In this document: in pieces, positions 1 to 19,882 of the stretch | How positions within the stretch are numbered: position 1 is the first letter of the stretch | Layout of the letters: each line of letters begins with the position of its first letter | Source: a virus | Direction: 5' to 3' (one strand) | UHGV virus genome: UHGV-0342044 | Length of the DNA: 19,882 bases | Notes under the pieces: model-generated | Databases searched by the model: none | Seen by the model: only the letters and a program-made list of their open reading frames with translations | What the model was told of the DNA's origin: nothing | Position numbers and translations under genes: made by a program

Positions 1-482
1 TTCGTAATGACCTGGCGGATGCCTTACCGGAAAGTGCAGCCTGTAAGGCACTGAGATTACCGAAGCCTGTTGTGCCGTCTGTCACCCGGGAAAGTGACCT
101 TGTTCCTTCGGTTCCTGCCACCAGCATCATCCAGGATAAAGTGAAAAAGGTGCTGGCGCTGAAAGTGGATCCGGAGTCGCCGGAGTCTTTTATGTTACGC
201 CCAAAACGTCGCCGCTGGGTTAATGAAAAGTACACGCGCTGGGTTAAGACACAGCCGTGTGCATGTTGTGGTAAGCCTGCTGATGATCCCCACCACCTGA
301 TAGGTCACGGTCAGGGTGGAATGGGTACAAAAGCGCATGACCTCTTTGTGTTGCCTTTGTGCAGAAAGCATCACGACGAGCTGCATGCGGATACCGTGGC
401 ATTTGAAGAGAAGTATGGCTCCCAGCTGGAGCTGATATTTCGTTTTATCGATCGTGCGCTGGCAATTGGCGTGCTGGCCTGA
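1..482 (+). CDS. DUF968 family protein (YdfU-like), 5'-truncated by window edge
   Basis: Reading frame is open from the window start (frame 3) to TGA at 480-482. C-terminal Cys/His cluster (CACCGKP...[12 protein letters not shown]...[11 protein letters not shown]) resembles prophage DUF968 proteins that sit immediately upstream of Q in Qin-type prophages. The true start lies upstream of the window. Confidence 0.6.
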
Positions 483-499
483 TTTTGTGGAGAAAGTTG

Positions 500-865
500 A
501 TGCGTGATATTCAAATGGTTCTTGAACGTTGGGGGGCATGGGTGGCAAATAATCACGAGGATGTCACCTGGTCGTCTATTGCTGCAGGATTTAAAGGACT
601 AATCCCTTCAAAAGTAAAATCCCGCCCGCAATGTTGTGACGATGACGCGATGATCATTTGTGGGTGCATGGCTCGCCTGAAAAAGAACAACAGCGATTTG
701 CACGATTTATTAGTGGATTATTATGTAGGTGGTATGACGTTTATGGCGCTTGCCCGTAAACATGGGCGTTCTGATTGCTGGGTTGGGCGTTTATTGCAAA
801 AGGCTGAAGGTGTAGTTGATGGCATGTTAATGATGTTAGAAATTGAGCTAGAGATGGATCGTTAG
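500..865 (+). CDS. late-gene antitermination protein Q (short QuuD / phage-82-like type)
   Basis: ATG at 500 preceded by GGAG at 489-492; the ORF track begins at a TTG at 485. Protein [14 protein letters not shown]...[18 protein letters not shown] matches from memory the short Q antiterminators of E. coli cryptic prophages. Position just before the lysis region fits. Confidence 0.75.
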
Positions 866-906
866 AAGACCTCTTATTGAGGGGGTAATTGAATCAGTTT
901 AATGTG

Positions 907-938
907 TGGGGAGTCGATTTATTCTCCCCATTTTATTT
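907..938 (+). terminator. putative rho-independent terminator downstream of Q (tR'-like)
   Basis: Inverted repeat TGGGGAG (907-913) / CTCCCCA (924-930) with a 10-nt loop, followed by TTTTATTT (931-938) on the + strand. Confidence 0.45.
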
Positions 939-949
939 AATTAATTTAC

Positions 950-1396
950 TTAAGGTTTTAATTCATCAAGACGTTGTTGGATAGTGTTTTTGCTTGCGTT
1001 GTCTGTTATAGCCATTTGTTGTACTTGCCCCATTGCCATTTGAGTTTCCATCCACATATCGGCCCACACTTTTGTATCGTTATTAACTTGAGCGATAGTA
1101 AATCTGACTTTTGATACCGGGGTTGTTGAATAGGCATTGCCGATTAACATTTGTCCAAAAACAGCAGAGCCGCCTTCCAGTTCTTTACCACATATAACAC
1201 TGCTGTTATCCGCGTTGTAAATTATCAACCCTCTACTATTGCAGTAATTCACAAGGGCATCTTTGACTTTATCTTTTGTCATATTTTGATAAACCCCCTC
1301 AGGTTTTCCTGATTGAGTTTTCTTTATCAATGGTACGGAAGAAGTACAACCTGAAATGATAGTTGCGCTAAGTAATAGTACAGTCATTTTATTCAT
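950..1396 (-). CDS. putative lipoprotein (accessory moron, unknown function)
   Basis: 148-aa ORF on the minus strand with an N-terminal signal peptide and lipobox (MNKMTVLLLSATIISGC). Strongly AT-rich relative to the flanking phage genes. It is the only convincing minus-strand gene in the window. Confidence 0.7.
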   Translation of the reverse strand: MNKMTVLLLSATIISGCTSSVPLIKKTQSGKPEGVYQNMTKDKVKDALVNYCNSRGLIIYNADNSSVICGKELEGGSAVFGQMLIGNAYSTTPVSKVRFTIAQVNNDTKVWADMWMETQMAMGQVQQMAITDNASKNTIQQRLDELKP

Positions 1397-1526
1397 GTTT
1401 CTTATCCATTGTTAAGGGCATACCCACACAATTATTTTTATTGGAGATGAATAATCAACCGTTTACAATCGTAAAAAATCAAATATGCTGTTAAGAGTGG
1501 TTACTTCGCCACACAACTTAAACCCG

Positions 1527-1544
1527 CCGCTGAGCGGTTTTTTT
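1527..1544 (+). terminator. putative rho-independent terminator
   Basis: Short GC stem CCGC (1527-1530) / GCGG (1534-1537) with loop TGA, followed by a run of seven T (1538-1544) on the + strand. Confidence 0.4.
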
Positions 1545-1666
1545 GTACCTGTAAACTTGGTGCAGTACAGTAAACACGCTGGTGGTCGTGAATACTGACT
1601 TTTTATCTTGCTGGCTTTTTAGACAAGAGTTATTGGTATGTCATGTTAACCAGAAGGGGAAAAGAC

Positions 1667-1870
1667 ATGCTAAAACAGCAAGATATGACAGAAACCGCCG
1701 CCGCAGTCCTTCATTTCTTACCTGCTGACAAGTGGGTAACGCCACGCATGATGACGAGAACTGCCGGAGTAAGCGAAGCCCGGTGCCAGTTAATACTGAC
1801 CCAGTTAGTTCTGGCGGGTCTGGCGAAGGATAACGGCGGGTACGGGAATAAATTCAGACGCTGCCAGTAA
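1667..1870 (+). CDS. small hypothetical protein, possible winged-helix DNA-binding protein
   Basis: ATG at 1667 preceded by AAGGGGA (1654-1660). 67-aa product MLKQQDMTETAAAVLHFLPADKWVTPRMMTRTAGVSEARCQLILTQLVLAGLAKDNGGYGNKFRRCQ has a helix-turn-wing-like pattern. The ORF track gives a longer version from 1643. Function is inferred only. Confidence 0.5.
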   Translation: MLKQQDMTETAAAVLHFLPADKWVTPRMMTRTAGVSEARCQLILTQLVLAGLAKDNGGYGNKFRRCQ

Positions 1871-1897
1871 TGGCGGTTTCCTGCTGTGAAAATGGGC

Positions 1898-2020
1898 GGC
1901 TGGTGGGTGTTGGTAGCACCTACCAGCCATTCGCTCATGCTTACTGGTCACAAGCGAACCACGGCCCACTGCTTTAGCGCAAAAGCAGAGTGAGCCTACC
2001 AGAGTTACGCTTACTGATCC
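1898..2020 (+). promoter_or_regulatory. repeat- and hairpin-rich leader upstream of the methyltransferase gene
   Basis: Direct repeats CCTACCAG at 1919-1926 and 1995-2002; GCTTACTG(G/A)TC at 1939-1949 and 2009-2019. Hairpin TGGTAG-CAC-CTACCA at 1911-1925 and hairpin CTGCTTT-AGCGCA-AAAGCAG at 1969-1988. No Shine-Dalgarno sequence before the ATG at 2021. Confidence 0.3.
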
Positions 2021-3073
2021 ATGAAAAATACTGTAAAAATAAACAGTGTTGATTTAATCAACGCTGATTGCCTGCATTTTATTCAGTCCCTGCCTGATGA
2101 TTCCATTGACCTGATTGTTACCGATCCGCCGTACTTCAAGGTGAAACCCAACGGCTGGGACAATCAGTGGAAAGGGGACGAAGATTACCTTAAGTGGCTG
2201 GACCACTGTCTGGCCCAGTTCTGGCGGGTGTTAAAACCTGCCGGAAGCCTTTACCTGTTCTGTGGGCATCGCCTGGCATCTGATATTGAGATCATGATGC
2301 GTGAACGTTTCAACGTGCTTAACCATATCATCTGGGCGAAGCCGTCCGGACGTTGGAATGGGTGTAATAAAGAAAGTCTGCGCGCATATTTTCCTGCCAC
2401 AGAGCGCGTTCTGTTTGCTGAACATTACCAGGGGCCATATCGTGGCAAAAGTGATGGCTATGCGGCAAAAGAAAGGGAACTCAAACAGCACATAATGGCA
2501 CCGCTGATATCGTATTTCAGGGATGCTCGTGCCGAACTGGGTATAACGGCAAAACAAATTGCCGAAGCCACAGGTAAGAAAAATATGGTTTCCCACTGGT
2601 TTGGTGCCAGTCAGTGGCAGTTGCCGAATGAGGCTGACTATCGGAAGTTACAGGCACTGTTTTCCCGTATAGCGGCAGAGAAGTTTCAGGAACAACAACT
2701 GGAACAACCACACCACCAGCTGGTGGCATCTTATGATTCACTGAATCGCAAATATTCTGAATTGCTGGATGAGTTTAAATCTCTCCGGCGCTATTTCTCC
2801 GTATCAGTCTCCGTGCCTTATACCGATGTCTGGACGCATAAGCCCGTTCAGTTCTACCCGGGTAAACATCCGTGCGAGAAACCGGCGGATATGCTCCGGC
2901 AAATAATCAATGCCAGTAGTCGCCCTGGTGATCTGGTTGCTGATTTCTTTATGGGATCCGGTTCCACAATAAAAGCAGCAATGGCGCTGGGGCGTCGGGC
3001 GTTAGGTGTTGAACTTGAGTCAGAGCGGTTTAATCAGACGGTGAAAGAGGTAAGTGAACTGGTGGGGAAATAA
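2021..3073 (+). CDS. DNA methyltransferase, beta-class (N6-adenine or N4-cytosine)
   Basis: 350-aa ORF with catalytic DPPY motif near the N-terminus (IVTDPPYF) and the AdoMet-binding FxGxG motif near the C-terminus (DFFMGSGST). This circularly permuted order is typical of beta-class amino-methyltransferases. A central insertion carries an HTH-like segment (ITAKQIAEATGKKNMVSHWF). Confidence 0.85.
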   Translation: MKNTVKINSVDLINADCLHFIQSLPDDSIDLIVTDPPYFKVKPNGWDNQWKGDEDYLKWLDHCLAQFWRVLKPAGSLYLFCGHRLASDIEIMMRERFNVLNHIIWAKPSGRWNGCNKESLRAYFPATERVLFAEHYQGPYRGKSDGYAAKERELKQHIMAPLISYFRDARAELGITAKQIAEATGKKNMVSHWFGASQWQLPNEADYRKLQALFSRIAAEKFQEQQLEQPHHQLVASYDSLNRKYSELLDEFKSLRRYFSVSVSVPYTDVWTHKPVQFYPGKHPCEKPADMLRQIINASSRPGDLVADFFMGSGSTIKAAMALGRRALGVELESERFNQTVKEVSELVGK

Positions 3074-3149
3074 TTCTGGTGGCCACGTTGCGTGGCCTTT
3101 TTATTTCCAACACAGCACCCGCAAATATCGCGAGGTGAGAGATGACGAA

Positions 3150-3485
3150 ATGCCTCATAACCCAAATACCTGGCCGGACTGGCTGGAGTTGTTTCAGAGC
3201 TGGTGGCGTGGAGACACGCCGCTGGGTGCAGTGATTATGTCGATCGTTATGGCTGGTTTGCGCATCGCCTATTTTGGCGGTGGTGGTGGCTGGAAGCGAA
3301 AAACGCTCGAGATTTTGCTCTGTGGCGCTCTGACGCTGACCTTTGCATCCGCTCTTGAGTATGTCGGATGGCCTAAATCACTTTCTGTTGCCATTGGTGG
3401 CGGCGTGGGGCTGATCGGTGTCGATGCTATTCGTGGGGCTGCAATGCGAGTAATCGGTAACAAGTTTGGTGGCTCTAAGGAGTAA
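3150..3485 (+). CDS. S: holin, class I (lambda S-like)
   Basis: ATG at 3150 preceded by GAGGTGAG (3132-3139). 111-aa product begins MPHN (lambda S105 begins MPEK) and has three predicted transmembrane segments and a charged C-terminus (IRGAAMRVIGNKFGGSKE). It lies immediately upstream of the endolysin. The ORF track's longer version from 3054 overlaps the methyltransferase and is probably artefactual. Confidence 0.75.
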   Translation: MPHNPNTWPDWLELFQSWWRGDTPLGAVIMSIVMAGLRIAYFGGGGGWKRKTLEILLCGALTLTFASALEYVGWPKSLSVAIGGGVGLIGVDAIRGAAMRVIGNKFGGSKE

Positions 3486-3488
3486 TTT

Positions 3489-3965
3489 ATGCAGGTACTA
3501 AATTCCCAGCGTAAAGCTTTCCTCGATATGTTGGCGTGGTCAGAAGGAACGGATAACGGGCGACAGCCAACCCGCAATCACGGCTACGACGTTATTGTAG
3601 GTGGTGAGTTATTCACGGATTACTCCGATCATCCTCGCAAACTTGTCACGCTAAACCCCAAACTCAAATCAACAGCCGCCGGACGTTACCAGCTTCTTTC
3701 ACGCTGGTGGGATGCTTACCGTAAACAGCTTGGCCTGAAAGATTTTTCTCCAGAAAGCCAGGACGCTGTAGCTCTGCAGCAGATTAAAGAGCGTGGCGCT
3801 TTACCGATGATTGATCGCGGTGATATTCGTCAGGCTATCGACCGTTGCAGCAATATCTGGGCTTCACTACCGGGCGCTGGTTATGGTCAGTTCGAGCATA
3901 AAGTTGACAGCCTGATTGCAAAATTCAAAGAAGCAGGCGGAACGGTCAGAGAGATTGAGGTATGA
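3489..3965 (+). CDS. R: endolysin, lambda R-type lytic transglycosylase
   Basis: 158-aa product is near-identical from memory to lambda R ([20 protein letters not shown]...[23 protein letters not shown]...) including the catalytic Glu in AWSEGTD. AAGGAG Shine-Dalgarno at 3476-3481. Confidence 0.95.
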
Positions 3966-4399
3966 GCAGAGTAACCGCGATTATCTCCGCTCTGGTTATT
4001 TGTATCATCGCCTGCCTGTCATGGGCTGTTAATCATTACCGTGATAACGCCATCGCCTACAAAGAACAGCGCGATAAGGCCGCATCCATTATCGCTGACA
4101 TGCAGAAACGTCAACGTAATGTAGCTGAACTCGATGCCAGATATACAAAGGAGCTTGCTGATGCTAACGCGACTATCGAAAGTCTCCGTGCTGATGTTTC
4201 TGCTGGGCGTAAGCGCCTGCAAGTCGCCGCCACCTGTGCAAAGTCAACGACCGGAGCCAGCGGCATGGGCGATGGAGAAAGCCCAAGACTTACAGCAGAT
4301 GCTGAACTCAATTATTACCGTCTCCGAAGTGGAATCGACAGGATAACCGCGCAGGTTAACTACCTGCAGGAGTACATCAGGACGCAATGTCTGAATTAA
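3962..4399 (+). CDS. Rz: i-spanin Rz
   Basis: Start overlaps the R stop (ATGA). N-terminal transmembrane segment [31 protein letters not shown] is near-identical to lambda Rz, followed by a coiled-coil periplasmic domain. Confidence 0.9.
4161..4346 (+). CDS. Rz1: o-spanin Rz1 (lipoprotein), embedded in the +1 frame of Rz
   Basis: ATG at 4161 preceded by AAGGAG (4148-4153). Product has a signal peptide with lipobox (LLGVSAC) followed by a Pro-rich segment ([13 protein letters not shown]), the hallmark of Rz1. It lies entirely within Rz in another frame, as in lambda. Confidence 0.8.
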
Positions 4400-4402
4400 C
4401 AG

Positions 4403-4428
4403 AGCCAGCTTAATTGCTGGCTTTTTTG
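4403..4428 (+). terminator. rho-independent terminator after the lysis cassette
   Basis: AGCCAGC (4403-4409) / GCTGGCT (4416-4422) stem with loop TTAATT, followed by TTTTTT (4423-4428), directly after the Rz stop. Confidence 0.6.
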
Positions 4429-4749
4429 TTTCCGGGGCCAATCAATTAAGCACACAGTATCGTGACACAATCATGCGTCGCATCGTCGCCGTATTCCCGT
4501 ATTAACAGAGACCGTAGCCCGACGGGGAACTCCTTCTGCGCGAGTATGCGGGAATAATCAAAAACGATGCACACCGGGTTTTTACCGCGTTTATGGTTCG
4601 CGGGTTTGTCCCTCATGCTCGCCAGTCCTGTGCGGGGGTGGAAGAAACAGGACACTTACACAGATTCTTGTGGGCACGATGCTATGTCTTTCTGGATTAT
4701 CTCGATGCCATTCATGCAAGGCGCTGTATCAGACGTTCGTCAGAGCTGT

Positions 4750-4810
4750 CAGGCTGACGGGTCCTCCCTGTGGGGTGGCCTGCCACGGGGCGGGAGCGTC
4801 GCGGAAAAAG
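4750..4810. other. cos site (cosQ-cosN region), lambda-like
   Basis: The sequence GACGGGTCCT...CCACG-GGGCGGGAGCGT-CGCGG aligns from memory with the lambda right-end / cosN / left-end junction (ACGGGTCCTTTCCGGTGATCCGACAGGTTACG-GGGCGGCGACCT-CGCGGG). It sits about 175 bp upstream of the small terminase gene. Confidence 0.6.
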
Positions 4811-4884
4811 GCTAGTTTTTGCATTTTTATCGGCCACCATCATCTTTGCATCTTATTGATTATTAATGGTTATTTGTTTTTTGT

Positions 4885-4951
4885 ATGTCGAATTGAGTGT
4901 TTTTTGTTCGACATCGAACGCGTTTTCTTAAAGTTGTTCGCACGATGCATG
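4885..4951. repeat. cosB-like region with TCGA-core inverted repeats (candidate small-terminase binding sites)
   Basis: ATGTCGAA (4885-4892) and its reverse complement TTCGACAT (4907-4914); imperfect palindrome GTTCGA-CA-TCGAAC (4906-4919); a related GTTCGCACG at 4936-4944. All lie between the predicted cosN and the small terminase start. Confidence 0.35.
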
Positions 4952-4973
4952 TTTAAAGCTCTCCGGAGGAAAT

Positions 4974-5465
4974 ATGGATCATGAGTTGAAAAACCTGGTG
5001 CTGAATATTAATCAACTGGCGGCTTTATCTGGTCTGCACCGCCAGACTGTCGTGGCAAGACTGAAAAACATTCGTCCCGCTGGTGGACATGACAAACTCA
5101 AGCTATACCGGTTGACCGATATTCTGACTGAATTTATGGGGTTACCACCGCCGGTTGCTGAGGGCGAAATGGATCCACATGAACGCAAAGCCTGGTATCA
5201 GTCTGAACGTGAGCGTCTTAAGTTCGAACAGGAAACGGCACAACTCATTCCGGCCAGTGATGTCAGACGGGAGTTTGCCATCTGGGCAAAAGCGGTCGTG
5301 CAGGTGCTGGAGACATTACCGGATATTCTGGAACGTGACTGCGGCCTGCAGCCTGCCGCTGTGAGCCGTGTTCAGTCCATTATTGATGATCTGCGCGATC
5401 AGATAGCCCTGCGGGTGACCGAAGCAGGTGCGGATGATGAGGAGGAATTACAGCAGGAGGAGTAA
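4974..5465 (+). CDS. terminase small subunit (Nu1-like, N-terminal HTH)
   Basis: GGAGGA Shine-Dalgarno at 4965-4970. 163-aa product has an N-terminal HTH-like segment (LNINQLAALSGLHRQTVVARLKN) and an acidic C-terminus. Stop overlaps the large terminase start (TAATG), and it lies immediately downstream of cos. Confidence 0.75.
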   Translation: MDHELKNLVLNINQLAALSGLHRQTVVARLKNIRPAGGHDKLKLYRLTDILTEFMGLPPPVAEGEMDPHERKAWYQSERERLKFEQETAQLIPASDVRREFAIWAKAVVQVLETLPDILERDCGLQPAAVSRVQSIIDDLRDQIALRVTEAGADDEEELQQEE

Positions 5466-7567
5466 TGCTGAATCAGGAAACCGCAAAGGCAGCACGAACC
5501 GATTCAGGTTATATCCTTCGCGCACCGAGACGAATGCTGGTTGCTGATGCCGTTGCTCAGTATATGCGGGTGCCCATGGGGGCCGGGAACTCAGTCCCGT
5601 GGGATCCGCTGGTGGCACCGTATGTTATTGAGCCGATGAACTGCCTGGCCTCGCGTGAATACGACGCAGTGATATTTGTTGGCCCGGCACGAACTGGCAA
5701 GACTATCGGCCTGATTGACGGCTGGGTGATTTACAACGTGATTTGCGATCCTGCGGATATGTTGATCATTCAGATGACGGAGGAAAAAGCCCGCGAACAC
5801 TCCAAAAAACGACTTGCCAGAACGTTTCGCGTCAGCCCGGAAGTGGTCAGTCGCCTGAGTCCGAACAAAAATGACAACAACGTTTATGACAGAACATTCC
5901 TTGCTGGCAACTACCTGAAAATCGGCTGGCCGTCAGTCAATATCATGTCCTCATCAGATTATAAATGCGTGGCGCTGACGGATTATGACCGTTTTCCGGA
6001 AGATATTGATGGCGAGGGGGATGCCTTCTCTCTTGCCTCAAAACGTACCACCACATTTATGTCCAGTGGTATGACGCTGGTGGAGAGTTCCCCCGGCAGG
6101 GATGTGAAGGATGTGAAATGGCGACGGACTTCACCGCATGAGGCTCCACCAACCACGGGGATACTGTCGCTCTATAACCGTGGCGATCGCCGTCGCTGGT
6201 ACTGGCCCTGTCCACACTGTGGTGAGTATTTTCAGCCCTGCGGCGATGTGGTTGCTGGTTTCCGTGATATTGCCGATCCCGTGCTGGCAAGTGAGGCGGC
6301 TTATATTCAGTGTCCTTCCTGTTCAGGACGGATTATGCCTGAACAAAAACGTGAGCTGAACGGACGTGGGGTCTGGTTGCGGGATGGTGAATCCATCAAT
6401 GCGGATGGCAGTCGTTATGGTGATCCCCGACGCTCACGTATTGCGTCATTCTGGATGGAGGGTCCGGCAGCTGCTTACCAGACACTCTCGCAACTCGTTT
6501 ACAAACTGCTTACTGCAGAACAGGAATACGAGACAACCGGAAGTGAAGAAACACTCAAGACGGTTATCAATACCGACTGGGGATTACCTTATCTTCCCCG
6601 TGCCAGCATGGAGCAACGAAAAAGTGAACTGCTTGAACAGCGGGCAGAGCCAGTTCCTTCCCGCAGTGTGCCGGATGGCGTTAATTTCCTGGTGGCGACA
6701 GTTGATGTGCAGGCGGGACGTCATCGCCGTTTTGTGGTTCAGGTAACGGGCTATGGCAGCCGTGGCGAACGCTGGATTATTGATCGTTACAACATCACGC
6801 AGTCATTGCGCGGTGACAGCGACGGGGAGAGCCAGCGAATTGATCCGGCCAGCTATCCGGAAGACTGGGATGTCCTGCTGACGGATGTTTTTCATAAAAG
6901 CTGGCCGCTGGCCTCCGATCCTTCTCAACAAATGCGACTGATGGCAATGGCGGTGGACTCCGGCGGTGAAGACGGGGTCACTGATAATGCCTATAAATTC
7001 TGGCGTCGTTGCCGTCGTGATGGCCTTGGTAAACGTATTTACCTGTTTAAGGGCGACAGCATCCGGCGCGCAAAACTGATCACCCGTACATTCCCTGATA
7101 ACACCGGACGAACGGGCCGACGGGCGCAGGCCGCAGGTGATGTGCCGCTCTGGCTTCTTCAGACGGATGCCCTGAAAGACCGGGTGAATAACGCGTTATG
7201 GCGTGACTCTCCAGGTCCCGGCTATGTGCATTTCCCTGACTGGCTGGGGAGCTGGTTTTACGACGAACTGACGTATGAAGAGCGGAGTAGTGACGGGAAA
7301 TGGAGTAAGCCGGGTCGCGGTGCCAACGAAGCTTTTGACCTGATGGTGTATGCCGAGGCTCTGGTCATTCTGCATGGATACGAAAAGATCCGCTGGCCGG
7401 ATGCACCGGAGTGGGCGAGCCGGGAAACCTGGCTGGAGTGTGTCCCGGACAGTACCGAACCGTCACCCTCACCGGAACCGGTATCCACGCCTGTTAAAAA
7501 ACAAAAACGGAAGAAAACAGTAACTGACGATGTTAACCCCTGGCTGACTTCCGGAGGATGGTTATGA
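5465..7567 (+). CDS. terminase large subunit (GpA family)
   Basis: 700-aa product with Walker A motif (VGPARTGKT) and the CPHCGE zinc-ribbon-like motif (WYWPCPHCGEYF) also present in lambda gpA. Translationally coupled to the small subunit. Confidence 0.9.
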   Translation: MLNQETAKAARTDSGYILRAPRRMLVADAVAQYMRVPMGAGNSVPWDPLVAPYVIEPMNCLASREYDAVIFVGPARTGKTIGLIDGWVIYNVICDPADMLIIQMTEEKAREHSKKRLARTFRVSPEVVSRLSPNKNDNNVYDRTFLAGNYLKIGWPSVNIMSSSDYKCVALTDYDRFPEDIDGEGDAFSLASKRTTTFMSSGMTLVESSPGRDVKDVKWRRTSPHEAPPTTGILSLYNRGDRRRWYWPCPHCGEYFQPCGDVVAGFRDIADPVLASEAAYIQCPSCSGRIMPEQKRELNGRGVWLRDGESINADGSRYGDPRRSRIASFWMEGPAAAYQTLSQLVYKLLTAEQEYETTGSEETLKTVINTDWGLPYLPRASMEQRKSELLEQRAEPVPSRSVPDGVNFLVATVDVQAGRHRRFVVQVTGYGSRGERWIIDRYNITQSLRGDSDGESQRIDPASYPEDWDVLLTDVFHKSWPLASDPSQQMRLMAMAVDSGGEDGVTDNAYKFWRRCRRDGLGKRIYLFKGDSIRRAKLITRTFPDNTGRTGRRAQAAGDVPLWLLQTDALKDRVNNALWRDSPGPGYVHFPDWLGSWFYDELTYEERSSDGKWSKPGRGANEAFDLMVYAEALVILHGYEKIRWPDAPEWASRETWLECVPDSTEPSPSPEPVSTPVKKQKRKKTVTDDVNPWLTSGGWL

Positions 7568-7776
7568 ACCAGAATGATATCGAAGCCATGATTCAGCGTT
7601 ATACGGAAGCTGAAATGGCGGTGCTGGACGGAAAATCCGTCACCTTTAATGGTCAGCAGATGACCATGGAAAACTTATCTGAGATCCGGCAGGGACGGCA
7701 GGAGTGGGAGCGCCGCCTTGCGGCTCTGATTACACGACGACGGGGGCATCCCGGGTACCGGCTGGCGAGGTTCTGA
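7564..7776 (+). CDS. head-tail joining protein (gpW-like)
   Basis: About 70-aa ORF between terminase and portal. ATG at 7564 overlaps the terminase stop (ATGA); GGAGG at 7553-7557. C-terminal RRRGHPGY resembles the lambda W C-terminus. Confidence 0.55.
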   Translation: MNQNDIEAMIQRYTEAEMAVLDGKSVTFNGQQMTMENLSEIRQGRQEWERRLAALITRRRGHPGYRLARF

Positions 7777-9284
7777 TGGCAATTCTTGATGATGTGATTG
7801 GCGTTTTTTCACCAGGATGGAAAGCGGCAAGGCTGCGTTCCCGTGCGGTGATCCAGGCTTATGAGGCCGTAAAAACGACGCGGACACATAAAGCCCGGCG
7901 GGAAAACCGAACTGCCGACCAGTTAAGCCAGTACGGGGCCGTGTCGTTACGTGAGCAGGCCCGTTACCTTGATAACAACCACGATCTGGTCATTGGTGTA
8001 TTTGACAAGCTGGAAGAACGGGTGGTGGGGAAAAACGGGATTATTGTCGAGCCACATCCGGTATTACGCAATGGGGCCATTGCCCGTGATCTGGCAGCGG
8101 AGATACGCACCCGATGGAGTGAATGGTCTGTCAGTCCGGAAGTCACCGGGCAGTTTACCCGTCCGATGCTGGAACGTCTGATGCTGCGTACCTGGCTGCG
8201 CGATGGTGAGGTGTTTGCCCAGATGGTTTCCGGGCGCATAAACAGCCTGACGCCTTCTGCCGGTGTTCATTTCTGGCTGGAGGCGCTCGAGCCGGACTTT
8301 ATTCCCATGACCAGTGATGAGAGCAACAGGCTGAATCAGGGCGTGTTTGTTGATGACTGGGGGCGTCCCGAAAAATATCTGGTGTATAAAAGCCGTCCCG
8401 TATCCGGGCGGCAGATGGAAACCAAAGAAGTGGATGCAGAGCGAATGCTGCATCTTAAATTTGTTCGCCGTCTGCACCAGATGCGCGGGACGTCTTTGTT
8501 GTCCGGTGTGCTGATCCGCCTCAGTGCCCTGAAAGAGTATGAAGATTCTGAGCTGACTGCAGCAAGGATCGCCGCTGCTCTGGGGATGTACATCCGCAAA
8601 GGCGACGGACAGAGCTATGAAACGGATGGTAATGACAGCAAGGAGAATGAACGCGAGCTTACCATTCAGCCAGGCATTATTTACGACGATCTGAAACCCG
8701 GCGAAGAAATCGGAATGGTGAAGTCGGATCGCCCCAATCCTAATCTTGAAACTTTTCGTAATGGTCAGTTGCGTGCCGTGGCGGCGGGTAGTCGTCTGAG
8801 TTTTTCCAGTACAGCGCGCAACTATAACGGCACTTACAGCGCCCAGCGTCAGGAGCTGGTTGAATCCACTGATGGCTACCTGATCCTGCAGGACTGGTTT
8901 ATTGGTGCCGTCACCCGCCCGATGTATCGTGCCTGGCTGAAACAGGCTGTGGCATCCGGTGTTATCAGGCTACCCCGCGATCTTGATCGTTCTTCACTGT
9001 ATACCGCGGTGTATTCCGGACCGGTGATGCCGTGGATTGACCCTGTTAAGGAGGCTGAGGCCTGGAAAATTCAGATTCGTGGTGGAGCGGCGACAGAATC
9101 AGACTGGGTACGTGCAGGTGGTCGTAATCCGGATGATGTCAAACGTCGGCGCAAGGCAGAAATTGATGAAAACCGCAAGCTGGATCTGGTATTTGATACC
9201 GATCCTGCCAGTGATAAAGGAGGCAGCAGTGCCGCAACGAAACGACAGGAGCCGCAGCACACCGACGACCAGTCCGAAGAATAA
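7776..9284 (+). CDS. portal protein
   Basis: About 500-aa ORF immediately after the W-like gene. ATG at 7776 overlaps the W stop (TGATG). Position and size are typical of a portal; the ORF track's upstream extension from 7704 overlaps W. Confidence 0.85.
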   Translation: MAILDDVIGVFSPGWKAARLRSRAVIQAYEAVKTTRTHKARRENRTADQLSQYGAVSLREQARYLDNNHDLVIGVFDKLEERVVGKNGIIVEPHPVLRNGAIARDLAAEIRTRWSEWSVSPEVTGQFTRPMLERLMLRTWLRDGEVFAQMVSGRINSLTPSAGVHFWLEALEPDFIPMTSDESNRLNQGVFVDDWGRPEKYLVYKSRPVSGRQMETKEVDAERMLHLKFVRRLHQMRGTSLLSGVLIRLSALKEYEDSELTAARIAAALGMYIRKGDGQSYETDGNDSKENERELTIQPGIIYDDLKPGEEIGMVKSDRPNPNLETFRNGQLRAVAAGSRLSFSSTARNYNGTYSAQRQELVESTDGYLILQDWFIGAVTRPMYRAWLKQAVASGVIRLPRDLDRSSLYTAVYSGPVMPWIDPVKEAEAWKIQIRGGAATESDWVRAGGRNPDDVKRRRKAEIDENRKLDLVFDTDPASDKGGSSAATKRQEPQHTDDQSEE

Positions 9285-9297
9285 TTCCTGGTTCAGG

Positions 9298-11256
9298 ATG
9301 CAGGCTGGTCACCAGAGTGACGCGGATATTTATATTTATGACGAGATTGGTTTCTGGGGTGTTACAGCGAAGCAGTTTATCAGTGATCTGAATGCACTGG
9401 GCGATATCACCCACATTAATCTCCATATCAATTCACCGGGTGGCGATGTCTTTGAAGGCATCGCCATTTTTAATGCGCTGAAAACACATGGTGCGTCCAT
9501 TACCGTTTATGTCGACGGTGTGGCGGCGTCAATGGCGTCGGTCATTGCGATGGTGGGAAACCCGGTCATTATGCCGGAAAACACCTTCATGATGATTCAT
9601 AAACCATTTGGCTTTACGGGCGGTGATGCGGAGGACATGCGCACCTATGCTGACCTGCTCGATAAGGTTGAGGCGGTTCTGTTACCCGCTTATGCACAGA
9701 AAACCGGGAAAACCACCGATGAAATTGCTGCCATGCTGGCGGATGAGACCTGGATGTCTGGTGCCGAATGTCTGGCACATGGATTTGCTGATCAGGTGAC
9801 GCCAGCCGTTAAGGCAATGGCATGTATTCAGTCAAAACGTACAGAGGAATTTAAAAAGATGCCGGAATCCATTCGAAACATGATTACTCCGCCACGCAAC
9901 AGTGCTCCACGCGTACAGGATGATGAACCAGCAGCCTCCCGGACGCCAGTGCAGGCAGCAGCACCCGTGGTGGATGAAAACAGTATCCGTGCGCAGGTAC
10001 TGGCAGAGCAAAAAGCGCGTGTAAACGGTATTAATGATCTGTTTGCCATGTTTGGCGGGCGTTATCAGACGCTGCAGGCTCAGTGTCTTGCCGATCCTGA
10101 ATGTTCGCTGGAGCAGGCCCGCGAAAAGCTGTTGAACGAGATGGGGCGCGAGTCCACGCCATCCAATAAAAATACCCCGGCTCATATTTATGCCGGTAAC
10201 GGTAATTTTGTGGGGGACGGGATCCGCCAGGCGCTGATGGCGCGTGCCGGATTTGAAAAAACCGAACGTGATAATGTCTACAACGGGATGACCCTGCGTG
10301 AATATGCCCGTATGTCACTGACTGAACGGGGTATTGGGGTTTCCAGTTATAACCCGATGCAGATGGTCGGTGCGGTGTTCACACACAGTACGTCTGACTT
10401 CGGTAATATTCTGCTGGATGTTGCGAACAAAGCCATTCTGCAGGGCTGGGAAGATGCTCCTGAAACCTATGAACAGTGGACGCGGAAAGGTCAGTTGTCT
10501 GATTTTAAAATTGCCCATCGTGTGGGTATGGGGGGCTTCAGTGCTCTGCGTCAGGTGCGTGAAGGGGCGGAATATAAATACGTCACCACCGGAGATAAAC
10601 AGGCCACTATTGCACTGGCGACCTATGGCGAGCTGTTCAGTATCACCCGTCAGGCCATTATCAATGATGATCTGAATATGCTGACCGATGTCCCGATGAA
10701 ACTGGGCCGTGCGGCGAAATCCACTATTGCCGATCTGGTTTATGCCATTCTGACGTCTAACCCGAAAATCTCCACAGATAATGTAAGTCTGTTCGATAAA
10801 GCGAAACATGCAAACGTACTGGAGAGCGCTGCAATGGACGTGGCATCGCTGGATAAAGCCCGCCAGTTGATGCGCGTTCAGAAAGAGGGGGAGCGTCATC
10901 TGAATATTCGTCCTGCGTTCGTACTGGTACCGACGGCGATGGAGTCTGTTGCTAACCAGGTCATTCGCTCCTCAAGTGTCAAGGGGGCTGACATTAACGC
11001 CGGTATTATTAACCCGGTGAAAGATTTTGCGACCGTTATTGCAGAGCCTCGTCTTGATGATAACAGCCAGACCACCTTCTACCTGGCTGCGTCAAAAGGC
11101 TCCGATACAATTGAAGTGGCTTATCTCAACGGTGTGGATACGCCATATATTGATCAGATGGAGGGCTTCAGTGTGGATGGCGTGACAACGAAAGTGCGTA
11201 TTGACGCCGGTGTCGCGCCAGTTGATCACCGCGGTCTGGTGAAATGTACGGCGTAA
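9298..11256 (+). CDS. fused prohead protease (ClpP/S49-like) - scaffold - major capsid protein
   Basis: N-terminal ClpP-like protease domain (IYIYDEIGFWG...INSPGGDVFEGIAIFNAL...ASMASVIAMVG), a central Ala/Gln-rich scaffold-like linker, and a C-terminal capsid-like domain. Start placed at the first ATG after the portal stop. The open frame extends back to 9037 inside the portal gene, so the start is uncertain. Confidence 0.75.
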   Translation: MQAGHQSDADIYIYDEIGFWGVTAKQFISDLNALGDITHINLHINSPGGDVFEGIAIFNALKTHGASITVYVDGVAASMASVIAMVGNPVIMPENTFMMIHKPFGFTGGDAEDMRTYADLLDKVEAVLLPAYAQKTGKTTDEIAAMLADETWMSGAECLAHGFADQVTPAVKAMACIQSKRTEEFKKMPESIRNMITPPRNSAPRVQDDEPAASRTPVQAAAPVVDENSIRAQVLAEQKARVNGINDLFAMFGGRYQTLQAQCLADPECSLEQAREKLLNEMGRESTPSNKNTPAHIYAGNGNFVGDGIRQALMARAGFEKTERDNVYNGMTLREYARMSLTERGIGVSSYNPMQMVGAVFTHSTSDFGNILLDVANKAILQGWEDAPETYEQWTRKGQLSDFKIAHRVGMGGFSALRQVREGAEYKYVTTGDKQATIALATYGELFSITRQAIINDDLNMLTDVPMKLGRAAKSTIADLVYAILTSNPKISTDNVSLFDKAKHANVLESAAMDVASLDKARQLMRVQKEGERHLNIRPAFVLVPTAMESVANQVIRSSSVKGADINAGIINPVKDFATVIAEPRLDDNSQTTFYLAASKGSDTIEVAYLNGVDTPYIDQMEGFSVDGVTTKVRIDAGVAPVDHRGLVKCTA

Positions 11257-11280
11257 ACGTCGCAGACAACAACTCTGATG

Positions 11281-11299
11281 GCCCGTAAGGGCTTTTTTT
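11281..11299 (+). terminator. putative rho-independent terminator after the capsid gene
   Basis: GCCC-GTAA-GGGC hairpin (11281-11292) followed by TTTTTTT (11293-11299), 25 nt downstream of the capsid gene stop. Confidence 0.5.
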
Positions 11300-11342
11300 G
11301 TACCTGAAATCAGCCCCTGAACGGGGCTGTGCGGAGACAGTT

Positions 11343-11666
11343 ATGGCAAAGAATTTTGTAGAAGAAGGAAAAACGGTGGCGATTGTTGCCAGTGCAGCCA
11401 TCAGCAGCGGAGATCTGGTGCAGGTGGGTGATGTTTTTGCGGTGGCGCTGACCGATATTCCACAGGGTGAAACAGGCGACGGCATGACCGAAGGTGTGTT
11501 TATGCTGCCTAAGCTGAAAACGGATGACATGAAAACGGGTAAGAAGGTTTATCTGAAGTCCGGAAAAGTTCAGCTGACTAACAGCGGCTCTGATCCGCTG
11601 GTCGGGGTTGTCTGGGCAGATGCCGGAACCAGTGCAGAAGAAGTGCCGGTAAAACTCAATGTCTGA
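11343..11666 (+). CDS. head decoration/accessory protein (DUF2190-like)
   Basis: ATG at 11343 preceded by GGAGACAG. About 107-aa Gly/Val-rich product (MAKNFVEEGKTVAIVAS...) in the position that decoration proteins occupy after the major capsid gene. Family assignment is from memory. Confidence 0.5.
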   Translation: MAKNFVEEGKTVAIVASAAISSGDLVQVGDVFAVALTDIPQGETGDGMTEGVFMLPKLKTDDMKTGKKVYLKSGKVQLTNSGSDPLVGVVWADAGTSAEEVPVKLNV

Positions 11667-11934
11667 TCCCTTTTCCCGGCTGGCAGCGCGTATGGATGCG
11701 ATCACGGTCAGAAAGATGGGAAAGACAGCCTCGATTAATGATGTCGATATGACTGTGATCCCGGGAGAAACACTGGCAGAGCTGAATGCTCTGTCCGGAC
11801 CTGCGGTCTCTCTGGTGGTGTTTTCTTCGGGATACCGCCCACGGCGCGGGGATTGCGTTGTTTATGACGGACAACAATGGACGGTCACACGGCATGAACG
11901 CTTTAACGGTAAGCCAATGATCTTTATTGAGTAA
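11659..11934 (+). CDS. head-tail adaptor/joining protein (FII-like)
   Basis: 91-aa ORF between head and tail genes; C-terminal RRGDCVVYDGQQWTV resembles the lambda FII C-terminal region from memory. Confidence 0.5.
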   Translation: MSDPFSRLAARMDAITVRKMGKTASINDVDMTVIPGETLAELNALSGPAVSLVVFSSGYRPRRGDCVVYDGQQWTVTRHERFNGKPMIFIE

Positions 11935-11945
11935 AGAGGTATGGG

Positions 11946-12536
11946 ATGAAGGGGCTTGAGAATGCCATCCGCAATCTGAACAGCCTTGATACCCGTATGG
12001 TGCCACAGGCCAGCGCATGGGCGATAAACCGTGTGGCACAGAAAGCGGTCTCGGTTGCCACCCGGCAGGTTGCCGGGAATACCGTTGCGGGAGATAACCA
12101 GGTGAAAGGGATCCCCCTGAAACTGGTACGTCAGCGTGTCCGGGTGTTTAAAGCCAGTCCGTCAGGAAAAATGACGGCCAGGATCCGCGTTAACCGGGGC
12201 AATCTGCCCGCCATCAAACTGAACACAACACGGCGGCGTGCTGGTGAAGGACTGAGAGTGGGAAAATACTTTTTCCGGGGGGCATTTGTTCAGCAACTGG
12301 CGAATGGCCGCTGGCATGTTCTGAGGCGTCTTCCTGAAGCGCGTTTTGCAACAGGGCATGACCATCAGGGCAGGCCAAGAAAAAATCGTCTTCCTGTGGA
12401 GGTAGTGAAAATCCCGCTGTCCGGACCGCTGACACAGGCATTTGAAGATGCCCGCGACCGCATCATTGCTGCGGAAATGCCGAAACAGCTGGGGTATGCA
12501 CTGAAACAACAACTGAGGTTATGGCTGACCCGATGA
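11946..12536 (+). CDS. Z: tail completion protein Z
   Basis: 196-aa product MKGLENAIRNL...AFVQQLANGRWHVLRRL...VVKIPLSGPLTQAF...LGYALKQQLRLWLTR matches the lambda gpZ pattern from memory. It is located just before U. Confidence 0.8.
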   Translation: MKGLENAIRNLNSLDTRMVPQASAWAINRVAQKAVSVATRQVAGNTVAGDNQVKGIPLKLVRQRVRVFKASPSGKMTARIRVNRGNLPAIKLNTTRRRAGEGLRVGKYFFRGAFVQQLANGRWHVLRRLPEARFATGHDHQGRPRKNRLPVEVVKIPLSGPLTQAFEDARDRIIAAEMPKQLGYALKQQLRLWLTR

Positions 12537-12934
12537 ACCGACATACACAAATCCGCCAGGCCGTACTGGCACGCCTTCGGGAACAGTGTGGAGACAGCGC
12601 CACGTTTTTTGACGGGCTTCCGGCATTTATTGATGCGCAGGAACTGCCTGCCGTGGCGGTGTGGCTGAGTGATGCTCAGTACACCGGAAAAATGACGGAT
12701 GAAGATGACTGGCAGGCTGTTCTGCATATTGCCGTCTTCATCCGGGCACAGGCACCGGATTCAGAGCTGGATATGTGGATGGAGAGCACCATTTTCCCTG
12801 CCCTGAATGATATACCGGCACTTTCCGGACTCATCGACACCCTGATCCCACTCGGTTTTAACTATCAACGTGATAATGAGATGGCCACCTGGGCGATGGC
12901 GGAAATCACGTACCAGATCACGTACACGAATTAA
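12533..12934 (+). CDS. U: tail terminator protein U
   Basis: ATG at 12533 overlaps the Z stop (ATGA). Product contains ATFFDG, FPAVAVWL, AQYTG, PDSELDMWMES and DIPALS, closely matching lambda gpU from memory. Confidence 0.85.
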   Translation: MNRHTQIRQAVLARLREQCGDSATFFDGLPAFIDAQELPAVAVWLSDAQYTGKMTDEDDWQAVLHIAVFIRAQAPDSELDMWMESTIFPALNDIPALSGLIDTLIPLGFNYQRDNEMATWAMAEITYQITYTN

Positions 12935-12944
12935 GGAGGTGGTA

Positions 12945-13688
12945 ATGACCACACCAAATCCACTGGCAAAGACGAAAGGTGCGGGGACGACGTTCTGGAT
13001 GTATACCGGCAACGGCGACGCATTTGCGAACCCTTTGTCGGACACTGACTGGCTGCGTCTTGCGATGGTGAAGGATCTGCAACCTGGCGAAATGACCGCT
13101 GATGCAGAAGATGATACTTATCTCGATGATGAAGATGCAGACTGGAAAACGACAACCCAGGGGCAGAAATCCGTTGGTGATACTTCGGCGACGCTGGCCT
13201 GGCGTCCAGGTGACAGCGGGCAGAAAAAACTGGTTCAGTTGTTCGACTCCGGTGAAGTCTGCGCGTTTCGTATCAAATATCCCAACGGTACTGTTGATGT
13301 TTTCCGTGGCTGGCTGAGTTCACTGGGTAAAACCATTGCCTCAAAAGACGTGATGACCCGCACTGTGAAAATCAGCGGTGTGGGGCGTCCGTATCTGGCA
13401 GAGGAAGGCACTGAAACAGTGAGCGTTACCGGGCTGACGGTGGCACCGGCATCTGCCAGTGTAAAAGTGGGAGCAACCACCACGCTGACCTTTACAGTAA
13501 AACCTGACGGAGCCAGTGACAAAGCGATCAGTGTGCATTCGTCAGATCCACAGACTGCCACGGTGACCCTGAACGGGCTTGTAGCCACGGTGAAAGGCGT
13601 GAAGCAGGGCAGTGTCAGCATTGTGGGCATGACCGCTGACGGGAATTTTGTGGCTGTGGCTGCGGTGACTGTCAGCGCCGCAGGTTAA
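12945..13688 (+). CDS. V: major tail protein V (with C-terminal Ig-like domain)
   Basis: AAGGAGG at 12933-12939 and ATG at 12945. Product MTTPNPLAKTKGAGTTFWMYTGNGDAFANPLSDTDW...YLDDEDADW...NGTVDVFRGW is lambda gpV-like. The ORF track's longer version from 12870 overlaps U. Confidence 0.9.
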   Translation: MTTPNPLAKTKGAGTTFWMYTGNGDAFANPLSDTDWLRLAMVKDLQPGEMTADAEDDTYLDDEDADWKTTTQGQKSVGDTSATLAWRPGDSGQKKLVQLFDSGEVCAFRIKYPNGTVDVFRGWLSSLGKTIASKDVMTRTVKISGVGRPYLAEEGTETVSVTGLTVAPASASVKVGATTTLTFTVKPDGASDKAISVHSSDPQTATVTLNGLVATVKGVKQGSVSIVGMTADGNFVAVAAVTVSAAG

Positions 13689-13708
13689 CAGGACGATACT
13701 CATCATTT

Positions 13709-13732
13709 GCCCCGGTTATCCGGGGCTTTTTT
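13709..13732 (+). terminator. rho-independent terminator/attenuator between V and G
   Basis: GCCCCGG (13709-13715) / CCGGGGC (13720-13726) stem with loop TTAT, followed by TTTTTT (13727-13732). Confidence 0.6.
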
Positions 13733-13745
13733 GCAGGTGGAGAAC

Positions 13746-14135
13746 ATGATGTTTCTGAAACAGGGCACGTTTAATTATGAAAAACAGTCCGTGGTGCTCA
13801 GTGAGCTGTCCGGGCTGCAGAGAATTGAATATCTGGCGTTTGTTCAGCAGCGAACGGCAAAGTTTGATGCCGGTGAGGGAGAACTGCCGGAGGCTGAACG
13901 ACAGATTGCTTTTCTGCGGATGGGGATGGATATCAATGCCTGGCTGGTTTCCCGCTCACTGTGGAATGCGGATCAGTCTAAGGATGTAGAGACGCTTTGC
14001 GCATCCGTTATTACAACATGGTCGTATGATGCCCTGGGTGCGGGGGCGGAGATGGTTCTGTCGCTGAGCGGTATGGGGGCCATTGATAATGCCGGGGATG
14101 ATGAGCATGAGGCGCTGACGCCGGAAAAGTCCTGA
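13746..14135 (+). CDS. G: tail assembly chaperone G
   Basis: GGTGGAGAA Shine-Dalgarno then ATGATG at 13746/13749. Product MMFLKQGTF...LSELSGLQRIEYLAF resembles the lambda gpG N-terminus (MFLK...LSELSALQRIEHLA). Ends at TGA 14133-14135. Confidence 0.8.
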   Translation: MMFLKQGTFNYEKQSVVLSELSGLQRIEYLAFVQQRTAKFDAGEGELPEAERQIAFLRMGMDINAWLVSRSLWNADQSKDVETLCASVITTWSYDALGAGAEMVLSLSGMGAIDNAGDDEHEALTPEKS

Positions 14136-14473
14136 CGCGGGAAATGCAGTTTGTCATGCGGCTTGCCCGGGAGTTCCGGCGGGCAGACTGGCGGCGGATG
14201 CTGTCGGAAATGTCGGCCACTGAGCTTGGTGAGTGGGGCGATTATTTCCGGATGCAGAGCTTCAGTGATGTGTGGATGGATGCGCAGTTTGCCTCGCTGA
14301 AGGCATTGATCGTGAGAATGGTGTCCGGCAGCAGTGATGCTGCGGTGGCTGATTTCAGCCTTTTACCGGAAGAGAACGGGATACCGGAGCGAACGGACGA
14401 AGAACTGATGCATCTTGGGGAAGGTATTTCCGGAGGTGTGCGTTATGGACCAGATAGCCAACCTGGTCATTGA
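13746..14473 (+). CDS. GT: tail assembly chaperone G-T, predicted product of programmed -1 ribosomal frameshift
   Basis: The -1 frame is open from 14111 through 14473 and overlaps the 3' end of G. Candidate slip site is GGAAAAG at 14123-14129, where lambda has GGGAAAG. The T-frame product (…RRMLSEMSATELGEW…) resembles lambda T. The exact junction was not determined. Confidence 0.6.
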
Positions 14474-17400
14474 TTTGGGGATTGATGCGGCAGAGTTTAA
14501 AAATGAAATCCCCCGTATCAAAAACCTTCTGAATGGTGCAGCCAGCGATGCAGAACGGTCTTCTGCCCGTATGCAGCGTTTTATGGAGCGTCAGACTCAG
14601 GCCGCCCGGCAGACAACGCAGGCGGCGTCTTCGGCTGCAACAGCCGCATCCGTCCATGCGCAGACGGTGGAGAAGAACGCACAGGCTCATGAACGCATGG
14701 CCCGCGAGGTGGAGAAAACCCGCCAGCGCATGGAGGCGCTGAGCCAGAAAATGCGCGAGGAACAGGCGCAGGCCATGGCTCTGGCGGAGGCTCAGGATAA
14801 AGCGGCTGCTGCGTTTTATCGTCAGATTGACAGTGTGAAACAGGCCAGTGCGGGTCTGCAGGAATTACAGCGTATTCAGCAGCAGATCCGACAGGCCAGA
14901 AACAGTGGCGGGATTGGTCAGCAGGATTATCTGGCGCTGATTTCTGAGGTTACGGCGAAAACCCGTGTTCTTACACAGGCTGAGGAAGAGGCTACCCGAC
15001 AGAAAGTGGCGTTTATCCGTCAGCTTAAAGAGCAGGCAACCCGCCAGAATCTTTCTTCTTCTGAGTTGCTTCGTGCTAAGGCTGCCCAGCTGGGGGTAAG
15101 CAGTGCTGCAGAAGTGTATATCCGCAAAATGGAGCAGGCAGGAAAAGCCACGCATTCGCTGGGGCTGAAAAGTGCAGCGGCCCGTCAGGAGATAGGCGTT
15201 CTGATAGGTGAACTGGCCCGCGGAAATTTAGGTGCGCTGAGGGGATCCGGAATAACGCTGGCTAACCGTGCCGGGTGGATAGACACATTGATGTCACCGA
15301 AAGGCATGATGCTTGGCGGGGTTATTGGCGGTATTGCCGCGGCTGTCTATGGTCTGGGTAAAGCCTGGTATGACGGTCAGAAGGAGGGGGAAGAATTTAA
15401 CCGCCAGCTGTCGCTGACGGGGCATTATGCCGGAGTCACTGCCGGGCAGCTGTGGACGCTCAGTCGTGCTATTTCCGGGAATGGTATCACGCAACATGCT
15501 GCAGCCGGTGCGCTGGCTCAGGTGGTGGGGAGTGGTGCATTTCGTGGAAACGATATCGGTATGGTGGCGAGAGCTGCCGCACAGATGGAGCGATCGGTTG
15601 GCCAGTCGGTCAGCGATACCATAAATCAGTTTAAGCGGCTGAAGGATGATCCTGTAAATGCCGCGAAGTCTCTGGACAATGAGCTGCATTTTCTTACTGC
15701 CACTCAGCTTGAGCAGATACGCGTCCTTGGAGAGCAGGGGCGGTCCAGTGATGCGGCACGGATAGCCATGTCTGCACTGGCAGAGGAAACCGGTCGGCGT
15801 ACTGCGGATATTGATAATAACCTCAATGCGCTGGGCAGTACGCTGCAAACTTTGTCTGACTGGTGGAAGCAGTTCTGGGATGCGGCCATGAATATTGGTC
15901 GTGAAGATTCGCTGGATGCGCAGATTGCCACTTTGCAGGAGAAAGTGTCGCGGGCGAAAAGACTCCCCTGGACGGCATCATCTTCTCAGGTTGAATACGA
16001 TCAGCAGCGTCTTAACGATCTTCAGGAGAAAAAACGCCAGAAGGATTTGCAGGATGCAAAAGAGCAGGCAGAGCGGAATTATCAGGAGCAACAGAAACGC
16101 CGTAATGCTGAAAATGCTGCACTGAACCGGATGAATGAAACGGAAGCTGCACGACATCAGCGTGAAATTGCGCGTATTAATGCCATGCAGTACGCCGATC
16201 AGGCTGTCAGGGATGCGGCGATACAACGTGAAAATGAACGTTACGAGAAAGCCCTGGCATCCGGTAAGAAAAAAACACGCGAAACCCGTAATGATGAGGC
16301 CACCCGGTTATTGCTGCAGTACAGTCAGCAACAGGCACAGGTGGAAGGACAGATTGCTGCTGCAAGACAGTCAGCAGGCATTGCCACTGACAGGATGACA
16401 GAAGCGCATAAACAGCTTCTGGCTCTGCAGCAGCGCATCAGCGATCTGGACGGGAAAAAACTGACGGCAGATGAAAAGAGTGTGCTGGCCCGTAAAGATG
16501 AACTGATTCAGGCACTGACGCTGCTGGATGTAAAACAGCAGGAGCTTCAGAAACAGACGGCACTCAACGATCTGAAGAAAAAAACAATTCAGCTGACCAG
16601 TCAACTGGCTGAAGAAGAGCGCGCTCAGCGTCAGCAACATGACCTGGATATCGCCACGGTTGGTATGGGTGATCAGCAGCGGCAGCGATATCAGGTACAA
16701 CTGAGTCTTCGCCAGAAATACCAGCAACAGCTGGAGCAGTTGAGGCGGGATAGTGAGCAGAAAGGGACATATAACACGGATGACTACAGAAAGGCCGAGC
16801 AGGCGCTGACGGAGAGCCTGAACCGACAACTGAATGAGAATCGCCGTTACTGGCAACAGCTTGAAATTGCTCAGGGTAATTGGAAAAACGGAGTCCTGCG
16901 TGCACTCCAGAATGTCACTGAGAATGCGGATAACACAGCCGGGACAGTGGAACAGTTGTTCACGTCTGCGTTCAGTAGCATGAGTGACTGGCTGGCGACA
17001 TTCTGTACTACAGGCAAACTCAATTTCAAATCTTTTACTTCTTCTGTGCTGTCAGATATGTCCAGAATCATGGCTCAGATAGCTTTAATGAAAGCGGTAA
17101 AAGGCATTGCTTCCGCGCTGCCTTTTGATTTTGTAGCCAATGCTGATGGCGGTGTTTATCAGTCGGCTGATTTGAGTCGCTACAGTGGCACGGTGGTTAA
17201 CCGTCCGACGTTTTTTGCTTTTGCAAAAGGCGCGGGTGTGATGGGGGAAGCTGGACCTGAAGCCATTCTGCCACTGCGTCGTGGTGCTGACGGTAAGCTG
17301 GGGGTTGTGGCGGATATTGGTGGTTCAGGTATGGCGATGTTTGCCCCGCAGTACAATATCGAGATCAATAACGATGGCACGAACGGGCAGATAGGCCCGG

Positions 17401-17501
17401 CTGCCCTGAAGGTGGTTTATGACCTTGGGAAAAAAGCGGCAGCGGACTTTATGCAACAGCAGGCCCGTGATGGTGGTCGGTTAAGTGGAGCATATCGGTA
17501 A
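14445..17501 (+). CDS. H: tail tape measure protein H
   Basis: About 1018-aa coiled-coil-rich protein; GGAGGTG at 14433-14439 and ATG at 14445. N-terminus (ANLVIDLGIDAAEF) and C-terminus (NNDGTNGQIGPAALKVVYD...RDGG) match lambda gpH motifs from memory. Confidence 0.9.
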   Translation: MDQIANLVIDLGIDAAEFKNEIPRIKNLLNGAASDAERSSARMQRFMERQTQAARQTTQAASSAATAASVHAQTVEKNAQAHERMAREVEKTRQRMEALSQKMREEQAQAMALAEAQDKAAAAFYRQIDSVKQASAGLQELQRIQQQIRQARNSGGIGQQDYLALISEVTAKTRVLTQAEEEATRQKVAFIRQLKEQATRQNLSSSELLRAKAAQLGVSSAAEVYIRKMEQAGKATHSLGLKSAAARQEIGVLIGELARGNLGALRGSGITLANRAGWIDTLMSPKGMMLGGVIGGIAAAVYGLGKAWYDGQKEGEEFNRQLSLTGHYAGVTAGQLWTLSRAISGNGITQHAAAGALAQVVGSGAFRGNDIGMVARAAAQMERSVGQSVSDTINQFKRLKDDPVNAAKSLDNELHFLTATQLEQIRVLGEQGRSSDAARIAMSALAEETGRRTADIDNNLNALGSTLQTLSDWWKQFWDAAMNIGREDSLDAQIATLQEKVSRAKRLPWTASSSQVEYDQQRLNDLQEKKRQKDLQDAKEQAERNYQEQQKRRNAENAALNRMNETEAARHQREIARINAMQYADQAVRDAAIQRENERYEKALASGKKKTRETRNDEATRLLLQYSQQQAQVEGQIAAARQSAGIATDRMTEAHKQLLALQQRISDLDGKKLTADEKSVLARKDELIQALTLLDVKQQELQKQTALNDLKKKTIQLTSQLAEEERAQRQQHDLDIATVGMGDQQRQRYQVQLSLRQKYQQQLEQLRRDSEQKGTYNTDDYRKAEQALTESLNRQLNENRRYWQQLEIAQGNWKNGVLRALQNVTENADNTAGTVEQLFTSAFSSMSDWLATFCTTGKLNFKSFTSSVLSDMSRIMAQIALMKAVKGIASALPFDFVANADGGVYQSADLSRYSGTVVNRPTFFAFAKGAGVMGEAGPEAILPLRRGADGKLGVVADIGGSGMAMFAPQYNIEINNDGTNGQIGPAALKVVYDLGKKAAADFMQQQARDGGRLSGAYR

Positions 17502-17830
17502 TGGAGACGTTTCACTGGAAAGTGCGCCCGGATATGAATGTGGTATCAGAGCCGAAAGTGGTGACAGTGAAGCTGGGCGATGGTTATGAACAGCGTCGTG
17601 CAGCGGGACTGAATAACCAGTTGTCGACTTACAGCGTGACGATACGTGTTCGTAAATGTGAACACCCATCTTTAAAAGCCTTTCTGGAACGGCACGGTGG
17701 CGTCCGCGCATTTCAGTGGACGCCACCTTATGACTGGAAGCCGATCAGGGTGGTTTGTCGTAAATGGTCGGCAAGCGTGGGGGCATTGTGGGTAACCATA
17801 ACGGCAGATTTTGAACAGGTCGTGGCATAG
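17501..17830 (+). CDS. M: minor tail protein M
   Basis: METFHWKVRPDMNV...GDGYEQR...LSTYSV...FLERHGG...WTPPYDW...ADFEQVV is lambda gpM-like. Start overlaps the H stop (TAATG). Confidence 0.9.
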   Translation: METFHWKVRPDMNVVSEPKVVTVKLGDGYEQRRAAGLNNQLSTYSVTIRVRKCEHPSLKAFLERHGGVRAFQWTPPYDWKPIRVVCRKWSASVGALWVTITADFEQVVA

Positions 17831-17839
17831 GAGGCTCTG

Positions 17840-18538
17840 ATGCAGGATATTCCACAGGAAACACATCATGAGACGACACGCCTCACTCAGTCAGCCCAGG
17901 TGGTGCTCTGGGAAATCGATCTGACAGAGGTCGGTGGTGAACGTTATTTTTTCTGTAATGAGCAGAACGAAAAAGGTGAGCCGGTTACCTGGCAGGGGCG
18001 GCAGTATCAGGCATACCCCATTCAGGGGACGGGATTTGAACTGAACGGCAAGGGCAGTGCTGCCCGTCCGACACTGACGGTTTCTAACCTGCACGGAATG
18101 GTCACCGGGATGGCGGAAGACTTGCAGAGTCTGGTCGGCGGAACGGTGGTCAGGCGTAAGGTTTACGCCCGTTTTCTGGATGCGGTGAACTTCGTCAACG
18201 GAAACAGTGACGCCGATCCGGAGCAGGAGGTGATCAGCCGCTGGCGCATCGAGCAGTGCAGTGAACTGAGCGCGGTCAGTGCCTCTTTTGTACTGTCCAC
18301 GCCGACGGAAACGGACGGTGCTGTTTTTCCGGGGCGCATCATGCTGGCTAATACCTGCACCTGGACCTATCGCGGTGATGAGTGCGGTTATCACGGTCCG
18401 GCTGTCGCTGATGAATATGACCAGCCGACGTCCGATATCACGAAGGATAAATGCAGCAAATGCCTGAGTGGTTGTAAGTTTCGCAATAACGTCGGCAACT
18501 TTGGCGGCTTCCTTTCCATTAACAAACTTTCGCAGTAA
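17840..18538 (+). CDS. L: minor tail protein L
   Basis: 232-aa product near-identical from memory to lambda gpL (VVLWEIDLTEVGGERYFFCNEQNEKGEPVTWQGRQYQ...CSKCLSGCKFRNNVGNFGGFLSINKLSQ). Confidence 0.95.
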   Translation: MQDIPQETHHETTRLTQSAQVVLWEIDLTEVGGERYFFCNEQNEKGEPVTWQGRQYQAYPIQGTGFELNGKGSAARPTLTVSNLHGMVTGMAEDLQSLVGGTVVRRKVYARFLDAVNFVNGNSDADPEQEVISRWRIEQCSELSAVSASFVLSTPTETDGAVFPGRIMLANTCTWTYRGDECGYHGPAVADEYDQPTSDITKDKCSKCLSGCKFRNNVGNFGGFLSINKLSQ

Positions 18539-18542
18539 TCCC

Positions 18543-19286
18543 ATGACACAGACAGAATCAGCGATTCTGGCGCACGCCCGGCGATGTGCGCCAGCGGAGT
18601 CGTGCGGCTTCGTGGTGAGAACGCCGGAGGGGGAAAGATATTTTCCCTGCGTGAATATCTCCGGTGAGCCGGAGGCGTATTTCCGGATGTCGCCGGAGGA
18701 CTGGCTGCGGGCAGAGATGCAGGGTGAGATTGTGGCGCTGGTCCACAGCCACCCCGGTGGTCTGCCCTGGCTGAGTGAGGCTGACAGGCGGCTGCAGGTG
18801 CAGAGCGATTTGCCTTGGTGGCTGGTCTGCCGGGGTGAGATTCATAAATTCCGCTGTGTGCCGCATCTTACCGGGCGGCGCTTTGAGCACGGGGTGACGG
18901 ACTGTTACACGCTGTTCCGGGATGCTTACCATCTGGCGGGGATTGAGATGCCGGATTTTCATCGCGAGGATGACTGGTGGCGTAACGGTCAGAATCTCTA
19001 TCTGGATAATCTGGAGGCCACAGGGCTGTATCAGGTGCCGTTGTCATCAGCACAACCGGGCGATGTGCTGCTGTGCTGTTTTGGTTCATCGGTGCCGAAT
19101 CATGCCGCCATTTACTGTGGTGATGGCGAGCTGCTGCACCATATTCCTGAACAACTGAGCAAACGAGAGAGGTATACCGACAAATGGCAGCGACGCACAC
19201 ACTCCCTCTGGCGTCACCGGGCATGGCGCGCATCTGCCTTTACGGGGATTTGCAACGATTTGGCCGCCGCATCGACCTTCGTGTGA
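18543..19286 (+). CDS. K: tail assembly protein K (NlpC/P60 and JAB-like domains)
   Basis: ATG at 18543, 5 nt after the L stop. Product MTQTESAILAHARRCAPAESCGFVV...HSHPGG... is near-identical from memory to lambda gpK. The ORF track's version from 18468 overlaps L. Confidence 0.95.
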   Translation: MTQTESAILAHARRCAPAESCGFVVRTPEGERYFPCVNISGEPEAYFRMSPEDWLRAEMQGEIVALVHSHPGGLPWLSEADRRLQVQSDLPWWLVCRGEIHKFRCVPHLTGRRFEHGVTDCYTLFRDAYHLAGIEMPDFHREDDWWRNGQNLYLDNLEATGLYQVPLSSAQPGDVLLCCFGSSVPNHAAIYCGDGELLHHIPEQLSKRERYTDKWQRRTHSLWRHRAWRASAFTGICNDLAAASTFV

Positions 19287-19882
19287 AAACGGGGGCTGAA
19301 GCCATCCGCGCACTGGCCACACAGCTCCCGGTGTTTCGTCAGAAACTGAGCGACGGCTGGTATCAGGTACGGATTGCCGGGCGGGACGTCAGCACGTCCG
19401 GGTTAACGGCGCAGTTACATGAGACTCTGCCTGATGGCGCTGTGATTCATATTGTTCCCAGAGTCGCCGGGGCCAAGTCAGGTGGCGTATTCCAGGTTGT
19501 CCTGGGGGCTGCCGCCATTGCCGGATCATTCTTTACCGCCGGAGCCACCCTTGCAGCATGGGGGGCAGCCATTGGGGCCGGTGGTATGACCGGCATCCTG
19601 TTTTCTCTCGGTGCCAGTATGGTGCTCGGTGGTGTGGCGCAGATGCTGGCACCGAAAGCCAGAACTCCCCGTACACAGACAACGGATAACGGCAAACAGA
19701 ACACCTATTTCTCCTCACTGGATAACATGGTTGCCCAGGGCAATGTTCTGCCGGTTCTGTACGGTGAAATGCGCGTGGGGTCACGCGTGGTTTCTCAGGG
19801 CGCACCGGCGGTTTCCCAGTTATCCTGGGTCGTTCCTTTCATACAGGTATTGGTGTGCACTAATCTGCCTTCAGAATCATAG
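19184..19882 (+). CDS. I: tail assembly protein I
   Basis: MAATHTLPLASPGMARICLYGDLQRFGRRIDLRVKTGAEAIRALATQLP... is near-identical to lambda gpI over about 205 residues, with a divergent C-terminal tail. The 5' end overlaps K as in lambda. Stop TAG at 19880-19882 is the last codon in the window. Confidence 0.9.
   Translation: MAATHTLPLASPGMARICLYGDLQRFGRRIDLRVKTGAEAIRALATQLPVFRQKLSDGWYQVRIAGRDVSTSGLTAQLHETLPDGAVIHIVPRVAGAKSGGVFQVVLGAAAIAGSFFTAGATLAAWGAAIGAGGMTGILFSLGASMVLGGVAQMLAPKARTPRTQTTDNGKQNTYFSSLDNMVAQGNVLPVLYGEMRVGSRVVSQGAPAVSQLSWVVPFIQVLVCTNLPSES

What the first reader, a model, noticed from the sequence alone, without database searches (positions are those of the whole stretch)
866..3149. 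Accessory cargo island inserted between Q and the lysis cassette
In lambdoid phages the Q-to-holin interval is the classic moron hotspot (stx in Stx phages, a porin in DLP12). Here about 2.3 kb sits in that slot: a reverse-oriented AT-rich lipoprotein gene, a small putative DNA-binding protein and a DNA methyltransferase. None is needed for lysis or morphogenesis, so they are candidate lysogenic-conversion or anti-defence functions. I found no stx-like ORFs and no tRNA genes in this interval.
Basis: partly seen in the sequence, partly recalled or inferred. Interest (0 to 1): 0.6.

Follow-up and report, generated by a model that had tools for sequence, protein, structure and literature searches.

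The report
Prophage methylase cassette with conserved leader
The DNA between the phage's late-gene switch (Q) and its lysis genes holds two unrelated add-ons: a backwards-facing lipoprotein gene, and a cassette for an enzyme 81% identical to M.EcoGII, which methylates adenines in any sequence context; just before that gene lies a conserved folded RNA element that matches no known RNA family.

Summary
Q ends at 865 and the holin starts at 3150. Between them lie a reverse-strand AT-rich lipoprotein gene, a 67-aa winged-helix gene and a 350-aa beta-class DNA methyltransferase. There are no tRNAs and no stx.

Comparison with related phages shows independently assorting blocks. The first is a lipoprotein moron between Q and the candidate late promoter. 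The second is pR'/tR' (1462-1546), which co-varies with Q type. The third is a terminator-flanked winged-helix + methyltransferase cassette (1521-3137), shared with SfV, mEp460, cdtI and Stx2c phages.

The methyltransferase is 81% identical to M.EcoGII, the non-specific adenine methylase, and 89% identical to its active reconstructed ancestor Anc291. The literature reports that M.EcoGII is silent in the lysogen and slows growth when over-expressed. Its position downstream of tR' fits a Q-dependent late anti-restriction function, not lysogenic conversion.

One thing is new. The ~136 nt before the methyltransferase start (1885-2020) is conserved across Enterobacterales and recognisably in an Aeromonas phage and a Pseudomonas contig. 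It shows compensatory base-pair changes in several helices, has no Rfam match, and travels with the methyltransferase even where the winged-helix gene is absent. Its strand and function are unresolved.

The parts
485..865 (+). Antiterminator Q, 126 aa, QuuD/Q21-type. This is the left anchor of the interval.
   Evidence: PF06530, E 2e-51. phrog_79. Distant match to Q21 structures 6jnx/6p18, E 7e-9.
906..931 (+). Hairpin followed by a T-rich run, just after Q. It is terminator-like on the + strand. On the - strand it lies 3' of the lipoprotein gene but has no U-tract there.
   Evidence: stem 908-927.: -13.0 kcal/mol, z -3.0.
950..1396 (-). Lipoprotein moron, 148 aa. Lipobox ISGC, Thr at +2 (outer-membrane sorting by the +2 rule). 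AT-rich.
1431..1458 (-). Promoter-like site for the lipoprotein gene (TTGATT-16-AATAAT), back to back with the candidate late promoter.
   Evidence: 9 of 12 matches. Consensus match only; inferred.
1462..1489 (+). Candidate late promoter pR' (TTTACA-16-TATGCT) for this Q type.
   Evidence: The block 1461-1543 is shared only with phages that have the ~125-aa Q type. In PhiR49_1 it lies between ompD(-) and the holin. Phages with the 250-aa Q type carry TTGCAT-17-TAAGAT instead.
1521..1546 (+). tR'-like intrinsic terminator (AAACCCGCCGCTGAGCGG + T7). It is the left recombination joint of the methylase cassette.
   Evidence: Annotated as a terminator in SfV. Homology to SfV, mEp460 and Stx2c phages starts exactly here. 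The terminator is duplicated on both sides of an extra ORF in mEp460 and PhiR47_1.
1667..1870 (+). Small winged-helix protein, 67 aa (the ORF is open from 1643). Equivalent to SfV orf47, phrog_331.
   Evidence: AF2 pLDDT 85. Foldseek best full-length matches are Zalpha, IclR and TrmB winged helices, TM 0.7-0.8 but E >= 0.009. Directly upstream of the methylase in 64 of 89 loci.
1860..1877 (+). Hairpin with the winged-helix stop codon in its loop. It is weakly terminator-like. Loci without the winged-helix gene have a strong intrinsic terminator at this position.
   Evidence: Sequences (Yersinia, Hafnia, Lonsdalea).
1885..2020 (.). Conserved structured element directly upstream of the methylase ATG. 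As modelled on the + strand: P1 1893-1897:1964-1968; P2 1898-1911:1915-1928; P3 1930-1938:1950-1958; P4 1963-1975:1982-1996; P5 1998-2002:2014-2018. The transcribed strand is unresolved.
   Evidence: No Rfam match.
2021..3073 (+). Beta-class DNA adenine methyltransferase of the M.EcoGII clade, 350 aa. DPPY at 35-38, FMGSG at 310-314.
3081..3107 (+). Intrinsic terminator after the methylase. It is the right joint of the cassette; homology to mEp460, cdtI and PhiR40_1 ends at 3137.
   Evidence: -12.5 kcal/mol, z -2.2. Annotated in SfV..
3150..3485 (+). Holin S, 111 aa, lambda family. This is the right anchor and is followed by R, Rz and Rz1.

Best explanation
The 2.3-kb interval is a mosaic of independently exchanged units in the late-control region of an E. 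coli lambdoid prophage. It is not one island.

(1) Between Q and the late promoter sits a reverse-oriented, AT-rich gene for an outer-membrane lipoprotein. It is a classical moron, probably transcribed from its own promoter in the lysogen. Its likely role is at the envelope, for example receptor masking or superinfection exclusion. That role is inferred and held with low confidence.

(2) Next come the candidate late promoter pR' and terminator tR' that belong to this Q type.

(3) Downstream of tR', and closed by a second terminator, is a promoter-less cassette: a small winged-helix gene, a conserved structured ~136-nt element, and an M.EcoGII-type methyltransferase. No strong independent promoter was found for this cassette. 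RNA polymerase should therefore reach it only after Q makes it terminator-resistant, so the methylase would be made only in late lytic growth. There it is expected to methylate adenines in replicating phage DNA regardless of sequence context, giving progeny broad protection against m6A-sensitive restriction systems in the next host. It would stay off in the lysogen, where the literature reports that over-expression slows growth.

The conserved element abutting the start codon most likely adds a post-transcriptional layer of control on this harmful enzyme. The methylase has no Shine-Dalgarno sequence.

Shown here: gene content, family membership by sequence, mosaic joints, conservation and covariation of the element. 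Inferred: promoter and terminator function, Q dependence, non-specific activity of this particular enzyme, the function of the element, and the lipoprotein's role.
For: Methylase identity. It aligns full-length at 81% identity with M.EcoGII, 89% with Anc291 (an experimentally active reconstructed ancestor) and 70% with SUPREM (sequences machine-read from PMC11551740 Tables S1 and S4). It has the same DPPY - central TRD - FxGxG order and the same length as described for M.EcoGII.

Expression of the family. M.EcoGII is not expressed in its lysogen, cells over-expressing it grow more slowly, and its authors proposed an anti-restriction role (PMC5778455). [quoted passage not shown]

Anatomy. There is a promoter-like site at 1462-1489 and terminators at 1526-1538+T7 and 3081-3097+T. 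SfV annotates terminators at both homologous places. No promoter-like site lies between tR' and the small ORF.

Mosaic joints. Phages with the 250-aa Q join the window exactly at 1521. Phages with the ~125-aa Q share 1461/1488 onward. cdtI, whose Q diverges after window 619, shares only from 1488, which is from the -10 onward.

Independent assortment. 185, 1673 and 162 genomes of 5426. Strain UTME-1 has the same Q and lipoprotein with a different downstream block. Lipoprotein homologues occur inside tail-gene clusters of other prophages.

The element. Cassette order is conserved in Salmonella and Plesiomonas prophages and in a Klebsiella phage. The element is found upstream of the methylase in 72 of 77 loci, including those without the winged-helix gene. 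A covariance model gives one hit per locus, always just upstream of the methylase and on its strand. 24 of 38 modelled pairs show changes on both sides; there are 137 such cells against 36.9 +/- 4.7 in shuffles and 17-56 in slid controls.
Against: The promoter match is only 9 of 12, and the tR' stem is 4-5 bp. The 1490-1552 stretch does not fold better than shuffles (z -0.63). No transcript data were available.

Specificity is inferred from identity; changes in the TRD could narrow it.

The cassette could also be reached by N-antiterminated early transcription or by an undetected promoter.

The lipoprotein promoter and terminator are weak consensus matches, and its function has no direct support: there are no Pfam, NCBIfam or PADLOC hits.

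The covariation counts were made on an alignment fitted to the model, which leans towards the structure. Many sequences share ancestry.
Confidence: 0.7

Rival explanations
1. This is one horizontally acquired accessory island whose three genes are expressed from the repressed prophage as lysogenic-conversion functions.
For: The slot is variable among relatives. The left part is AT-rich. The same slot is described as a moron site in SfIV.
Against: The three genes do not travel together. Low GC is confined to about 750-1650; the methylase block is 0.47-0.53. The methylase block lies behind a terminator and has no promoter-like site of its own. Its family is silent in lysogens.
Confidence: 0.1
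2. The methylase is a sequence-specific orphan enzyme, like Dam, CcrM or YhdJ, with a regulatory or packaging role. The winged-helix protein is its transcription factor.
For: It has the beta-class fold shared with CcrM, RsrI and YhdJ-type enzymes. A small DNA-binding protein sits directly upstream. A conserved GATC lies next to the start codon.
Against: Matches to the specific families are far below their cut-offs (110 vs 292 bits; 67 vs 830 bits). In contrast, identity to the non-specific M.EcoGII, Anc291 and SUPREM series is 70-89% over the full length, including the TRD.
Confidence: 0.1
3. The small ORF and methylase are the remnant of a restriction-modification system: a controller protein and a methylase whose endonuclease has been lost.
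For: PADLOC assigns the methylase to a type II MTase model (E 1.6e-152). A small regulator upstream of a methylase is the usual layout of C-protein systems.
Against: No endonuclease-like ORF lies in or next to the cassette in any of the roughly 90 loci; the holin follows directly. The small protein is a winged helix without an HTH_3/Xre match. 25 of 89 loci lack it.
Confidence: 0.03
4. The conserved 136 nt are not an RNA structure. They would instead be a short coding sequence, a DNA-level site such as a protein-binding array, or simply young DNA that has not had time to diverge.
For: An ATG at 1893 opens a 32-codon frame in the window (sequence). Many loci are closely related. P5 and P1 hardly vary.
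Against: The frame is broken by a stop after 7 codons, or by indels, in most loci. The element is as conserved as, or more conserved than, the adjacent ORF at nucleotide level in 16 of 18 distant loci. P2, P3 and P4 keep pairing through different sequences in Yersinia, Ewingella, Hafnia, Providencia, Lonsdalea and Aeromonas. A role for some invariant stretches as DNA sites (for example an antisense promoter) is not excluded.
Confidence: 0.1

Closest known systems
M.EcoGII / M.EcoGI of E. coli O104:H4 C227-11 (non-specific adenine DNA/RNA methyltransferase; Murray et al. 2018, PMC5778455)
   Same: 81% identity over the full length. Same length (350 vs 349 aa). Same beta-class motif order with a central TRD. 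Prophage-borne in E. coli.
   Different: Activity was not measured for this allele; it is closer (89%) to the reconstructed ancestor Anc291. The passages read from those papers do not mention the Q/tR' context, the upstream winged-helix gene or the conserved leader.
SfV orf47-orf48, and the same cassette in mEp460, cdtI, PhiR40_1 and Stx2c phages
   Same: The same cassette at 89-98% nucleotide identity, bounded by the same terminators, between Q and the holin.
   Different: Those phages have other Q types, other holins or other neighbours. Only PhiR40_1 also carries the lipoprotein gene. The genes are annotated only as hypothetical protein and DNA methylase.
Reverse-strand ompD porin in phage PhiR49_1 (and, from memory, nmpC in the K-12 prophage DLP12)
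   Same: A reverse-oriented envelope-protein gene placed between a QuuD-type Q and the shared promoter-terminator block that precedes the holin.
   Different: The cargo there is a porin; here it is a 148-aa lipoprotein of unknown function. The DLP12 layout is recalled from memory and was not checked here.
stx and tRNA cargo of Stx phages (a late-operon insertion downstream of pR'-tR')
   Same: Cargo placed after tR', so that expression depends on Q (PMC6266700). Stx2c phages carry this very methylase upstream of stx, and many Stx2a phages retain its last 33 codons.
   Different: The cargo here is an anti-restriction enzyme, not a toxin. There are no tRNAs.
Phage Mu com-mom, and the non-specific adenine methylases that replace mom in Mu-like prophages
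   Same: A harmful adenine-modifying anti-restriction enzyme that is silent in the lysogen. A small protein gene lies immediately upstream and a structured mRNA leader lies at the start codon. In Mu, Com binds that leader and activates translation (PMC6483171, PMC3299994; PMC12707154).
   Different: There is no sequence or fold relationship: Com is a zinc finger, while this is a winged helix. Any binding of the winged-helix protein to the element is untested. A quarter of the loci lack the small gene but keep the element.
Phage lipoprotein morons such as lambda Bor and the Cor/Llp exclusion lipoproteins (recalled from memory)
   Same: A small lipobox protein encoded by an AT-rich, independently oriented insert in a lambdoid prophage. 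Homologues also sit next to tail genes.
   Different: There is no detectable sequence similarity to any named family. The fold resembles KA1, Flpp3 and BamC domains. Function is unknown.

Membership tests
M.EcoGII clade of beta-class N6-adenine methyltransferases | Motif order: N-terminal DPPY (motif IV), central TRD, C-terminal FxGxG (motif I). | tested here: met
   VTDPPY at 33-38 and FFMGSGST at 309-316 in the translation. PF01555 spans residues 29-341.
M.EcoGII clade of beta-class N6-adenine methyltransferases | Close full-length sequence similarity to M.EcoGII, including the TRD (residues ~160-237). | tested here: met
   81% identity with 2 gap positions over 349 aa. 89% to Anc291 and 70% to SUPREM. 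The comparison sequences were machine-read from PDFs and contain a few reading errors.
M.EcoGII clade of beta-class N6-adenine methyltransferases | Methylates adenine in any sequence context. | not testable with these tools
   Needs methylome or enzyme assays. Inferred from bracketing by three assayed enzymes (PMC5778455, PMC11551740).
M.EcoGII clade of beta-class N6-adenine methyltransferases | Prophage-encoded and transcriptionally silent in the lysogen. | tested here: inconclusive
   The prophage context is met. Silence is only suggested by the position behind tR' and the lack of a promoter-like site.
Moron (independently transcribed accessory gene in a prophage) | Present or absent between genes that are otherwise neighbours in related phages. 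| tested here: met
   The lipoprotein block 866-1460 is absent from SfV, mEp460, cdtI and PhiR49_1, which carry other or no genes there. It is in 185 of 5426 genomes.
Moron (independently transcribed accessory gene in a prophage) | Nucleotide composition differs from the surrounding phage genes. | tested here: met
   GC 0.34-0.39 against about 0.47-0.56. This applies to the lipoprotein block only, not to the methylase block.
Moron (independently transcribed accessory gene in a prophage) | Own promoter and terminator. | tested here: inconclusive
   Lipoprotein: a 9/12 promoter-like site at 1458-1431 on the minus strand, and a downstream hairpin without a U-tract on that strand. Methylase cassette: no promoter-like site, so it does not meet this feature.
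Moron (independently transcribed accessory gene in a prophage) | Expressed from the repressed prophage. | not testable with these tools
   Needs lysogen RNA-seq.
Bacterial lipoprotein | Signal peptide ending in a lipobox [LVI][ASTVI][GAS]C. | tested here: met
   MNKMTVLLLSATIISGC. Cys17 is invariant in 19 homologues.
Lambdoid Q / pR' / tR' late-control module | A Q-family antiterminator gene. | tested here: met
   PF06530, 173 bits. Distant match to Q21 structures.
Lambdoid Q / pR' / tR' late-control module | A constitutive promoter with a Q-binding site, followed by a terminator, upstream of the lysis genes and specific to the Q type. | tested here: inconclusive
   Promoter-like and terminator-like sites are present. 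The block co-varies with Q type across 7 phages. No binding or transcription data are available.
Any Rfam family (for the 1885-2020 element) | A covariance-model match. | tested here: not met
   No hit at E <= 1 in the window region or in four divergent loci.
Winged-helix DNA/RNA-binding domain (small ORF) | Three helices plus a beta-hairpin wing. | tested here: met
   AF2 pLDDT 85: H7-17, H26-33, H37-49, E53-55, E63-65. TM 0.7-0.8 to Zalpha and IclR winged helices, but E >= 0.009. Distant homologues carry a weak PF17782 hit and the name TrmB family.

The most novel reading that the evidence does not exclude
The ~136-nt element that abuts the start codon of M.EcoGII-type methylases (window 1885-2020) may be a previously undescribed class of regulatory RNA. 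It has a multi-helix fold. Two covarying pairings are mutually exclusive (P1 against the base of P4), which suggests a switch. The wobble pattern implies that structure is selected on both strands: P2 on the sense strand, P3 and P4 on the antisense strand. It could be one of three things. It could be a sense leader that gates translation of an enzyme harmful to the host, which has no Shine-Dalgarno sequence. It could respond to the adjacent winged-helix protein, as the Mu mom leader responds to Com, or to a small molecule. Or it could be a sense/antisense pair that silences leaky transcripts in the lysogen. Any of these would supply a control layer beyond Q dependence for how such an enzyme is kept off in the lysogen.
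Probability: 0.5. Interest if true: 0.65.

Novelty: new member of a known kind. Interest (0 to 1): 0.5.

Why it matters
The island as described is ordinary. Cargo between Q and the lysis genes is textbook. This exact arrangement is in a published phage (PhiR40_1, 98% identical over the interval) and in 162 complete E. coli genomes.

Two things add value. First, a gene annotated only as 'DNA methyltransferase' in hundreds of E. coli, Shigella and Salmonella prophages, and in Stx2c phages, can be named as an M.EcoGII-type enzyme. Its position behind tR' offers a concrete, testable reason for the reported silence of M.EcoGII in lysogens. This bears on how temperate phages, including Shiga-toxin phages, cross restriction barriers.

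Second, a conserved structured element is linked to this methylase family across Enterobacterales, and recognisably in an Aeromonas phage and a Pseudomonas contig. No Rfam family matches it. It is a ready candidate for studying how phages control an enzyme that harms the host. It may also matter to users of EcoGII as a biotechnology reagent.

Tried and rejected
- Pfam, NCBIfam and PADLOC gave nothing for the lipoprotein or the small ORF. PHROGs gave only families of unknown function.
- The PDB sequence search for the methylase found only distant beta-class enzymes and no EcoGII structure.
- A leader peptide starting at ATG 1893 was rejected. The frame stops after 7 codons in most loci, and its length and frame vary.
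- The repeated CCTACCAG (1921-1928 and 1994-2001) was considered as an alternative partner of the 5' arm of P2. It was rejected because the complementarity is lost in Yersinia and other clades whose P2 sequence differs.
- A column-pair scan for further tertiary pairs was dominated by clade-specific changes and was not used.
- Strand assignment by wobble counts and hairpin energies gave a split answer. P3 is 97% paired on the minus strand against 75.5% on the plus strand. P3 and P4 are more stable on the minus strand in 67/69 and 60/66 sequences. P2 is more stable on the plus strand in 57/69.
- A minus-strand promoter was sought. The consensus scan found none. By eye, an invariant TGnTA(G/A)GCT (the complement of 1993-2001) with T(A/G)GATC 17 nt upstream looks like an extended -10 promoter. 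It could not be tested, and its predicted start would cut P4.
- Literature searches for a described RNA at this place, or for the Q/tR' context of M.EcoGII, found nothing. The pR' comparative paper does not mention the methylase.
- RNAalifold on a plain MAFFT alignment recovered only parts of the structure.
Full report
**What is there.** The window is the late region of an E. coli lambdoid prophage. In order it holds:
- a DUF968/HNH gene (72-482);
- a 126-aa Q antiterminator (485-865, PF06530);
- the interval in question;
- holin S (3150-3485), endolysin R, and Rz/Rz1;
- DUF1441-type small terminase, a lambda-type large terminase, and ORFs further on whose sizes and order fit a lambda-like head and tail cluster.

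The closest phage is PhiR40_1, 98% identical over window 1-3137. SfV, mEp460 and cdtI are partial relatives.

**The interval is a mosaic.** Pairwise BLAST against seven related phages gives sharp joints.
- 1-494 is shared by all seven.
- The Q gene is shared only with phages that have a ~125-aa Q.
- 866-1460 (the lipoprotein gene) is shared only with PhiR40_1.
- 1461-1543 is shared with PhiR49_1, where it lies between a reverse-strand ompD gene and the holin.
- 1521-3137 is shared with SfV, mEp460 and Stx2c phages, which have a different 250-aa Q.

The sequences show what sits at the joint. In the window, TTTACA-16-TATGCT (1462-1489) is followed about 30 nt later by the terminator AAACCCGCCGCTGAGCGG-T7 (1521-1546). 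The 250-aa-Q phages carry a different promoter-like sequence (TTGCAT-17-TAAGAT) in front of the same terminator. cdtI has a Q that diverges after window position 619, and it shares the window sequence only from 1488 onward, that is from the -10. In lambdoid phages the Q-binding site lies partly between -35 and -10 (PMC6266700). So the sequence that changes with Q is where a Q-binding site should be.

I therefore read 1462-1546 as pR'-tR'. The support is a consensus match plus co-variation with Q type; there are no transcript data. In mEp460 and PhiR47_1 the terminator occurs twice, on either side of an extra ORF. The same junction sequence is seen upstream of the cassette in the Stx2c phage, but a second copy was not looked for there. 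This suggests the terminator serves as the recombination joint at which modules are swapped.

**The lipoprotein gene.** It lies between Q and pR' on the other strand, so it cannot be part of the late transcript. Several properties fit a moron:
- It is AT-rich.
- It has a lipobox with an invariant cysteine, and a non-Asp +2 residue.
- A modest promoter-like site lies back to back with pR'.
- It is found in 185 of 5426 complete E. coli genomes.
- Homologues at 50-72% identity occur across Enterobacterales. Some sit in quite different prophage positions, such as between the tape-measure and minor-tail genes, or next to the tail-tip gene.

The predicted fold is an alpha+beta helix-grip domain like KA1, Flpp3 and BamC, which does not name a function. 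An envelope role such as exclusion is a guess based on analogy.

**The methylase.** It is 81% identical over its full length to M.EcoGII, 89% to the reconstructed and assayed ancestor Anc291, and 70% to SUPREM. The motif order and domain layout are those described for M.EcoGII. M.EcoGII methylates adenine in any context. It is not expressed in its native lysogen, cells over-expressing it grow more slowly, and its authors proposed that it defeats restriction (PMC5778455; PMC12707154 calls it toxic when artificially expressed). In the passages I read, that paper gives no explanation for the silence.

The position found here offers one. The gene lies behind tR', has no promoter-like site of its own, and is followed by another terminator (3081-3107). 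It should therefore be read only by Q-modified polymerase. This step is inferred. It makes the methylase a late anti-defence gene, not a lysogenic-conversion gene.

Many Stx2a phages keep only the last 33 codons of this gene. This shows that the stx region was built on the same cassette.

**The small ORF.** It is a 67-aa winged helix. It precedes the methylase in 64 of 89 loci, with a spacer of mostly 147-151 nt. It is also found in front of a different gene in strain UTME-1.

**The conserved element.** The spacer between the small ORF and the methylase is better conserved than either gene. Mean column identity is 87% among six sequences whose small proteins are only 52-57% identical. Nucleotide identity is equal to or above that of the methylase ORF in 16 of 18 distant loci.

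- Distribution. With 80 further loci from one genome per species, a sequence profile finds the element in 72 of 77 upstream regions, including loci that lack the small ORF. A covariance model finds exactly one hit per locus, always next to the methylase start, in 71 loci out to an Aeromonas phage and a Pseudomonas contig. A 20-mer from it occurs in at least 120 viral contigs. In 104 of 119 scorable cases a full methylase follows, and the rest are cut by contig ends or are pseudogenes.
- Not coding. The frame is not kept.
- Pairing. In the hand-built structure 81.8% of cells pair, against 30-40% when partners are slid. 24 of 38 pairs change on both sides. There are 137 double-change cells against 36.9 +/- 4.7 in shuffles. 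P2 in particular is rebuilt from different sequence in Yersinia, Ewingella, Hafnia, Providencia, Lonsdalea and Aeromonas. RNAalifold on its own recovers P2 and the core of P4.
- Caveat. The alignment was fitted to the model and the sequences are related, so these numbers overstate independence.
- Possible switch. A further pairing, UGGGC (1893-1897) with GCCCA (1964-1968), is nearly invariant, with compensatory changes in two lineages. It overlaps the base of P4, which also covaries, so the two cannot both form.
- No known family. Rfam 15 has no match in the window or in four divergent loci.

**Strand of the element.** This is open. Non-standard cells in P3 are almost all C.A or A.C (144, against 10 G.U). 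P3 would therefore be 97% paired on the minus strand and 75.5% on the plus strand. P3 and P4 hairpins are more stable on the minus strand, and P2 on the plus strand. A sense leader together with an antisense RNA would fit this split, but I could not identify a convincing minus-strand promoter.

Either way, several observations point to control of methylase expression:
- the fixed position of the element against the start codon;
- the lack of a Shine-Dalgarno sequence;
- the conserved GATC just before the ATG;
- the reduced synonymous variation in the first 10-15 codons.

The nearest functional analogy is Mu com-mom. There a small protein encoded just upstream binds a structured leader to allow translation of a harmful adenine-modifying enzyme (PMC6483171). 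Non-specific adenine methylases replace mom in some Mu-like prophages (PMC3299994). This is an analogy only; there is no homology.

**Verdict.** The 'moron hotspot' frame is right for the slot and for the lipoprotein gene, and it is already in the literature (PMC3851460). It is wrong in treating the three genes as one island. The methylase cassette is a widespread, conserved, probably Q-dependent late anti-restriction module of a known enzyme family. What is new is the structured element in front of it, which deserves experimental follow-up.

Noticed in passing
L003 1855-1886 and 2532-2563; L005 1855-1886 and 2532-2596; window 1521-1551: The tR'-like terminator sequence AACCCGCC(G/A)CTGAGCGGGTTTTTTTG occurs twice in mEp460 and PhiR47_1, flanking an extra 138-141-aa ORF. 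It is also the exact left joint of the methylase cassette, so it looks like a shared recombination linker for swapping late-region modules.
   Followed up: partly
Phage records H92-H103 (e.g. PA52 21771-21869): Many Stx2a-converting phages retain only the last 33 codons of the EcoGII-type methylase (85-88% identity). The gene has apparently been deleted from the Q-stx region, whereas Stx2c phages keep it whole.
   Followed up: no
L009 (E. coli UTME-1) 3621-8577: The same Q, lipoprotein and winged-helix gene are followed not by the methylase but by a 237-aa HTH-domain protein, tRNA-Ile/Arg/Arg, TerB, DUF3927 and a SASA esterase. This is an Stx-phage-like layout without stx in the stretch shown.
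   Followed up: no
L098 4001-4450; L099 4001-4447: Homologues of the lipoprotein (62-70% identity) are inserted in tail-gene clusters of Citrobacter and Jejubacter prophages: between the tape-measure and minor-tail genes, and near the tail-tip J gene.
   Followed up: partly
window 2021-2065: Third-codon positions of the first 10-15 methylase codons vary far less than later ones across 65 loci (0.52-0.87 bits against about 1.3-1.5). This indicates an extra nucleotide-level constraint that continues from the upstream element into the ORF.
   Followed up: partly
window 2015-2018 (GATC), 1993-2001: A GATC (Dam site) 2 nt before the methylase ATG is conserved in nearly all loci. The invariant AGCCTAYCA reads on the other strand as TGnTAGGCT, which resembles an extended -10 promoter element, with T(A/G)GATC 17 nt upstream.
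   Followed up: partly
L073, L077, L080, L085, L088-L091, L093, L094, L097 (Xenorhabdus): The methylase ORFs in these Xenorhabdus loci have no ATG at the position homologous to the start, so they probably use a non-ATG start. Photorhabdus loci have a shortened leader (about 100-nt spacer) that keeps only P2.
   Followed up: no
window 1496-1546: If pR' and tR' work as predicted, the uninduced prophage would make a transcript of about 50 nt ending at tR'. In Stx phages the equivalent short transcript has been reported to act as a small regulatory RNA (StxS); that is recalled from memory and was not checked here.
   Followed up: no
window 4400-4973: A 575-nt stretch without a convincing gene lies between Rz and the small terminase. 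It opens with a strong terminator-like hairpin (about 4403-4430), has a GC-rich middle, and ends in an AT-rich run before 4974. It probably holds the cos region.
   Followed up: no
L158 402-421 and 3388-3407: One IMG/VR contig carries the leader 20-mer twice, 3 kb apart on the same strand. This suggests tandem methylase cassettes.
   Followed up: no
window 1-482: The DUF968/HNH gene is cut by the left end of the window. Related phages have a 305-330-aa protein there (YdfU family).
   Followed up: no

What the first reader, a model, noticed from the sequence alone, without database searches (positions are those of the whole stretch)
950..1396. Reverse-oriented AT-rich lipoprotein moron of unknown function
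This is the only credible minus-strand gene in the window. It is clearly AT-rich compared with the flanking phage genes, encodes a lipobox signal peptide (LLLSATIISGC), and is flanked by + strand terminator-like hairpins at 907-938 and 1527-1544. Opposite orientation and foreign composition are hallmarks of a moron expressed from its own promoter in the lysogen. Small phage lipoproteins often act in superinfection exclusion (Cor and Llp types) or serum resistance (Bor type), but I do not recognise this protein as any of those.
Basis: inference. Interest (0 to 1): 0.6.

Follow-up and report, generated by a model that had tools for sequence, protein, structure and literature searches.

The report
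Prophage lipoprotein moron, function unknown
A real, foreign-looking gene for a small outer-membrane-type lipoprotein sits backwards between the late-gene activator Q and the late promoter of an E. coli lambda-like prophage; it belongs to a large unnamed family that keeps landing next to phage tail-tip genes, which makes it a good candidate for a protein that blocks entry of other phages, though this has not been tested.

Summary
ORF 950-1396 (-) encodes a 148-aa protein with a signal peptide, an ISGC lipobox and no Asp at +2. Its GC is 38% against 53% for the rest of the window. It is the only minus-strand ORF with homologs.

The two flanking + strand hairpins are real, but they belong to the phage: 908-938 follows Q, and 1526-1544 is tR'. 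The late promoter pR' lies at 1462-1489. The gene therefore sits in the Q|reverse cargo|pR' slot, which holds a porin gene in phage ev099.

The cassette is present at 98-100% identity, always in this slot, in 185 of 5,426 complete E. coli genomes (UTI89 included), in two isolated phages and in about 50 IMG/VR contigs.

The protein is PHROG 3152 (unknown function). It has no Pfam, NCBIfam or PADLOC match and no mature-domain similarity to Bor or Cor. An exhaustive HMM search finds 853 cluster representatives, nearly all lipoproteins, some fused to PDZ. The AF2 model (pLDDT 85) is a small helix-grip/KA1/BamC-like fold, which says nothing about function.

Outside E. coli the gene lies mostly inside tail modules (T|H, H|M, M|L, K|I) in polyphyletic placements, and its own promoter moves with it.

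Best guess, at moderate-to-low confidence: a periplasmic block to phage entry. It is an ordinary kind of element but a useful lead.

The parts
485..865 (+). Q-type late antiterminator gene; left border of the cargo slot
   Evidence: phrog_79 'anti-termination protein Q-like', E=1.5e-51. RefSeq annotates it as 'antiterminator Q family protein' in UTI89.
908..938 (+). Intrinsic-terminator-like hairpin with T-rich tail, after Q and 12 nt beyond the lipoprotein stop codon. It is oriented for + strand transcripts. On the - strand the hairpin has no U-tract.
   Evidence: stem 908-927, 7 pairs, tail CCATTTTATT. Sequence read.
950..1396 (-). Lipoprotein gene, 148-aa precursor and about 132-aa mature protein; member of PHROG 3152 and of a large unnamed family
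   Evidence: AF2 model with pLDDT 85.
1346..1396 (-). Signal peptide and lipobox (residues 1-17, MNKMTVLLLSATIISGC). The +2 residue is Thr, which under the E. coli rule means Lol-dependent sorting to the outer membrane.
   Evidence: Sequence. Cys17 is invariant. The +2 residue is A, T or V in all close homologs. The sorting rule is established knowledge, not tested here.
1431..1458 (-). Candidate sigma-70 promoter of the lipoprotein gene (TTGATT-16-AATAAT), with a predicted start about 28 nt upstream of the ATG
   Evidence: 9 of 12 matches. This is a consensus match only. The region is AT-rich, with 7 promoter-like sites found against 2.6 expected.
1462..1489 (+). Late promoter pR' of this Q family (TTTACA-16-TATGCT), back-to-back with the lipoprotein promoter candidate
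   Evidence: The -35, the spacer motif CGTAAAAAAT and the -10 are conserved in phage ev099, which has the same Q family. Phages with other upstream cargo share sequence only from the -10 onward.
1523..1546 (+). tR'-type terminator of the short late leader transcript; right border of the cargo slot
   Evidence: The same hairpin is annotated 'terminator' in phages Ayreon and SfV. Homology with many lambdoid phages starts here.

Best explanation
SHOWN. The gene is a horizontally acquired single-gene cassette (a moron) in a lambdoid E. coli prophage. It lies in reverse orientation between the Q gene and the late promoter pR'. It encodes a secreted, lipid-anchored protein of about 14.5 kDa whose signal predicts outer-membrane anchoring facing the periplasm. 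It belongs to a large, unnamed, strongly conserved lipoprotein family that is carried almost only by temperate phages and other mobile elements.

INFERRED, the mechanism I commit to. The protein is made from its own promoter in the lysogen, where pR and pR' are silent and nothing reads against it. It is exported and lipidated. From the inner face of the outer membrane it interferes with an incoming siphovirus at the envelope-crossing step, that is tail-tip or tape-measure passage through the periplasm and peptidoglycan, rather than by masking one particular surface receptor. It would thereby exclude superinfecting phages with lambda-type tail tips. The same activity expressed late, from copies inside tail operons, would also keep progeny from wasting ejections on infected cells or debris.

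Confidence that it is a genuine moron-borne lipoprotein is about 0.9. Confidence in the entry-block mechanism is about 0.35-0.4.
For: Gene reality and lipoprotein nature.

Foreign composition: 0.378 against 0.532 GC. Homolog cassettes elsewhere are also 3-16 GC points below their flanks.

Cargo status: Ayreon, cdtI, mEp460_4F5 and ev099 carry different genes at this site, including an OmpD/NmpC-type porin. The cassette is in only 185 of 5,426 E. coli genomes, always in this slot, and 176 copies are at least 99% identical.

The promoter moves with the gene. The Phytobacter nin-region copy and an after-TMP copy share just 567 bp at 94.5% identity. This runs from 88 nt upstream of the ATG, including TTGCTT/TTACAT-16-TAATAT/TATTAT, to about 20 nt past the stop. 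A promoter plus terminator, or a terminator alone, flanks the tail-module copies in L005, L010 and L028.

Linkage to the entry apparatus. Of 25 diverged IMG/VR loci, 23 lie inside the tail module, at TMP|M, M|L, K|I or before TMP. The same holds for Salmonella, Citrobacter, Klebsiella, Morganella, Proteus, Photorhabdus and Haemophilus prophages. The slots are polyphyletic on the protein tree, so the cassette has landed there repeatedly. The Klebsiella copy occupies the chaperone|tape-measure slot. In HK97 that slot holds gp15, a proven superinfection-exclusion moron that acts on DNA entry (PMC3594210).

No receptor pairing. The J C-terminal domain of PhiR40_1 is unrelated to that of other carriers. 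This argues for a target other than the J-specific surface receptor.

Family-wide invariant polar loops (T27, S29, G30, G86-N87-x-Y89-S90, M120, G123-Q124, N137) suggest a conserved binding surface.
Against: No experiment of any kind bears on function, and expression in lysogens is not shown.

The family extends to alpha- and beta-proteobacteria. It includes PDZ-, TPR-, SH3- and SHOCT-fused forms, at least one of them in a partly chromosomal neighbourhood. That fits a general envelope-binding module at least as well as a phage-specific blocker.

Clustering in tail modules could reflect permissive intergenic junctions or co-inheritance rather than function. The number of truly independent insertions is smaller than the number of loci.

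The E. coli copy itself is not in the tail module.

Only 2 of 50,697 sequenced phage records carry the gene.
Confidence: 0.4

Rival explanations
1. Lysogenic-conversion envelope factor unrelated to phage. The lipoprotein binds a conserved periplasmic or outer-membrane component and improves host fitness, for example serum or complement resistance as with lambda Bor, or envelope-stress tolerance or colonisation.
For: It has the same gene architecture as lambda bor: a small lipoprotein, reverse-oriented, in the late region. It is carried by extra-intestinal pathogenic strains such as UTI89 and NU14, and by APEC isolates. The motifs are conserved family-wide across proteobacterial classes, and fusions to PDZ, TPR and SH3 modules point to a conserved host envelope partner.
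Against: There is no mature-domain similarity to Bor. The gene also occurs in commensal, environmental and animal isolates. This reading does not explain the repeated placement inside tail-tip modules.
Confidence: 0.2
2. Lytic-cycle helper rather than a lysogen function. The protein is made late with the tail genes and exported. It protects progeny virions from abortive ejection on infected cells and debris (the second role described for T5 Llp), or it modulates envelope disruption at lysis.
For: In nearly all non-E. coli loci the gene is co-oriented with, and embedded in, the late tail operon. It would be transcribed late there whatever its own promoter does.
Against: The E. coli copy is reversed and lies upstream of pR', so it is outside the late transcript. 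The cassette carries its own promoter and is often followed by a terminator inside the operon, which is the moron design for expression from a repressed prophage. The PHROG hits to Rz1-type spanins cover only the signal peptide, at E 0.03-0.04.
Confidence: 0.15
3. Periplasmic inhibitor or immunity protein against an envelope-acting enzyme or toxin. Candidate targets are a muralytic or NlpC/P60-type activity (such as gpK-like tail-tip peptidases), type VI effectors, or colicins and lysozymes.
For: It is a small periplasmic lipoprotein with invariant polar loops, as in known inhibitor families. The recurrent K|I slot lies directly downstream of the JAB plus NlpC/P60 gene.
Against: There is no sequence or fold match to MliC/PliC, Ivy, PliG or Tai/Tsi-type proteins among the best PDB matches. 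No toxin gene is adjacent in any locus inspected. This overlaps with the best explanation if the inhibited enzyme belongs to an incoming phage.
Confidence: 0.1
4. Functionless hitch-hiker or decaying ORF
For: No function is known, and the databases annotate it as a hypothetical protein.
Against: 176 of 190 E. coli copies are at least 99% identical and intact. dN is 0.2-0.5 with synonymous sites saturated. There are 853 cluster representatives with invariant motifs. The fold prediction is confident.
Confidence: 0.03

Closest known systems
HK97 gp15 moron (superinfection exclusion at DNA entry; Cumby et al. 2012, summarised in PMC3594210)
   Same: Both are single-gene morons of lambdoid siphoviruses encoding a small envelope protein. 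The Klebsiella homolog occupies exactly the chaperone|tape-measure slot of gp15. Many other homologs abut the tape-measure gene.
   Different: gp15 is a YebO-like inner-membrane protein, not a lipoprotein, and there is no sequence relationship. The E. coli copy studied here is in the Q-pR' slot, not the tail operon. Exclusion is proven for gp15 and only inferred here.
Cor (HK022, phi80, N15, T1) and Llp (T5): phage lipoproteins that inactivate FhuA
   Same: Both are small phage-encoded outer-membrane lipoproteins genetically linked to the phage's host-recognition genes. They protect the lysogen or infected cell from phages that use the same entry route.
   Different: hhalign to HK022 Cor aligns only the signal peptide, residues 1-32. 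The mature protein is about twice as long. No PHROG or Pfam hit to these families was found. Carriers do not share a J receptor-binding domain, so a one-receptor masking model is not supported.
Lambda Bor / Iss (serum-resistance lipoprotein)
   Same: Both are reverse-oriented small lipoprotein morons in the late region of a lambdoid prophage.
   Different: There is no mature-domain similarity and no Pfam Bor match. The slot differs: bor lies after Rz, whereas this gene lies between Q and pR'.
DLP12-type Q | nmpC (porin) | late promoter arrangement
   Same: The cargo slot and reverse orientation are the same. Phage ev099, which has the same Q family and the same pR' sequence, carries an OmpD/NmpC-type porin there.
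   Different: The cargo is a lipoprotein rather than a porin.
Helix-grip / KA1 / BamC-domain / DUF3568 (Flpp3) folds
   Different: Identity is 6-14%, Foldseek TM is 0.3-0.45, and there is no sequence-profile match. This is a fold resemblance only, with no functional transfer.

Membership tests
Moron (Juhala/Hendrix definition) | An extra gene absent from the same position in related phages | tested here: met
   Ayreon/mEp460, cdtI, mEp460_4F5 and ev099 share the flanks but carry other cargo. The cassette is in 185 of 5,426 E. coli genomes.
Moron (Juhala/Hendrix definition) | Nucleotide composition different from neighbouring genes | tested here: met
   GC is 0.378 for the gene against 0.532 for the rest of the window.
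Moron (Juhala/Hendrix definition) | Own promoter and terminator | tested here: inconclusive
   In the window there is a promoter-like site at 1458->1431 with 9 of 12 matches. The downstream hairpin at 908-927 has its T-tract on the other strand. In relatives a promoter lies within the 567-bp mobile unit, and strong terminators follow the gene in L005, L010 and L028.
Moron (Juhala/Hendrix definition) | Expression from the repressed prophage | not testable with these tools
   Needs RNA-seq or 5'RACE on a lysogen.
Bacterial lipoprotein (Lgt/LspA substrate) | Signal peptide ending in the lipobox [LVI][ASTVI][GAS]C | tested here: met
   ISGC at residues 14-17. The Cys is invariant in A1 and A3. At least 114 of 148 distant representatives have a lipobox.
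Bacterial lipoprotein (Lgt/LspA substrate) | Actual acylation and membrane localisation | not testable with these tools
   Outer-membrane sorting is inferred from the absence of Asp at +2 and the E. coli sorting rule.
PHROG 3152 | Full-length HMM match | tested here: met
   E=9e-104, residues 1-148 against profile positions 1-148. The category is 'unknown function'.
Cor superinfection-exclusion lipoproteins | Sequence similarity of the mature protein | tested here: not met
   hhalign of A3 against HK022 Cor aligns only residues 1-32, the signal peptide. No PHROG or Pfam hit.
Bor/Iss lipoproteins | Sequence similarity of the mature protein (Pfam Lambda_Bor) | tested here: not met
   hhalign against lambda Bor aligns only residues 1-36. 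No Pfam hit at E<=1.
T5 Llp | Sequence or fold similarity | tested here: not met
Known anti-phage defence systems (PADLOC-DB v2) | HMM match to a catalogued defence protein | tested here: not met
   0 families at E<=1.
VirB7 (name carried by a UniRef entry for the Xenorhabdus homolog) | Similarity beyond the lipid-attachment site; type IV secretion context | tested here: not met
   The only match is PF08139 LPAM_1 on residues 1-17 at E=0.22. All contexts inspected are phage or mobile elements without T4SS genes.
BamC / KA1 / helix-grip domains | Homology, as opposed to fold resemblance | tested here: inconclusive

The most novel reading that the evidence does not exclude
The protein is the E. 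coli representative of a previously unrecognised, widespread class of phage-borne periplasmic lipoproteins, with at least 850 clusters at 50% identity. In this reading the class blocks siphovirus genome delivery after adsorption, by engaging the tape-measure or tail-tip complex or the conserved periplasmic route it uses. That would explain why the gene keeps being recruited next to TMP, M, L, K and I genes. The PDZ-, TPR- and SH3-fused relatives would then mark the cellular ancestor, an envelope-binding module.
Probability: 0.3. Interest if true: 0.65.

Novelty: new member of a known kind. Interest (0 to 1): 0.45.

Why it matters
Moron-encoded envelope proteins are a main way in which prophages change host phage sensitivity and virulence, yet only a handful of them (Cor, Llp, Bor, gp15, SieA) have known activities.

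This family is large, has no Pfam family or functional annotation, is easy to test as a single gene, and is present in model uropathogens (UTI89, NU14) and in two cultured ECOR phages. Its repeated recruitment into tail-tip modules gives a concrete hypothesis. If it blocks entry at the periplasmic stage, it would add a new exclusion class. It would also provide a tool to probe how lambda-type tails cross the periplasm, and it could help predict phage-therapy failures in lysogens.

If it proves to be a virulence or fitness factor instead, it is a new Bor-like lysogenic-conversion gene.

Tried and rejected
- Pfam, NCBIfam and PADLOC scans of the protein gave nothing beyond a marginal lipid-attachment-site hit.
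- PDB sequence searches with the single sequence and with a profile gave only chance hits, or PDZ hits caused by the fused relatives.
- Foldseek against PDB and BFVD found no match at E<=1e-3. The afdb50 library was unavailable.
- Spanin idea: rejected. The Rz1-like PHROG hits cover only residues 1-35 at E 0.03-0.04, and the window has its own Rz.
- VirB7 label: rejected as a signal-peptide artefact.
- Receptor-pairing test (Cor/Llp logic): the J C-terminus of PhiR40_1 is unrelated to that of the Salmonella, Jejubacter and Citrobacter-type carriers, so there is no support for a single-receptor model.
- Alignment of the upstream regions of ten cassettes found no shared promoter, only an RBS-proximal TTAA..GGA pattern.
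- The strongest promoter-like match on the - strand (1415->1386, 10 of 12) was rejected, because its -10 lies inside the first codons.
- Literature: no paper mentions WP_001033965. Keyword searches found no study of this protein. PhiR40.1 appears only as a ManYZ-independent panel phage. The source paper for the panel (Brenes & Laub 2025) is not held. DefensePredictor does not mention lipoproteins.
- The search for related loci with the very diverse alignment A2 failed for lack of a conserved stretch.
- Names for ten distant representatives: none exist.

Full report
**1. The observation**

The minus-strand ORF 950..1396 exists. It starts with ATG and encodes 148 aa. Its N-terminus is MNKMTVLLLSATIISGC, a classical lipoprotein signal with lipobox I-S-G-C. 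The residue after the Cys is Thr, not Asp, and in close homologs it is A, T or V. By the E. coli sorting rule (established knowledge) this predicts transfer to the outer membrane.

GC is 0.378 for the gene and 0.365 for 866-1525, against 0.532 for the rest of the window.

The five other longest minus-strand ORFs have no PHROG match and lie inside + strand genes that match tail proteins strongly. The lipoprotein gene is therefore the only credible leftward gene.

It is not a chance ORF:
- It matches PHROG 3152 over its full length at E=9e-104.
- It has homologs at 50-72% identity in Salmonella, Jejubacter, Citrobacter, Xenorhabdus, Morganella, Enterobacter and Phytobacter.
- Pairwise comparisons give dN 0.2-0.5 with synonymous sites saturated.

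**2. Local anatomy**

The window is the late region of a lambdoid prophage. In order it contains DUF968/HNH (72-482), Q antiterminator (485-865), the lipoprotein gene, a small ORF (1643-1870), a DNA methyltransferase (2021-3073), holin, lysozyme, Rz, terminase and tail genes.

From about 1521 rightward the sequence is shared with many lambdoid phages, and there the hairpin is annotated as a terminator.

Phage ev099 has a Q gene of the same family, 83% identical in DNA. In ev099 the stretch GTTTACnnnCGTAAAAAATnnnnTATGCTGTTAAGAGTGG is conserved with window 1461-1499. Phages cdtI and mEp460_4F5, which carry other upstream cargo, share only the part from the -10 element onward. I therefore read TTTACA (1462-1467)-16-TATGCT (1484-1489) as the late promoter pR' of this Q family. 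The Q-specific element lies between the hexamers, and 1526-1544 is tR'.

The lipoprotein gene thus sits between Q and pR'. It is not inside the late transcript.

The same Q|reverse cargo|pR' slot holds an OmpD/NmpC-type porin in ev099, and other leftward genes in cdtI and mEp460_4F5. Ayreon carries a different rightward 141-aa gene bracketed by two copies of the tR' hairpin.

A promoter-like site for the lipoprotein gene lies back-to-back with pR': TTGATT-16-AATAAT at 1458->1431. This is a consensus match in AT-rich DNA, not proof of a promoter. A higher-scoring match at 1415->1386 was rejected because its -10 lies inside the first codons.

The hairpin at 908-938 is oriented to stop rightward transcripts leaving Q. 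On the minus strand it lacks a U-tract.

**3. Distribution**

The cassette with both flanks is present at 98-100% identity in the following:
- 185 of 5,426 complete E. coli genomes. That is 190 places, all chromosomal, with 176 at least 99% identical. UTI89 and NU14 are included.
- Two isolated ECOR phages, PhiR40_1 and PhiR55_1, out of 50,697 phage records.
- About 50 IMG/VR contigs.

In E. coli it is always in this one slot, so it represents a single insertion that spread with the Q-late module.

**4. The protein family**

There is no Pfam, NCBIfam or PADLOC match and no PDB sequence match.

An exhaustive profile search of 1.84 billion cluster representatives gave 853 hits at E<=1e-3 and 412 at E<=1e-10. 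Nearly all are lipoproteins of about 150 aa with a T-x-S-G-x-P-E motif roughly ten residues after the Cys. Further near-invariant positions are G86, N87, Y89, S90, P93, M120, G123, Q124 and N137.

Some members carry C-terminal additions. PDZ is present in 16 of 54 scanned, a sample I biased toward long proteins. One has TPR/YfiO-like repeats, one has SH3_3 and one has SHOCT.

Every source name is 'hypothetical' or 'lipoprotein', and clusters are small, as expected for an accessory gene. The 'VirB7' name on one UniRef entry rests only on the lipid-attachment profile.

Profile comparison with lambda Bor and with HK022 Cor aligns only the signal peptide.

**5. Genomic contexts elsewhere: the most informative result**

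Outside E. coli the gene is almost always inside a temperate-phage tail module, co-oriented with the tail genes. The slots are:
- Between tail chaperone and tape measure in Klebsiella. This is the very slot of the HK97 gp15 exclusion moron (PMC3594210).
- Directly or closely after the tape-measure gene in Citrobacter-type phages, an Enterobacteriaceae MAG, Photorhabdus and Haemophilus.
- Between K and I in Salmonella, Jejubacter and Morganella.
- After the tape measure plus two tail genes in Proteus.

Among 25 diverged IMG/VR loci, 23 are in the tail module. The slots are TMP|M, M|L, K|I, before TMP, or the Proteus-type arrangement.

Other sites are:
- a nin region;
- beside a repressor;
- a P1-like element;
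- Mu-like Halomonas prophages;
- other mobile elements;
- one PDZ-fused alphaproteobacterial copy next to hut genes, with a tape-measure gene 3 kb away.

On a neighbour-joining tree of the mature proteins the slots are polyphyletic. An H|M group is sister to a K|I group, and a T|H copy is sister to a K|I copy. A nin copy is nearly identical to an after-TMP copy. The E. coli protein nests among K|I and H|M copies (no bootstrap, so only the close pairs are safe).

The nin and after-TMP pair share exactly 567 bp at 94.5% identity. This runs from 88 nt upstream of the ATG to about 20 nt past the stop, and the upstream part contains a good sigma-70 promoter. The mobile unit is therefore promoter plus gene.

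Strong terminators follow the gene in three tail-module copies, and a promoter precedes one of them. Cassette GC is 3-16 points below the flanks in most loci. This is textbook moron anatomy.

**6. Mechanism**

Shown: this is an autonomous, mobile, single-gene cassette for a conserved secreted lipoprotein, carried by temperate phages.

Inferred: it is expressed in the lysogen, anchored in the outer membrane facing the periplasm, and acts on phage entry.

The argument for entry blocking is genetic linkage. Exclusion genes that must match an entry apparatus tend to stay next to it, as cor does beside J and the tail fibres, llp beside pb5, and gp15 beside the tape measure. This cassette has been recruited repeatedly into every junction of the TMP-M-L-K-I block.

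The J receptor-binding domain differs between carriers. The family is also conserved across distant hosts. For both reasons I favour a target common to lambda-type tail tips, or to the periplasmic route they use, over masking of one receptor.

The weaknesses are plain:
- There is no experimental evidence.
- There is no defence-database hit.
- The fold is uninformative.
- The fused and partly chromosomal relatives suggest a general envelope-binding module.
- The tail-module bias could partly reflect permissive junctions and shared ancestry.

I put the entry-block mechanism at about 0.35-0.4. The rivals are a Bor-like fitness factor (0.2), a lytic-cycle helper (0.15), an inhibitor or immunity protein (0.1) and a functionless ORF (0.03).

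**7. Comparison, novelty and verdict**

As an element it is an ordinary moron in a known cargo slot, the DLP12-type Q-nmpC arrangement. As a protein it belongs to no characterised family. Membership of Cor, Bor, Llp, VirB7 and the catalogued defence systems was tested and not met. It is a member of PHROG 3152 (function unknown).

I class it as a new member of a known kind, moron-encoded envelope lipoproteins. It is moderately interesting because the family is large, has no Pfam family or assigned function, shows a striking tail-module association, and can be tested with one plasmid and a phage panel.

Noticed in passing
window 1462-1546: The late promoter pR' and tR' of this Q family lie about 600 bp downstream of the Q gene, separated from it by the reverse cargo. 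The -35, the spacer and the -10 are conserved with phage ev099. Phages with other upstream cargo share sequence only from the -10 onward, which suggests a mosaic junction right at the promoter.
   Followed up: partly
L033 2088-3170 and L036 (phage ev099); L032 (cdtI) 12-1400; L034 (mEp460_4F5) 493-1419: The same Q-to-pR' slot carries other leftward cargo in relatives. In ev099 it is an OmpD/NmpC-type porin. In cdtI it is two hypothetical genes, and in mEp460_4F5 it is a 308-aa hypothetical gene.
   Followed up: partly
L025 (phage Ayreon) 813-856 and 1492-1530: Two copies of the tR'-type hairpin AACCCGCCACTGAGCGGGTTTTTT bracket a different, rightward 141-aa moron. This looks like a terminator duplication made by the insertion.
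   Followed up: no
window 1643-1870 and 2021-3073: A small ORF (phrog_331, unknown function) and a 350-aa DNA methyltransferase are the first genes after tR', ahead of the holin. A methylase is thus placed at the head of the late operon, and the same block is shared by many lambdoid and Stx phages.
   Followed up: no
window 3054-3485: The listed holin ORF starts at a GTG that overlaps the methylase end. It matches the holin PHROG only from residue 32, so the true start is probably further downstream.
   Followed up: no
window 4400-4973: About 570 bp lie between Rz and the small terminase subunit with no convincing gene. UTI89 annotates only a 50-aa ORF there. This may be the cos or packaging region. 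There is no bor-like gene here, unlike in lambda.
   Followed up: no
proteins P0051-P0190 (distant family members); L024 5935-6699: A subset of the family carries a C-terminal PDZ domain, and single cases carry TPR/YfiO-like, SH3_3 or SHOCT. Several PDZ forms have ordinary signal peptides instead of lipoboxes. The Sphingosinicella copy sits beside hut genes.
   Followed up: partly
L035 (PhiR40_1) 222-1212: The isolated phage that carries the cassette also carries a YafO/YafM-annotated toxin-antitoxin pair at its left end and a Lom homolog after J. The prophage therefore holds several accessory genes.
   Followed up: no
L012 2043-5004 (Photorhabdus): The tape-measure gene upstream of the lipoprotein copy is split into two ORFs of 615 and 291 aa. 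The same is seen in L106. These prophages may be decaying.
   Followed up: no

What the first reader, a model, noticed from the sequence alone, without database searches (positions are those of the whole stretch)
1667..3073. Small DNA-binding-like protein followed by an orphan beta-class methyltransferase in the late operon
The methyltransferase has the DPPY motif before FxGxG (beta-class permutation) and a central HTH-like insertion, with no adjacent restriction endonuclease gene in the window. A late-expressed orphan methyltransferase would modify progeny DNA before packaging, a known anti-restriction strategy. The 67-aa upstream protein could be a controller or an unrelated small protein.
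Basis: partly seen in the sequence, partly recalled or inferred. Interest (0 to 1): 0.5.

Follow-up and report, generated by a model that had tools for sequence, protein, structure and literature searches.

The report
M.EcoGII-type phage adenine methyltransferase module
The gene is an intact copy of a well-known prophage enzyme family (M.EcoGII) that methylates adenines in DNA regardless of sequence. It is ordinary in itself, but a strongly conserved folded RNA leader, matching no family in Rfam release 15, sits in front of it and probably gates its translation.

Summary
ORF 2021-3073 is an intact 350-aa beta-class amino-methyltransferase, with DPPY at residues 35-38 before FxGxG at 310-314. 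ORF 1667-1870 encodes a 67-aa winged-helix protein. No restriction gene lies anywhere in the 19.9-kb window.

The enzyme is not an unknown orphan. It is 81% identical over its full length to M.EcoGII, the characterised non-specific adenine methyltransferase. It is 89% identical to Anc291, a reconstructed ancestor that was tested and found non-site-specific. It is 100% identical to genes in sequenced coliphages, and 1849 of 5426 complete E. coli genomes match at least part of the 1.9-kb query around it (879 match 80% or more of it).

It sits between Q and the lysis cassette, bracketed by terminators. This fits the published view of an induced, lysogen-silent, broad anti-restriction function.

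The small protein is linked to the gene in about 75% of diverse loci. Its role is unknown, and it is neither a C-protein nor a true Zalpha domain.

The new part is the ~130-nt leader at 1892-2020. It is far more conserved than synonymous sites in the gene, shows compensatory base changes, and has no Rfam match. Its best-supported fold pairs the bases just before the AUG. A second, mutually exclusive fold has moderate support. This resembles the translation-inhibition structure of the phage Mu com-mom operon.

The parts
1462..1489 (+). Promoter-like site (TTTACA-16-TATGCT), candidate late promoter pR'
   Evidence: Consensus scan, 9 of 12 matches. The homology shared with phages carrying other Q types starts just downstream of it. 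Function is inferred.
1526..1545 (+). Intrinsic terminator (tR'-like) upstream of the small ORF
   Evidence: GCCGCTGAGCGGT followed by a T run. The homologous site is annotated as a terminator in SfV and Ayreon.
1667..1870 (+). 67-aa winged-helix protein (phrog_331, SfV orf47 family), function unknown
   Evidence: PHROG hit at E 2.4e-25. AlphaFold2 pLDDT 84.7 with H1-b-H2-H3-wing topology. Foldseek finds winged-helix matches. Present directly upstream of the methyltransferase in 62 of 84 diverse loci.
1860..1877 (+). Hairpin GCUGCCA-GUAA-UGGCGGU with the small ORF's stop codon in its loop, followed by UUUCC (weak terminator-like)
   Evidence: Read from the sequence. Homologous loci have covarying hairpins, often with long U runs, at the same place just 5' of the leader.
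1892..2020 (+). Conserved structured 5' leader RNA of the methyltransferase mRNA. Its best-supported fold pairs 1946-1955 with 2009-2019, immediately 5' of the AUG.
   Evidence: Alignment of 46 distinct sequences. Pair counts with shuffle and slide controls. The covariance model finds one hit per locus, always abutting the ATG. Conservation exceeds that of synonymous sites. No Rfam match.
2021..3073 (+). M.EcoGII-family beta-class N6-adenine DNA methyltransferase, 350 aa
   Evidence: Pfam PF01555 at E 1.3e-42. 81% identical to M.EcoGII and 89% to Anc291. 100% identical in phage vB_EcoM-720R4 and many IMG/VR contigs.
2123..2134 (+). Catalytic motif IV, DPPY (residues 35-38)
   Evidence: Read from the sequence. 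Invariant in the homologue alignment.
2498..2731 (+). Central target-recognition region with helix-turn-helix (residues ~160-237)
   Evidence: Gap-free alignment to M.EcoGII, whose residues 160-237 are modelled as a four-helix bundle with HTH (PMC11551740). Weak HTH_3 hit at E 0.01.
2948..2962 (+). AdoMet-binding motif I, FxGxG (F310-G314)
   Evidence: Read from the sequence. Invariant in the homologue alignment.
3081..3105 (+). Intrinsic terminator between the methyltransferase and the holin gene
   Evidence: GGCCACGTTGCGTGGCC followed by TTTTTATTT. Annotated as a terminator in SfV, Ayreon and N15.
3150..3485 (+). Lambda-family holin S, start of the lysis cassette (context)
   Evidence: Pfam PF05106 at E 5.9e-27. 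Same length as SfV S.

Best explanation
ORF 2021-3073 encodes an M.EcoGII-family beta-class N6-adenine methyltransferase carried by a lambdoid prophage. By close homology it should methylate adenines in DNA with little or no sequence specificity.

It lies in the Q-dependent late transcription unit, between the antiterminator Q and the holin, endolysin and Rz genes. Intrinsic terminators bracket it. It should therefore be silent in the lysogen and made only after induction, when it methylates replicating phage DNA before packaging. That would blunt many Type I-III restriction systems in the next host (inferred).

Because the enzyme is toxic, there is a second layer of control. The ~130-nt leader at 1892-2020 folds so that the bases just 5' of the Shine-Dalgarno-less AUG (2009-2019) pair with 1946-1955, which should hold translation down. 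A mutually exclusive fold that frees the start region is also conserved, though less strongly, so the leader may act as a switch. What triggers it is unknown.

The 67-aa winged-helix protein encoded just upstream is a frequent but dispensable companion of unknown role.
For: **Shown here**
- Pfam PF01555 at E 1.3e-42, with motif order DPPY then FxGxG.
- 81% full-length identity to M.EcoGII and 89% to the non-site-specific ancestor Anc291.
- A Stx2a-phage allele 94% identical to M.EcoGII has the same small ORF and leader, and sits between Q and stx2.
- Synteny Q, terminator, small ORF, leader, methyltransferase, terminator, holin in SfV, Ayreon, mEp460, phiNP, N15 and PY54.
- No endonuclease in the window.

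**From the literature**
- M.EcoGII is non-specific, silent in the lysogen and toxic when expressed (PMC5778455; PMC12707154).
- A transposon insertion in the adenine methylase of a PY54-like phage does not block lysis or lysogeny (PMC10612081). That the disrupted gene, ORF62 of phage P840, is the homologue of this methyltransferase was inferred from its genome position and was not checked.

**Leader**
- Its nucleotide identity to the window is 64-91%, against 29-54% at four-fold third positions and 58-77% overall in the adjacent coding sequence.
- Helices specific to the sequestering fold are 94.0% paired, with 8 of 20 pairs showing compensatory changes. No shuffle out of 500 reached this, and slid controls gave 25-40%.
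- The whole sequestering fold is 84.8% paired, with 21 of 39 pairs compensatory.
- The covariance model finds exactly one hit per locus, always abutting the ATG.
- No Shine-Dalgarno sequence lies within 15 nt of the AUG in any homologue.
- For the window's own sequence the two folds are nearly isoenergetic: -56.4 and -57.5 kcal/mol.
Against: - Nothing here measures activity, specificity, transcription or translation of this allele.
- 19% divergence from M.EcoGII could in principle change specificity. The nearest site-specific relative, M.PflMI, has a similar overall predicted fold.
- The open fold has only moderate support. Its specific helices are 84.1% paired, with 7 of 18 pairs compensatory. 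Two of 500 shuffles reached this, and one measure was not significant. The leader may therefore be a fixed inhibitory structure rather than a switch.
- About 20 of 84 loci lack the small ORF, so it cannot be required for methyltransferase expression.
- Heavy m6A would expose virion DNA to m6A-dependent restriction enzymes, so the net benefit depends on the host.
- The pR' assignment is a consensus match only.
Confidence: 0.8

Rival explanations
1. The enzyme is a sequence-specific orphan methyltransferase (Dam-like or another defined motif). It would protect only against particular restriction systems, or serve phage DNA packaging or regulation.
For: The beta-class fold is shared with many site-specific enzymes such as M.RsrI, M.MboIIA and CcrM. 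The central domain has an HTH that could read sequence. The closest site-specific relative, M.PflMI, has a similar predicted architecture.
Against: It is 81% identical to M.EcoGII and 89% to Anc291 across the whole length, including the recognition domain and the charged linkers that M.PflMI lacks. M.EcoGII, Anc291 and deeper ancestors were all experimentally non-site-specific.
Confidence: 0.07
2. The conserved 1892-2020 segment is not a cis-acting translational gate. It could be a trans-acting small RNA gene, a DNA-level protein-binding site, or a small-molecule riboswitch aptamer.
For: The segment is highly conserved. It has a three-way-junction fold option (P1-P2-P3) as many aptamers do. 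Lambdoid late regions are known to encode small RNAs (PMC4104026 and the Pas sRNA preprint).
Against: - The segment always abuts the methyltransferase ATG and occurs once per phage.
- G-U pairs fit the + strand only.
- The best-supported helix covers the bases just before the AUG.
- No terminator separates the leader from the gene.
- Few unpaired junction nucleotides are conserved, which is unlike a ligand pocket.
- Compensatory changes argue for RNA rather than DNA recognition.
- No known riboswitch or sRNA family matches.
Confidence: 0.12
3. The 67-aa winged-helix protein is the translational activator of the methyltransferase. It would be a non-homologous analogue of phage Mu Com, binding the leader RNA and shifting it from the sequestered fold to the open fold.
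For: - Mu com-mom and the Mu-like com plus non-specific-methyltransferase operons have the same layout: a small gene, an inhibitory leader structure, then a toxic promiscuous DNA modifier (PMC6483171 and PMC3299994).
- The small ORF is adjacent in 62 of 84 loci.
- Remote homologues sit upstream of the methyltransferase in N15 and PY54 (hhalign probability 92.6%).
- Structural neighbours include RNA-binding winged helices: SelB bound to SECIS RNA and eS25. Zalpha also appears, and its ability to bind Z-RNA is my own background knowledge, since the matched entries are Z-DNA complexes.
Against: - About 20 of 84 loci keep the leader and methyltransferase without the small ORF.
- In N15 and PY54 a promoter and a terminator separate the small ORF from the leader.
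- There is no zinc finger and no sequence similarity to Com.
- Most structural neighbours are DNA-binding regulators, and NCBI names the family TrmB-like.
Confidence: 0.12
4. The main biological role of the methyltransferase is not anti-restriction. It could instead be host takeover or phage regulation through global DNA methylation or RNA methylation.
For: M.EcoGII methylates RNA, single-stranded DNA and DNA:RNA hybrids in vitro, and its expression slows host growth. Many orphan phage methyltransferases are proposed to regulate replication cycles.
Against: A position at the very end of the regulatory region, just before lysis and packaging genes, leaves little time for regulation. In vitro methylation by M.EcoGII blocks many restriction enzymes. 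Insertion in the methylase of a PY54-like phage had no effect on lysis or lysogeny in a permissive host.
Confidence: 0.1

Closest known systems
M.EcoGII / M.EcoGI (E. coli O104:H4 C227-11 prophages; GenBank EGT69837.1)
   Same: Beta-class order DPPY, recognition domain, FxGxG. Nearly the same length (350 vs 349 aa). 81% identity over the full length with 2 gap positions. Prophage-borne. An allele 94% identical to M.EcoGII has the same small ORF, leader and late-region position.
   Different: 19% of residues differ. This allele (the SfV orf48, mEp460 and cdtI type) has not itself been assayed, as far as I could find.
Anc291, Anc289 and SUPREM (reconstructed M.EcoGII ancestors, PMC11551740)
   Same: 89% identity to Anc291. 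All tested ancestors kept non-site-specific activity, which brackets the window enzyme phylogenetically.
   Different: These are synthetic reconstructions, so they carry no genomic context.
Phage Mu com-mom operon, and the com plus Hin1523 / Hia5 / Nma1821 operons of Mu-like prophages
   Same: A toxic, promiscuous adenine-modifying enzyme expressed late. It is preceded by a small ORF and by an mRNA structure that hides the translation start. It is silent in lysogens.
   Different: There is no homology. Com is a CCCC zinc finger, whereas the protein here is a winged helix. Mom is not a methyltransferase, and Hia5-type enzymes are alpha-class. Here the small ORF is dispensable in about a quarter of loci, and RNA binding is untested.
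M.PflMI (CCANNNNNTGG), the nearest site-specific relative named in PMC11551740
   Same: The predicted overall fold is similar, including the helical recognition domain.
   Different: It lacks the long charged interdomain linker, which the window protein retains. It is also site-specific.
Phage lambda cIII mRNA alternative structures (Rfam Lambda_thermo)
   Same: A lambdoid phage mRNA leader with two mutually exclusive folds, only one of which allows translation (my own knowledge of the literature).
   Different: The sequence and gene are unrelated, and there was no Rfam match here.
Zalpha domain (ADAR1, E3L, PKZ)
   Same: Best structural match of the small protein: TM 0.84 and rmsd 1.2 A over 64 columns. 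It has the same minimal winged-helix size.
   Different: Foldseek E is only 2.6e-3, with 16% identity. The Z-DNA contact residues N173, Y177, P192-P193 and W195 correspond to Q41, T45, G60-N61 and F63 here (manual alignment).

Membership tests
Beta-class N6/N4 amino-methyltransferases (Pfam PF01555) | Profile match above the curated cut-off | tested here: met
   E 1.3e-42, 146.6 bits against a cut-off of 26.7, covering profile positions 1-220 of 221.
Beta-class N6/N4 amino-methyltransferases (Pfam PF01555) | Catalytic motif IV (DPPY) lies N-terminal to AdoMet motif I (FxGxG), with the recognition domain between them | tested here: met
   DPPY at residues 35-38 and F-M-G-S-G at 310-314. Both are invariant in homologues.
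M.EcoGII family of non-specific adenine methyltransferases | Close full-length sequence similarity to M.EcoGII, including the recognition domain and charged linkers | tested here: met
   81% identity to M.EcoGII and 89% to Anc291, end to end. The reference sequences were machine-read from a supplement, so a few mismatches are reading errors.
M.EcoGII family of non-specific adenine methyltransferases | Methylates adenine in any sequence context | not testable with these tools
   Inferred from bracketing by assayed relatives. Needs a methylome or LC-MS assay of the cloned enzyme.
M.EcoGII family of non-specific adenine methyltransferases | Prophage-borne, not expressed in the lysogen, toxic when expressed | tested here: inconclusive
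   The prophage late-region position is shown. Silence and toxicity are known only for M.EcoGII itself.
Orphan (solitary) methyltransferase | No cognate restriction endonuclease gene nearby | tested here: met
   All ORFs of the 19.9-kb window were assigned to phage functions. PADLOC hits only the methyltransferase. The DUF968/HNH-like ORF at 72-482 lies upstream of Q, in the position it also occupies in SfV.
Restriction-modification controller (C) proteins | Xre-type helix-turn-helix protein of ~80 aa, placed upstream of and regulating an endonuclease gene | tested here: not met
   The small protein models as a winged helix. It has no HTH_3 or Xre hit, and no endonuclease is present.
Zalpha (Z-DNA/Z-RNA binding) domains | Winged-helix fold plus conserved Asn, Tyr, Pro-Pro and Trp contact residues | tested here: not met
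   The fold is similar (TM 0.84), but the contact residues are replaced by Q41, T45, G60-N61 and F63.
Mu Com-type translational activator with mom-type translation inhibition structure | The mRNA structure sequesters the translation start region of the modification gene | tested here: met
   Helix 1946-1955 with 2009-2019 ends 1 nt before the AUG. It is 91.8% paired and 7 of its 9 pairs show compensatory changes. This is a structural prediction, not a translation assay.
Mu Com-type translational activator with mom-type translation inhibition structure | The small upstream protein is a CCCC zinc finger homologous to Com and binds the leader | tested here: not met
   The protein has only two cysteines (C40, C66) and a winged-helix fold. 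RNA binding cannot be tested here. This is therefore an analogy, not membership.
Known riboswitch, leader and sRNA families (Rfam 15) | Covariance-model match | tested here: not met
   No hit at gathering thresholds in the whole window. At E up to 10 in 1400-2100 there were only chance-level hits.

The most novel reading that the evidence does not exclude
The 1892-2020 leader is an undescribed cis-regulatory RNA that gates translation of M.EcoGII-family methyltransferases across temperate phages of Enterobacterales (lambdoid, Stx, N15 and PY54 types). It would work by switching between a fold that hides the Shine-Dalgarno-less start and a fold that frees it. The switch could be thrown by the adjacent winged-helix protein (a Com analogue), by the enzyme methylating or binding its own mRNA, or by the folding kinetics of Q-modified transcription.
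Probability: 0.5. Interest if true: 0.6.

Novelty: already known. Interest (0 to 1): 0.35.

Why it matters
The methyltransferase matters mainly as a correct annotation. It should be called an M.EcoGII-type non-specific adenine methyltransferase, not a generic orphan methylase, and methylome experiments should expect near-global m6A rather than a motif.

The useful lead is the leader. How phages keep this toxic enzyme silent until lysis has not been explained (Murray et al. only noted that it is not expressed in the lysogen). A conserved leader RNA that pairs the start region gives a directly testable mechanism. It would also be a second, independently evolved case of the control logic seen in phage Mu com-mom. 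It may be relevant to anyone expressing M.EcoGII-family enzymes from native DNA fragments.

Tried and rejected
- **Rfam.** Gathering thresholds on the whole window and E up to 10 on 1400-2100 gave nothing credible. AgvB, AsxR, Esr41 and STnc100, the known prophage sRNAs of this region, are Rfam families and did not hit.
- **Leader peptide.** The AUG inside the conserved AAAUGGGCG opens ORFs of 3 to more than 40 codons, with no conserved frame or stop, and N15 has GUG there. Rejected.
- **Small protein, sequence searches.** Pfam, NCBIfam and PADLOC gave no hit for the small protein. At E up to 10 there was only a 13-bit TrmB hit. A profile search of PDB sequences found nothing below E 0.18.
- **Zalpha reading of the small protein.** Rejected on contact residues.
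- **C-protein reading.** Rejected on fold and on the absence of an endonuclease.
- **First sequestering-fold test.** It was written with one bracket type and was mis-nested against P1, so one search is uninformative. It was redone correctly.
- **Terminator flagging.** My automated flagging upstream of the leader under-counted because RNAfold added long-range pairs. The hairpins are visible by eye, but I give no count.
- **Folding energies.** Alignment-derived constraints are unreliable for the most diverged sequences (Providencia, PY54, N15). Only the Enterobacteriaceae values are meaningful.
- **Literature.** Searches for a described RNA element upstream of these genes found none. The library is incomplete, so prior description cannot be excluded.
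Full report
**1. What is in the window**

The window is the late half of a lambdoid prophage. Reading left to right on the + strand:

| Coordinates | Feature |
|---|---|
| 72-482 | DUF968/HNH-like ORF |
| 485-865 | Antiterminator Q (PF06530) |
| 950-1396 (reverse strand) | Lipoprotein ORF |
| 1462-1489 | Promoter-like site |
| 1526-1545 | Intrinsic terminator |
| 1667-1870 | 67-aa ORF |
| 1871-2020 | 150-nt spacer |
| 2021-3073 | 350-aa methyltransferase ORF |
| 3081-3105 | Second terminator |
| 3150-3485 | Holin |
| 3489-3965 | Endolysin |
| 3962-4399 | Rz |
| 4974-7567 | Terminase |
| from 7704 | Lambda-type portal, protease-capsid, cement, Z, U, V, G, H, L and K genes |

Nothing in the 19.9 kb resembles a restriction endonuclease. 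PADLOC recognises only the methyltransferase.

**2. Check of the observation**

- The methyltransferase ORF matches Pfam PF01555 at E 1.3e-42.
- DPPY lies at residues 35-38 and FxGxG at 310-314, which is the beta-class order.
- The closest solved structures by sequence are beta-class enzymes: an unnamed methyltransferase (8urk/9c3u), M.RsrI, M.MboIIA, CcrM and DpnA. They align only over the two halves of the catalytic core, not the central region.
- The central region gives a weak Xre-type HTH hit (E 0.01).

**3. What the enzyme is**

The DNA of 1400-3300 is 97-98% identical to phages SfV (orf47/orf48), mEp460, cdtI and Ayreon. The protein is 100% identical in phage vB_EcoM-720R4 and in many IMG/VR contigs. 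Of 5426 complete E. coli genomes, 1849 have a match to the 1.9-kb query, and 879 cover at least 80% of it.

The family is characterised. M.EcoGII, from E. coli O104:H4 prophages, methylates adenine in any sequence context. It also acts on single-stranded DNA and RNA. It is not expressed in the lysogen and slows growth when expressed (PMC5778455).

I used the M.EcoGII sequence printed in the supplement of PMC11551740 (it was machine-read, so it contains a few errors).
- The window protein is 81% identical to M.EcoGII end to end.
- It is 89% identical to Anc291, a reconstructed ancestor shown to be non-site-specific.

That paper models residues 160-237 as a four-helix recognition domain with an HTH, joined to the Rossmann core by charged linkers that the site-specific relative M.PflMI lacks. 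The window protein aligns through all of this without gaps. It is therefore very probably a non-specific adenine methyltransferase, although this allele has not been assayed.

**4. Expression context**

In every relative examined the gene lies between Q and the lysis genes. This holds for SfV, Ayreon, mEp460_4F5, phiNP, N15, PY54 and a Stx2a phage in which it sits between Q and stx2.
- Terminators are annotated on both sides in SfV, Ayreon and N15.
- The Stx2a allele is 94% identical to M.EcoGII.
- In the window a further hairpin (1860-1877) carries the small ORF's stop codon in its loop. Homologous loci show covarying versions, often with long U runs. Loci without the small ORF have a plain terminator at the same spot.

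The gene is thus insulated by terminators that only antiterminated polymerase should pass. This fits silence in the lysogen and expression after induction. It is inference from position, since nothing here measures RNA.

A review groups M.EcoGII with Mu Mom as induced, lysogen-silent, toxic modifiers used against restriction (PMC12707154). In a PY54-like phage an insertion in the adenine methylase did not affect lysis or lysogeny (PMC10612081), as expected for an accessory function. That this methylase (ORF62 of phage P840) is the homologue of the window gene was inferred from its genome position and was not checked.

**5. The small protein**

The protein belongs to phrog_331, of unknown function. 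It has no Pfam, NCBIfam or PADLOC match.
- Homologues are confined to Enterobacterales prophages. Some are named 'TrmB family transcriptional regulator' by NCBI.
- The family is a mosaic of two allelic blocks around an invariant N-terminus (MLKQQDMTETA) and an invariant helix 3 (RCQLILTQL).
- AlphaFold2 gives a confident minimal winged helix (pLDDT 84.7).
- The best Foldseek match is Zalpha of ADAR1 (TM 0.84, E 2.6e-3). It is followed by IclR, MarR and TrmBL2 DNA-binding domains, SelB bound to SECIS RNA, ribosomal eS25 and PefI. The Zalpha contact residues are not conserved, so this is a shared fold only.

An HMM of the family finds the ORF directly upstream of the methyltransferase in 62 of 84 diverse loci. 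These include Providencia, Photorhabdus and Xenorhabdus. About 20 loci have unrelated genes or only a terminator there. N15 gp51 and PY54 ORF59 are remote homologues (hhalign probability 92.6%), but a promoter and a terminator separate them from the leader.

The protein is therefore a frequent, non-obligatory companion. It is not a C-protein: the fold is wrong and there is no endonuclease.

**6. The leader**

Aligning the spacer from six phages showed that the ~130 nt before the ATG are conserved even in N15 and PY54, where the enzyme is only 56-62% identical. The differences looked compensatory.

I collected 80 loci from one genome per species and aligned 46 distinct leaders with MAFFT, without using any structure.

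*Conservation.* Leader identity to the window is 64-91%. Four-fold third positions of the adjacent gene are 29-54% identical, and the coding sequence overall is 58-77% identical.

*Coding potential.* The segment is not coding. The ORF opened by its internal AUG has no conserved frame or length.

*Specificity of position.*
- A covariance model finds one hit per locus, always ending at the ATG, and none elsewhere in 507 kb.
- blastn finds one copy per phage in 59 phage records. The copy lies in unannotated spacer in most of them and under a 'hypothetical protein' call in four. One of the records is phage 1720a-02, which Murray et al. cite as M.EcoGII-like.

*Two mutually exclusive folds.* Positions below are window coordinates.

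| Fold | Helices |
|---|---|
| B (sequestering) | 1892-1897 with 1933-1938; hairpin 1898-1909 with 1917-1928; 1946-1950 and 1952-1955 with 2009-2012 and 2015-2019; 1963-1968 with 1991-1996; hairpin 1969-1975 with 1982-1988 |
| A (open) | 1893-1897 with 1964-1968; the same two hairpins; 1930-1938 with 1950-1958; 1992-1995 with 2009-2012 |

In fold B the long-range helix ends one base before the AUG. Fold A leaves 2013-2030 unpaired.

*Support on the MAFFT alignment.*

| Test | Paired | Pairs with compensatory change | Shuffles reaching it | Slid controls |
|---|---|---|---|---|
| Fold B, whole | 84.8% | 21 of 39 | 0 of 500 | 28-43% |
| Fold B, specific helices only | 94.0% | 8 of 20 | 0 of 500 | 25-40% |
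| Fold A, whole | 79.5% | 20 of 37 | 0 of 500 | 30-47% |
| Fold A, specific helices only | 84.1% | 7 of 18 | 2 of 500 | 28-41% |

For fold A's specific helices, one measure was not significant. The best evidence for fold A is the pair 1932/1956. It occurs as C-G, A-U, U-A and U-G, and both positions are unpaired in fold B.

*Strand and energies.*
- G-U pairs fit the + strand only.
- For the window's sequence the two folds are nearly isoenergetic, at -56.4 and -57.5 kcal/mol against a minimum free energy of -57.9.
- Unconstrained folding gives fold A for the window, a Yersinia sequence (L071), PY54 and N15. It gives fold B for the other seven sequences folded: the Stx2a phage, Lonsdalea, Ewingella, two Providencia, Kluyvera and Rosenbergiella.

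*Translation start.* No homologue has a Shine-Dalgarno sequence within 15 nt of the AUG.

I conclude with good confidence that the leader is a functional RNA that can hide the start region. I conclude with moderate confidence that it switches between two folds.

**7. Comparison with what is known**

The enzyme is a member of the M.EcoGII family. The sequence-level defining features were tested and met. Activity is untested.

The layout of small ORF, inhibitory leader and toxic promiscuous adenine modifier at the edge of the late operon works like Mu com-mom. It also works like the com plus Hin1523/Hia5/Nma1821 operons of Mu-like prophages. There the zinc-finger protein Com binds next to a translation-inhibition structure and opens it (PMC6483171, PMC3299994).

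The module is not a member of that system. There is no homology, no zinc finger, and the small ORF is dispensable in a quarter of loci. Lambda cIII mRNA is another lambdoid precedent for two alternative leader folds (my own knowledge). I found no description of this leader in Rfam 15 or in the searchable literature, but that library is incomplete.

**8. Verdict**

However, the object is an already known, very common and even commercially used enzyme family, so the finding itself rates low.

The added value is twofold. First, the precise identification: non-specific, so no motif should be expected. Second, the conserved leader RNA, which is the one element here that may be new and gives a testable mechanism for how the toxic enzyme is held in check.

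Noticed in passing
window 1892-2020 (+): The ~130-nt leader before the methyltransferase ATG is more conserved than the gene's synonymous sites. It shows compensatory base changes and has two mutually exclusive folds, one of which pairs the bases just 5' of a Shine-Dalgarno-less AUG. It has no Rfam match.
   Followed up: yes
window 1860-1877 (+): A hairpin holds the small ORF's stop codon (UAA) in its GUAA loop, followed by UUUCC. Homologous loci have covarying hairpins, often with long U runs. Loci lacking the small ORF have an ordinary terminator at the same position, immediately 5' of the leader.
   Followed up: partly
window 950-1396 (-): A 148-aa reverse-strand ORF with a signal peptide and lipobox (IISGC). 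It matches phrog_3152 (function unknown) and has no Pfam hit. It looks like a lipoprotein moron inserted between Q and the candidate late promoter, with promoter-like sites at 1415-1386 and 1458-1431 on the minus strand.
   Followed up: no
window 1512-1648 (-): Sub-threshold Rfam match to the enterobacterial sRNA STnc130 (26 bits against a gathering score of 55, E 0.13). It lies antisense to the region between the tR'-like terminator and the small ORF and uses the terminator hairpin in reverse. Probably chance, but not checked.
   Followed up: no
window 1546-1666 (+): The 120 nt between the first terminator and the small ORF are well conserved among the window, SfV and a Stx2a phage, even though the small proteins are only about 50% identical (alignment). 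No structure analysis was done.
   Followed up: no
window 1667-1870 (+) and homologues P0020-P0120: The small winged-helix protein is a mosaic. It has two allelic versions of the central block and two of the C-terminal wing, found in recombinant combinations. These surround an invariant N-terminus (MLKQQDMTETA) and an invariant helix 3 (RCQLILTQL).
   Followed up: partly
window 4134-4346 (+), inside Rz 3962-4399: An embedded +1-frame ORF with a lipobox (LLGVSAC) and a proline-rich tail, the expected Rz1 o-spanin.
   Followed up: no
window 9037-11256 (+): A single 739-aa ORF carries both a ClpP-type protease domain and a major capsid domain (Pfam PF00574 and PF25209). The listed start is a TTG and the true start was not examined.
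   Followed up: no
loci L059-L087 (Photorhabdus, Xenorhabdus): These relatives keep the small ORF but have a shortened leader of 77-102 nt. It retains only the first hairpin and its flanks, and the covariance model scores it 15-20 bits.
   Followed up: partly
phage records H96-H103 and H164 (Stx2a phages, phiSTEC1575-Stx2k): Some Stx2 phages retain only the last ~35 codons of the methyltransferase, or only the first ~50 nt of the leader. This suggests recurrent deletion of the module.
   Followed up: no

What the first reader, a model, noticed from the sequence alone, without database searches (positions are those of the whole stretch)
1898..2020. Repeat- and hairpin-structured leader directly abutting the methyltransferase start codon, with no Shine-Dalgarno
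Two direct repeat pairs (CCTACCAG at 1919 and 1995; GCTTACTG(G/A)TC at 1939 and 2009) and two hairpins (1911-1925 and 1969-1988) fill the 150-nt gap between the small ORF and the methyltransferase. The second repeat unit ends 1 nt before the ATG and no ribosome-binding site is evident. This looks like a regulatory element: an operator pair for a DNA-binding protein, or an RNA structure controlling methyltransferase translation.
Basis: seen in the sequence. Interest (0 to 1): 0.45.

Follow-up and report, generated by a model that had tools for sequence, protein, structure and literature searches.

The report
Conserved RNA switch before phage methyltransferase
The 150-base gap is a widespread, unannotated, folded RNA leader that sits in front of a toxic phage DNA methyltransferase gene, can adopt two competing shapes, and most likely controls whether that gene is translated.

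Summary
The repeats are not conserved: only the window among 79 full-length homologs has them. The helices are conserved through compensatory changes.

Window 1885-2023 (+ strand) is one copy of a ~130-nt structured RNA. It lies directly upstream of M.EcoGII-family DNA adenine methyltransferase genes, or of a Com-like zinc-ribbon ORF preceding them. It occurs at the head of the late operon in lambdoid, N15-like, Vibrio and Aeromonas phages. About half of complete E. coli genomes carry it. Rfam 15 has no matching family, and no paper in the searched library holds the sequence.

Fold A is a three-way junction (P1a/P2/P3) followed by hairpins P4 and P5, and it is strongly supported by covariation. 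A competing fold B (P1b, P4ext and a long-range helix onto the bases before the AUG) is supported less strongly. The two folds are predicted to differ by about 1 kcal/mol in the window.

My best reading is a bistable translational-control leader for a toxic late gene. Its trigger is unknown. The operator-pair idea is not supported. The element follows the methyltransferase, not the upstream small ORF. A Chi site forms the 5' arm of P2 and belongs to a Chi cluster near cos.

The parts
1885..2023 (+). Whole leader element (5' flank UGUGA through the AUG), one copy of a conserved ~130-nt structured RNA
   Evidence: Covariance models R1 and R2 score the window at 178.7 and 169.6 bits. Homologs lie upstream of the MTase in 60 of 80 species-level loci and 58 of 80 divergent viral loci. 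Rfam has no match.
1860..1879 (+). P0: hairpin GCUGCCA-GUAA-UGGCGGU followed by UUU, overlapping the small-ORF stop codon. It is a terminator-like boundary just 5' of the element.
   Evidence: Fold. Homologs keep a hairpin here with different sequences (CCUCC/GGAGG, CCUUC/GAAGG, CCUCGC/GCGGGG) followed by a U run. 35 of 60 loci score as hairpin plus T-run. In N15 and phiKO2 the annotated late terminator occupies this position.
1892..1897 (+). S1 (AUGGGC): the switching strand. It pairs either with S1'' (P1a) or with S1' (P1b).
   Evidence: It is invariant in Enterobacterales. Where it changes, both partners change with it: Aeromonas has CGUGGC with GCCACG at both partner sites. Mixta AUGAGC/GGCUCAC and L282 UGGGG/CCCCA keep P1a with S1''.
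1898..1928 (+). P2: 12-14 bp hairpin. Its 5' arm contains a Chi site, GCTGGTGG, at 1899-1906.
   Evidence: 11 of 12 pairs show changes on both sides across homologs. The sequence is entirely different in N15, PY54, Serratia, Vibrio and Aeromonas copies, yet still pairs. Chi is present in 49 of 79 copies.
1930..1958 (+). P3: hairpin (UUCGCU/AGCGAA plus apical pairs). Its 5' arm carries S1' (GCUCAU, 1933-1938). Its 3' part (GGUCACAAGC, 1946-1955) is complementary to the strand before the AUG.
   Evidence: 6 of 6 pairs show changes on both sides, for example C-G, A-U and U-A at one pair.
1964..1968 (+). S1'' (GCCCA): 3' strand of P1a, which closes the three-way junction with 1893-1897. It is preceded by the A-rich junction 1959-1963.
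   Evidence: P1a is 100% paired in 60 distinct sequences, and 4 of 5 pairs show changes on both sides.
1969..1988 (+).
   Evidence: 7 of 7 pairs show changes on both sides across homologs. The sequences differ in N15 (GCGAUGCGCAUCGC), Vibrio (GCUCUGCAGAGC) and Aeromonas (GCUUUGCAAAGC).
1989..2015 (+). P5: hairpin AGUGAGC / GCUUACU with the conserved loop motif CCUAYCA. It is a local helix using the strand before the AUG (fold A).
   Evidence: 4 of 6 pairs show changes on both sides on A5, with 85% of cells paired. It is less well kept in the divergent set, at 64% paired.
1946..2019 (+). Px: long-range alternative helix, 1946-1950 with 2015-2019 and 1952-1955 with 2009-2012. It masks everything up to 1 nt before the AUG (fold B).
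   Evidence: RNAalifold predicted it. 84-90% of cells are paired on an alignment not fitted to it, and 4 pairs show changes on both sides, mostly from one clade. Support is weaker in the divergent set.
1963..1996 (+). P4ext: GGCCCAC (1963-1969) pairs with GUGAGCC (1990-1996) and stacks under P4 (fold B). It competes with both P1a and P5.
   Evidence: The outer pair is G-C in 58, A-U in 9 and G-U in 7 sequences, from several clades. In the divergent set it is G-C 39, A-U 12.
2015..2023 (+). UGAUCC followed by the AUG start of the methyltransferase. There is no GGAGG. UGAUCC is complementary to the 16S rRNA 3' tail GGAUCA.
   Evidence: Duplex of -7.4 kcal/mol. GATC(Y)ATG is kept in 64 of 79 homologs. 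The role in ribosome binding is inferred. The 16S sequence is from my own knowledge.
2027..2046 (+). Hairpin just inside the coding region (AAUACUGU-AAAA-AUAAACAGUGUU region, core ACUGU/ACAGU)
   Evidence: Predicted in every constrained fold. The core is kept in lambdoid, PY54 and phiKO2 copies but without compensatory changes. It therefore cannot be separated from codon conservation.
2021..3073 (+). DNA methyltransferase, 350 aa, beta-class (DPPY ... FxGxG), M.EcoGII-like
   Evidence: Pfam PF01555, E = 1.3e-42. It is 81% identical to the MTase of phage 1720a-02. PMC5778455 names that phage as carrying an MTase very similar to M.EcoGII.
1667..1870 (+). Small ORF (67 aa from ATG 1667; an upstream ATG at 1643 is also open). 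Probable winged-helix protein, frequent but not obligatory neighbour.
   Evidence: phrog_331, E = 2.4e-25. The TrmB match is weak, E = 0.094 in the window protein and 0.0026 in the phiP27 homolog. It is related to N15 gp51. No homolog was detected (tblastn E <= 1e-3) in 24 of 60 loci with the full element.

Best explanation
Window 1885-2023 is transcribed as part of the late (Q-antiterminated) transcript. It is a conserved structured 5' leader of the methyltransferase mRNA.

The leader can fold in two mutually exclusive ways.
- Fold A: strand S1 (1892-1897) pairs with S1'' (1964-1968) and closes a three-way junction with hairpins P2 and P3. P4 and a small local hairpin P5 follow. The last bases before the AUG (GAUCC) stay free.
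- Fold B: S1 pairs instead with S1' (1933-1938), which lies inside P3. This breaks P3. The released 3' half of P3 pairs with the strand immediately 5' of the AUG (Px, up to base 2019). S1'' pairs with the 5' strand of P5 (P4ext).

The partition between the two folds sets how often ribosomes can start on the methyltransferase. That enzyme is a relative of the non-specific, host-toxic adenine methyltransferase M.EcoGII.

What is shown: the element, its strand, its distribution, fold A, and the existence of conserved competing complementarities.

What is inferred: that fold B forms in vivo, that fold A is the translatable state, that UGAUCC serves as a shifted ribosome-binding contact, and what flips the switch (unknown).
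For: 1. Conservation beyond the flanks. AATGGGCGGCTGGTGGGTGTT is invariant from E. coli to Morganella and Providencia phages, while indels break every reading frame.
2. Distribution.
- The exact 18-mer occurs in at least 120 IMG/VR contigs.
- The leader is in 2636 of 5426 complete E. coli genomes.
- The covariance models hit directly upstream of the MTase in 60 of 80 Enterobacterales species loci and 58 of 80 divergent viral loci, always on the MTase strand.
- They also hit N15, PY54, phiKO2, VHML and Aeromonas phages.
3. Fold A covariation. On A5, 86.4% of cells are paired and 31 of 36 pairs show changes on both sides. The covariation score is 0.278, against 0.113 for shuffles (0 of 500 reach it) and at most 0.082 for slid controls. 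The helices unique to fold A score 0.235 against 0.115. P1a is 100% paired, with 4 of 5 pairs changed on both sides.
4. Fold B. Its unique helices are 90.6% paired, against at most 45% when slid. 43 cells show changes on both sides, against 9.2 expected (0 of 500 shuffles reach it). This was measured on an alignment fitted to fold A, not fold B (similar on A7). In Aeromonas, S1 changes to CGUGGC and both partner sites become GCCACG.
5. Near-equal energies. In the window, fold A is -75.0, fold B -76.1 and the MFE -76.5 kcal/mol. MFE predictions flip between A and B among homologs. Fold A is more stable in 31 sequences and fold B in 49.
6. RNA on the + strand. Many pairs alternate G-U with G-C or U-A with U-G. 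The + strand z-score is -3.89 and the - strand -2.44.
7. No internal terminator was found between 1880 and 2020. The element ends at the AUG, which points to control of translation.
8. Rationale. M.EcoGII is silent in lysogens and harmful when expressed constitutively (PMC5778455). Relatives of this MTase in Aeromonas and Vibrio phages sit behind a Com-family or other zinc-ribbon ORF. Mu-like prophages use com-like genes ahead of non-specific adenine MTases (PMC3299994).
Against: - There is no experimental evidence of any kind.
- Support for fold B is weaker. Only 8 of 21 pairs show changes on both sides, and 18 of 500 shuffles reach that count.
- Most double changes in Px come from one clade (Morganella/Providencia).
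- P1b support is mainly wobble-compatible one-sided change, because S1 rarely varies.
- P5 and Px are poorly kept in the divergent set, at 64% and 63-78% paired. The part that touches the start site therefore differs between lineages.
- A5 and A7 are fitted to fold A, which inflates the support for fold A.
- The energy differences are within the error of the nearest-neighbour model.
- A third pairing is also compatible: the 5' flank UGUGA with UCACA at 1948-1952. The real ensemble may be more complex than two states.
- Which fold permits initiation is a guess.
- Xenorhabdus and Photorhabdus manage with a shortened leader.
- Two loci with the MTase lack the element altogether.
Confidence: 0.6

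Rival explanations
1. The three-way junction (P1a/P2/P3) is a sensor domain, that is, a riboswitch or protein-binding aptamer. A small molecule (SAM or SAH would be natural for a methyltransferase) or a phage or host protein stabilises P1a. The 3' strand of P1a otherwise pairs with the expression platform (P4ext).
For: - The architecture matches riboswitch logic. The core (S1, P2, P3, A-rich junction, S1'', P4) is conserved across all lineages, and P1a is perfectly kept.
- The region nearest the start codon (P5/Px) varies between lineages like an expression platform.
- The 3' strand of P1a has a covarying alternative partner.
- The two folds are predicted to be nearly isoenergetic.
Against: - No known riboswitch family matches, even at E-values up to 10.
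- No ligand can be inferred from sequence.
- The junctions are short (0-1, 1-3 and 5-7 nt).
- P2 is free to vary in sequence and length.
- The competing helix P1b uses a strand inside P3, which is unusual for riboswitches.
- The genes controlled are not metabolic.
Confidence: 0.18
2. The element is mainly an RNA processing or stability signal. The long interrupted rod formed by the 5' flank, P1b and P2 (about 23 bp), or P4ext plus P4, is cut by RNase III or another nuclease. This separates the methyltransferase and lysis mRNA from upstream moron transcripts and shapes its 5' end.
For: - The rod-like fold is compatible with the sequences. P0b is 92-97% paired and P1b 95% paired.
- The element always follows a terminator or moron boundary.
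- From my own knowledge, phage leaders processed by RNase III (lambda N leader, T7 R1.1) look similar, and lambda cIII translation depends on alternative mRNA structures modulated by RNase III.
Against: - The rod state is about 5 kcal/mol less stable than fold A or B in the window.
- P0b shows almost no compensatory change.
- Processing alone does not explain why the three-way junction (P1a, P3) is conserved.
- No cleavage data exist.
Confidence: 0.12
3. One reading: the two direct-repeat pairs are DNA operators bound by the product of the upstream small winged-helix ORF, which regulates methyltransferase transcription.
For: - The repeats exist in the window.
- The small ORF looks like a winged-helix protein. 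It is a frequent neighbour, found in 52 of 80 loci. A homolog, gp51, sits near the same module in N15-like phages.
Against: - The repeats are absent from 78 of 79 homologs.
- The conserved features are helices with compensatory and G-U changes on one strand.
- The full element occurs with no detectable small-ORF homolog in 24 of 60 loci, and the ORF occurs with a truncated element in 16 loci.
- No promoter-like site lies between the repeats and the ATG.
- Transcription here comes from the Q-antiterminated late promoter upstream (inferred).
Confidence: 0.03
4. The conserved core is selected at the DNA level as a Chi recombination hotspot that protects the cos-proximal end from RecBCD. On this reading the hairpin is incidental.
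For: - GCTGGTGG lies at 1899-1906 within a 21-nt block that is invariant across the six phages from four genera aligned.
- The window holds 10 Chi sites against about 1 expected, and 8 are co-oriented.
- The 5' arm of P2 is invariant in Enterobacteriaceae, while its 3' arm drifts by transitions.
Against: - Chi is present in only 49 of 79 copies.
- It is lost wherever P2 has another sequence (Hafnia GCTGGGTT, Serratia, N15, PY54, Vibrio, Aeromonas), yet the hairpin and the rest of the element persist.
- Chi cannot explain P1a, P3, P4 or P5.
- It is best seen as a second, lineage-specific constraint on one arm of P2.
Confidence: 0.04

Closest known systems
Phage Mu com-mom translational control (Com zinc-ribbon activator opening an mRNA hairpin that masks the mom start)
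   Same: Both give late, post-transcriptional control of a host-toxic DNA-modification enzyme through mRNA structure at its start site. Relatives of this methyltransferase in Aeromonas and Vibrio phages carry a Com-family or other zinc-ribbon ORF between the element and the methyltransferase. Mu-like prophages pair com-like genes with non-specific adenine methyltransferases (PMC3299994).
   Different: The window has no Com gene. The leader has no similarity to the Mu com-mom region; the best R1 score there is 8.7 bits, E = 0.15, located elsewhere in the locus. The element lies upstream of com where both occur, so it is not the Com target.
Lambda cIII mRNA alternative structures (two conformers in equilibrium, only one translatable; modulated by RNase III) - recalled from my own knowledge
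   Same: Both are lambdoid-phage mRNAs whose start region is embedded in two competing folds of similar stability. The balance between them sets translation.
   Different: There is no sequence relationship. cIII is an early gene and its switch lies across the start codon and early coding region. Here a 130-nt upstream domain with a three-way junction is involved, and no RNase III role has been shown.
Riboswitches with a three-way-junction aptamer and a translational expression platform
   Same: Both have a conserved junction domain closed by a P1 helix, whose 3' strand has an alternative partner. Both have a lineage-variable region next to the ribosome-binding site and two mutually exclusive folds.
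   Different: No Rfam family matches. No ligand is known. One competing helix uses a strand inside P3. The gene controlled is a phage DNA methyltransferase.
C-protein (controller) operators of restriction-modification systems
   Same: Both involve a small helix-turn-helix ORF next to a DNA methyltransferase, with short repeats nearby in this window.
   Different: The repeats are direct, not palindromic C-boxes. They lie downstream of the small ORF and are not conserved. The conserved signal is RNA structure.

Membership tests
Any Rfam 15 family (including SAM/SAH riboswitches, ribozymes, phage RNAs) | Score at or above the family's gathering threshold | tested here: not met
   There are no hits at gathering thresholds over the whole window. 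At E-values up to 10 on 1400-2100, the only matches overlapping the leader are - strand noise: P26 at 16 bits against a threshold of 36, and Streptomyces-metK at 12.9 against 44.2.
tRNA / tmRNA | Cloverleaf recognised by ARAGORN | tested here: not met
   No genes were found in the window.
Mu com-mom control region | Com-family zinc-ribbon ORF immediately upstream of, or overlapping, the modification gene | tested here: not met
   The window small ORF gives only a weak TrmB (winged-helix) match and no Com match. In contrast, the phiARM81ld ORF scores 27.9 bits on PF10122, above the 22.9 cut-off.
Mu com-mom control region | Leader RNA homologous to the Mu com-mom leader | tested here: not met
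   R1 with filters off on Mu 34000-36717 gives a best score of 8.7 bits, E = 0.15, not at com-mom.
Mu com-mom control region | mRNA structure that masks the start site of the modification gene | tested here: inconclusive
   Helices predicted and partly covarying (Px, P5) cover bases up to 1-6 nt before the AUG. No functional test was possible.
Riboswitch | Conserved aptamer domain with mutually exclusive pairing to an expression platform | tested here: met
   P1a/P2/P3 are conserved and covary. The S1'' alternative partner P4ext covaries. The 3' region varies between lineages.
Riboswitch | Specific binding of a small-molecule ligand | not testable with these tools
   This needs in-line probing, ITC or reporter assays.
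Bistable translational-control mRNA (lambda cIII type) | Two alternative folds of similar stability that include the translation start region | tested here: met
   Fold A is -75.0 and fold B -76.1 kcal/mol. Homolog MFEs alternate between the two. This is prediction only.
Bistable translational-control mRNA (lambda cIII type) | Different translatability of the two conformers; effect of RNase III | not testable with these tools
   This needs toeprinting, reporter fusions and rnc mutants.
Controller-protein operator (C-box) / repressor operator pair | Repeated protein-binding sequences conserved among homologous loci | tested here: not met
   The 8-mer pair is identical in 1 of 79 homologs, and the 11-mer pair with at most 1 mismatch in 1 of 79.
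Controller-protein operator (C-box) / repressor operator pair | Obligatory linkage with the regulator gene | tested here: not met
   The full element occurs with no detectable small-ORF homolog in 24 of 60 loci.
Intrinsic-terminator attenuator | G+C-rich hairpin followed by a U run inside the leader, alternative to an antiterminator | tested here: not met
   The scan finds terminator-like sites at 1526-1538 and 3081-3097 but none between 1880 and 2020. P0 at 1860-1879, with its UUU tail, lies upstream of the element.
Chi site | Exact 5'-GCTGGTGG-3' | tested here: met
   It lies at 1899-1906 on the + strand. Activity and its relevance to the element were not testable. Chi is kept in 49 of 79 copies.
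M.EcoGII-type non-specific adenine methyltransferase (the downstream gene) | Beta-class N6/N4 methyltransferase domain with DPPY ... FxGxG order and close similarity to M.EcoGII relatives | tested here: met
   PF01555, E = 1.3e-42. The protein is 81% identical to the phage 1720a-02 MTase, which PMC5778455 calls very similar to M.EcoGII. Non-specificity of this particular enzyme was not tested.

The most novel reading that the evidence does not exclude
The three-way-junction core (S1/P2/P3/S1'' plus P4) is the aptamer of a previously undescribed riboswitch or RNA sensor class. It is carried by lambdoid, N15-like, Vibrio and Aeromonas phages. It reads a metabolite (for example SAM or SAH) or a host or phage factor, and uses that signal to gate translation of a non-specific adenine methyltransferase at the head of the late operon.
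Probability: 0.18. Interest if true: 0.88.

Novelty: new variant of a known kind. Interest (0 to 1): 0.7.

Why it matters
- **A gap in annotation.** The element sits in about half of all complete E. coli genomes, often in several prophages per genome, including Stx-converting phages. It is nevertheless unannotated and absent from Rfam.
- **A testable explanation for a known puzzle.** It precedes relatives of M.EcoGII, an enzyme widely used as a non-specific m6A tool. M.EcoGII is known to be silent in lysogens and toxic when expressed. The leader offers a concrete mechanism for that silence and for late, limited expression.
- **A defined experimental system.** The conserved helices and their competing partners give precise positions for locking mutations. 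The question of how temperate phages keep a genome-wide methylase off until lysis thereby becomes directly testable.
- **A possible new sensor.** If the junction binds a ligand, this would be a new phage-borne sensor class.
- **Annotation practice.** Some records (for example N15 gene 52, KpLi5) place the methyltransferase start wrongly around this leader.

Tried and rejected
- **tRNA or tRNA remnant:** ARAGORN found nothing.
- **Known RNA families:** none at gathering thresholds or at E-values up to 10.
- **Small peptide genes in the gap** (ORFs 1870-1977 and 1886-1993; the latter is in frame with the MTase but separated from it by TGA codons at 1991 and 2015): rejected. Homologs carry single-base indels that break all frames. 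One phage record does annotate 1887-1994-like ORFs.
- **N-terminal extension of the MTase:** rejected. The ATG at 2021 aligns with residue 1 in all homologs.
- **Operator pair:** rejected by the repeat statistics.
- **Loop-loop kissing between the P2 loop (UGGUAG) and the P5 loop (CUACCA):** perfect in the window but not kept in homologs, by inspection.
- **Pairing of the terminator U run with the A-rich P5 loop:** possible in the N15 and PY54 types only.
- **Homology to the Mu com-mom leader:** none.
- **Small ORF as an obligatory partner:** rejected.
- **Solved-structure search of the small ORF:** nothing meaningful.
- **Literature:** searches for the sequence itself and for a described leader of M.EcoGII-type or N15-type methyltransferases found nothing. 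The sRNAs of Tree et al. 2014 lie elsewhere, 3' of moron genes.
- **Finding M.EcoGII itself:** the O104:H4 locus I fetched turned out to be the AraC-type variant, not the methyltransferase. Identity to M.EcoGII itself was therefore not measured.
- **Not attempted:** structure prediction of the small ORF. It would have needed a costly homolog search, and the ORF proved separable from the element.
Full report
**Setting**

The window is the late-gene region of a lambdoid prophage. Its layout is as follows.
- A Q antiterminator lies at 485-865 (PF06530).
- A lipoprotein moron lies on the minus strand at 950-1396.
- A promoter-like site at 1462-1489 is followed by a terminator-like hairpin at 1526-1538. 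I infer these to be pR' and tR'.
- A 67-aa small ORF lies at 1667-1870.
- The 150-nt gap under study follows.
- A 350-aa DNA methyltransferase lies at 2021-3073 (PF01555, E = 1.3e-42).
- Holin, lysozyme, Rz and terminase genes follow.

The same module is found at 95-99% identity in mEp460, cdtI, SfV, Ayreon and Stx2c phages, and in many E. coli chromosomes.

**The observation**

That larger hairpin pairs 1898-1909 with 1917-1928, and it dominates the predicted fold.

No GGAGG-type Shine-Dalgarno precedes the ATG. The best pairing to the 16S 3' tail is UGAUCC with GGAUCA, at -7.4 kcal/mol. That energy is comparable to neighbouring genes' Shine-Dalgarno duplexes, but the register is shifted. The 16S sequence is from my own knowledge, and the functional reading is inference.

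The repeats by themselves are only mildly improbable: both arise together in 2% of shuffles. The + strand fold is clearly unusual, at z = -3.89 against -2.44 for the minus strand.

**What it is**

A distant blastn search showed that the gap is conserved together with the methyltransferase far beyond E. coli. It is present in Citrobacter phiNP, Klebsiella, Hafnia, Morganella and Providencia phages, phiP27 and Stx2a phages.

A six-way alignment revealed a 21-nt invariant block, AATGGGCGGCTGGTGGGTGTT. It is flanked by single-base indels that rule out coding.

The exact 18-mer recovered at least 120 IMG/VR contigs. From these I aligned 27 non-redundant copies (A2) and built covariance model R1.

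A tblastn search with the methyltransferase identified much more distant relatives. In N15, PY54, phiKO2, KpLi5, YDC107_1, Serratia OS31, Hafnia yong2, Vibrio yong3, VHML and Aeromonas phiARM81ld and PhAER-2, R1 finds the element at E-values from 3e-26 to 2e-4. This holds even though hairpin P2 and others have completely different sequences there.

The element lies just upstream of the methyltransferase in most of these phages. In the Vibrio yong3 and Aeromonas phages it lies upstream of a small zinc-ribbon ORF that precedes the methyltransferase. The Aeromonas ORF passes Pfam's threshold for the Mu Com family.

Two records appear to place the methyltransferase start wrongly. N15 gene 52 is annotated 234 nt too far downstream, and the KpLi5 gene starts inside the leader.

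The element is absent from P2-like phiO18P, where the methyltransferase sits between the holin and lysin genes.

A species-level sample of 80 Enterobacterales loci encoding the methyltransferase breaks down as follows:

| Class | Loci |
|---|---|
| Full element | 60 |
| Shortened version (Xenorhabdus/Photorhabdus; P2 kept, about 55 nt missing) | 16 |
| No element | 2 |
| Contig cut at the gene | 2 |

A second model (R2) found the element in 58 of 80 divergent viral loci. In complete E. coli genomes the leader occurs in 2636 of 5426, with up to eight copies each.

Rfam 15 has no matching family. No paper in the searchable library holds the sequence.

**Structure**

In window coordinates the helices are:

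| Helix | Pairing |
|---|---|
| P1a | 1893-1897 with 1964-1968 |
| P2 | 1898-1909 with 1917-1928 |
| P3 | 1930-1935 with 1953-1958, plus apical pairs |
| P4 | 1969-1975 with 1982-1988 |
| P5 | 1990-1995 with 2009-2014 |

This is fold A. On the 82-sequence alignment A5:
- 86.4% of cells are paired and 31 of 36 pairs show changes on both sides.
- The covariation score is 0.278. Shuffles give 0.113 (0 of 500 reach the observed value), and slid controls give at most 0.082.

On the more divergent alignment A7, P1a is paired in every one of 60 distinct sequences, and four of its five pairs show double changes. Three examples stand out:
- Mixta has AUGAGC with GGCUCAC.
- A viral contig has UGGGG with CCCCA.
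- Aeromonas has GUGGC with GCCAC.

Many pairs toggle between G-U and G-C, or between U-A and U-G. This works only for + strand RNA.

**A competing fold**

RNAalifold on A2 proposed different partners.
- S1 (1892-1897) pairs with GCUCAU (1933-1938, inside P3). I call this P1b.
- GGUCACAAGC (1946-1955) pairs with GCUUACUGAUC (2009-2019, the strand ending 1 nt before the AUG). I call this Px.
- GGCCCAC (1963-1969) pairs with GUGAGCC (1990-1996). I call this P4ext.

These three helices are mutually exclusive with P3, P1a and P5. Numbering the six strands in order, fold A pairs 1:4, 2:3 and 5:6, while fold B pairs 1:2, 3:6 and 4:5.

I counted the fold-B-only helices on an alignment fitted to fold A.
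- 90.6% of cells are paired, against at most 45% when slid.
- 43 cells show double changes, against 9.2 expected (0 of 500 shuffles reach this).
- Only 8 of 21 pairs show any double change, and 18 of 500 shuffles reach that count.

The clearest single signals for fold B are two.
- The outer P4ext pair is G-C in 58, A-U in 9 and G-U in 7 sequences, across several clades.
- In Aeromonas, S1 changes and both of its partners change with it.

In the window the two folds are predicted within about 1 kcal/mol of each other: -75.0 and -76.1, with the MFE at -76.5. Minimum-energy predictions flip between the two among homologs.

I regard fold A as shown. Fold B is probable. The idea that the RNA switches between them is an inference.

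A further pairing of the 5' flank UGUGA with UCACA at 1948-1952 is compatible with the sequences but barely covaries.

In divergent lineages the core (S1, P2, P3, S1'', P4) is conserved. The region next to the start codon (P5, Px) differs. This is the pattern of a conserved sensor or junction with a variable expression platform.

CCTACCAG is both the 3' arm of P2 and part of the conserved P5 loop motif CCUAYCA. GCTTACTGATC is the strand before the AUG, and its upstream copy lies in the variable apex of P3.

Among 79 full-length homologs, only the window has the identical 8-mer pair or the near-identical 11-mer pair. Among 119 IMG/VR copies, none has the 8-mer twice.

The small ORF matches phrog_331 and has weak TrmB-like winged-helix similarity. 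It is related to N15 gp51. It is a common neighbour but is separable from the element.
- No homolog was detected (tblastn E <= 1e-3) in 24 of 60 loci with the full element. There, other genes followed by a terminator precede the element.
- The ORF accompanies only a truncated element in 16 loci.

The constant upstream neighbour is a hairpin, usually with a U run. In N15 and phiKO2 this is the annotated late terminator.

**Why control this gene**

The methyltransferase is 81% identical to that of phage 1720a-02. The M.EcoGII paper names that phage as carrying a very similar enzyme. The same paper reports that M.EcoGII methylates adenine in any context, is not expressed in the lysogen, and harms cells when expressed constitutively (PMC5778455).

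Mu-like prophages place com-like translational regulators in front of non-specific adenine methyltransferases (PMC3299994).

In my sample there are three arrangements:
- element then methyltransferase;
- element, then a Com-like ORF, then methyltransferase;
- a Com-like ORF then methyltransferase, without the element.

This fits the view that the element is one of several devices keeping this enzyme off until late. The Mu com-mom leader itself is unrelated.

**Mechanism I commit to**

The leader is a bistable translational-control RNA.

S1' is transcribed before S1'', so fold B should form first (inference). In fold B the strand before the AUG, including UGAUCC, is paired up to base 2019.

In fold A that strand is held only in the short P5 hairpin and GAUCC is free. 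Fold A is therefore the likelier translatable state (inference).

What shifts the balance is unknown. Candidates are a ligand or protein that stabilises the junction, nuclease processing of the rod-like fold, or the folding kinetics of Q-modified transcription.

**Novelty**

The closest analogues are Mu com-mom, the alternative structures of lambda cIII mRNA, and three-way-junction riboswitches. The element belongs to none of these families. It is a new RNA family of a known general kind.

Noticed in passing
window 118-6083 (sites at 118-, 1578+, 1899+, 2713-, 2719+, 3199+, 3703+, 5079+, 5608+, 6076+): The window holds ten exact Chi sites (GCTGGTGG) in 19.9 kb, against about 1 expected and at most 5 in 200 shuffles. 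All lie in the 6 kb around the presumed cos region, and eight are on the + strand. The five + strand sites left of cos face the direction from which RecBCD would enter the right chromosome end (polarity from my own knowledge). The leader's Chi is one of them.
   Followed up: partly
L024 1252-2300 (reverse orientation), L062, and L222 2681-3726 (E. coli O104:H4): In some prophages the element is cut off right after hairpin P2. An AraC/HTH-type regulator gene (237 aa) replaces the methyltransferase, followed by tRNA genes. This marks a recombination junction at the 3' edge of P2.
   Followed up: partly
L195-L220 (Photorhabdus, Xenorhabdus), about 100 nt upstream of the MTase start: These loci carry a shortened leader. 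The S1-like segment and P2 are kept, sometimes with Chi, but P3, S1'' and P4 (about 55 nt) are missing. The small ORF is always present there.
   Followed up: partly
window 2027-2046: A predicted 8-bp hairpin begins 6 nt after the AUG (core ACUGU/ACAGU). The start codon therefore sits in a short single-stranded gap between two structures. The hairpin is conserved in many homologs, but without compensatory changes it cannot be told apart from codon conservation.
   Followed up: partly
L274 1380-1544, L281 1332-1502, L293 1317-1538; L223, L240, L128, L135, L140: Com-like zinc-ribbon ORFs lie directly upstream of, or overlapping, relatives of this methyltransferase. In some loci they come with the RNA element further upstream, and in others without it.
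   Followed up: partly
L129 (N15) 1501 vs annotated 1735; L134 (KpLi5) annotated 1363: Public annotations appear to misplace the methyltransferase start around the leader. N15 gene 52 starts 234 nt too late, and the KpLi5 gene starts inside the leader. tblastn aligns residue 1 at locus position 1501 in both.
   Followed up: no
window 3054-3485 and 3081-3097: A strong terminator-like hairpin (GGCCACGTTGCGTGGCC followed by a T run) lies 8 nt after the methyltransferase stop codon. It sits inside the start of an overlapping 143-aa ORF that looks like a membrane or holin-type protein.
   Followed up: no
window 950-1396 (- strand) and 1386-1415 (- strand promoter-like site): A 148-aa lipoprotein-like gene on the opposite strand sits between Q and the presumed late promoter. 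It has its own promoter-like site, so it is probably a moron.
   Followed up: no
window 1512-1648 (- strand): There is a sub-threshold match to the enterobacterial sRNA family STnc130: 26 bits against a gathering score of 55, E = 0.13. It lies antisense to the region between the presumed tR' and the small ORF. It is probably noise driven by the shared terminator.
   Followed up: no
window 1667-1870 vs L129 1006-1233 (N15 gp51), L133 1003-1230: The lambdoid small ORF and N15/phiKO2 gp51 (annotated as winged helix) appear to be homologous: 35% identity over 48 aa to the phiNP homolog. In N15-like phages the gene lies upstream of the late promoter, not downstream of it.
   Followed up: partly

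What the first reader, a model, noticed from the sequence alone, without database searches (positions are those of the whole stretch)
4750..4810. Lambda-like cos site with a predicted non-lambda 12-nt cohesive end
The sequence around 4785-4804 aligns with the lambda cos junction and shares the flanking ACGGGTCCT, ACG and CGCGG blocks. The 12-nt segment corresponding to the cohesive end reads GGGCGGGAGCGT instead of GGGCGGCGACCT, which is 4 substitutions in 12. Lambda, 21, phi80 and 82 are remembered as sharing identical cohesive ends, so a divergent overhang with a GpA-family terminase would be notable and would affect in vitro packaging compatibility. The lambda sequence is recalled from memory, and nicking positions are inferred by analogy.
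Basis: partly seen in the sequence, partly recalled or inferred. Interest (0 to 1): 0.55.

Follow-up and report, generated by a model that had tools for sequence, protein, structure and literature searches.

The report
Common lambda-like cos site variant
This is the DNA-packaging cut site (cos) of a very common E. coli lambda-like prophage; its sticky end differs from lambda's at four bases, but only in the half of the site already known to vary freely, so it is ordinary.

Summary
Window 4759-4801 reads GGGTCCT(cosQ)-20 nt-CG|GGGCGGGAGCGT|CG. Against the lambda reference ends, the 12-mer (4788-4799) differs at positions 7, 8, 9 and 11.

It lies where a cos should: after holin/endolysin/Rz and a terminator, 186 nt before a small-terminase gene. 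A GpA-family large terminase, a lambda-family portal and a ClpP-capsid fusion follow.

The "notable" reading is not supported.
- Published work from the Feiss laboratory reports that bp 7-12 of cosN vary commonly among lambda-like phages (N15, phiD326, Gifsy-1, mEp213/LLS), and that lambda terminase tolerates such changes.
- The window's end is Gifsy-1's end plus one change (C7G).
- The same 12-mer opens the GenBank records of phage cdtI (2007) and phage Tritos.
- It is the majority variant of its terminase clade in an IMG/VR sample (65 of 126 sites).
- This cos type is present in 2076 of 5426 complete E. coli genomes.
- A plaque-forming phage, PhiR47_1, has an almost identical cos and an identical TerL.

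The terminase is a distant relative of lambda's: TerL is 25% identical to gpA, and TerS is Pfam DUF1441, related to Nu1 only at profile level.

The nick positions remain inferred; I found no physical end mapping. Verdict: real, functional, already known in kind, low interest.

The parts
4401..4424 (+). Terminator-like hairpin after the Rz gene. It marks the end of the lysis cassette, just upstream of the cos region.
   Evidence: 9-pair stem followed by a T run. Rz at 3962-4399 by Pfam Phage_lysis.
4759..4765 (+). cosQ-equivalent GGGTCCT. In lambda this is the packaging-termination signal.
   Evidence: Identical to lambda's 7-mer. It lies 20 nt before the CG that flanks the top-strand nick, against 21 nt in lambda. 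Feiss et al. describe cosQ as highly conserved among lambda-like phages.
4786..4801 (.). cosN, 16 bp: CG | 12 bp | CG. The predicted nicks fall between 4787/4788 on the top strand and opposite 4799/4800 on the bottom strand.
   Evidence: Alignment with the lambda ends. The flanking CG dinucleotides and bp 1-6 are nearly invariant in 71 distinct related sites, where bp 1-12 were left free in the search pattern. The nick positions are inferred by analogy, not mapped.
4788..4799 (+). Predicted 12-nt 5' cohesive end GGGCGGGAGCGT. It differs from lambda GGGCGGCGACCT at positions 7, 8, 9 and 11, and from Gifsy-1 GGGCGGCAGCGT at position 7 only.
   Evidence: The phage cdtI and Tritos records begin with exactly these 12 bases, and the Tritos record ends with ...CCACG.
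4800..4820 (+). Conserved block to the right of the nick, CGCGGAAAAAGGCTAGTTTTT. It corresponds in position to lambda CGCGGGTTTTCGCTATTTAT.
   Evidence: Strongly conserved across the clade where the search pattern did not fix it: in the 38-site alignment (first pattern), and at positions +27 to +33. In one search most of +13 to +26 was fixed by the pattern.
4834..4844 (+). Candidate R3-like small-terminase binding element CCACCATCATC, at +47 to +57 from the left end.
   Evidence: A conserved CATCAT-rich block at this position in 38 related cos regions. The position matches lambda R3 (bp 50-65) and N15 R3 (bp 48-60) as given in PMC9026076. Binding is inferred.
4849..4861 (-). Candidate IHF site (I1-equivalent), AATCAATAAGATG, matching 12 of 13 positions of WATCAANNNNTTR.
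   Evidence: In 36 of 38 relatives the best IHF-consensus match lies at this same position and strand. Fifteen of those are exact, against about 1% exact matches in shuffles. The window has no exact match here.
4885..4914 (.). Inverted repeat ATGTCGAA (4885-4892) / TTCGACAT (4907-4914). These are candidate R2-like and R1-like elements in opposite orientation, as in lambda cosB.
   Evidence: 8-nt arms, fully complementary. Both arms are conserved in relatives and in Gifsy-2. Their function is inferred.
4974..5465 (+). Small terminase subunit, 163 aa, Pfam DUF1441. It starts 186 nt after the left end; lambda Nu1 starts 190 nt after.
   Evidence: Pfam DUF1441 at 4.6e-44 plus a weak N-terminal HTH hit. 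No BLASTP similarity to Nu1. Profile-profile hhalign against Nu1 homologues gives probability 82% and E 1e-5 over nearly the full length. Homologues are annotated as small terminase in the cdtI, Gifsy-2 and Tritos records.
5465..7567 (+). Large terminase subunit, 700 aa, GpA family. This is the enzyme predicted to nick cosN.
   Evidence: Pfam GpA_ATPase and GpA_nuclease. 25% identical to lambda gpA, E 6e-19. 70% identical to Gifsy-2 TerL, 88% to cdtI TerL and 100% to PhiR47_1 TerL.
7704..11256 (+). Lambda-family portal gene and a ClpP protease-major capsid fusion gene. This is the Gifsy-2-type head module into which the DNA is packaged.
   Evidence: Pfam Phage_portal_2, CLP_protease and Phage_capsid_4.

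Best explanation
This is the working cos site of a lambdoid prophage of the mEp460 / cdtI / PhiR47 type.

Proposed mechanism. During late lytic growth the small terminase (DUF1441 protein, 4974-5465) binds cosB, the region between 4800 and 4973. cosB holds R-like repeats around a probable IHF bend site. This binding positions the GpA-family large terminase (5465-7567) on cosN (4786-4801). TerL then nicks the two strands 12 bp apart, just after the conserved CG on each strand. That leaves a 5' overhang GGGCGGGAGCGT on the left end and its complement on the right end. DNA is packaged rightwards, into the head encoded downstream. Packaging stops at the next cos, where cosQ (GGGTCCT, 4759-4765) is needed. 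After injection the ends anneal and are ligated into a circle.

The four differences from lambda lie in bp 7-12. In lambda-like phages this half of the end is not under sequence selection, because TerL is anchored there by TerS bound at cosB.

Shown here: the sequence anatomy, its conservation pattern, the gene context, the linkage to one terminase lineage, and its presence in plaque-forming phages. Inferred: the exact nick positions, the 12-nt length of the overhang, and the protein-binding sites in cosB.
For: - Base-for-base alignment with the lambda reference ends. The composite motif is absent from 200 shuffles.
- Gene context: Q, holin, endolysin-sized ORF, Rz, terminator, cos, terS, terL, portal, capsid.
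- With bp 1-12 left free in the search pattern, 71 distinct related sites keep bp 1-6 almost invariant and hold only 0.55-0.96 bits at bp 7-12. This matches the functional asymmetry published for lambda-like cosN (PMC4669245).
- The window's 12-mer accounts for 65 of 126 sites in that sample. It sits next to a DUF1441 TerS in 53 of 54 cases. Lambda's 12-mer sits next to a Nu1-type TerS in 41 of 43 cases.
- The phage cdtI and Tritos records are opened exactly at this 12-mer.
- Tritos makes virions and plaques (PMC9928086).
- PhiR47_1 has a cos differing at 2 of about 215 bases between cosQ and the terS start (4 of the 241 aligned columns overall) and a 100% identical TerL. It is used as a plaque-forming temperate phage.
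- cosB resembles lambda's R3-I1-R2-R1 layout. There is a conserved block at +47 to +57, an IHF-consensus site fixed in position in 36 of 38 relatives, and an inverted repeat at +98 to +127.
- TerS is a remote homologue of Nu1.
Against: - I found no physical mapping of virion ends for this cos type. The cdtI paper and the Vahanian 2017 survey are not held in the library. The Tritos record was derived from a prophage sequence, so record boundaries may themselves be set by analogy with lambda.
- TerL is only 25% identical to gpA, so identical nicking geometry is an extrapolation.
- Gifsy-2, whose TerL is 70% identical to the window's, has a different sequence at the corresponding place, with 14 nt rather than 12 nt between CCACG and CGCGG.
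- The window covers about 20 kb, so I cannot say whether this particular prophage is complete.
- The structure prediction for TerS was of low confidence (pLDDT 53) and was not used.
Confidence: 0.88

Rival explanations
1. It is a cos site, but the nicks are not at the lambda-analogous positions. The stagger could be shifted or of a different length, so the real overhang would not be GGGCGGGAGCGT.
For: TerL is only 25% identical to gpA. Gifsy-2, in the same TerL clade, has 14 nt between the conserved CCACG and CGCGG blocks. I found no physical end data.
Against: The CG dinucleotides on both sides and bp 1-6 are conserved to the base between the two terminase clades, and variation is confined to the six positions predicted by the lambda model. 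The mEp460_4F5 record, whose phage comes from a collection of cultured coliphage isolates (the sequencing template is not stated in what I read), has a 3-nt loss exactly at the predicted bottom-strand nick. That looks like a mis-join at a physical end.
Confidence: 0.07
2. It is an intact-looking cos inside a defective prophage that no longer packages DNA in this host. It would then be a relic, or a site used only by a co-resident helper phage.
For: This cos type is present in 2076 of 5426 complete E. coli genomes, up to 7 copies per genome, and many lambdoid prophages in E. coli are defective. Some IMG/VR contigs carry cos copies beside truncated terL genes. The window shows only part of the prophage.
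Against: terS, terL, portal and capsid genes are full-length ORFs with full-length Pfam matches. The cos and TerL are virtually identical to those of the plaque-forming phage PhiR47_1. In any case this rival concerns the state of the prophage, not what the site is.
Confidence: 0.04
3. It is the cos of a phage-inducible chromosomal island (PICI) or another satellite that borrows a helper phage's terminase. Such islands carry near-lambda cosQ and cosN.
For: PICI cos sites have cosQ and cosN nearly identical to those of lambda-like helpers (PMC9026076).
Against: PICI cos sites are followed by an rpp gene and lack R repeats. Here the site is followed by its own terS, terL, portal, capsid and tail genes and is preceded by a lysis cassette.
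Confidence: 0.01

Closest known systems
Bacteriophage lambda cos (cosQ-cosN-cosB), J02459
   Same: The 7-bp cosQ is identical. ACG precedes and CGCGG follows the 12-mer in both. Bp 1-6 are identical, and 8 of 12 positions overall. The distance from the left end to the terS start is similar (186 nt against 190 nt). The proposed cosB layout is the same (R3, IHF site, inverted R2, R1). A GpA-family TerL follows in both.
   Different: Positions 7, 8, 9 and 11 differ. The cosQ-cosN spacer is 1 nt shorter. The cosB sequences are unrelated. TerL is 25% identical to gpA. TerS is Pfam DUF1441 with no BLASTP similarity to Nu1. The head module is the Gifsy-2 type, a ClpP-capsid fusion.
Phage cdtI (AB285204 / NC_009514) and phage Tritos (OV696610, prophage 3 of E. 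coli LF82)
   Same: Both have the identical 12-mer GGGCGGGAGCGT, and both records are opened exactly at it. The flanks CCACG and CGCGGAAAAAGGCTAGTTTTT are the same. cdtI TerL is 88% identical to the window's.
   Different: cosB and TerS differ from about +35 onwards. TerS is only about 42% identical and starts about 235 nt from the end in contigs of this subtype. This suggests a different packaging specificity behind the same cosN.
Salmonella phage Gifsy-1 cos (NC_010392)
   Same: Its end is GGGCGGCAGCGT, which differs from the window's end at position 7 only. The differences from lambda at positions 8, 9 and 11 are shared (and Feiss et al.).
   Different: Gifsy-1 has a lambda/21-type Nu1, gpA and head genes. 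The window has the DUF1441 TerS and Gifsy-2-type module.
mEp213 / LLS putative cos (GGGCGGCGCGCT)
   Same: Same TerL/TerS clade and Gifsy-2-like head. The end was inferred by similarity to lambda and varies only in the right half (PMC12315714; 8-10 IMG/VR sites).
   Different: The right half is CGCGCT rather than GAGCGT. cosB is shorter, with terS starting 129 nt from the end.
N15 / phiD326 cohesive ends
   Same: They are natural right-half variants of the lambda end, differing at positions 9 and 12. Genetic tests showed that lambda and N15 terminases cut either cosN equally well.
   Different: The substitutions are different, cosB is simpler (a single R), and TerL is 65% identical to gpA.

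Membership tests
[quoted passage not shown] | A 12-bp segment with significant identity to GGGCGGCGACCT, with the left half conserved | tested here: met
   8 of 12 positions are identical, and bp 1-6 are all identical. Bp 1-6 are nearly invariant in 71 distinct relatives although the search pattern left them free.
[quoted passage not shown] | Conserved CG dinucleotides flanking both nick positions | tested here: met
   CG at 4786-4787 and at 4800-4801. PMC4669245 describes these as highly conserved.
[quoted passage not shown] | cosQ (GGGTCCT) about 20 bp upstream of cosN | tested here: met
   Located at 4759-4765. The spacer is 20 nt, against 21 nt in lambda.
[quoted passage not shown] | cosB between cosN and terS, with R sequences (R2 inverted) and an IHF site | tested here: inconclusive
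   There is a conserved block at +47 to +57, a positionally conserved IHF-consensus site (36 of 38 relatives, 15 exact), and an inverted repeat at +98 to +127. Protein binding cannot be tested here.
[quoted passage not shown] | Virion DNA physically ends in 12-nt 5' overhangs at this site | not testable with these tools
   Only indirect evidence: the cdtI and Tritos records start at 4788-equivalent positions. The papers that might hold end mapping are not held in the library.
GpA-family large terminase (Pfam PF05876 and PF20454) | Both the ATPase and the nuclease domains score above Pfam's cut-offs | tested here: met
   242 bits against a cut-off of 25.6, and 288 bits against a cut-off of 22.5. 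25% identity to lambda gpA, E 6e-19.
Nu1-family small terminase | Sequence membership in the Nu1 family | tested here: inconclusive
   Pfam assigns DUF1441 and lists no Nu1 family hit at E up to 0.01. BLASTP against Nu1 finds nothing. hhalign of 58 DUF1441 homologues against 43 Nu1 homologues gives probability 82% and E 1e-5 over residues 9-151 against 2-162. The AlphaFold single-sequence model was too poor to use.
PICI (satellite) cos | cos followed by rpp rather than terS/terL, and no R repeats | tested here: not met
   terS, terL, portal, capsid and tail genes follow the site.

The most novel reading that the evidence does not exclude
Right-half cosN variants might not be neutral drift. They could act as cohesive-end compatibility groups that travel with terminase lineages: GGGCGGGAGCGT with DUF1441 TerS in 53 of 54 sites, and the lambda end with Nu1 in 41 of 43 sites. 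DNA cut at one type of cos and ended at another, for example in polylysogens or during satellite hijacking, would then circularise poorly. That would give co-resident lambdoid prophages some isolation from each other. The evidence here does not exclude this. However, simple physical linkage of cosN to terS and terL explains the association equally well.
Probability: 0.1. Interest if true: 0.35.

Novelty: already known. Interest (0 to 1): 0.1.

Why it matters
It matters little beyond annotation. The result lets the prophage be oriented and its packaging type called: cos, with a predicted 12-nt 5' overhang GGGCGGGAGCGT.

It also corrects the idea that all coliphages with lambda-type cos sites share lambda's exact sticky end. 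In E. coli genomes a second cos type with this end is very widespread (38% of complete genomes).

There is one practical point. Oligonucleotides or linkers designed against the lambda cohesive end would mismatch this end at 4 of 12 bases. Packaging specificity is expected to be set by the unrelated cosB and TerS, not by cosN.

Tried and rejected
- Chance resemblance. Rejected: the composite motif is absent from 200 shuffles.
Rejected: it matches J02459 exactly.
- Literature search for the exact 12-mer. It found only an unrelated mammalian paper. The lambda 12-mer search led to the LLS/mEp213 paper and, through it, to the Feiss references.
- Attempts to read Vahanian 2017 and Asakura 2007 failed because they are not held. 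I could therefore not confirm whether this exact variant is tabulated there, or whether the cdtI ends were mapped.
- The Tritos paper gives no end mapping. The Mathieu 2020 paper gives none for mEp460_4F5.
- An exact IHF consensus is not present in the window's cos region. A 12-of-13 match is, and positional conservation in relatives rescued the idea.
- A single-sequence AlphaFold model of TerS was too poor (pLDDT 53) for a fold search and was dropped. A PDB sequence search gave nothing significant. hhalign run in a script replaced both.
- The ORFs that overlap cos (4567-4815 and 4670-4984) have no Pfam hits and are probably not genes.
- The PICI reading was rejected on gene content.

Full report
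**Observation**

I read 4500-5100 and fetched both ends of the lambda reference J02459. Joining lambda's right and left ends and setting them beside the window gives:

- Lambda: ACGGGTCCT-TTCCGGTGATCCGACAGGTT-ACG|GGGCGGCGACCT|CGCGG
- Window 4757-4804: ACGGGTCCT-CCCTGTGGGGTGGCCTGCC-ACG|GGGCGGGAGCGT|CGCGG

The 12-mer at 4788-4799 differs from lambda at positions 7, 8, 9 and 11. The spacer from GGGTCCT to the CG before the nick is 20 nt, against 21 nt in lambda. The composite pattern occurs once in the window and in none of 200 shuffles.

**Context**

Upstream lie:
- a DUF968 gene
- antiterminator Q (485-865)
- a DNA methylase gene (2021-3073)
- an S-type holin gene
- an endolysin-sized ORF
- Rz (3962-4399)
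- a terminator-like hairpin at 4401-4424

Downstream lie:
- a 163-aa DUF1441 protein (4974-5465)
- a 700-aa protein with both GpA domains (5465-7567)
- a small head-tail connector-sized ORF
- a lambda-family portal gene
- a ClpP-capsid fusion gene

Tail-sized ORFs follow. This is the standard lambdoid order of lysis genes, cos, terS, terL and head genes, with a Gifsy-2-type head module.

**How divergent the enzymes are**

TerL is 25% identical to lambda gpA (E 6e-19). It is 70% identical to Gifsy-2 TerL, 88% to cdtI TerL, 100% to PhiR47_1 TerL, and about 41% to the TerL of phage Chi and its relatives.

TerS shows no BLASTP similarity to Nu1. However, an hhalign comparison run in a script relates them. 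It set 58 distinct DUF1441 homologues against 43 distinct Nu1 homologues, all taken from loci next to cos sites. The result was probability 82%, E 1e-5, over almost the full length and beginning at the N-terminal helix-turn-helix. So "GpA-family terminase" is right, but this is a distant branch.

**Related sequences**

- The cos region matches 25 phage records. Three plaque-forming ECOR-derived phages (PhiR40_1, PhiR47_1, PhiR55_1) are 97.8% identical over 4600-5000. PhiR47_1 differs at 2 of about 215 bases between cosQ and the terS start (4 of the 241 aligned columns overall). These phages were used in plaque assays in PMC13190303.
- The records of phage cdtI (AB285204, circular record) and Tritos (OV696610, linear record) start exactly at GGGCGGGAGCGT. 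Tritos also ends at ...CCACG. Tritos makes virions and plaques. Its record was derived from the LF82 prophage, so the boundary was probably set by analogy with lambda.
- A 3.2-kb query (4400-7600) matches 4182 of 5426 complete E. coli genomes. The 66-nt cos core matches 2076 genomes at 90% identity or better. The lambda-type core matches 4486 genomes.

**Natural variation**

I ran two pattern scans of IMG/VR. Each stopped at its 120-locus limit, so both are samples, not censuses.

In the first scan the left half was fixed and bp 7-12 were free:

| 12-mer | Sites | Terminase type |
|---|---|---|
| Lambda's 12-mer | 64 of 131 | lambda-type TerL wherever TerL was in range |
| The window's 12-mer | 14 of 131 (second commonest) | window-type TerL in 12 of 14 (no TerL in range for the other 2) |

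Some twenty other right-half variants also occurred.

In the second scan all 12 bases were free, and cosQ, the CG flanks and the right-hand block were fixed. The window's 12-mer accounted for 65 of 126 sites. Across 71 distinct contexts, bp 2-5 were invariant and bp 1 and 6 nearly so. Bp 7-12 carried only 0.55-0.96 bits.

Cross-tabulating by the adjacent TerS:

| 12-mer | Adjacent TerS |
|---|---|
| GGGCGGGAGCGT | DUF1441 type in 53 of 54 sites |
| Lambda's end | Nu1 type in 41 of 43 sites |

Gifsy-1 carries GGGCGGCAGCGT. The window's end is therefore Gifsy-1's end plus C7G.

**Literature**

- Feiss et al. 2015 (PMC4669245) define lambda-like phages by 12-base 5' ends similar to lambda's. They state that differences at bp 7-12 are common: N15 and phiD326 at positions 9 and 12, and Gifsy-1 at 8, 9 and 11.
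- The same paper reports that cosQ and the CG flanks are conserved, that lambda TerL nicks right-half variants efficiently, that lambda and N15 terminases show no cosN specificity, and that a two-base end mismatch lowers yield about four-fold.
- The 2022 review PMC9026076 gives the R3-I1-R2-R1 layout and the positions of R3.
- The LLS paper (PMC12315714) infers GGGCGGCGCGCT for LLS and mEp213, which belong to the same terminase and head clade as this window. It cites the dedicated survey by Vahanian et al. 2017.
- I could not read that survey or the cdtI paper.

**cosB**

An alignment of 38 related cos regions shows, to the right of the nick:
- a strongly conserved CGCGGAAAAAGGCTAGTTTT block
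- a CATCAT-rich block at +47 to +57, where lambda and N15 have R3
- a TTGAT core
- an inverted pair, ATGTCGAA / TTCGACAT, at +98 to +127; this pair is also present in Gifsy-2

The best IHF-consensus match falls at the same place and on the same strand in 36 of 38 relatives. Fifteen of those matches are exact, against about 1% in shuffles. The window itself matches 12 of 13 positions. This parallels lambda's cosB, but protein binding is inferred.

**Mechanism**

- TerS, probably with IHF, binds cosB and anchors TerL on cosN.
- Nicks 12 bp apart leave 5'-GGGCGGGAGCGT on the left end.
- Packaging runs rightwards and terminates at the next cosQ/cosN.
- The ends anneal after injection.

The anatomy, conservation, lineage linkage and occurrence in live phages are shown. 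The nick positions and the binding sites are inferred.

**Verdict**

The site is real and almost certainly functional. The divergent overhang is an expected, already described kind of variation, and this very sequence already heads public phage records. Novelty: already known. Interest: low.

Noticed in passing
L034 (IMG/VR 2574179916_000005): 67-121, 8202-8256, 10738-10792. Also L059, L069, L036 and L142.: Several IMG/VR contigs carry two or three cos-pattern matches within about 12 kb. In L034 the first cos is followed by terS and a terL truncated at residue 333, the second has no terS after it, and the third is followed by a different terS (70% identical). These could be tandem prophage remnants or cos-bearing satellites.
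   Followed up: partly
L005/L006 (LR595868 mEp460_4F5, record ends): The linear record is opened 5 nt to the left of the predicted top-strand nick. It also lacks 3 nt (TCG) exactly at the predicted bottom-strand nick: GGGCGGGAGCG-CGG instead of GGGCGGGAGCGTCGCGG. This looks like an assembly mis-join at physical ends and is weak indirect support for the nick position.
   Followed up: no
L127 (Gifsy-2, NC_010393) about 780-830: Gifsy-2 has a TerL 70% identical to the window's and keeps the cosB inverted repeat TGTCGAA/TTCGACA. Its cos differs, however. It has GGTACT in place of cosQ GGGTCCT, and 14 nt (GGTGGCTTCGGGCT) between CCACG and CGCGG instead of a GGGCGG-type 12-mer. The end structure of Gifsy-2 may therefore differ from the rest of the clade.
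   Followed up: no
window 4974-5465: The Pfam family DUF1441 sits in the small-terminase position next to cos in 100 sampled loci. It aligns with Nu1 homologues at profile level (hhalign probability 82%). The DUF label could be replaced by 'Nu1-like small terminase'.
   Followed up: partly
window 4769: The T in the cosQ-cosN spacer (CCCTGTGG) is a G (CCCGGTGG) in PhiR47_1 and in most of the relatives aligned. The best E. coli genome matches listed for the 66-nt core are 98.5% identical (one mismatch); 17 records fall in the 99%-or-better band.
   Followed up: no
window 2021-3073 and 3489-3965: A 350-aa N6/N4 DNA methylase gene sits in the late region between Q and the holin gene. The 158-aa ORF in the endolysin position has no Pfam hit at E up to 0.01.
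   Followed up: no
cdtI, Tritos, L095 and L125 compared with window 4822-4973: Phages with the identical cosN 12-mer fall into at least two cosB/TerS subtypes. In one, terS starts 186 nt from the end. In the other it starts about 235 nt from the end, with TerS only 42% identical. The same cohesive end is thus combined with different presumptive packaging specificities.
   Followed up: partly
window 7704-9284 and 9037-11256: The listed portal and ClpP-capsid ORFs overlap by about 250 nt. The capsid fusion gene probably starts at a later codon than the mechanical ORF call; Tritos is annotated with a similar overlap of about 150 nt.
   Followed up: no

What the first reader, a model, noticed from the sequence alone, without database searches (positions are those of the whole stretch)
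14111..14135. G-T programmed -1 frameshift with a non-canonical slippery heptamer (GGAAAAG)
The T frame is open only from 14111, so the shift must occur in the last 25 nt of G. The only plausible slippery site is G-GAA-AAG at 14123-14129, one base different from lambda's G-GGA-AAG. The A-site shift (AAG to AAA by tRNA-Lys) is canonical. The P-site shift would require tRNA-Glu to re-pair GAA to GGA with a mid-codon mismatch, so efficiency or mechanism may differ from lambda.
Basis: partly seen in the sequence, partly recalled or inferred. Interest (0 to 1): 0.45.

Follow-up and report, generated by a model that had tools for sequence, protein, structure and literature searches.

The report
Phage tail chaperone G-T frameshift site
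This is the ordinary ribosomal frameshift site that lambda-like phages use to make a small amount of a fused tail-assembly chaperone; its "odd" slippery sequence GGAAAAG is the commonest form in this gene family and is already annotated as the slip site in phage N15.

Summary
G (13749-14135) ends in TGA. The T frame is -1 relative to G and is open only from 14111. The only in-phase slip-prone heptamer in the 25-nt overlap is G_GAA_AAG at 14123-14129.

The interpretation, a G-T programmed -1 frameshift, has strong comparative support. I examined 154 homologous junctions (70 unique) from lambdoid phages and prophages of many enterobacterial genera. Every one carries exactly one in-phase heptamer. 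It is GGAAAAG in most lineages and lambda's GGGAAAG in a few. The flanking G tail diverges completely. The codon before the heptamer always ends in G. T-frame protein conservation starts at the heptamer. In 18 of 39 representative junctions the first T-frame ATG lies 24 codons downstream.

It is not novel. The N15 GenBank record marks GGAAAAG as "slippery sequence for -1 translational frameshift". Gifsy-2 is annotated with a frameshift hybrid. G_GA-type P-site codons are a recognised class of shift sites. The window is 100% identical here to plaque-forming phages (mEp460_4F5, Tritos, PhiR47_1) and the region is present in 1846 of 5426 complete E. coli genomes.

Two things remain open. No efficiency measurement in cells for this heptamer turned up in the papers I could search. 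In vitro work used it as a poorly slipping control. I found no convincing stimulator in the window.

The parts
13749..14135 (+). Gene G, tail assembly chaperone (128 aa, MFLK...TPEKS). An alternative ATG at 13746 adds one Met. A GGAG Shine-Dalgarno sequence lies at 13739-13742.
   Evidence: Pfam PF06894 Phage_TAC_2, E=1.8e-39. Translation. Annotated as G in mEp460, PhiR47_1 and RefSeq E. coli.
14108..14110 (+). TGA stop in the T (-1) frame. It sets the upstream limit of the zone in which the shift must happen.
   Evidence: Translation of the -1 frame. Overlap analysis.
14109..14112 (+). GAGG, a Shine-Dalgarno-like tetramer 10 nt upstream of the heptamer, the same spacing as in dnaX. A possible 5' stimulator; unproven.
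   Evidence: A GAGG, AGGA or GGAG motif starts at -14 or -13 in about 13 of 39 representative junctions. It coincides with an invariant Glu codon of G (E122) followed by a codon that starts with G. Similar motifs are common elsewhere in the acidic tail. Inconclusive.
14111..14135 (+). G/T overlap zone, 25 nt, open in both frames.
14123..14129 (+). Slip site G_GAA_AAG. P-site tRNA-Glu moves from GAA to GGA. A-site tRNA-Lys moves from AAG to AAA.
   Evidence: It is the only in-phase candidate in the zone. GGAAAAG or GGGAAAG is present in phase in 154 of 154 homologous junctions. The same 7-mer is annotated as the slippery sequence in N15.
14129..14473 (+). T-frame coding segment: 114 codons plus the stop, VLTREMQFVMRLAREF... 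It is read only after the shift. The predicted GT fusion is 241 aa: G residues 1-127 followed by this segment.
   Evidence: Pfam PF06223 Phage_tail_T, E=5e-15. T-frame peptide conservation begins at the heptamer, and the ATG at 14144 aligns with non-start codons (CTG, CTT, CAT, CGT...) in most relatives.
14445..17501 (+). Gene H, the tape measure protein. It is the presumed client of G and GT. Its start overlaps the end of T by 29 nt, with GGAGG at 14432-14436.
   Evidence: Pfam TMP_2, Tape_meas_lam_C and TMP_4. Start taken from the mEp460 annotation.
12870..13688 (+). Gene V, the major tail tube protein with a C-terminal Big_2 domain. In lambda the T part of GT binds this protein.
   Evidence: Pfam PF16461, E=6e-67, and PF02368.

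Best explanation
Positions 14123-14129 are the programmed -1 ribosomal frameshift site of the tail assembly chaperone genes G and T of a lambdoid phage of the mEp460/cdtI type.

Most ribosomes read ...CCG GAA AAG TCC TGA and release G (128 aa). A small fraction slip back one base while GAA and AAG occupy the P and A sites. tRNA-Lys re-pairs from AAG to AAA. tRNA-Glu (anticodon mnm5s2U-U-C) re-pairs from GAA to GGA, with C36-G1 and U34-A3 as Watson-Crick pairs and U35 opposite G2 as a wobble-type pair that the P site tolerates. Translation then continues as GTC CTG ACG... and gives a 241-aa GT fusion, ...ALTPEK-VLTREMQF...

By homology with lambda, many copies of G and a few of GT coat the tape measure protein H. 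The T part recruits the tube protein V. Neither G nor GT ends up in the virion.

Shown here: the gene identities, the frame geometry, the uniqueness and deep conservation of the heptamer, and the lack of a conserved T start codon. Inferred: that the shift is a tandem (two-tRNA) slip, that its efficiency is a few percent, and the chaperone roles.
For: 1. Gene identity and order. The order is V, G, T, H, with Pfam hits to lambda's TAC-G and T families.

2. Deep conservation of the heptamer. All 154 junctions examined (70 unique) have exactly one in-phase heptamer in the G/T overlap. They come from phage records, IMG/VR contigs and GTDB species genomes, including Escherichia, Salmonella, Proteus, Providencia, Xenorhabdus, Kluyvera, Kosakonia, Phytobacter, Erwinia, Serratia and Edwardsiella. 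G protein identity to the window falls to about 31-45%. The heptamer is GGAAAAG in 58 unique junctions and GGGAAAG in 12.

3. Selection at the nucleotide level. The G tail upstream diverges beyond alignment, yet the codon before the heptamer is always NNG: GCG 19, CCG 13, CTG 6, ACG 1, four amino acids in all. Glu is always GAA and Lys is always AAG. An invariant G at heptamer base 1 is a synonymous position. It is expected only if the P-site tRNA must re-pair.

4. T cannot start on its own in many relatives. T-frame protein conservation (GK[VA]..E.xF..LAREF.R.DWR) starts at the heptamer. The first ATG in the T frame is 24 codons downstream in 18 of 39 representative junctions, and the window's ATG at 14144 is not conserved.

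5. The two heptamers interchange. GGGAAAG appears in at least two or three separate clades of a GT tree.

6. Existing annotation. N15 marks GGAAAAG as the slippery sequence. Gifsy-2, which ends ACG CCG GAA AAG TCC TGA like the window, is annotated as a frameshift hybrid.

7. The sequence belongs to working phages. The region is 100% identical in plaque-forming phages (mEp460_4F5, Tritos, PhiR47_1) and is present in 1846 of 5426 complete E. coli genomes.
Against: - No protein-level evidence for GT in this lineage was available.
- In a reconstituted E. coli system, G_GAA_AAG gave mainly 0-frame product and served as the 'only one tRNA can slip' control (PMC6924986).
- In E. coli reporters, motifs without a stimulator are barely shifty, at most about 10 times a 0.05% background (PMC4066793).
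- I found no convincing stimulator in the window. The downstream fold is no better than shuffled sequence (z = -0.54 and -0.64). There is no family-wide conserved structure (consensus -1.27 kcal/mol, no covariation). The upstream GAGG is ambiguous.
- Databases annotate T as a separate 109-aa protein that starts at 14144.
Confidence: 0.88

Rival explanations
1. The site is the same, but only tRNA-Lys slips, on the A_AAG tetramer (the NNA_AAG 'hexanucleotide' type). tRNA-Glu does not re-pair. The shift happens either in the A site or after translocation with an empty A site.
For: - A_AAG is by far the best tetramer in E. coli, 5.6% with a pseudoknot (PMC4066793).
- NNA_AAG sites are used productively: IS1222 uses G_CGA_AAG, and Bacillus cdd shifts at A_CGA_AAG (PMC5009743).
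- In Proteus and Providencia relatives a TAG stop follows AAG directly, which would favour a P-site slip.
Against: - Heptamer bases 1 and 2 are invariant G in all junctions. Base 1 is a synonymous third-codon position in four different codons, which a pure A_AAG slip would not need.
- The only variation seen, A or G at base 3, keeps a P-site codon whose tRNA can re-pair to GGA or GGG.
- The codon after AAG varies widely: CCC, TCC, TCT, TAG, CCT, CTT and others. No common slow codon is present.
Confidence: 0.2
2. There is no frameshift in this lineage. T is made as a free 109-aa protein from ATG 14144, by re-initiation 8 nt after the G stop, as the database annotations imply.
For: - The window lineage does have an ATG at 14144, close to the G stop.
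- GenBank and RefSeq annotate it that way.
- The free T sequence is on record on at least 1000 contigs, while the fused sequence is absent from the protein collection.
Against: - The ATG aligns with CTG, CTT, CAT, CGA, CGT or CGC in most relatives.
- The only Shine-Dalgarno-like bases (GGGA, 14139-14142) sit 1 nt from the ATG.
- In 18 of 39 representative junctions the first T-frame ATG lies beyond the conserved LAREF..DWR motif.
- This model does not explain the heptamer's invariance.
- From established knowledge, in lambda T is made only as GT (Levin, Hendrix and Casjens 1993, cited).
Confidence: 0.05
3. The fusion arises from RNA polymerase slippage on the A run, which would give an mRNA with one base fewer, rather than from ribosome slippage.
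For: None specific. The heptamer contains a run of four A.
Against: From established knowledge, the transcriptional slippage that bacteria and phages exploit needs runs of about 7-9 or more identical bases. Four A is too short. The phase-specific conservation of G_GAA_AAG, including the flanking G bases, fits tRNA re-pairing and not a homopolymer requirement.
Confidence: 0.01

Closest known systems
Phage lambda G/GT programmed -1 frameshift (Levin, Hendrix and Casjens 1993; Xu, Hendrix and Duda 2004, 2013, 2014)
   Same: Homologous G and T domains, both of which hit Pfam's lambda TAC-G and minor tail protein T families. Same gene order V-G-T-H. T is in the -1 frame with a short overlap. The slip site lies near the end of G. 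The A-site codon is the same, AAG to AAA.
   Different: GT identity to lambda is only about 35%. The heptamer is G_GAA_AAG, not G_GGA_AAG, so the P-site tRNA is tRNA-Glu with a U-G middle pair after the shift, where lambda has tRNA-Gly with full pairing. The overlap is 25 nt against 64 nt. The heptamer ends 6 nt before the G stop, against 18 nt in lambda.
Phage N15 genes 14/15 (GenBank NC_001901, misc_feature 10027..10033 'slippery sequence for -1 translational frameshift')
   Same: Identical heptamer GGAAAAG, in the same phase, at the same homologous position of a G/T pair.
   Different: N15-type G is about 34% identical to the window's G. N15 and several relatives can form a 7-bp hairpin that starts about 5 nt after the heptamer. 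The window does not form it, pairing 4 of 7 positions (my own column count on the alignment; family-wide pair counts; folds).
Gifsy-2 STM1039 / STM1041.1n (annotated 'part of G+G' frameshift hybrid protein')
   Same: The closest annotated relative outside the mEp460/cdtI group, 54.5% GT identity. The last six sense codons and the stop are identical: ACG CCG GAA AAG TCC TGA. It also has a GAGG/AGGA motif starting 14-13 nt upstream of the heptamer.
   Different: A Salmonella prophage. There is no T-frame ATG until 24 codons after the heptamer.
Near-cognate P-site slip sites: G_GA-type X_XX (insect-specific flaviviruses, some umbraviruses and dianthoviruses, mesoniviruses) and NNA_AAG hexamers (IS1222 G_CGA_AAG)
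   Same: The P-site tRNA re-pairs imperfectly while a fully slippery A-site codon carries the shift. The Atkins 2016 review lists G_GA among the X_XX departures from three identical bases (PMC5009743).
   Different: The G_GA examples listed there are in viruses of eukaryotes, translated by eukaryotic ribosomes. The IS examples rely on strong downstream structures, which the window lacks.
E. coli dnaX A_AAA_AAG
   Same: The A-site event is the same. The window has a GAGG 10 nt upstream, which matches the spacing of dnaX's internal Shine-Dalgarno stimulator.
   Different: dnaX has a strong 3' stem-loop and about 50% efficiency, and its frameshift product is the shorter one. No 3' structure is detectable here.

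Membership tests
Lambda-type G/GT tail assembly chaperone frameshift | Two overlapping reading frames placed between the major tail protein gene and the tape measure gene | tested here: met
   V 12870-13688, G 13749-14135, T frame 14111-14473, H 14445-17501.
Lambda-type G/GT tail assembly chaperone frameshift | The upstream ORF is a homologue of lambda gpG | tested here: met
   PF06894 Phage_TAC_2, E=1.8e-39, covering residues 2-122.
Lambda-type G/GT tail assembly chaperone frameshift | The downstream ORF is a homologue of lambda T, lies in the -1 frame, and has no conserved start codon of its own | tested here: met
   PF06223, E=5e-15. -1 frame relation. The ATG at 14144 is not conserved, and the first ATG is 24 codons downstream in 18 of 39 representative junctions.
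Lambda-type G/GT tail assembly chaperone frameshift | A slip-prone heptamer in the correct phase inside the overlap, conserved among relatives | tested here: met
   G_GAA_AAG at 14123-14129. 154 of 154 junctions carry GGAAAAG or GGGAAAG in phase.
Lambda-type G/GT tail assembly chaperone frameshift | The GT fusion protein is made at a low, fixed ratio to G and is required for tail assembly | not testable with these tools
   Needs protein analysis and genetics. The fused sequence is absent from the protein collection, which reflects annotation practice and says nothing about the biology.
Canonical X_XXY_YYZ tandem-slippage heptamers | Bases 1-3 identical and bases 4-6 identical, so that both tRNAs keep two full pairs after the shift | tested here: not met
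   Bases 1-3 are GGA. Bases 4-6 are AAA. The site therefore works like a canonical heptamer at the A site only.
G_GA-type near-cognate P-site shift sites | The P-site codon is GAN and the overlapping -1 codon is GGA, next to a fully slippery A-site codon | tested here: met
   The sequence is G_GAA_AAG. The class is listed in PMC5009743. Whether tRNA-Glu really re-pairs is inferred from the invariant G at base 1.
dnaX-type stimulated -1 frameshift | A stable stem-loop or pseudoknot 5-9 nt downstream of the heptamer | tested here: not met
   Window folds: z = -0.54 over 117 nt and z = -0.64 over +1..+45. The alignment consensus structure is -1.27 kcal/mol with no compensatory pairs.
dnaX-type stimulated -1 frameshift | An internal Shine-Dalgarno-like element about 10-14 nt upstream of the heptamer | tested here: inconclusive
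   GAGG at 14109-14112 with a 10-nt spacer. A similar motif at the same offset occurs in about 13 of 39 representative junctions, but it is confounded with a conserved Glu codon and an acidic, G-rich tail.

The most novel reading that the evidence does not exclude
Most lambdoid G-T sites use G_GAA_AAG. Kinetic studies treat this heptamer as nearly non-slippery. Both of its tRNAs (Glu and Lys) carry the mnm5s2U34 modification. The GT level in these phages might therefore be set by a mechanism distinct from lambda's. One possibility is a U35-G middle-position re-pairing whose efficiency depends doubly on the host's tRNA thiolation state. Another is lineage-specific stimulators that compensate for a weak heptamer: an upstream GAGG in the window lineage and a hairpin in the N15-like lineages. 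Either would give a natural series for measuring what a P-site mismatch costs in cells.
Probability: 0.25. Interest if true: 0.45.

Novelty: already known. Interest (0 to 1): 0.2.

Why it matters
The practical value is for annotation. In this very common E. coli prophage lineage, G and T are annotated everywhere as two separate proteins, on at least 1000 contigs and in 1846 of 5426 complete genomes. The likely real product, a 241-aa GT fusion, is absent from protein databases.

The scientific value is modest. The census shows that GGAAAAG, not lambda's textbook GGGAAAG, is the usual slip site of this family, and that the two forms interchange in evolution. This is hard to square with in vitro work that uses GGAAAAG as a low-slippage control. 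It points to a simple, testable question about how much a middle-position U-G pair in the P site costs in living cells. It does not reveal a new kind of system.

Tried and rejected
1. A conserved downstream RNA stimulator. RNAalifold on 39 representative junctions gave no structure near the site. The window's own folds are not better than shuffled sequence. A hairpin limited to some lineages exists but is not formed in the window. Rejected for the window.

2. An upstream Shine-Dalgarno stimulator. GAGG at dnaX-like spacing is present, but I could not separate it from protein-coding constraints. Left open.

3. Rfam. No family matched 13600-14600.

4. Independent translation of T. Rejected on comparative grounds.

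5. Chance. The 7-mer alone is not rare in the window, so I made no claim from its mere occurrence.

6. Literature.
- The primary papers (Xu et al. 2004 Mol Cell; Licznar et al. 2003 EMBO J) are not held in the library. I could not check whether they list or measure GGAAAAG or GAA_AAG.
- Full-text searches for the heptamer together with phage or slippery terms found only Peng et al. 2019.

7. The first genome-contig query with a 7-sequence alignment failed for lack of a conserved stretch. A 5-sequence alignment worked.

8. The viral-contig scan returned only relatives at 94% identity or more. These show constancy within the lineage but add no diversity.

Full report
**1. The observation**

The sequence at 14100-14135 reads GAT GAG CAT GAG GCG CTG ACG CCG GAA AAG TCC TGA in the frame of an ORF that starts at 13746 or 13749. 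The -1 frame has a TGA at 14108-14110. It is then open from 14111 to a stop at 14471-14473. GGAAAAG sits at 14123-14129 in the phase G_GAA_AAG. The other in-phase heptamers of the 25-nt overlap are G_GCG_CTG, G_CTG_ACG, G_ACG_CCG, G_CCG_GAA, A_AAG_TCC and G_TCC_TGA. None of them offers A-site re-pairing. Lambda has G_GGA_AAG at the homologous place.

The 7-mer on its own is not statistically unusual. It occurs 5 times in the window against 2.65 expected. The case rests on position, phase and conservation.

**2. What the genes are**

- The upstream ORF is a lambda gpG-type tail assembly chaperone (PF06894, E=1.8e-39).
- The -1 frame ORF carries the lambda T domain (PF06223, E=5e-15).
- Upstream lies a lambda-type tail tube protein with a Big_2 domain.
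- Downstream lies a tape measure protein.

The 801 bases around the site are 100% identical to the phages mEp460_4F5, Tritos and PhiR47_1. They are 98-99.9% identical to mEp460, cdtI, HannyBb, Ayreon and phi458. The region occurs in 1846 of 5426 complete E. coli genomes. None of the records I inspected annotates a frameshift: mEp460, Ayreon, PhiR47_1 and one RefSeq chromosome. G and T are listed as separate genes, with T starting at ATG 14144. The predicted fused protein is absent from a collection of about 15 billion proteins. Free G and free T are each on record on at least 1000 contigs.

**3. Comparative evidence**

The GT protein of this lineage is only about 35% identical to lambda's and 54.5% identical to Gifsy-2's. 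It is a separate branch of the family and not a mutated lambda.

I collected 154 homologous junctions, 70 of them unique over 142 nt. They came from annotated phages, 80 IMG/VR contigs and 68 loci from one-genome-per-species bacterial assemblies. The genera include Proteus, Xenorhabdus, Symbiopectobacterium, Serratia, Kluyvera, Kosakonia, Phytobacter, Buttiauxella, Atlantibacter, Erwinia, Edwardsiella, Enterobacter and Citrobacter.

In every one, the G/T overlap holds exactly one in-phase heptamer of two kinds:
- GGAAAAG, in 58 unique junctions. These are the window, Gifsy-2, N15/HK225, phi80/mEp213, Providencia PSTCR8lys and most others.
- GGGAAAG, in 12 unique junctions. These are the lambda lineage, one Symbiopectobacterium/Serratia group and Edwardsiella.

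The G tail just upstream cannot be aligned between lineages, yet several features are fixed:
- The codon before the heptamer always ends in G: GCG 19, CCG 13, CTG 6, ACG 1.
- Glu is always GAA.
- Lys is always AAG.

The distance from the heptamer to the G stop varies: 3, 6, 18, 30 or 84 nt.

The T-frame peptide is conserved from the heptamer onward: GK[VA]...E.xF..[KR]LAREF.R.DWR. In 18 of 39 representative junctions the first T-frame ATG is 24 codons downstream, beyond that motif. The window's ATG at 14144 aligns with CTG, CTT, CAT, CGA, CGT or CGC in most relatives.

A neighbour-joining tree of GT proteins places GGGAAAG in at least two or three separate clades. The A and G forms have therefore replaced each other more than once, and they behave as functional equivalents.

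**4. What was already known**

- The N15 record carries a misc_feature 'slippery sequence for -1 translational frameshift' at 10027..10033. That sequence is GGAAAAG, in GCG GAA AAG CCC.
- Gifsy-2's T homologue is annotated as 'part of G+G' frameshift hybrid protein'. Its G gene ends with the same ACG CCG GAA AAG TCC TGA as the window.
- The Atkins et al. 2016 review describes lambda G-T frameshifting and its 30:1 product ratio. It lists G_GA among the known departures from three identical X bases. It also describes NNA_AAG hexamer sites such as IS1222's G_CGA_AAG (PMC5009743).

**5. Mechanism**

The best-supported model is tandem -1 slippage. The A-site tRNA-Lys moves from AAG to AAA. The P-site tRNA-Glu moves from GAA to GGA, keeping C36-G1 and U34-A3 and placing U35 opposite G2.

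The argument for P-site re-pairing is the invariant G at heptamer base 1, which is a synonymous position in four different codons. In addition, base 3 varies only between A and G. A pure A_AAG slip would not need either constraint. This step is an inference.

The rival model, in which only tRNA-Lys slips, has some support:
- A_AAG is the most shift-prone tetramer in E. coli, 5.6% with a pseudoknot and about background without one (PMC4066793).
- In a reconstituted system, AUG GAA AAG gave mainly 0-frame product. [quoted passage not shown]

**6. Stimulators**

In E. coli reporters, heptamers without stimulators reach at most about ten times a 0.05% background. Some context effect is therefore expected if GT is made at the percent level.

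- Downstream. The window's RNA does not fold better than shuffled sequence (z = -0.54 over 117 nt; z = -0.64 over the first 45 nt). The 39-sequence alignment has no consensus structure near the site (-1.27 kcal/mol, no compensatory changes).
- Lineage-limited hairpin. A 7-bp helix starting about 5 nt after the heptamer (alignment columns 12-18 with 39-45) is well formed in the N15, Kluyvera, Atlantibacter, Leclercia and Buttiauxella lineages, with z down to -4.6. Across the alignment 71% of cells are paired, against 25-45% in slid controls. In the window only 4 of 7 positions pair, counted by eye from the columns of the alignment.
- Upstream. GAGG at 14109-14112 lies 10 nt before the heptamer, the same spacing as dnaX's internal Shine-Dalgarno element. 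A similar motif starts at -14 or -13 in about 13 of 39 representative junctions. It coincides with an invariant Glu codon of G followed by a codon that starts with G, and such motifs are common throughout the acidic tail. I leave this open.
- Rfam has no matching family.

**7. Verdict**

The interpretation as the G-T -1 frameshift site is strongly supported by comparative evidence. The feature is already known in kind and in exact sequence.

The residual points of interest are:
- a widespread annotation gap for this prophage lineage;
- the contrast between the family's preference for GGAAAAG and its use in vitro as a poorly slipping control;
- the fact that both tRNAs at this site carry the thiolated U34, which Maynard et al. 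2012 linked to lambda GT levels through tRNA-Lys (PMC3296357).

No efficiency measurement in cells for this heptamer was found in the searchable literature.

Noticed in passing
window 13709-13732: A strong intrinsic-terminator-like hairpin (GCCCCGG TTAT CCGGGGC followed by TTTTTT) sits in the 58-nt gap between the major tail gene V and G. The mEp460 record annotates a terminator here, and N15 has a putative one at the same place. It may lower G/T/H transcription relative to V.
   Followed up: partly
Alignment A3 columns 12-18 with 39-45 (for example L111:1586-1619, L009:710-743): A 7-11 bp hairpin starting about 5 nt after the heptamer is well formed in the N15/HK225, Kluyvera, Atlantibacter, Leclercia and Buttiauxella G-T junctions (z down to -4.6). 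It shows some compensatory changes, and 71% of cells are paired against 25-45% in slid controls. It is not formed in the window lineage. It may be a lineage-specific frameshift stimulator.
   Followed up: partly
L007:669-678, L101/L102/L103/L105:1581-1590: In Providencia phage PSTCR8lys and in Proteus prophages the G stop codon TAG follows the heptamer directly (G_GAA_AAG_TAG). In these lineages slow termination could contribute to the shift.
   Followed up: no
window 14144-14473: T is annotated in GenBank and RefSeq as a free 109-aa protein that starts at a non-conserved ATG. The predicted 241-aa GT fusion is absent from a collection of about 15 billion proteins. This is a systematic annotation gap for a prophage found in about a third of complete E. 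coli genomes.
   Followed up: yes
L138-L150 and L157-L159 (genome contigs): Contigs in assemblies labelled Neobacillus, Oceanobacillus, Pseudomonas, Kitasatospora, Shewanella, Chromatium, Leeuwenhoekiella, Bradyrhizobium and others carry G sequences 100% identical to lambda's. L155 and L156, at 99% and 93%, are near-identical. Many are low-coverage contigs. This is almost certainly lambda DNA contamination or spike-in and not real prophages.
   Followed up: no
L093 (MAG 'Bacillota bacterium'), L096 (MAG 'Proteobacteria bacterium'): Metagenome-assembled genomes with unrelated taxonomic labels carry this E. coli-type prophage G-T region at 93-96% protein identity. Mis-binning of Enterobacteriaceae contigs is the likely cause.
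   Followed up: no
window 14088-14135 and alignments A1/A2: A Glu five codons upstream of the heptamer's GAA/GGA codon (E122; motif E-x-[VLM]-[TS]-[AP]-[EG]-K) is invariant in G proteins that are otherwise unalignable in this tail. I could not tell whether this reflects protein function, a nascent-peptide effect or the Shine-Dalgarno-like GAGG.
   Followed up: partly
window 9037-11256: A 739-aa ORF lies downstream of the portal-sized ORF (7704-9284), where a head protease/scaffold and major capsid protein would be expected. It may be a fused head protein, as in some lambdoid prophages. I did not examine it.
   Followed up: no

What the first reader, a model, noticed from the sequence alone, without database searches (positions are those of the whole stretch)
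17501..19882. Mosaic join: tail-tip assembly genes near-identical to lambda, while gene I diverges at its extreme 3' end
L, K and most of I translate to proteins almost identical to lambda's from memory, whereas terminase, portal and head are clearly different lineages. The last roughly 27 codons of I (…SRVVSQGAPAVSQLSWVVPFIQVLVCTNLPSES) do not match the lambda gpI C-terminus as I recall it. This suggests a recombination junction at the I to J boundary, which is where host-range determinants are swapped. The window ends exactly at the I stop, so the downstream partner is unseen.
Basis: partly seen in the sequence, partly recalled or inferred. Interest (0 to 1): 0.45.

Follow-up and report, generated by a model that had tools for sequence, protein, structure and literature searches.

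The report
Truncated prophage gene I meets Klebsiella DNA
The odd last 27 codons of tail gene I are not a variant phage ending: the E. coli-type lambda-like prophage DNA stops dead at base 19799, and the last 82 bases are a backwards piece of a Klebsiella chromosomal lipoprotein gene. This is an ordinary broken-prophage or chimeric-sequence end, not a host-range swap.

Summary
gpI residues 1-205 are 98.5% identical to lambda gpI. Lambda's last 18 residues are replaced by 27 unrelated ones, and the window ends on that ORF's stop codon. L is 93% and K 97.5% identical to lambda; M is 56%; terminase, portal and tape measure are at or below 25%.

The interpretation does not hold. Every phage hit and every E. 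coli prophage hit stops at window base 19799. Bases 19801-19882 match Klebsiella michiganensis DSM 25444 at 81 of 82 positions, as the antisense of codons 27-53 of a yhdV-family lipoprotein gene next to acrF and an rRNA operon. They are only about 84% identical to E. coli. The 27 "divergent codons" are therefore read-through into unrelated bacterial DNA. There is no J, no phage partner, no att site and no microhomology.

Bases 1-19799 are 97-99.7% identical to common Escherichia prophages. So this is a non-homologous breakpoint between an E. coli-type prophage and a Klebsiella chromosome. It is either a decayed prophage end, which I favour slightly, or an assembly or library chimera. The junction was found nowhere else.

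A real phage-phage mosaic boundary relative to lambda does exist, but at the M|L border near 17840-17900. Interest is low.

The parts
14445..17501 (+). Tape measure gene H (1018 aa), context only. This exact protein is labelled 'MULTISPECIES [Escherichia]'.
   Evidence: It is 25.5% identical to lambda H.
17501..17830 (+). Tail tip gene M (109 aa), of the mEp460/UTI89 type rather than the lambda type.
   Evidence: Pfam Phage_min_tail, E=1e-39. It is 55.6% identical to lambda M. The exact protein is very common, listed in 51,521 blocks of the collection.
17836..17900 (.). True phage-phage mosaic boundary relative to lambda, at the M|L border.
   Evidence: Identity to lambda jumps from 58-62% to 91-100% here. 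Many phage hits begin at query 336/337, which is window 17836/7.
17840..18538 (+). Tail tip gene L (232 aa).
   Evidence: Pfam Phage_tail_L, E=2e-99. It is 93.1% identical to lambda L.
18543..19286 (+). Tail tip gene K, an intact 247-aa form with JAB/MPN and NlpC/P60 domains.
   Evidence: Pfam Prok-JAB and NLPC_P60. The 199-aa part is 97.5% identical to lambda K.
19184..19799 (+). Gene I codons 1-205 plus the first base of codon 206. This is the last phage-derived DNA. I overlaps K by 103 nt, as in lambda.
   Evidence: It is 98.5% identical to lambda gpI 1-205. Pfam Lambda_tail_I matches residues 14-97. All phage and E. coli hits end at 19799.
19301..19700 (+). Central part of I, carrying the lambda/mEp460_4F5 allele. 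This is a second, internal mosaic patch.
   Evidence: It is 97-100% identical to lambda and mEp460_4F5, but only 46-85% identical to UTI89-type relatives that are otherwise nearly identical.
19799..19801 (.). Breakpoint. Phage homology ends at 19799 and host homology starts at 19801. Base 19800 (G) matches neither reference. There is no microhomology.
   Evidence: Phage relatives have A at this position and K. michiganensis DSM 25444 has T.
19801..19882 (-). Fragment of a yhdV-family lipoprotein gene: codons 27-53 plus 1 nt, encoding YDSEGRLVHTNTCMKGTTQDNWETAGA. It is of Klebsiella michiganensis type.
   Evidence: It is 81/82 identical to K. michiganensis DSM 25444 (L014 2615-2696), 93.8% to K. 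grimontii and about 84% to E. coli and Salmonella. The one mismatch, at 19804, is a synonymous GGT/GGC change.
19799..19882 (+). Read-through tail of the chimeric I ORF: 27 codons of antisense host DNA followed by TAG.
   Evidence: The same TAG is present in the intact Klebsiella gene.

Best explanation
The 3' end of I is a non-homologous breakpoint, not a phage allele.

What is shown:
- An E. coli-type lambdoid (mEp460/UTI89-like) prophage late region runs to base 19799, which is codon 205 of 223 of gene I.
- It is joined, blunt and without microhomology, to the middle of a Klebsiella michiganensis-type chromosomal yhdV lipoprotein gene in inverted orientation.
- The last 18 codons of I, all of J, lom, the side tail fibre genes, dinI and int are missing from the window.
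- The I reading frame simply runs on through 27 codons of antisense host DNA to a chance TAG.

What I infer:
- I take this as the right-hand end of a defective prophage remnant that lost its distal part by an illegitimate deletion or rearrangement.
- I also think the window was cut from a longer record at the end of the last called phage gene.
- The truncated gpI should be non-functional. In lambda, residues 167 to the C-terminus are beta-strands threaded through gpJ.
- Without J no infectious tail can be made.
For: - Phage hits (268 records with a match) and E. coli hits (5,361 genomes with a match) end at 19799. No 28-nt word of 19790-19882 occurs in 5,426 complete E. coli genomes.
- The last 82 nt match K. 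michiganensis DSM 25444 at 81/82, with the one difference synonymous in the yhdV frame.
- In that genome the gene lies between acrF and the distal 5S/tRNA-Thr/5S of an rRNA operon. The same synteny is seen in E. coli and Salmonella.
- All 23 relatives continue with AGATCAGCACGG after CAGG.
- Intact relatives carry I-J-lom-stf-...-dinI-int to the right.
- The window is 118 nt short of 20,000. It ends exactly on the stop of the chimeric ORF, while its start is in the middle of a gene (DUF968). That fits a cut from a longer record at a gene end, meaning the Klebsiella DNA continues. With no shared k-mer at the join, a de Bruijn mis-join is not expected.
- Other truncated or fused I fragments and broken tail modules are common in E. 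coli prophage remnants.
- The role of the gpI C-terminal region is described in PMC11101478.
Against: - Phage and host belong to different genera. Every part of 1-19799 is 97-99.7% identical to Escherichia prophages. The exact H protein is labelled Escherichia-only. Yet the flank is Klebsiella, which is a classic sign of a chimeric sequence.
- The junction is a singleton. It is absent from GTDB species representatives, IMG/VR and JGI metagenomes.
- The chimeric I (232, 219 and 199 aa) and the predicted truncated YhdV (54 aa) are absent from about 15 billion proteins.
- Only 82 nt of host DNA are visible.
- Relatives integrate at dusA or next to prfC, far from yhdV. A simple deletion from attR is therefore not expected unless this phage had a different integration module.
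Confidence: 0.55

Rival explanations
1. The join is an artefact, not an in-vivo junction. A sample containing both E. coli (with this common prophage) and a K. michiganensis-like strain gave a chimeric molecule, read or contig. This could be a ligation or long-read chimera, or a contig tip extended by a chimeric read. The 27 codons are then meaningless.
For: - The two sides come from different genera.
- The join is blunt, without microhomology, and has one base that matches neither side.
- The host part, at 82 nt, is shorter than a typical short read and sits at the very end of the sequence.
- The junction and its chimeric proteins occur nowhere else.
- Gut metagenome assemblies that carry these prophages are in the collections, for example the SHAO19 and YOKO23 scaffolds.
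- Short-read contigs of this prophage typically break inside the tail module.
Against: - If 19882 were a true contig end, its coincidence with the stop codon (a few percent at most) and with a length just under 20,000 would both be chance.
- A de Bruijn mis-join needs a shared k-mer, and there is none.
- A single chimeric read is normally pruned when true continuations exist.
- The only mismatch to the Klebsiella reference is a synonymous change. That looks like a natural allele rather than error-rich sequence.
Confidence: 0.35
2. The sequence is a lambda-dgal-type specialised transducing genome. Aberrant excision joined a point inside the late operon (gene I) to host DNA beyond the other prophage end, replacing distal tail genes with chromosome.
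For: A truncated late gene fused to host DNA without homology is the expected structure of such hybrids (established lambda genetics; inference only). The orientation is compatible.
Against: - Relatives of this phage integrate at dusA or next to prfC, not near yhdV/rrn.
- The host DNA is Klebsiella, while the phage is of Escherichia type.
- Nothing shows that the sequence was packaged.
- There are no other examples.
Confidence: 0.05
3. One reading: a phage-phage mosaic junction at the I/J boundary that brings in a different I end and J host-range module.
For: - Lambdoid phages are mosaic.
- This window has real mosaic joints at M|L and inside I.
- J alleles differ among close relatives, at 1132-1232 aa.
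Against: - The sequence after 19799 has no homologue in 50,697 phage records except three bacterial or host-contaminant entries.
- It matches a Klebsiella chromosomal gene in antisense at 81/82.
- The replaced tail has no gpI-like residues.
Confidence: 0.02

Closest known systems
Lambda tail-tip assembly module M-L-K-I (Lambdavirus lambda, NC_001416)
   Same: - The gene order is H-M-L-K-I with a 103-nt K/I overlap.
- The Pfam families are the same.
- L is 93%, K 97.5% and I(1-205) 98.5% identical to lambda.
   Different: - M is only 56% identical.
- I lacks its last 18 residues.
- No J follows.
- K is an intact 247-aa JAB+NlpC/P60 ORF, whereas the lambda reference is shifted by a 1-nt deletion and is annotated from an internal ATG.
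mEp460-like / UTI89- and RL465-type E. coli prophages (for example PhiR55_1 PV340571 and mEp460_4F5 LR595868)
   Same: - They are 97-98.7% identical over 1-19799, including Q, lysis, terminase, portal, the ClpP-capsid fusion and the tail genes.
- mEp460_4F5 matches M through I in one piece at 97.2%.
   Different: Those phages continue with the I 3' end, then J, lom, stf, dinI and int, and sit at dusA or next to prfC. The window instead breaks off into Klebsiella DNA.
Defective prophage remnants produced by illegitimate deletion (prophage decay)
   Same: - A structural gene is cut in mid-frame and fused to unrelated DNA.
- There is no att site or integrase at the end.
- Comparable broken I or M ends exist in E. 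coli records: P0074 is a Nu1-I fusion, L030 has M followed by inverted Mu-like genes, and L037 has no gene call for K or I after L.
   Different: Here the flanking chromosome belongs to another genus than the phage's usual host, and the junction is seen only once.
YhdV-family small lipoprotein gene (acrEF-yhdV-rrnD region of Enterobacteriaceae)
   Same: The 82 nt encode YDSEGRLVHTNTCMKGTTQDNWETAGA on the minus strand. This is identical to residues 27-53 of the K. michiganensis protein, which occurs in at least 1000 contigs.
   Different: Only the middle third of the gene is in the window. The part encoding the C-terminal Gly-rich segment is replaced by phage DNA, which would give a 54-aa product ending ...AGAP*.

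Membership tests
Lambda-type tail-tip module (M, L, K, I, J) | M, L, K and I proteins match their Pfam families in the order H-M-L-K-I. | tested here: met
   Phage_min_tail, Phage_tail_L, Prok-JAB+NLPC_P60 and Lambda_tail_I are all above their cut-offs. The order and the K/I overlap are as in lambda.
Lambda-type tail-tip module (M, L, K, I, J) | Full-length gpI with the conserved C-terminus (...SQEISTADEGDGGQVVVIGR). | tested here: not met
   Residues 206-223 are replaced by 27 unrelated residues. All 23 relatives keep the conserved end.
Lambda-type tail-tip module (M, L, K, I, J) | The J (central tail fibre) gene follows I after a spacer of about 60 nt. | tested here: not met
   No J or I-J spacer sequence follows 19799. 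The remaining 83 nt are non-phage.
Phage-phage mosaic (recombination) junction | Sequence on both sides of the breakpoint has homologues in other phages. | tested here: not met
   The distal side matches no genuine phage record in 50,697. It matches the K. michiganensis chromosome at 81/82.
Phage-phage mosaic (recombination) junction | The junction lies at a gene or module border and leaves the genes intact. | tested here: not met
   The break lies inside I, at codon 205/206 of 223, and inside host yhdV, after codon 53 of 73. By contrast, the M|L joint near 17840 meets this criterion.
Site-specific prophage end (attL/attR) | The end lies outside structural genes, next to an integrase and at a known target such as dusA, prfC or a tRNA. 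| tested here: not met
   The end lies inside tail gene I, and no int is in the window. Relatives have int 10 kb further right, at dusA or next to prfC. The host side is mid-yhdV, about 400 nt from tRNA-Thr and not in it.
Site-specific prophage end (attL/attR) | A direct repeat of the att core is present at the other prophage end. | not testable with these tools
   The other end of the element is outside the window, which starts in the middle of a gene (DUF968).
Specialised transducing hybrid (lambda dgal type) | The captured host DNA comes from next to the prophage attachment site, and the molecule is cos-bounded and of packageable size. | not testable with these tools
   The source record and the attachment site in this host are unknown. 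In E. coli relatives the att sites are far from yhdV.
YhdV-family lipoprotein gene | A complete ORF with a lipoprotein signal peptide and a C-terminal Gly-rich segment. | tested here: not met
   Only codons 27-53 are present. The 3' part is replaced by phage DNA and the 5' part lies beyond the window.

The most novel reading that the evidence does not exclude
The junction is real and lies in a Klebsiella michiganensis-like chromosome. Its late region is 97-99.7% identical to Escherichia prophages throughout, and its exact tape-measure protein is so far recorded only in Escherichia. A lambdoid prophage of that kind would then have entered Klebsiella very recently. It would have been fixed or truncated there by illegitimate rather than Int-mediated recombination, inside yhdV next to an rRNA operon. 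That would be a caught-in-the-act case of cross-genus phage DNA transfer.
Probability: 0.3. Interest if true: 0.3.

Novelty: already known. Interest (0 to 1): 0.1.

Why it matters
It matters mainly as a correction. An apparent "variant C-terminus" of a tail protein, at the spot where host-range modules are exchanged, turns out to be read-through across a phage/bacterium breakpoint.

Taken at face value, it would add a false gpI variant and a false recombination hotspot to catalogues. It would also assign an E. coli-type phage to a sequence whose flank is Klebsiella.

If the junction is real in vivo, it is a modest example of prophage decay, possibly after a recent cross-genus transfer. If it is an artefact, it flags the source record as chimeric or contaminated.

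Tried and rejected
- **Insertion sequence end or repeat.** Rejected. The 83 nt are single-copy in E. coli genomes (median 1 place per genome) and lie inside a conserved lipoprotein gene.
- **A yhdV-like moron carried by phages or plasmids.** Rejected. The best plasmid hits are about 84% identical. The only "phage" hits are a Salmonella WGS contig and two UNVERIFIED_ORG low-coverage host contigs.
- **E. coli as the flank.** Rejected. Identity is about 84%, against 98.8% for K. michiganensis.
- **Exact junction searches.** GTDB species representatives, IMG/VR and JGI metagenomes gave nothing. A host-allele pattern in the metagenomes also gave nothing.
- **Exact look-ups of the chimeric proteins.** The chimeric I with three start codons and the predicted truncated YhdV were not on record. 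A word-based search with the chimeric tail found only normal or otherwise broken I fragments.
- **Tracing the source through rare window proteins.**
  - The exact K (199 aa) occurs in four contigs of two metagenome samples, but their DNA is only about 96% identical, so they are not the source.
  - K (247 aa) is not on record.
- **Microhomology.** GGTTTCTCAG (phage, 19789-19798) resembles GGTTTCCCAG (host, 19810-19819), but it is offset by 21 nt and cannot have mediated this join. I treat it as chance.
- **Window trimmed at gene boundaries on both sides.** Rejected for the left end, which lies in the middle of a gene (DUF968).
- **Simple deletion from attR.** Not supported by the relatives' att sites, dusA or next to prfC. 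The nearest plausible target in the host is tRNA-Thr, about 400 nt away, but nothing shows it was used.
Full report
**Observation**

I compared the window with the lambda reference (NC_001416, fetched).
- gpI residues 1-205 are 98.5% identical, with 3 substitutions.
- Lambda's last 18 residues, EISTADEGDGGQVVVIGR, are replaced by 27 unrelated residues, GAPAVSQLSWVVPFIQVLVCTNLPSES.
- The TAG stop occupies the last three bases of the window.
- L is 93.1% identical, the 199-aa part of K 97.5% and M 55.6%.
- The tape measure is 25.5%, terminase A 24.6% and portal 21.5% identical. The ClpP-capsid fusion has no significant match to lambda E.

**Where similarity stops**

- A megablast of 17501-19882 against 50,697 phage records found 268 records with a match. 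The listed hits that reach the end of I stop at query base 2299, which is window 19799.
- The whole window against phages and against 5,426 complete E. coli genomes gave the same limit. The best records cover 1-19799 at 98-98.7% and none goes further.
- A query of 19790-19882 has no 28-nt word in any complete E. coli genome.
- A 100-nt identity profile shows 94-98% to all relatives in 19701-19800 and 39-43%, the random level, in 19801-19882.
The window continues G-CGCACCGGCGG.

**What the last 82 bases are**

- A sensitive blastn placed 19802-19881 at about 84% identity in one single-copy chromosomal gene of 5,349 E. coli genomes.
- That gene encodes a 73-aa membrane or lipoprotein between acrF and yhdW-Z/rrnD, in the position of yhdV. 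The same place is matched in Salmonella.
- The window's plus strand is antisense to this gene. Its minus strand reads YDSEGRLVHTNTCMKGTTQDNWETAGA.
- I scanned the 185,579 GTDB species genomes with a degenerate pattern for YDSEGRLVHTNTCMKG. This gave 17 loci.
- Ranked by nucleotide identity to the window end, Klebsiella michiganensis DSM 25444 is 81/82 (98.8%), K. grimontii 93.8% and all others 90% or less.
- The alignment shows host identity from 19801 to 19882. The single mismatch, at 19804, is a synonymous GGT/GGC change in the yhdV frame.
- In K. michiganensis the gene lies between acrF and the distal 5S-tRNA-Thr-5S of an rRNA operon.
- The intact protein is on record in at least 1000 contigs named K. 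michiganensis.
- Plasmid-borne and other homologues reach only about 84%. The two "phage" records that hit are UNVERIFIED_ORG low-coverage host contigs.

**Anatomy of the join**

- Phage homology ends at 19799, the first base of I codon 206.
- Base 19800 (G) matches neither the phage relatives (A) nor the Klebsiella reference (T). It could belong to a host allele with Leu instead of Ile54, as in Salmonella.
- Host homology begins at 19801, after yhdV codon 53.
- There is no shared sequence at the join.
- On the minus strand the truncated yhdV would end ...ETAGAP*.
- The 27 "divergent codons" of I are therefore read-through of antisense bacterial DNA. An open stretch of 27 codons has a chance of about 0.27. 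The TAG is also present in the intact Klebsiella gene.

**What the phage part is**

- Every part of 1-19799 has a 97-99.7% match in E. coli prophages.
- The closest are prophages of RL465, UTI89 and relatives, together with phages PhiR55_1 and mEp460 and its kin.
- The exact tape-measure protein is labelled "MULTISPECIES [Escherichia]".
- In intact relatives I is followed by J, lom, side tail fibre genes, dinI and int. The prophages sit at dusA or next to prfC.
- None of that is in the window.

**Function**

This part is inferred.
- Cryo-EM work on lambda describes gpI residues from about 167 to the C-terminus as beta-strands and loops threaded through gaps in gpJ. These stay ordered in both the closed and the open tail tip (PMC11101478).
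- A gpI that loses residues 206-223 and gains 27 random residues, in an element without J, should not support tail assembly.
- The segment is a dead end rather than a new host-range arrangement.

**Real junction or artefact?**

The identity of the two sides is secure. The origin of the join is not.

For a real in-vivo junction:
- The window is 118 nt short of 20,000 and ends exactly on the stop codon of the chimeric ORF, while its start is in the middle of a gene (DUF968).
- This is what a cut from a longer record at a gene end would give, so the Klebsiella DNA probably continues.
- With no shared k-mer, a graph mis-join is not expected.
- The only host mismatch looks like a natural synonymous allele.
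- Broken tail modules and I fusions are common in prophage remnants.

For an artefact:
- The two sides come from different genera.
- The join is blunt.
- Only 82 nt of host are visible, at the very end of the sequence.
- The junction is a singleton. It is absent from GTDB representatives, IMG/VR and JGI metagenomes.
- The chimeric I (three starts) and the predicted truncated YhdV are absent from about 15 billion proteins.
- Relatives integrate far from yhdV.

I put a truncated prophage end at about 0.55 and a chimera at about 0.35.

**Comparison with known systems**

- The M-L-K-I genes are a member of the lambda tail-tip module, but an incomplete one. The I C-terminus and J were tested and are not present.
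- The join fails the tests for a phage-phage mosaic junction. The distal side is not phage, and the break lies inside genes.
- It also fails the tests for an att end. It lies inside a structural gene, with no integrase and no known target.
- It resembles ordinary prophage decay.
- A lambda-dgal-type transducing hybrid is formally possible but unsupported.

**Real mosaicism nearby**

- Relative to lambda, identity jumps from about 60% to above 91% at the M|L border near 17836-17900. Many phage hits begin there.
- The central part of I (19301-19700) carries the lambda/mEp460_4F5 allele. Relatives that are otherwise nearly identical in H-M-L-K are only 46-85% identical there.
- These are standard lambdoid mosaic joints.

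**Verdict**

Novelty is "already known". Interest is low, at 0.1.

Noticed in passing
window 17836-17900: The real phage-phage mosaic boundary relative to lambda is at the M|L border. Identity to lambda jumps from 58-62% to 91-100%, and many phage hits start at exactly this point.
   Followed up: partly
window 19301-19700: The central part of I, which is Gly-rich and hydrophobic, is the lambda/mEp460_4F5 allele (97-100%). It is only 46-85% identical, with an 8-codon length difference, to UTI89-type prophages that are otherwise almost identical in H-M-L-K. This is an internal mosaic patch within gene I.
   Followed up: partly
window 18543-18700; L041 (lambda) 14133-14290: The window's K is an intact 247-aa JAB+NlpC/P60 ORF. 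The lambda reference lacks one G, at about window 18677, which puts the first 48 codons out of frame, so lambda K is annotated as 199 aa from an internal ATG. Some relatives with an intact frame are still called as 199 aa.
   Followed up: partly
L030 10330-20330; L037 about 10100-11600; proteins P0074 and P0136: Other broken versions of this tail module exist in E. coli records. In one, M is followed directly by inverted Mu-like tail genes. One locus has no gene call for K or I after L. One ORF, seen on 17 contigs, fuses the Nu1 N-terminus to the I C-terminus. Breaks in and around I are evidently common in prophage remnants.
   Followed up: no
window 1-482 and 19880-19882: The window starts in the middle of a DUF968 gene but ends exactly on a stop codon, and it is 118 nt short of 20,000. 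This suggests it was cut from a longer record at a gene end, so the Klebsiella flank probably continues beyond the window (inference).
   Followed up: partly
L042 39975-42508; L040 42896-44950: Close relatives of this prophage carry the integrase at the tail-fibre end. RL465 has int beside dusA. UTI89 has no int in the stretch shown and lies next to prfC. The integration module is thus itself exchangeable in this phage group.
   Followed up: no
L043 (OR845267.1) and L044 (OR851678.1): Two GenBank "phage" records that contain the yhdV region are UNVERIFIED_ORG low-coverage contigs (cov 11 and cov 2.7). They appear to be host DNA carried over in phage preparations and are not phage genes.
   Followed up: partly
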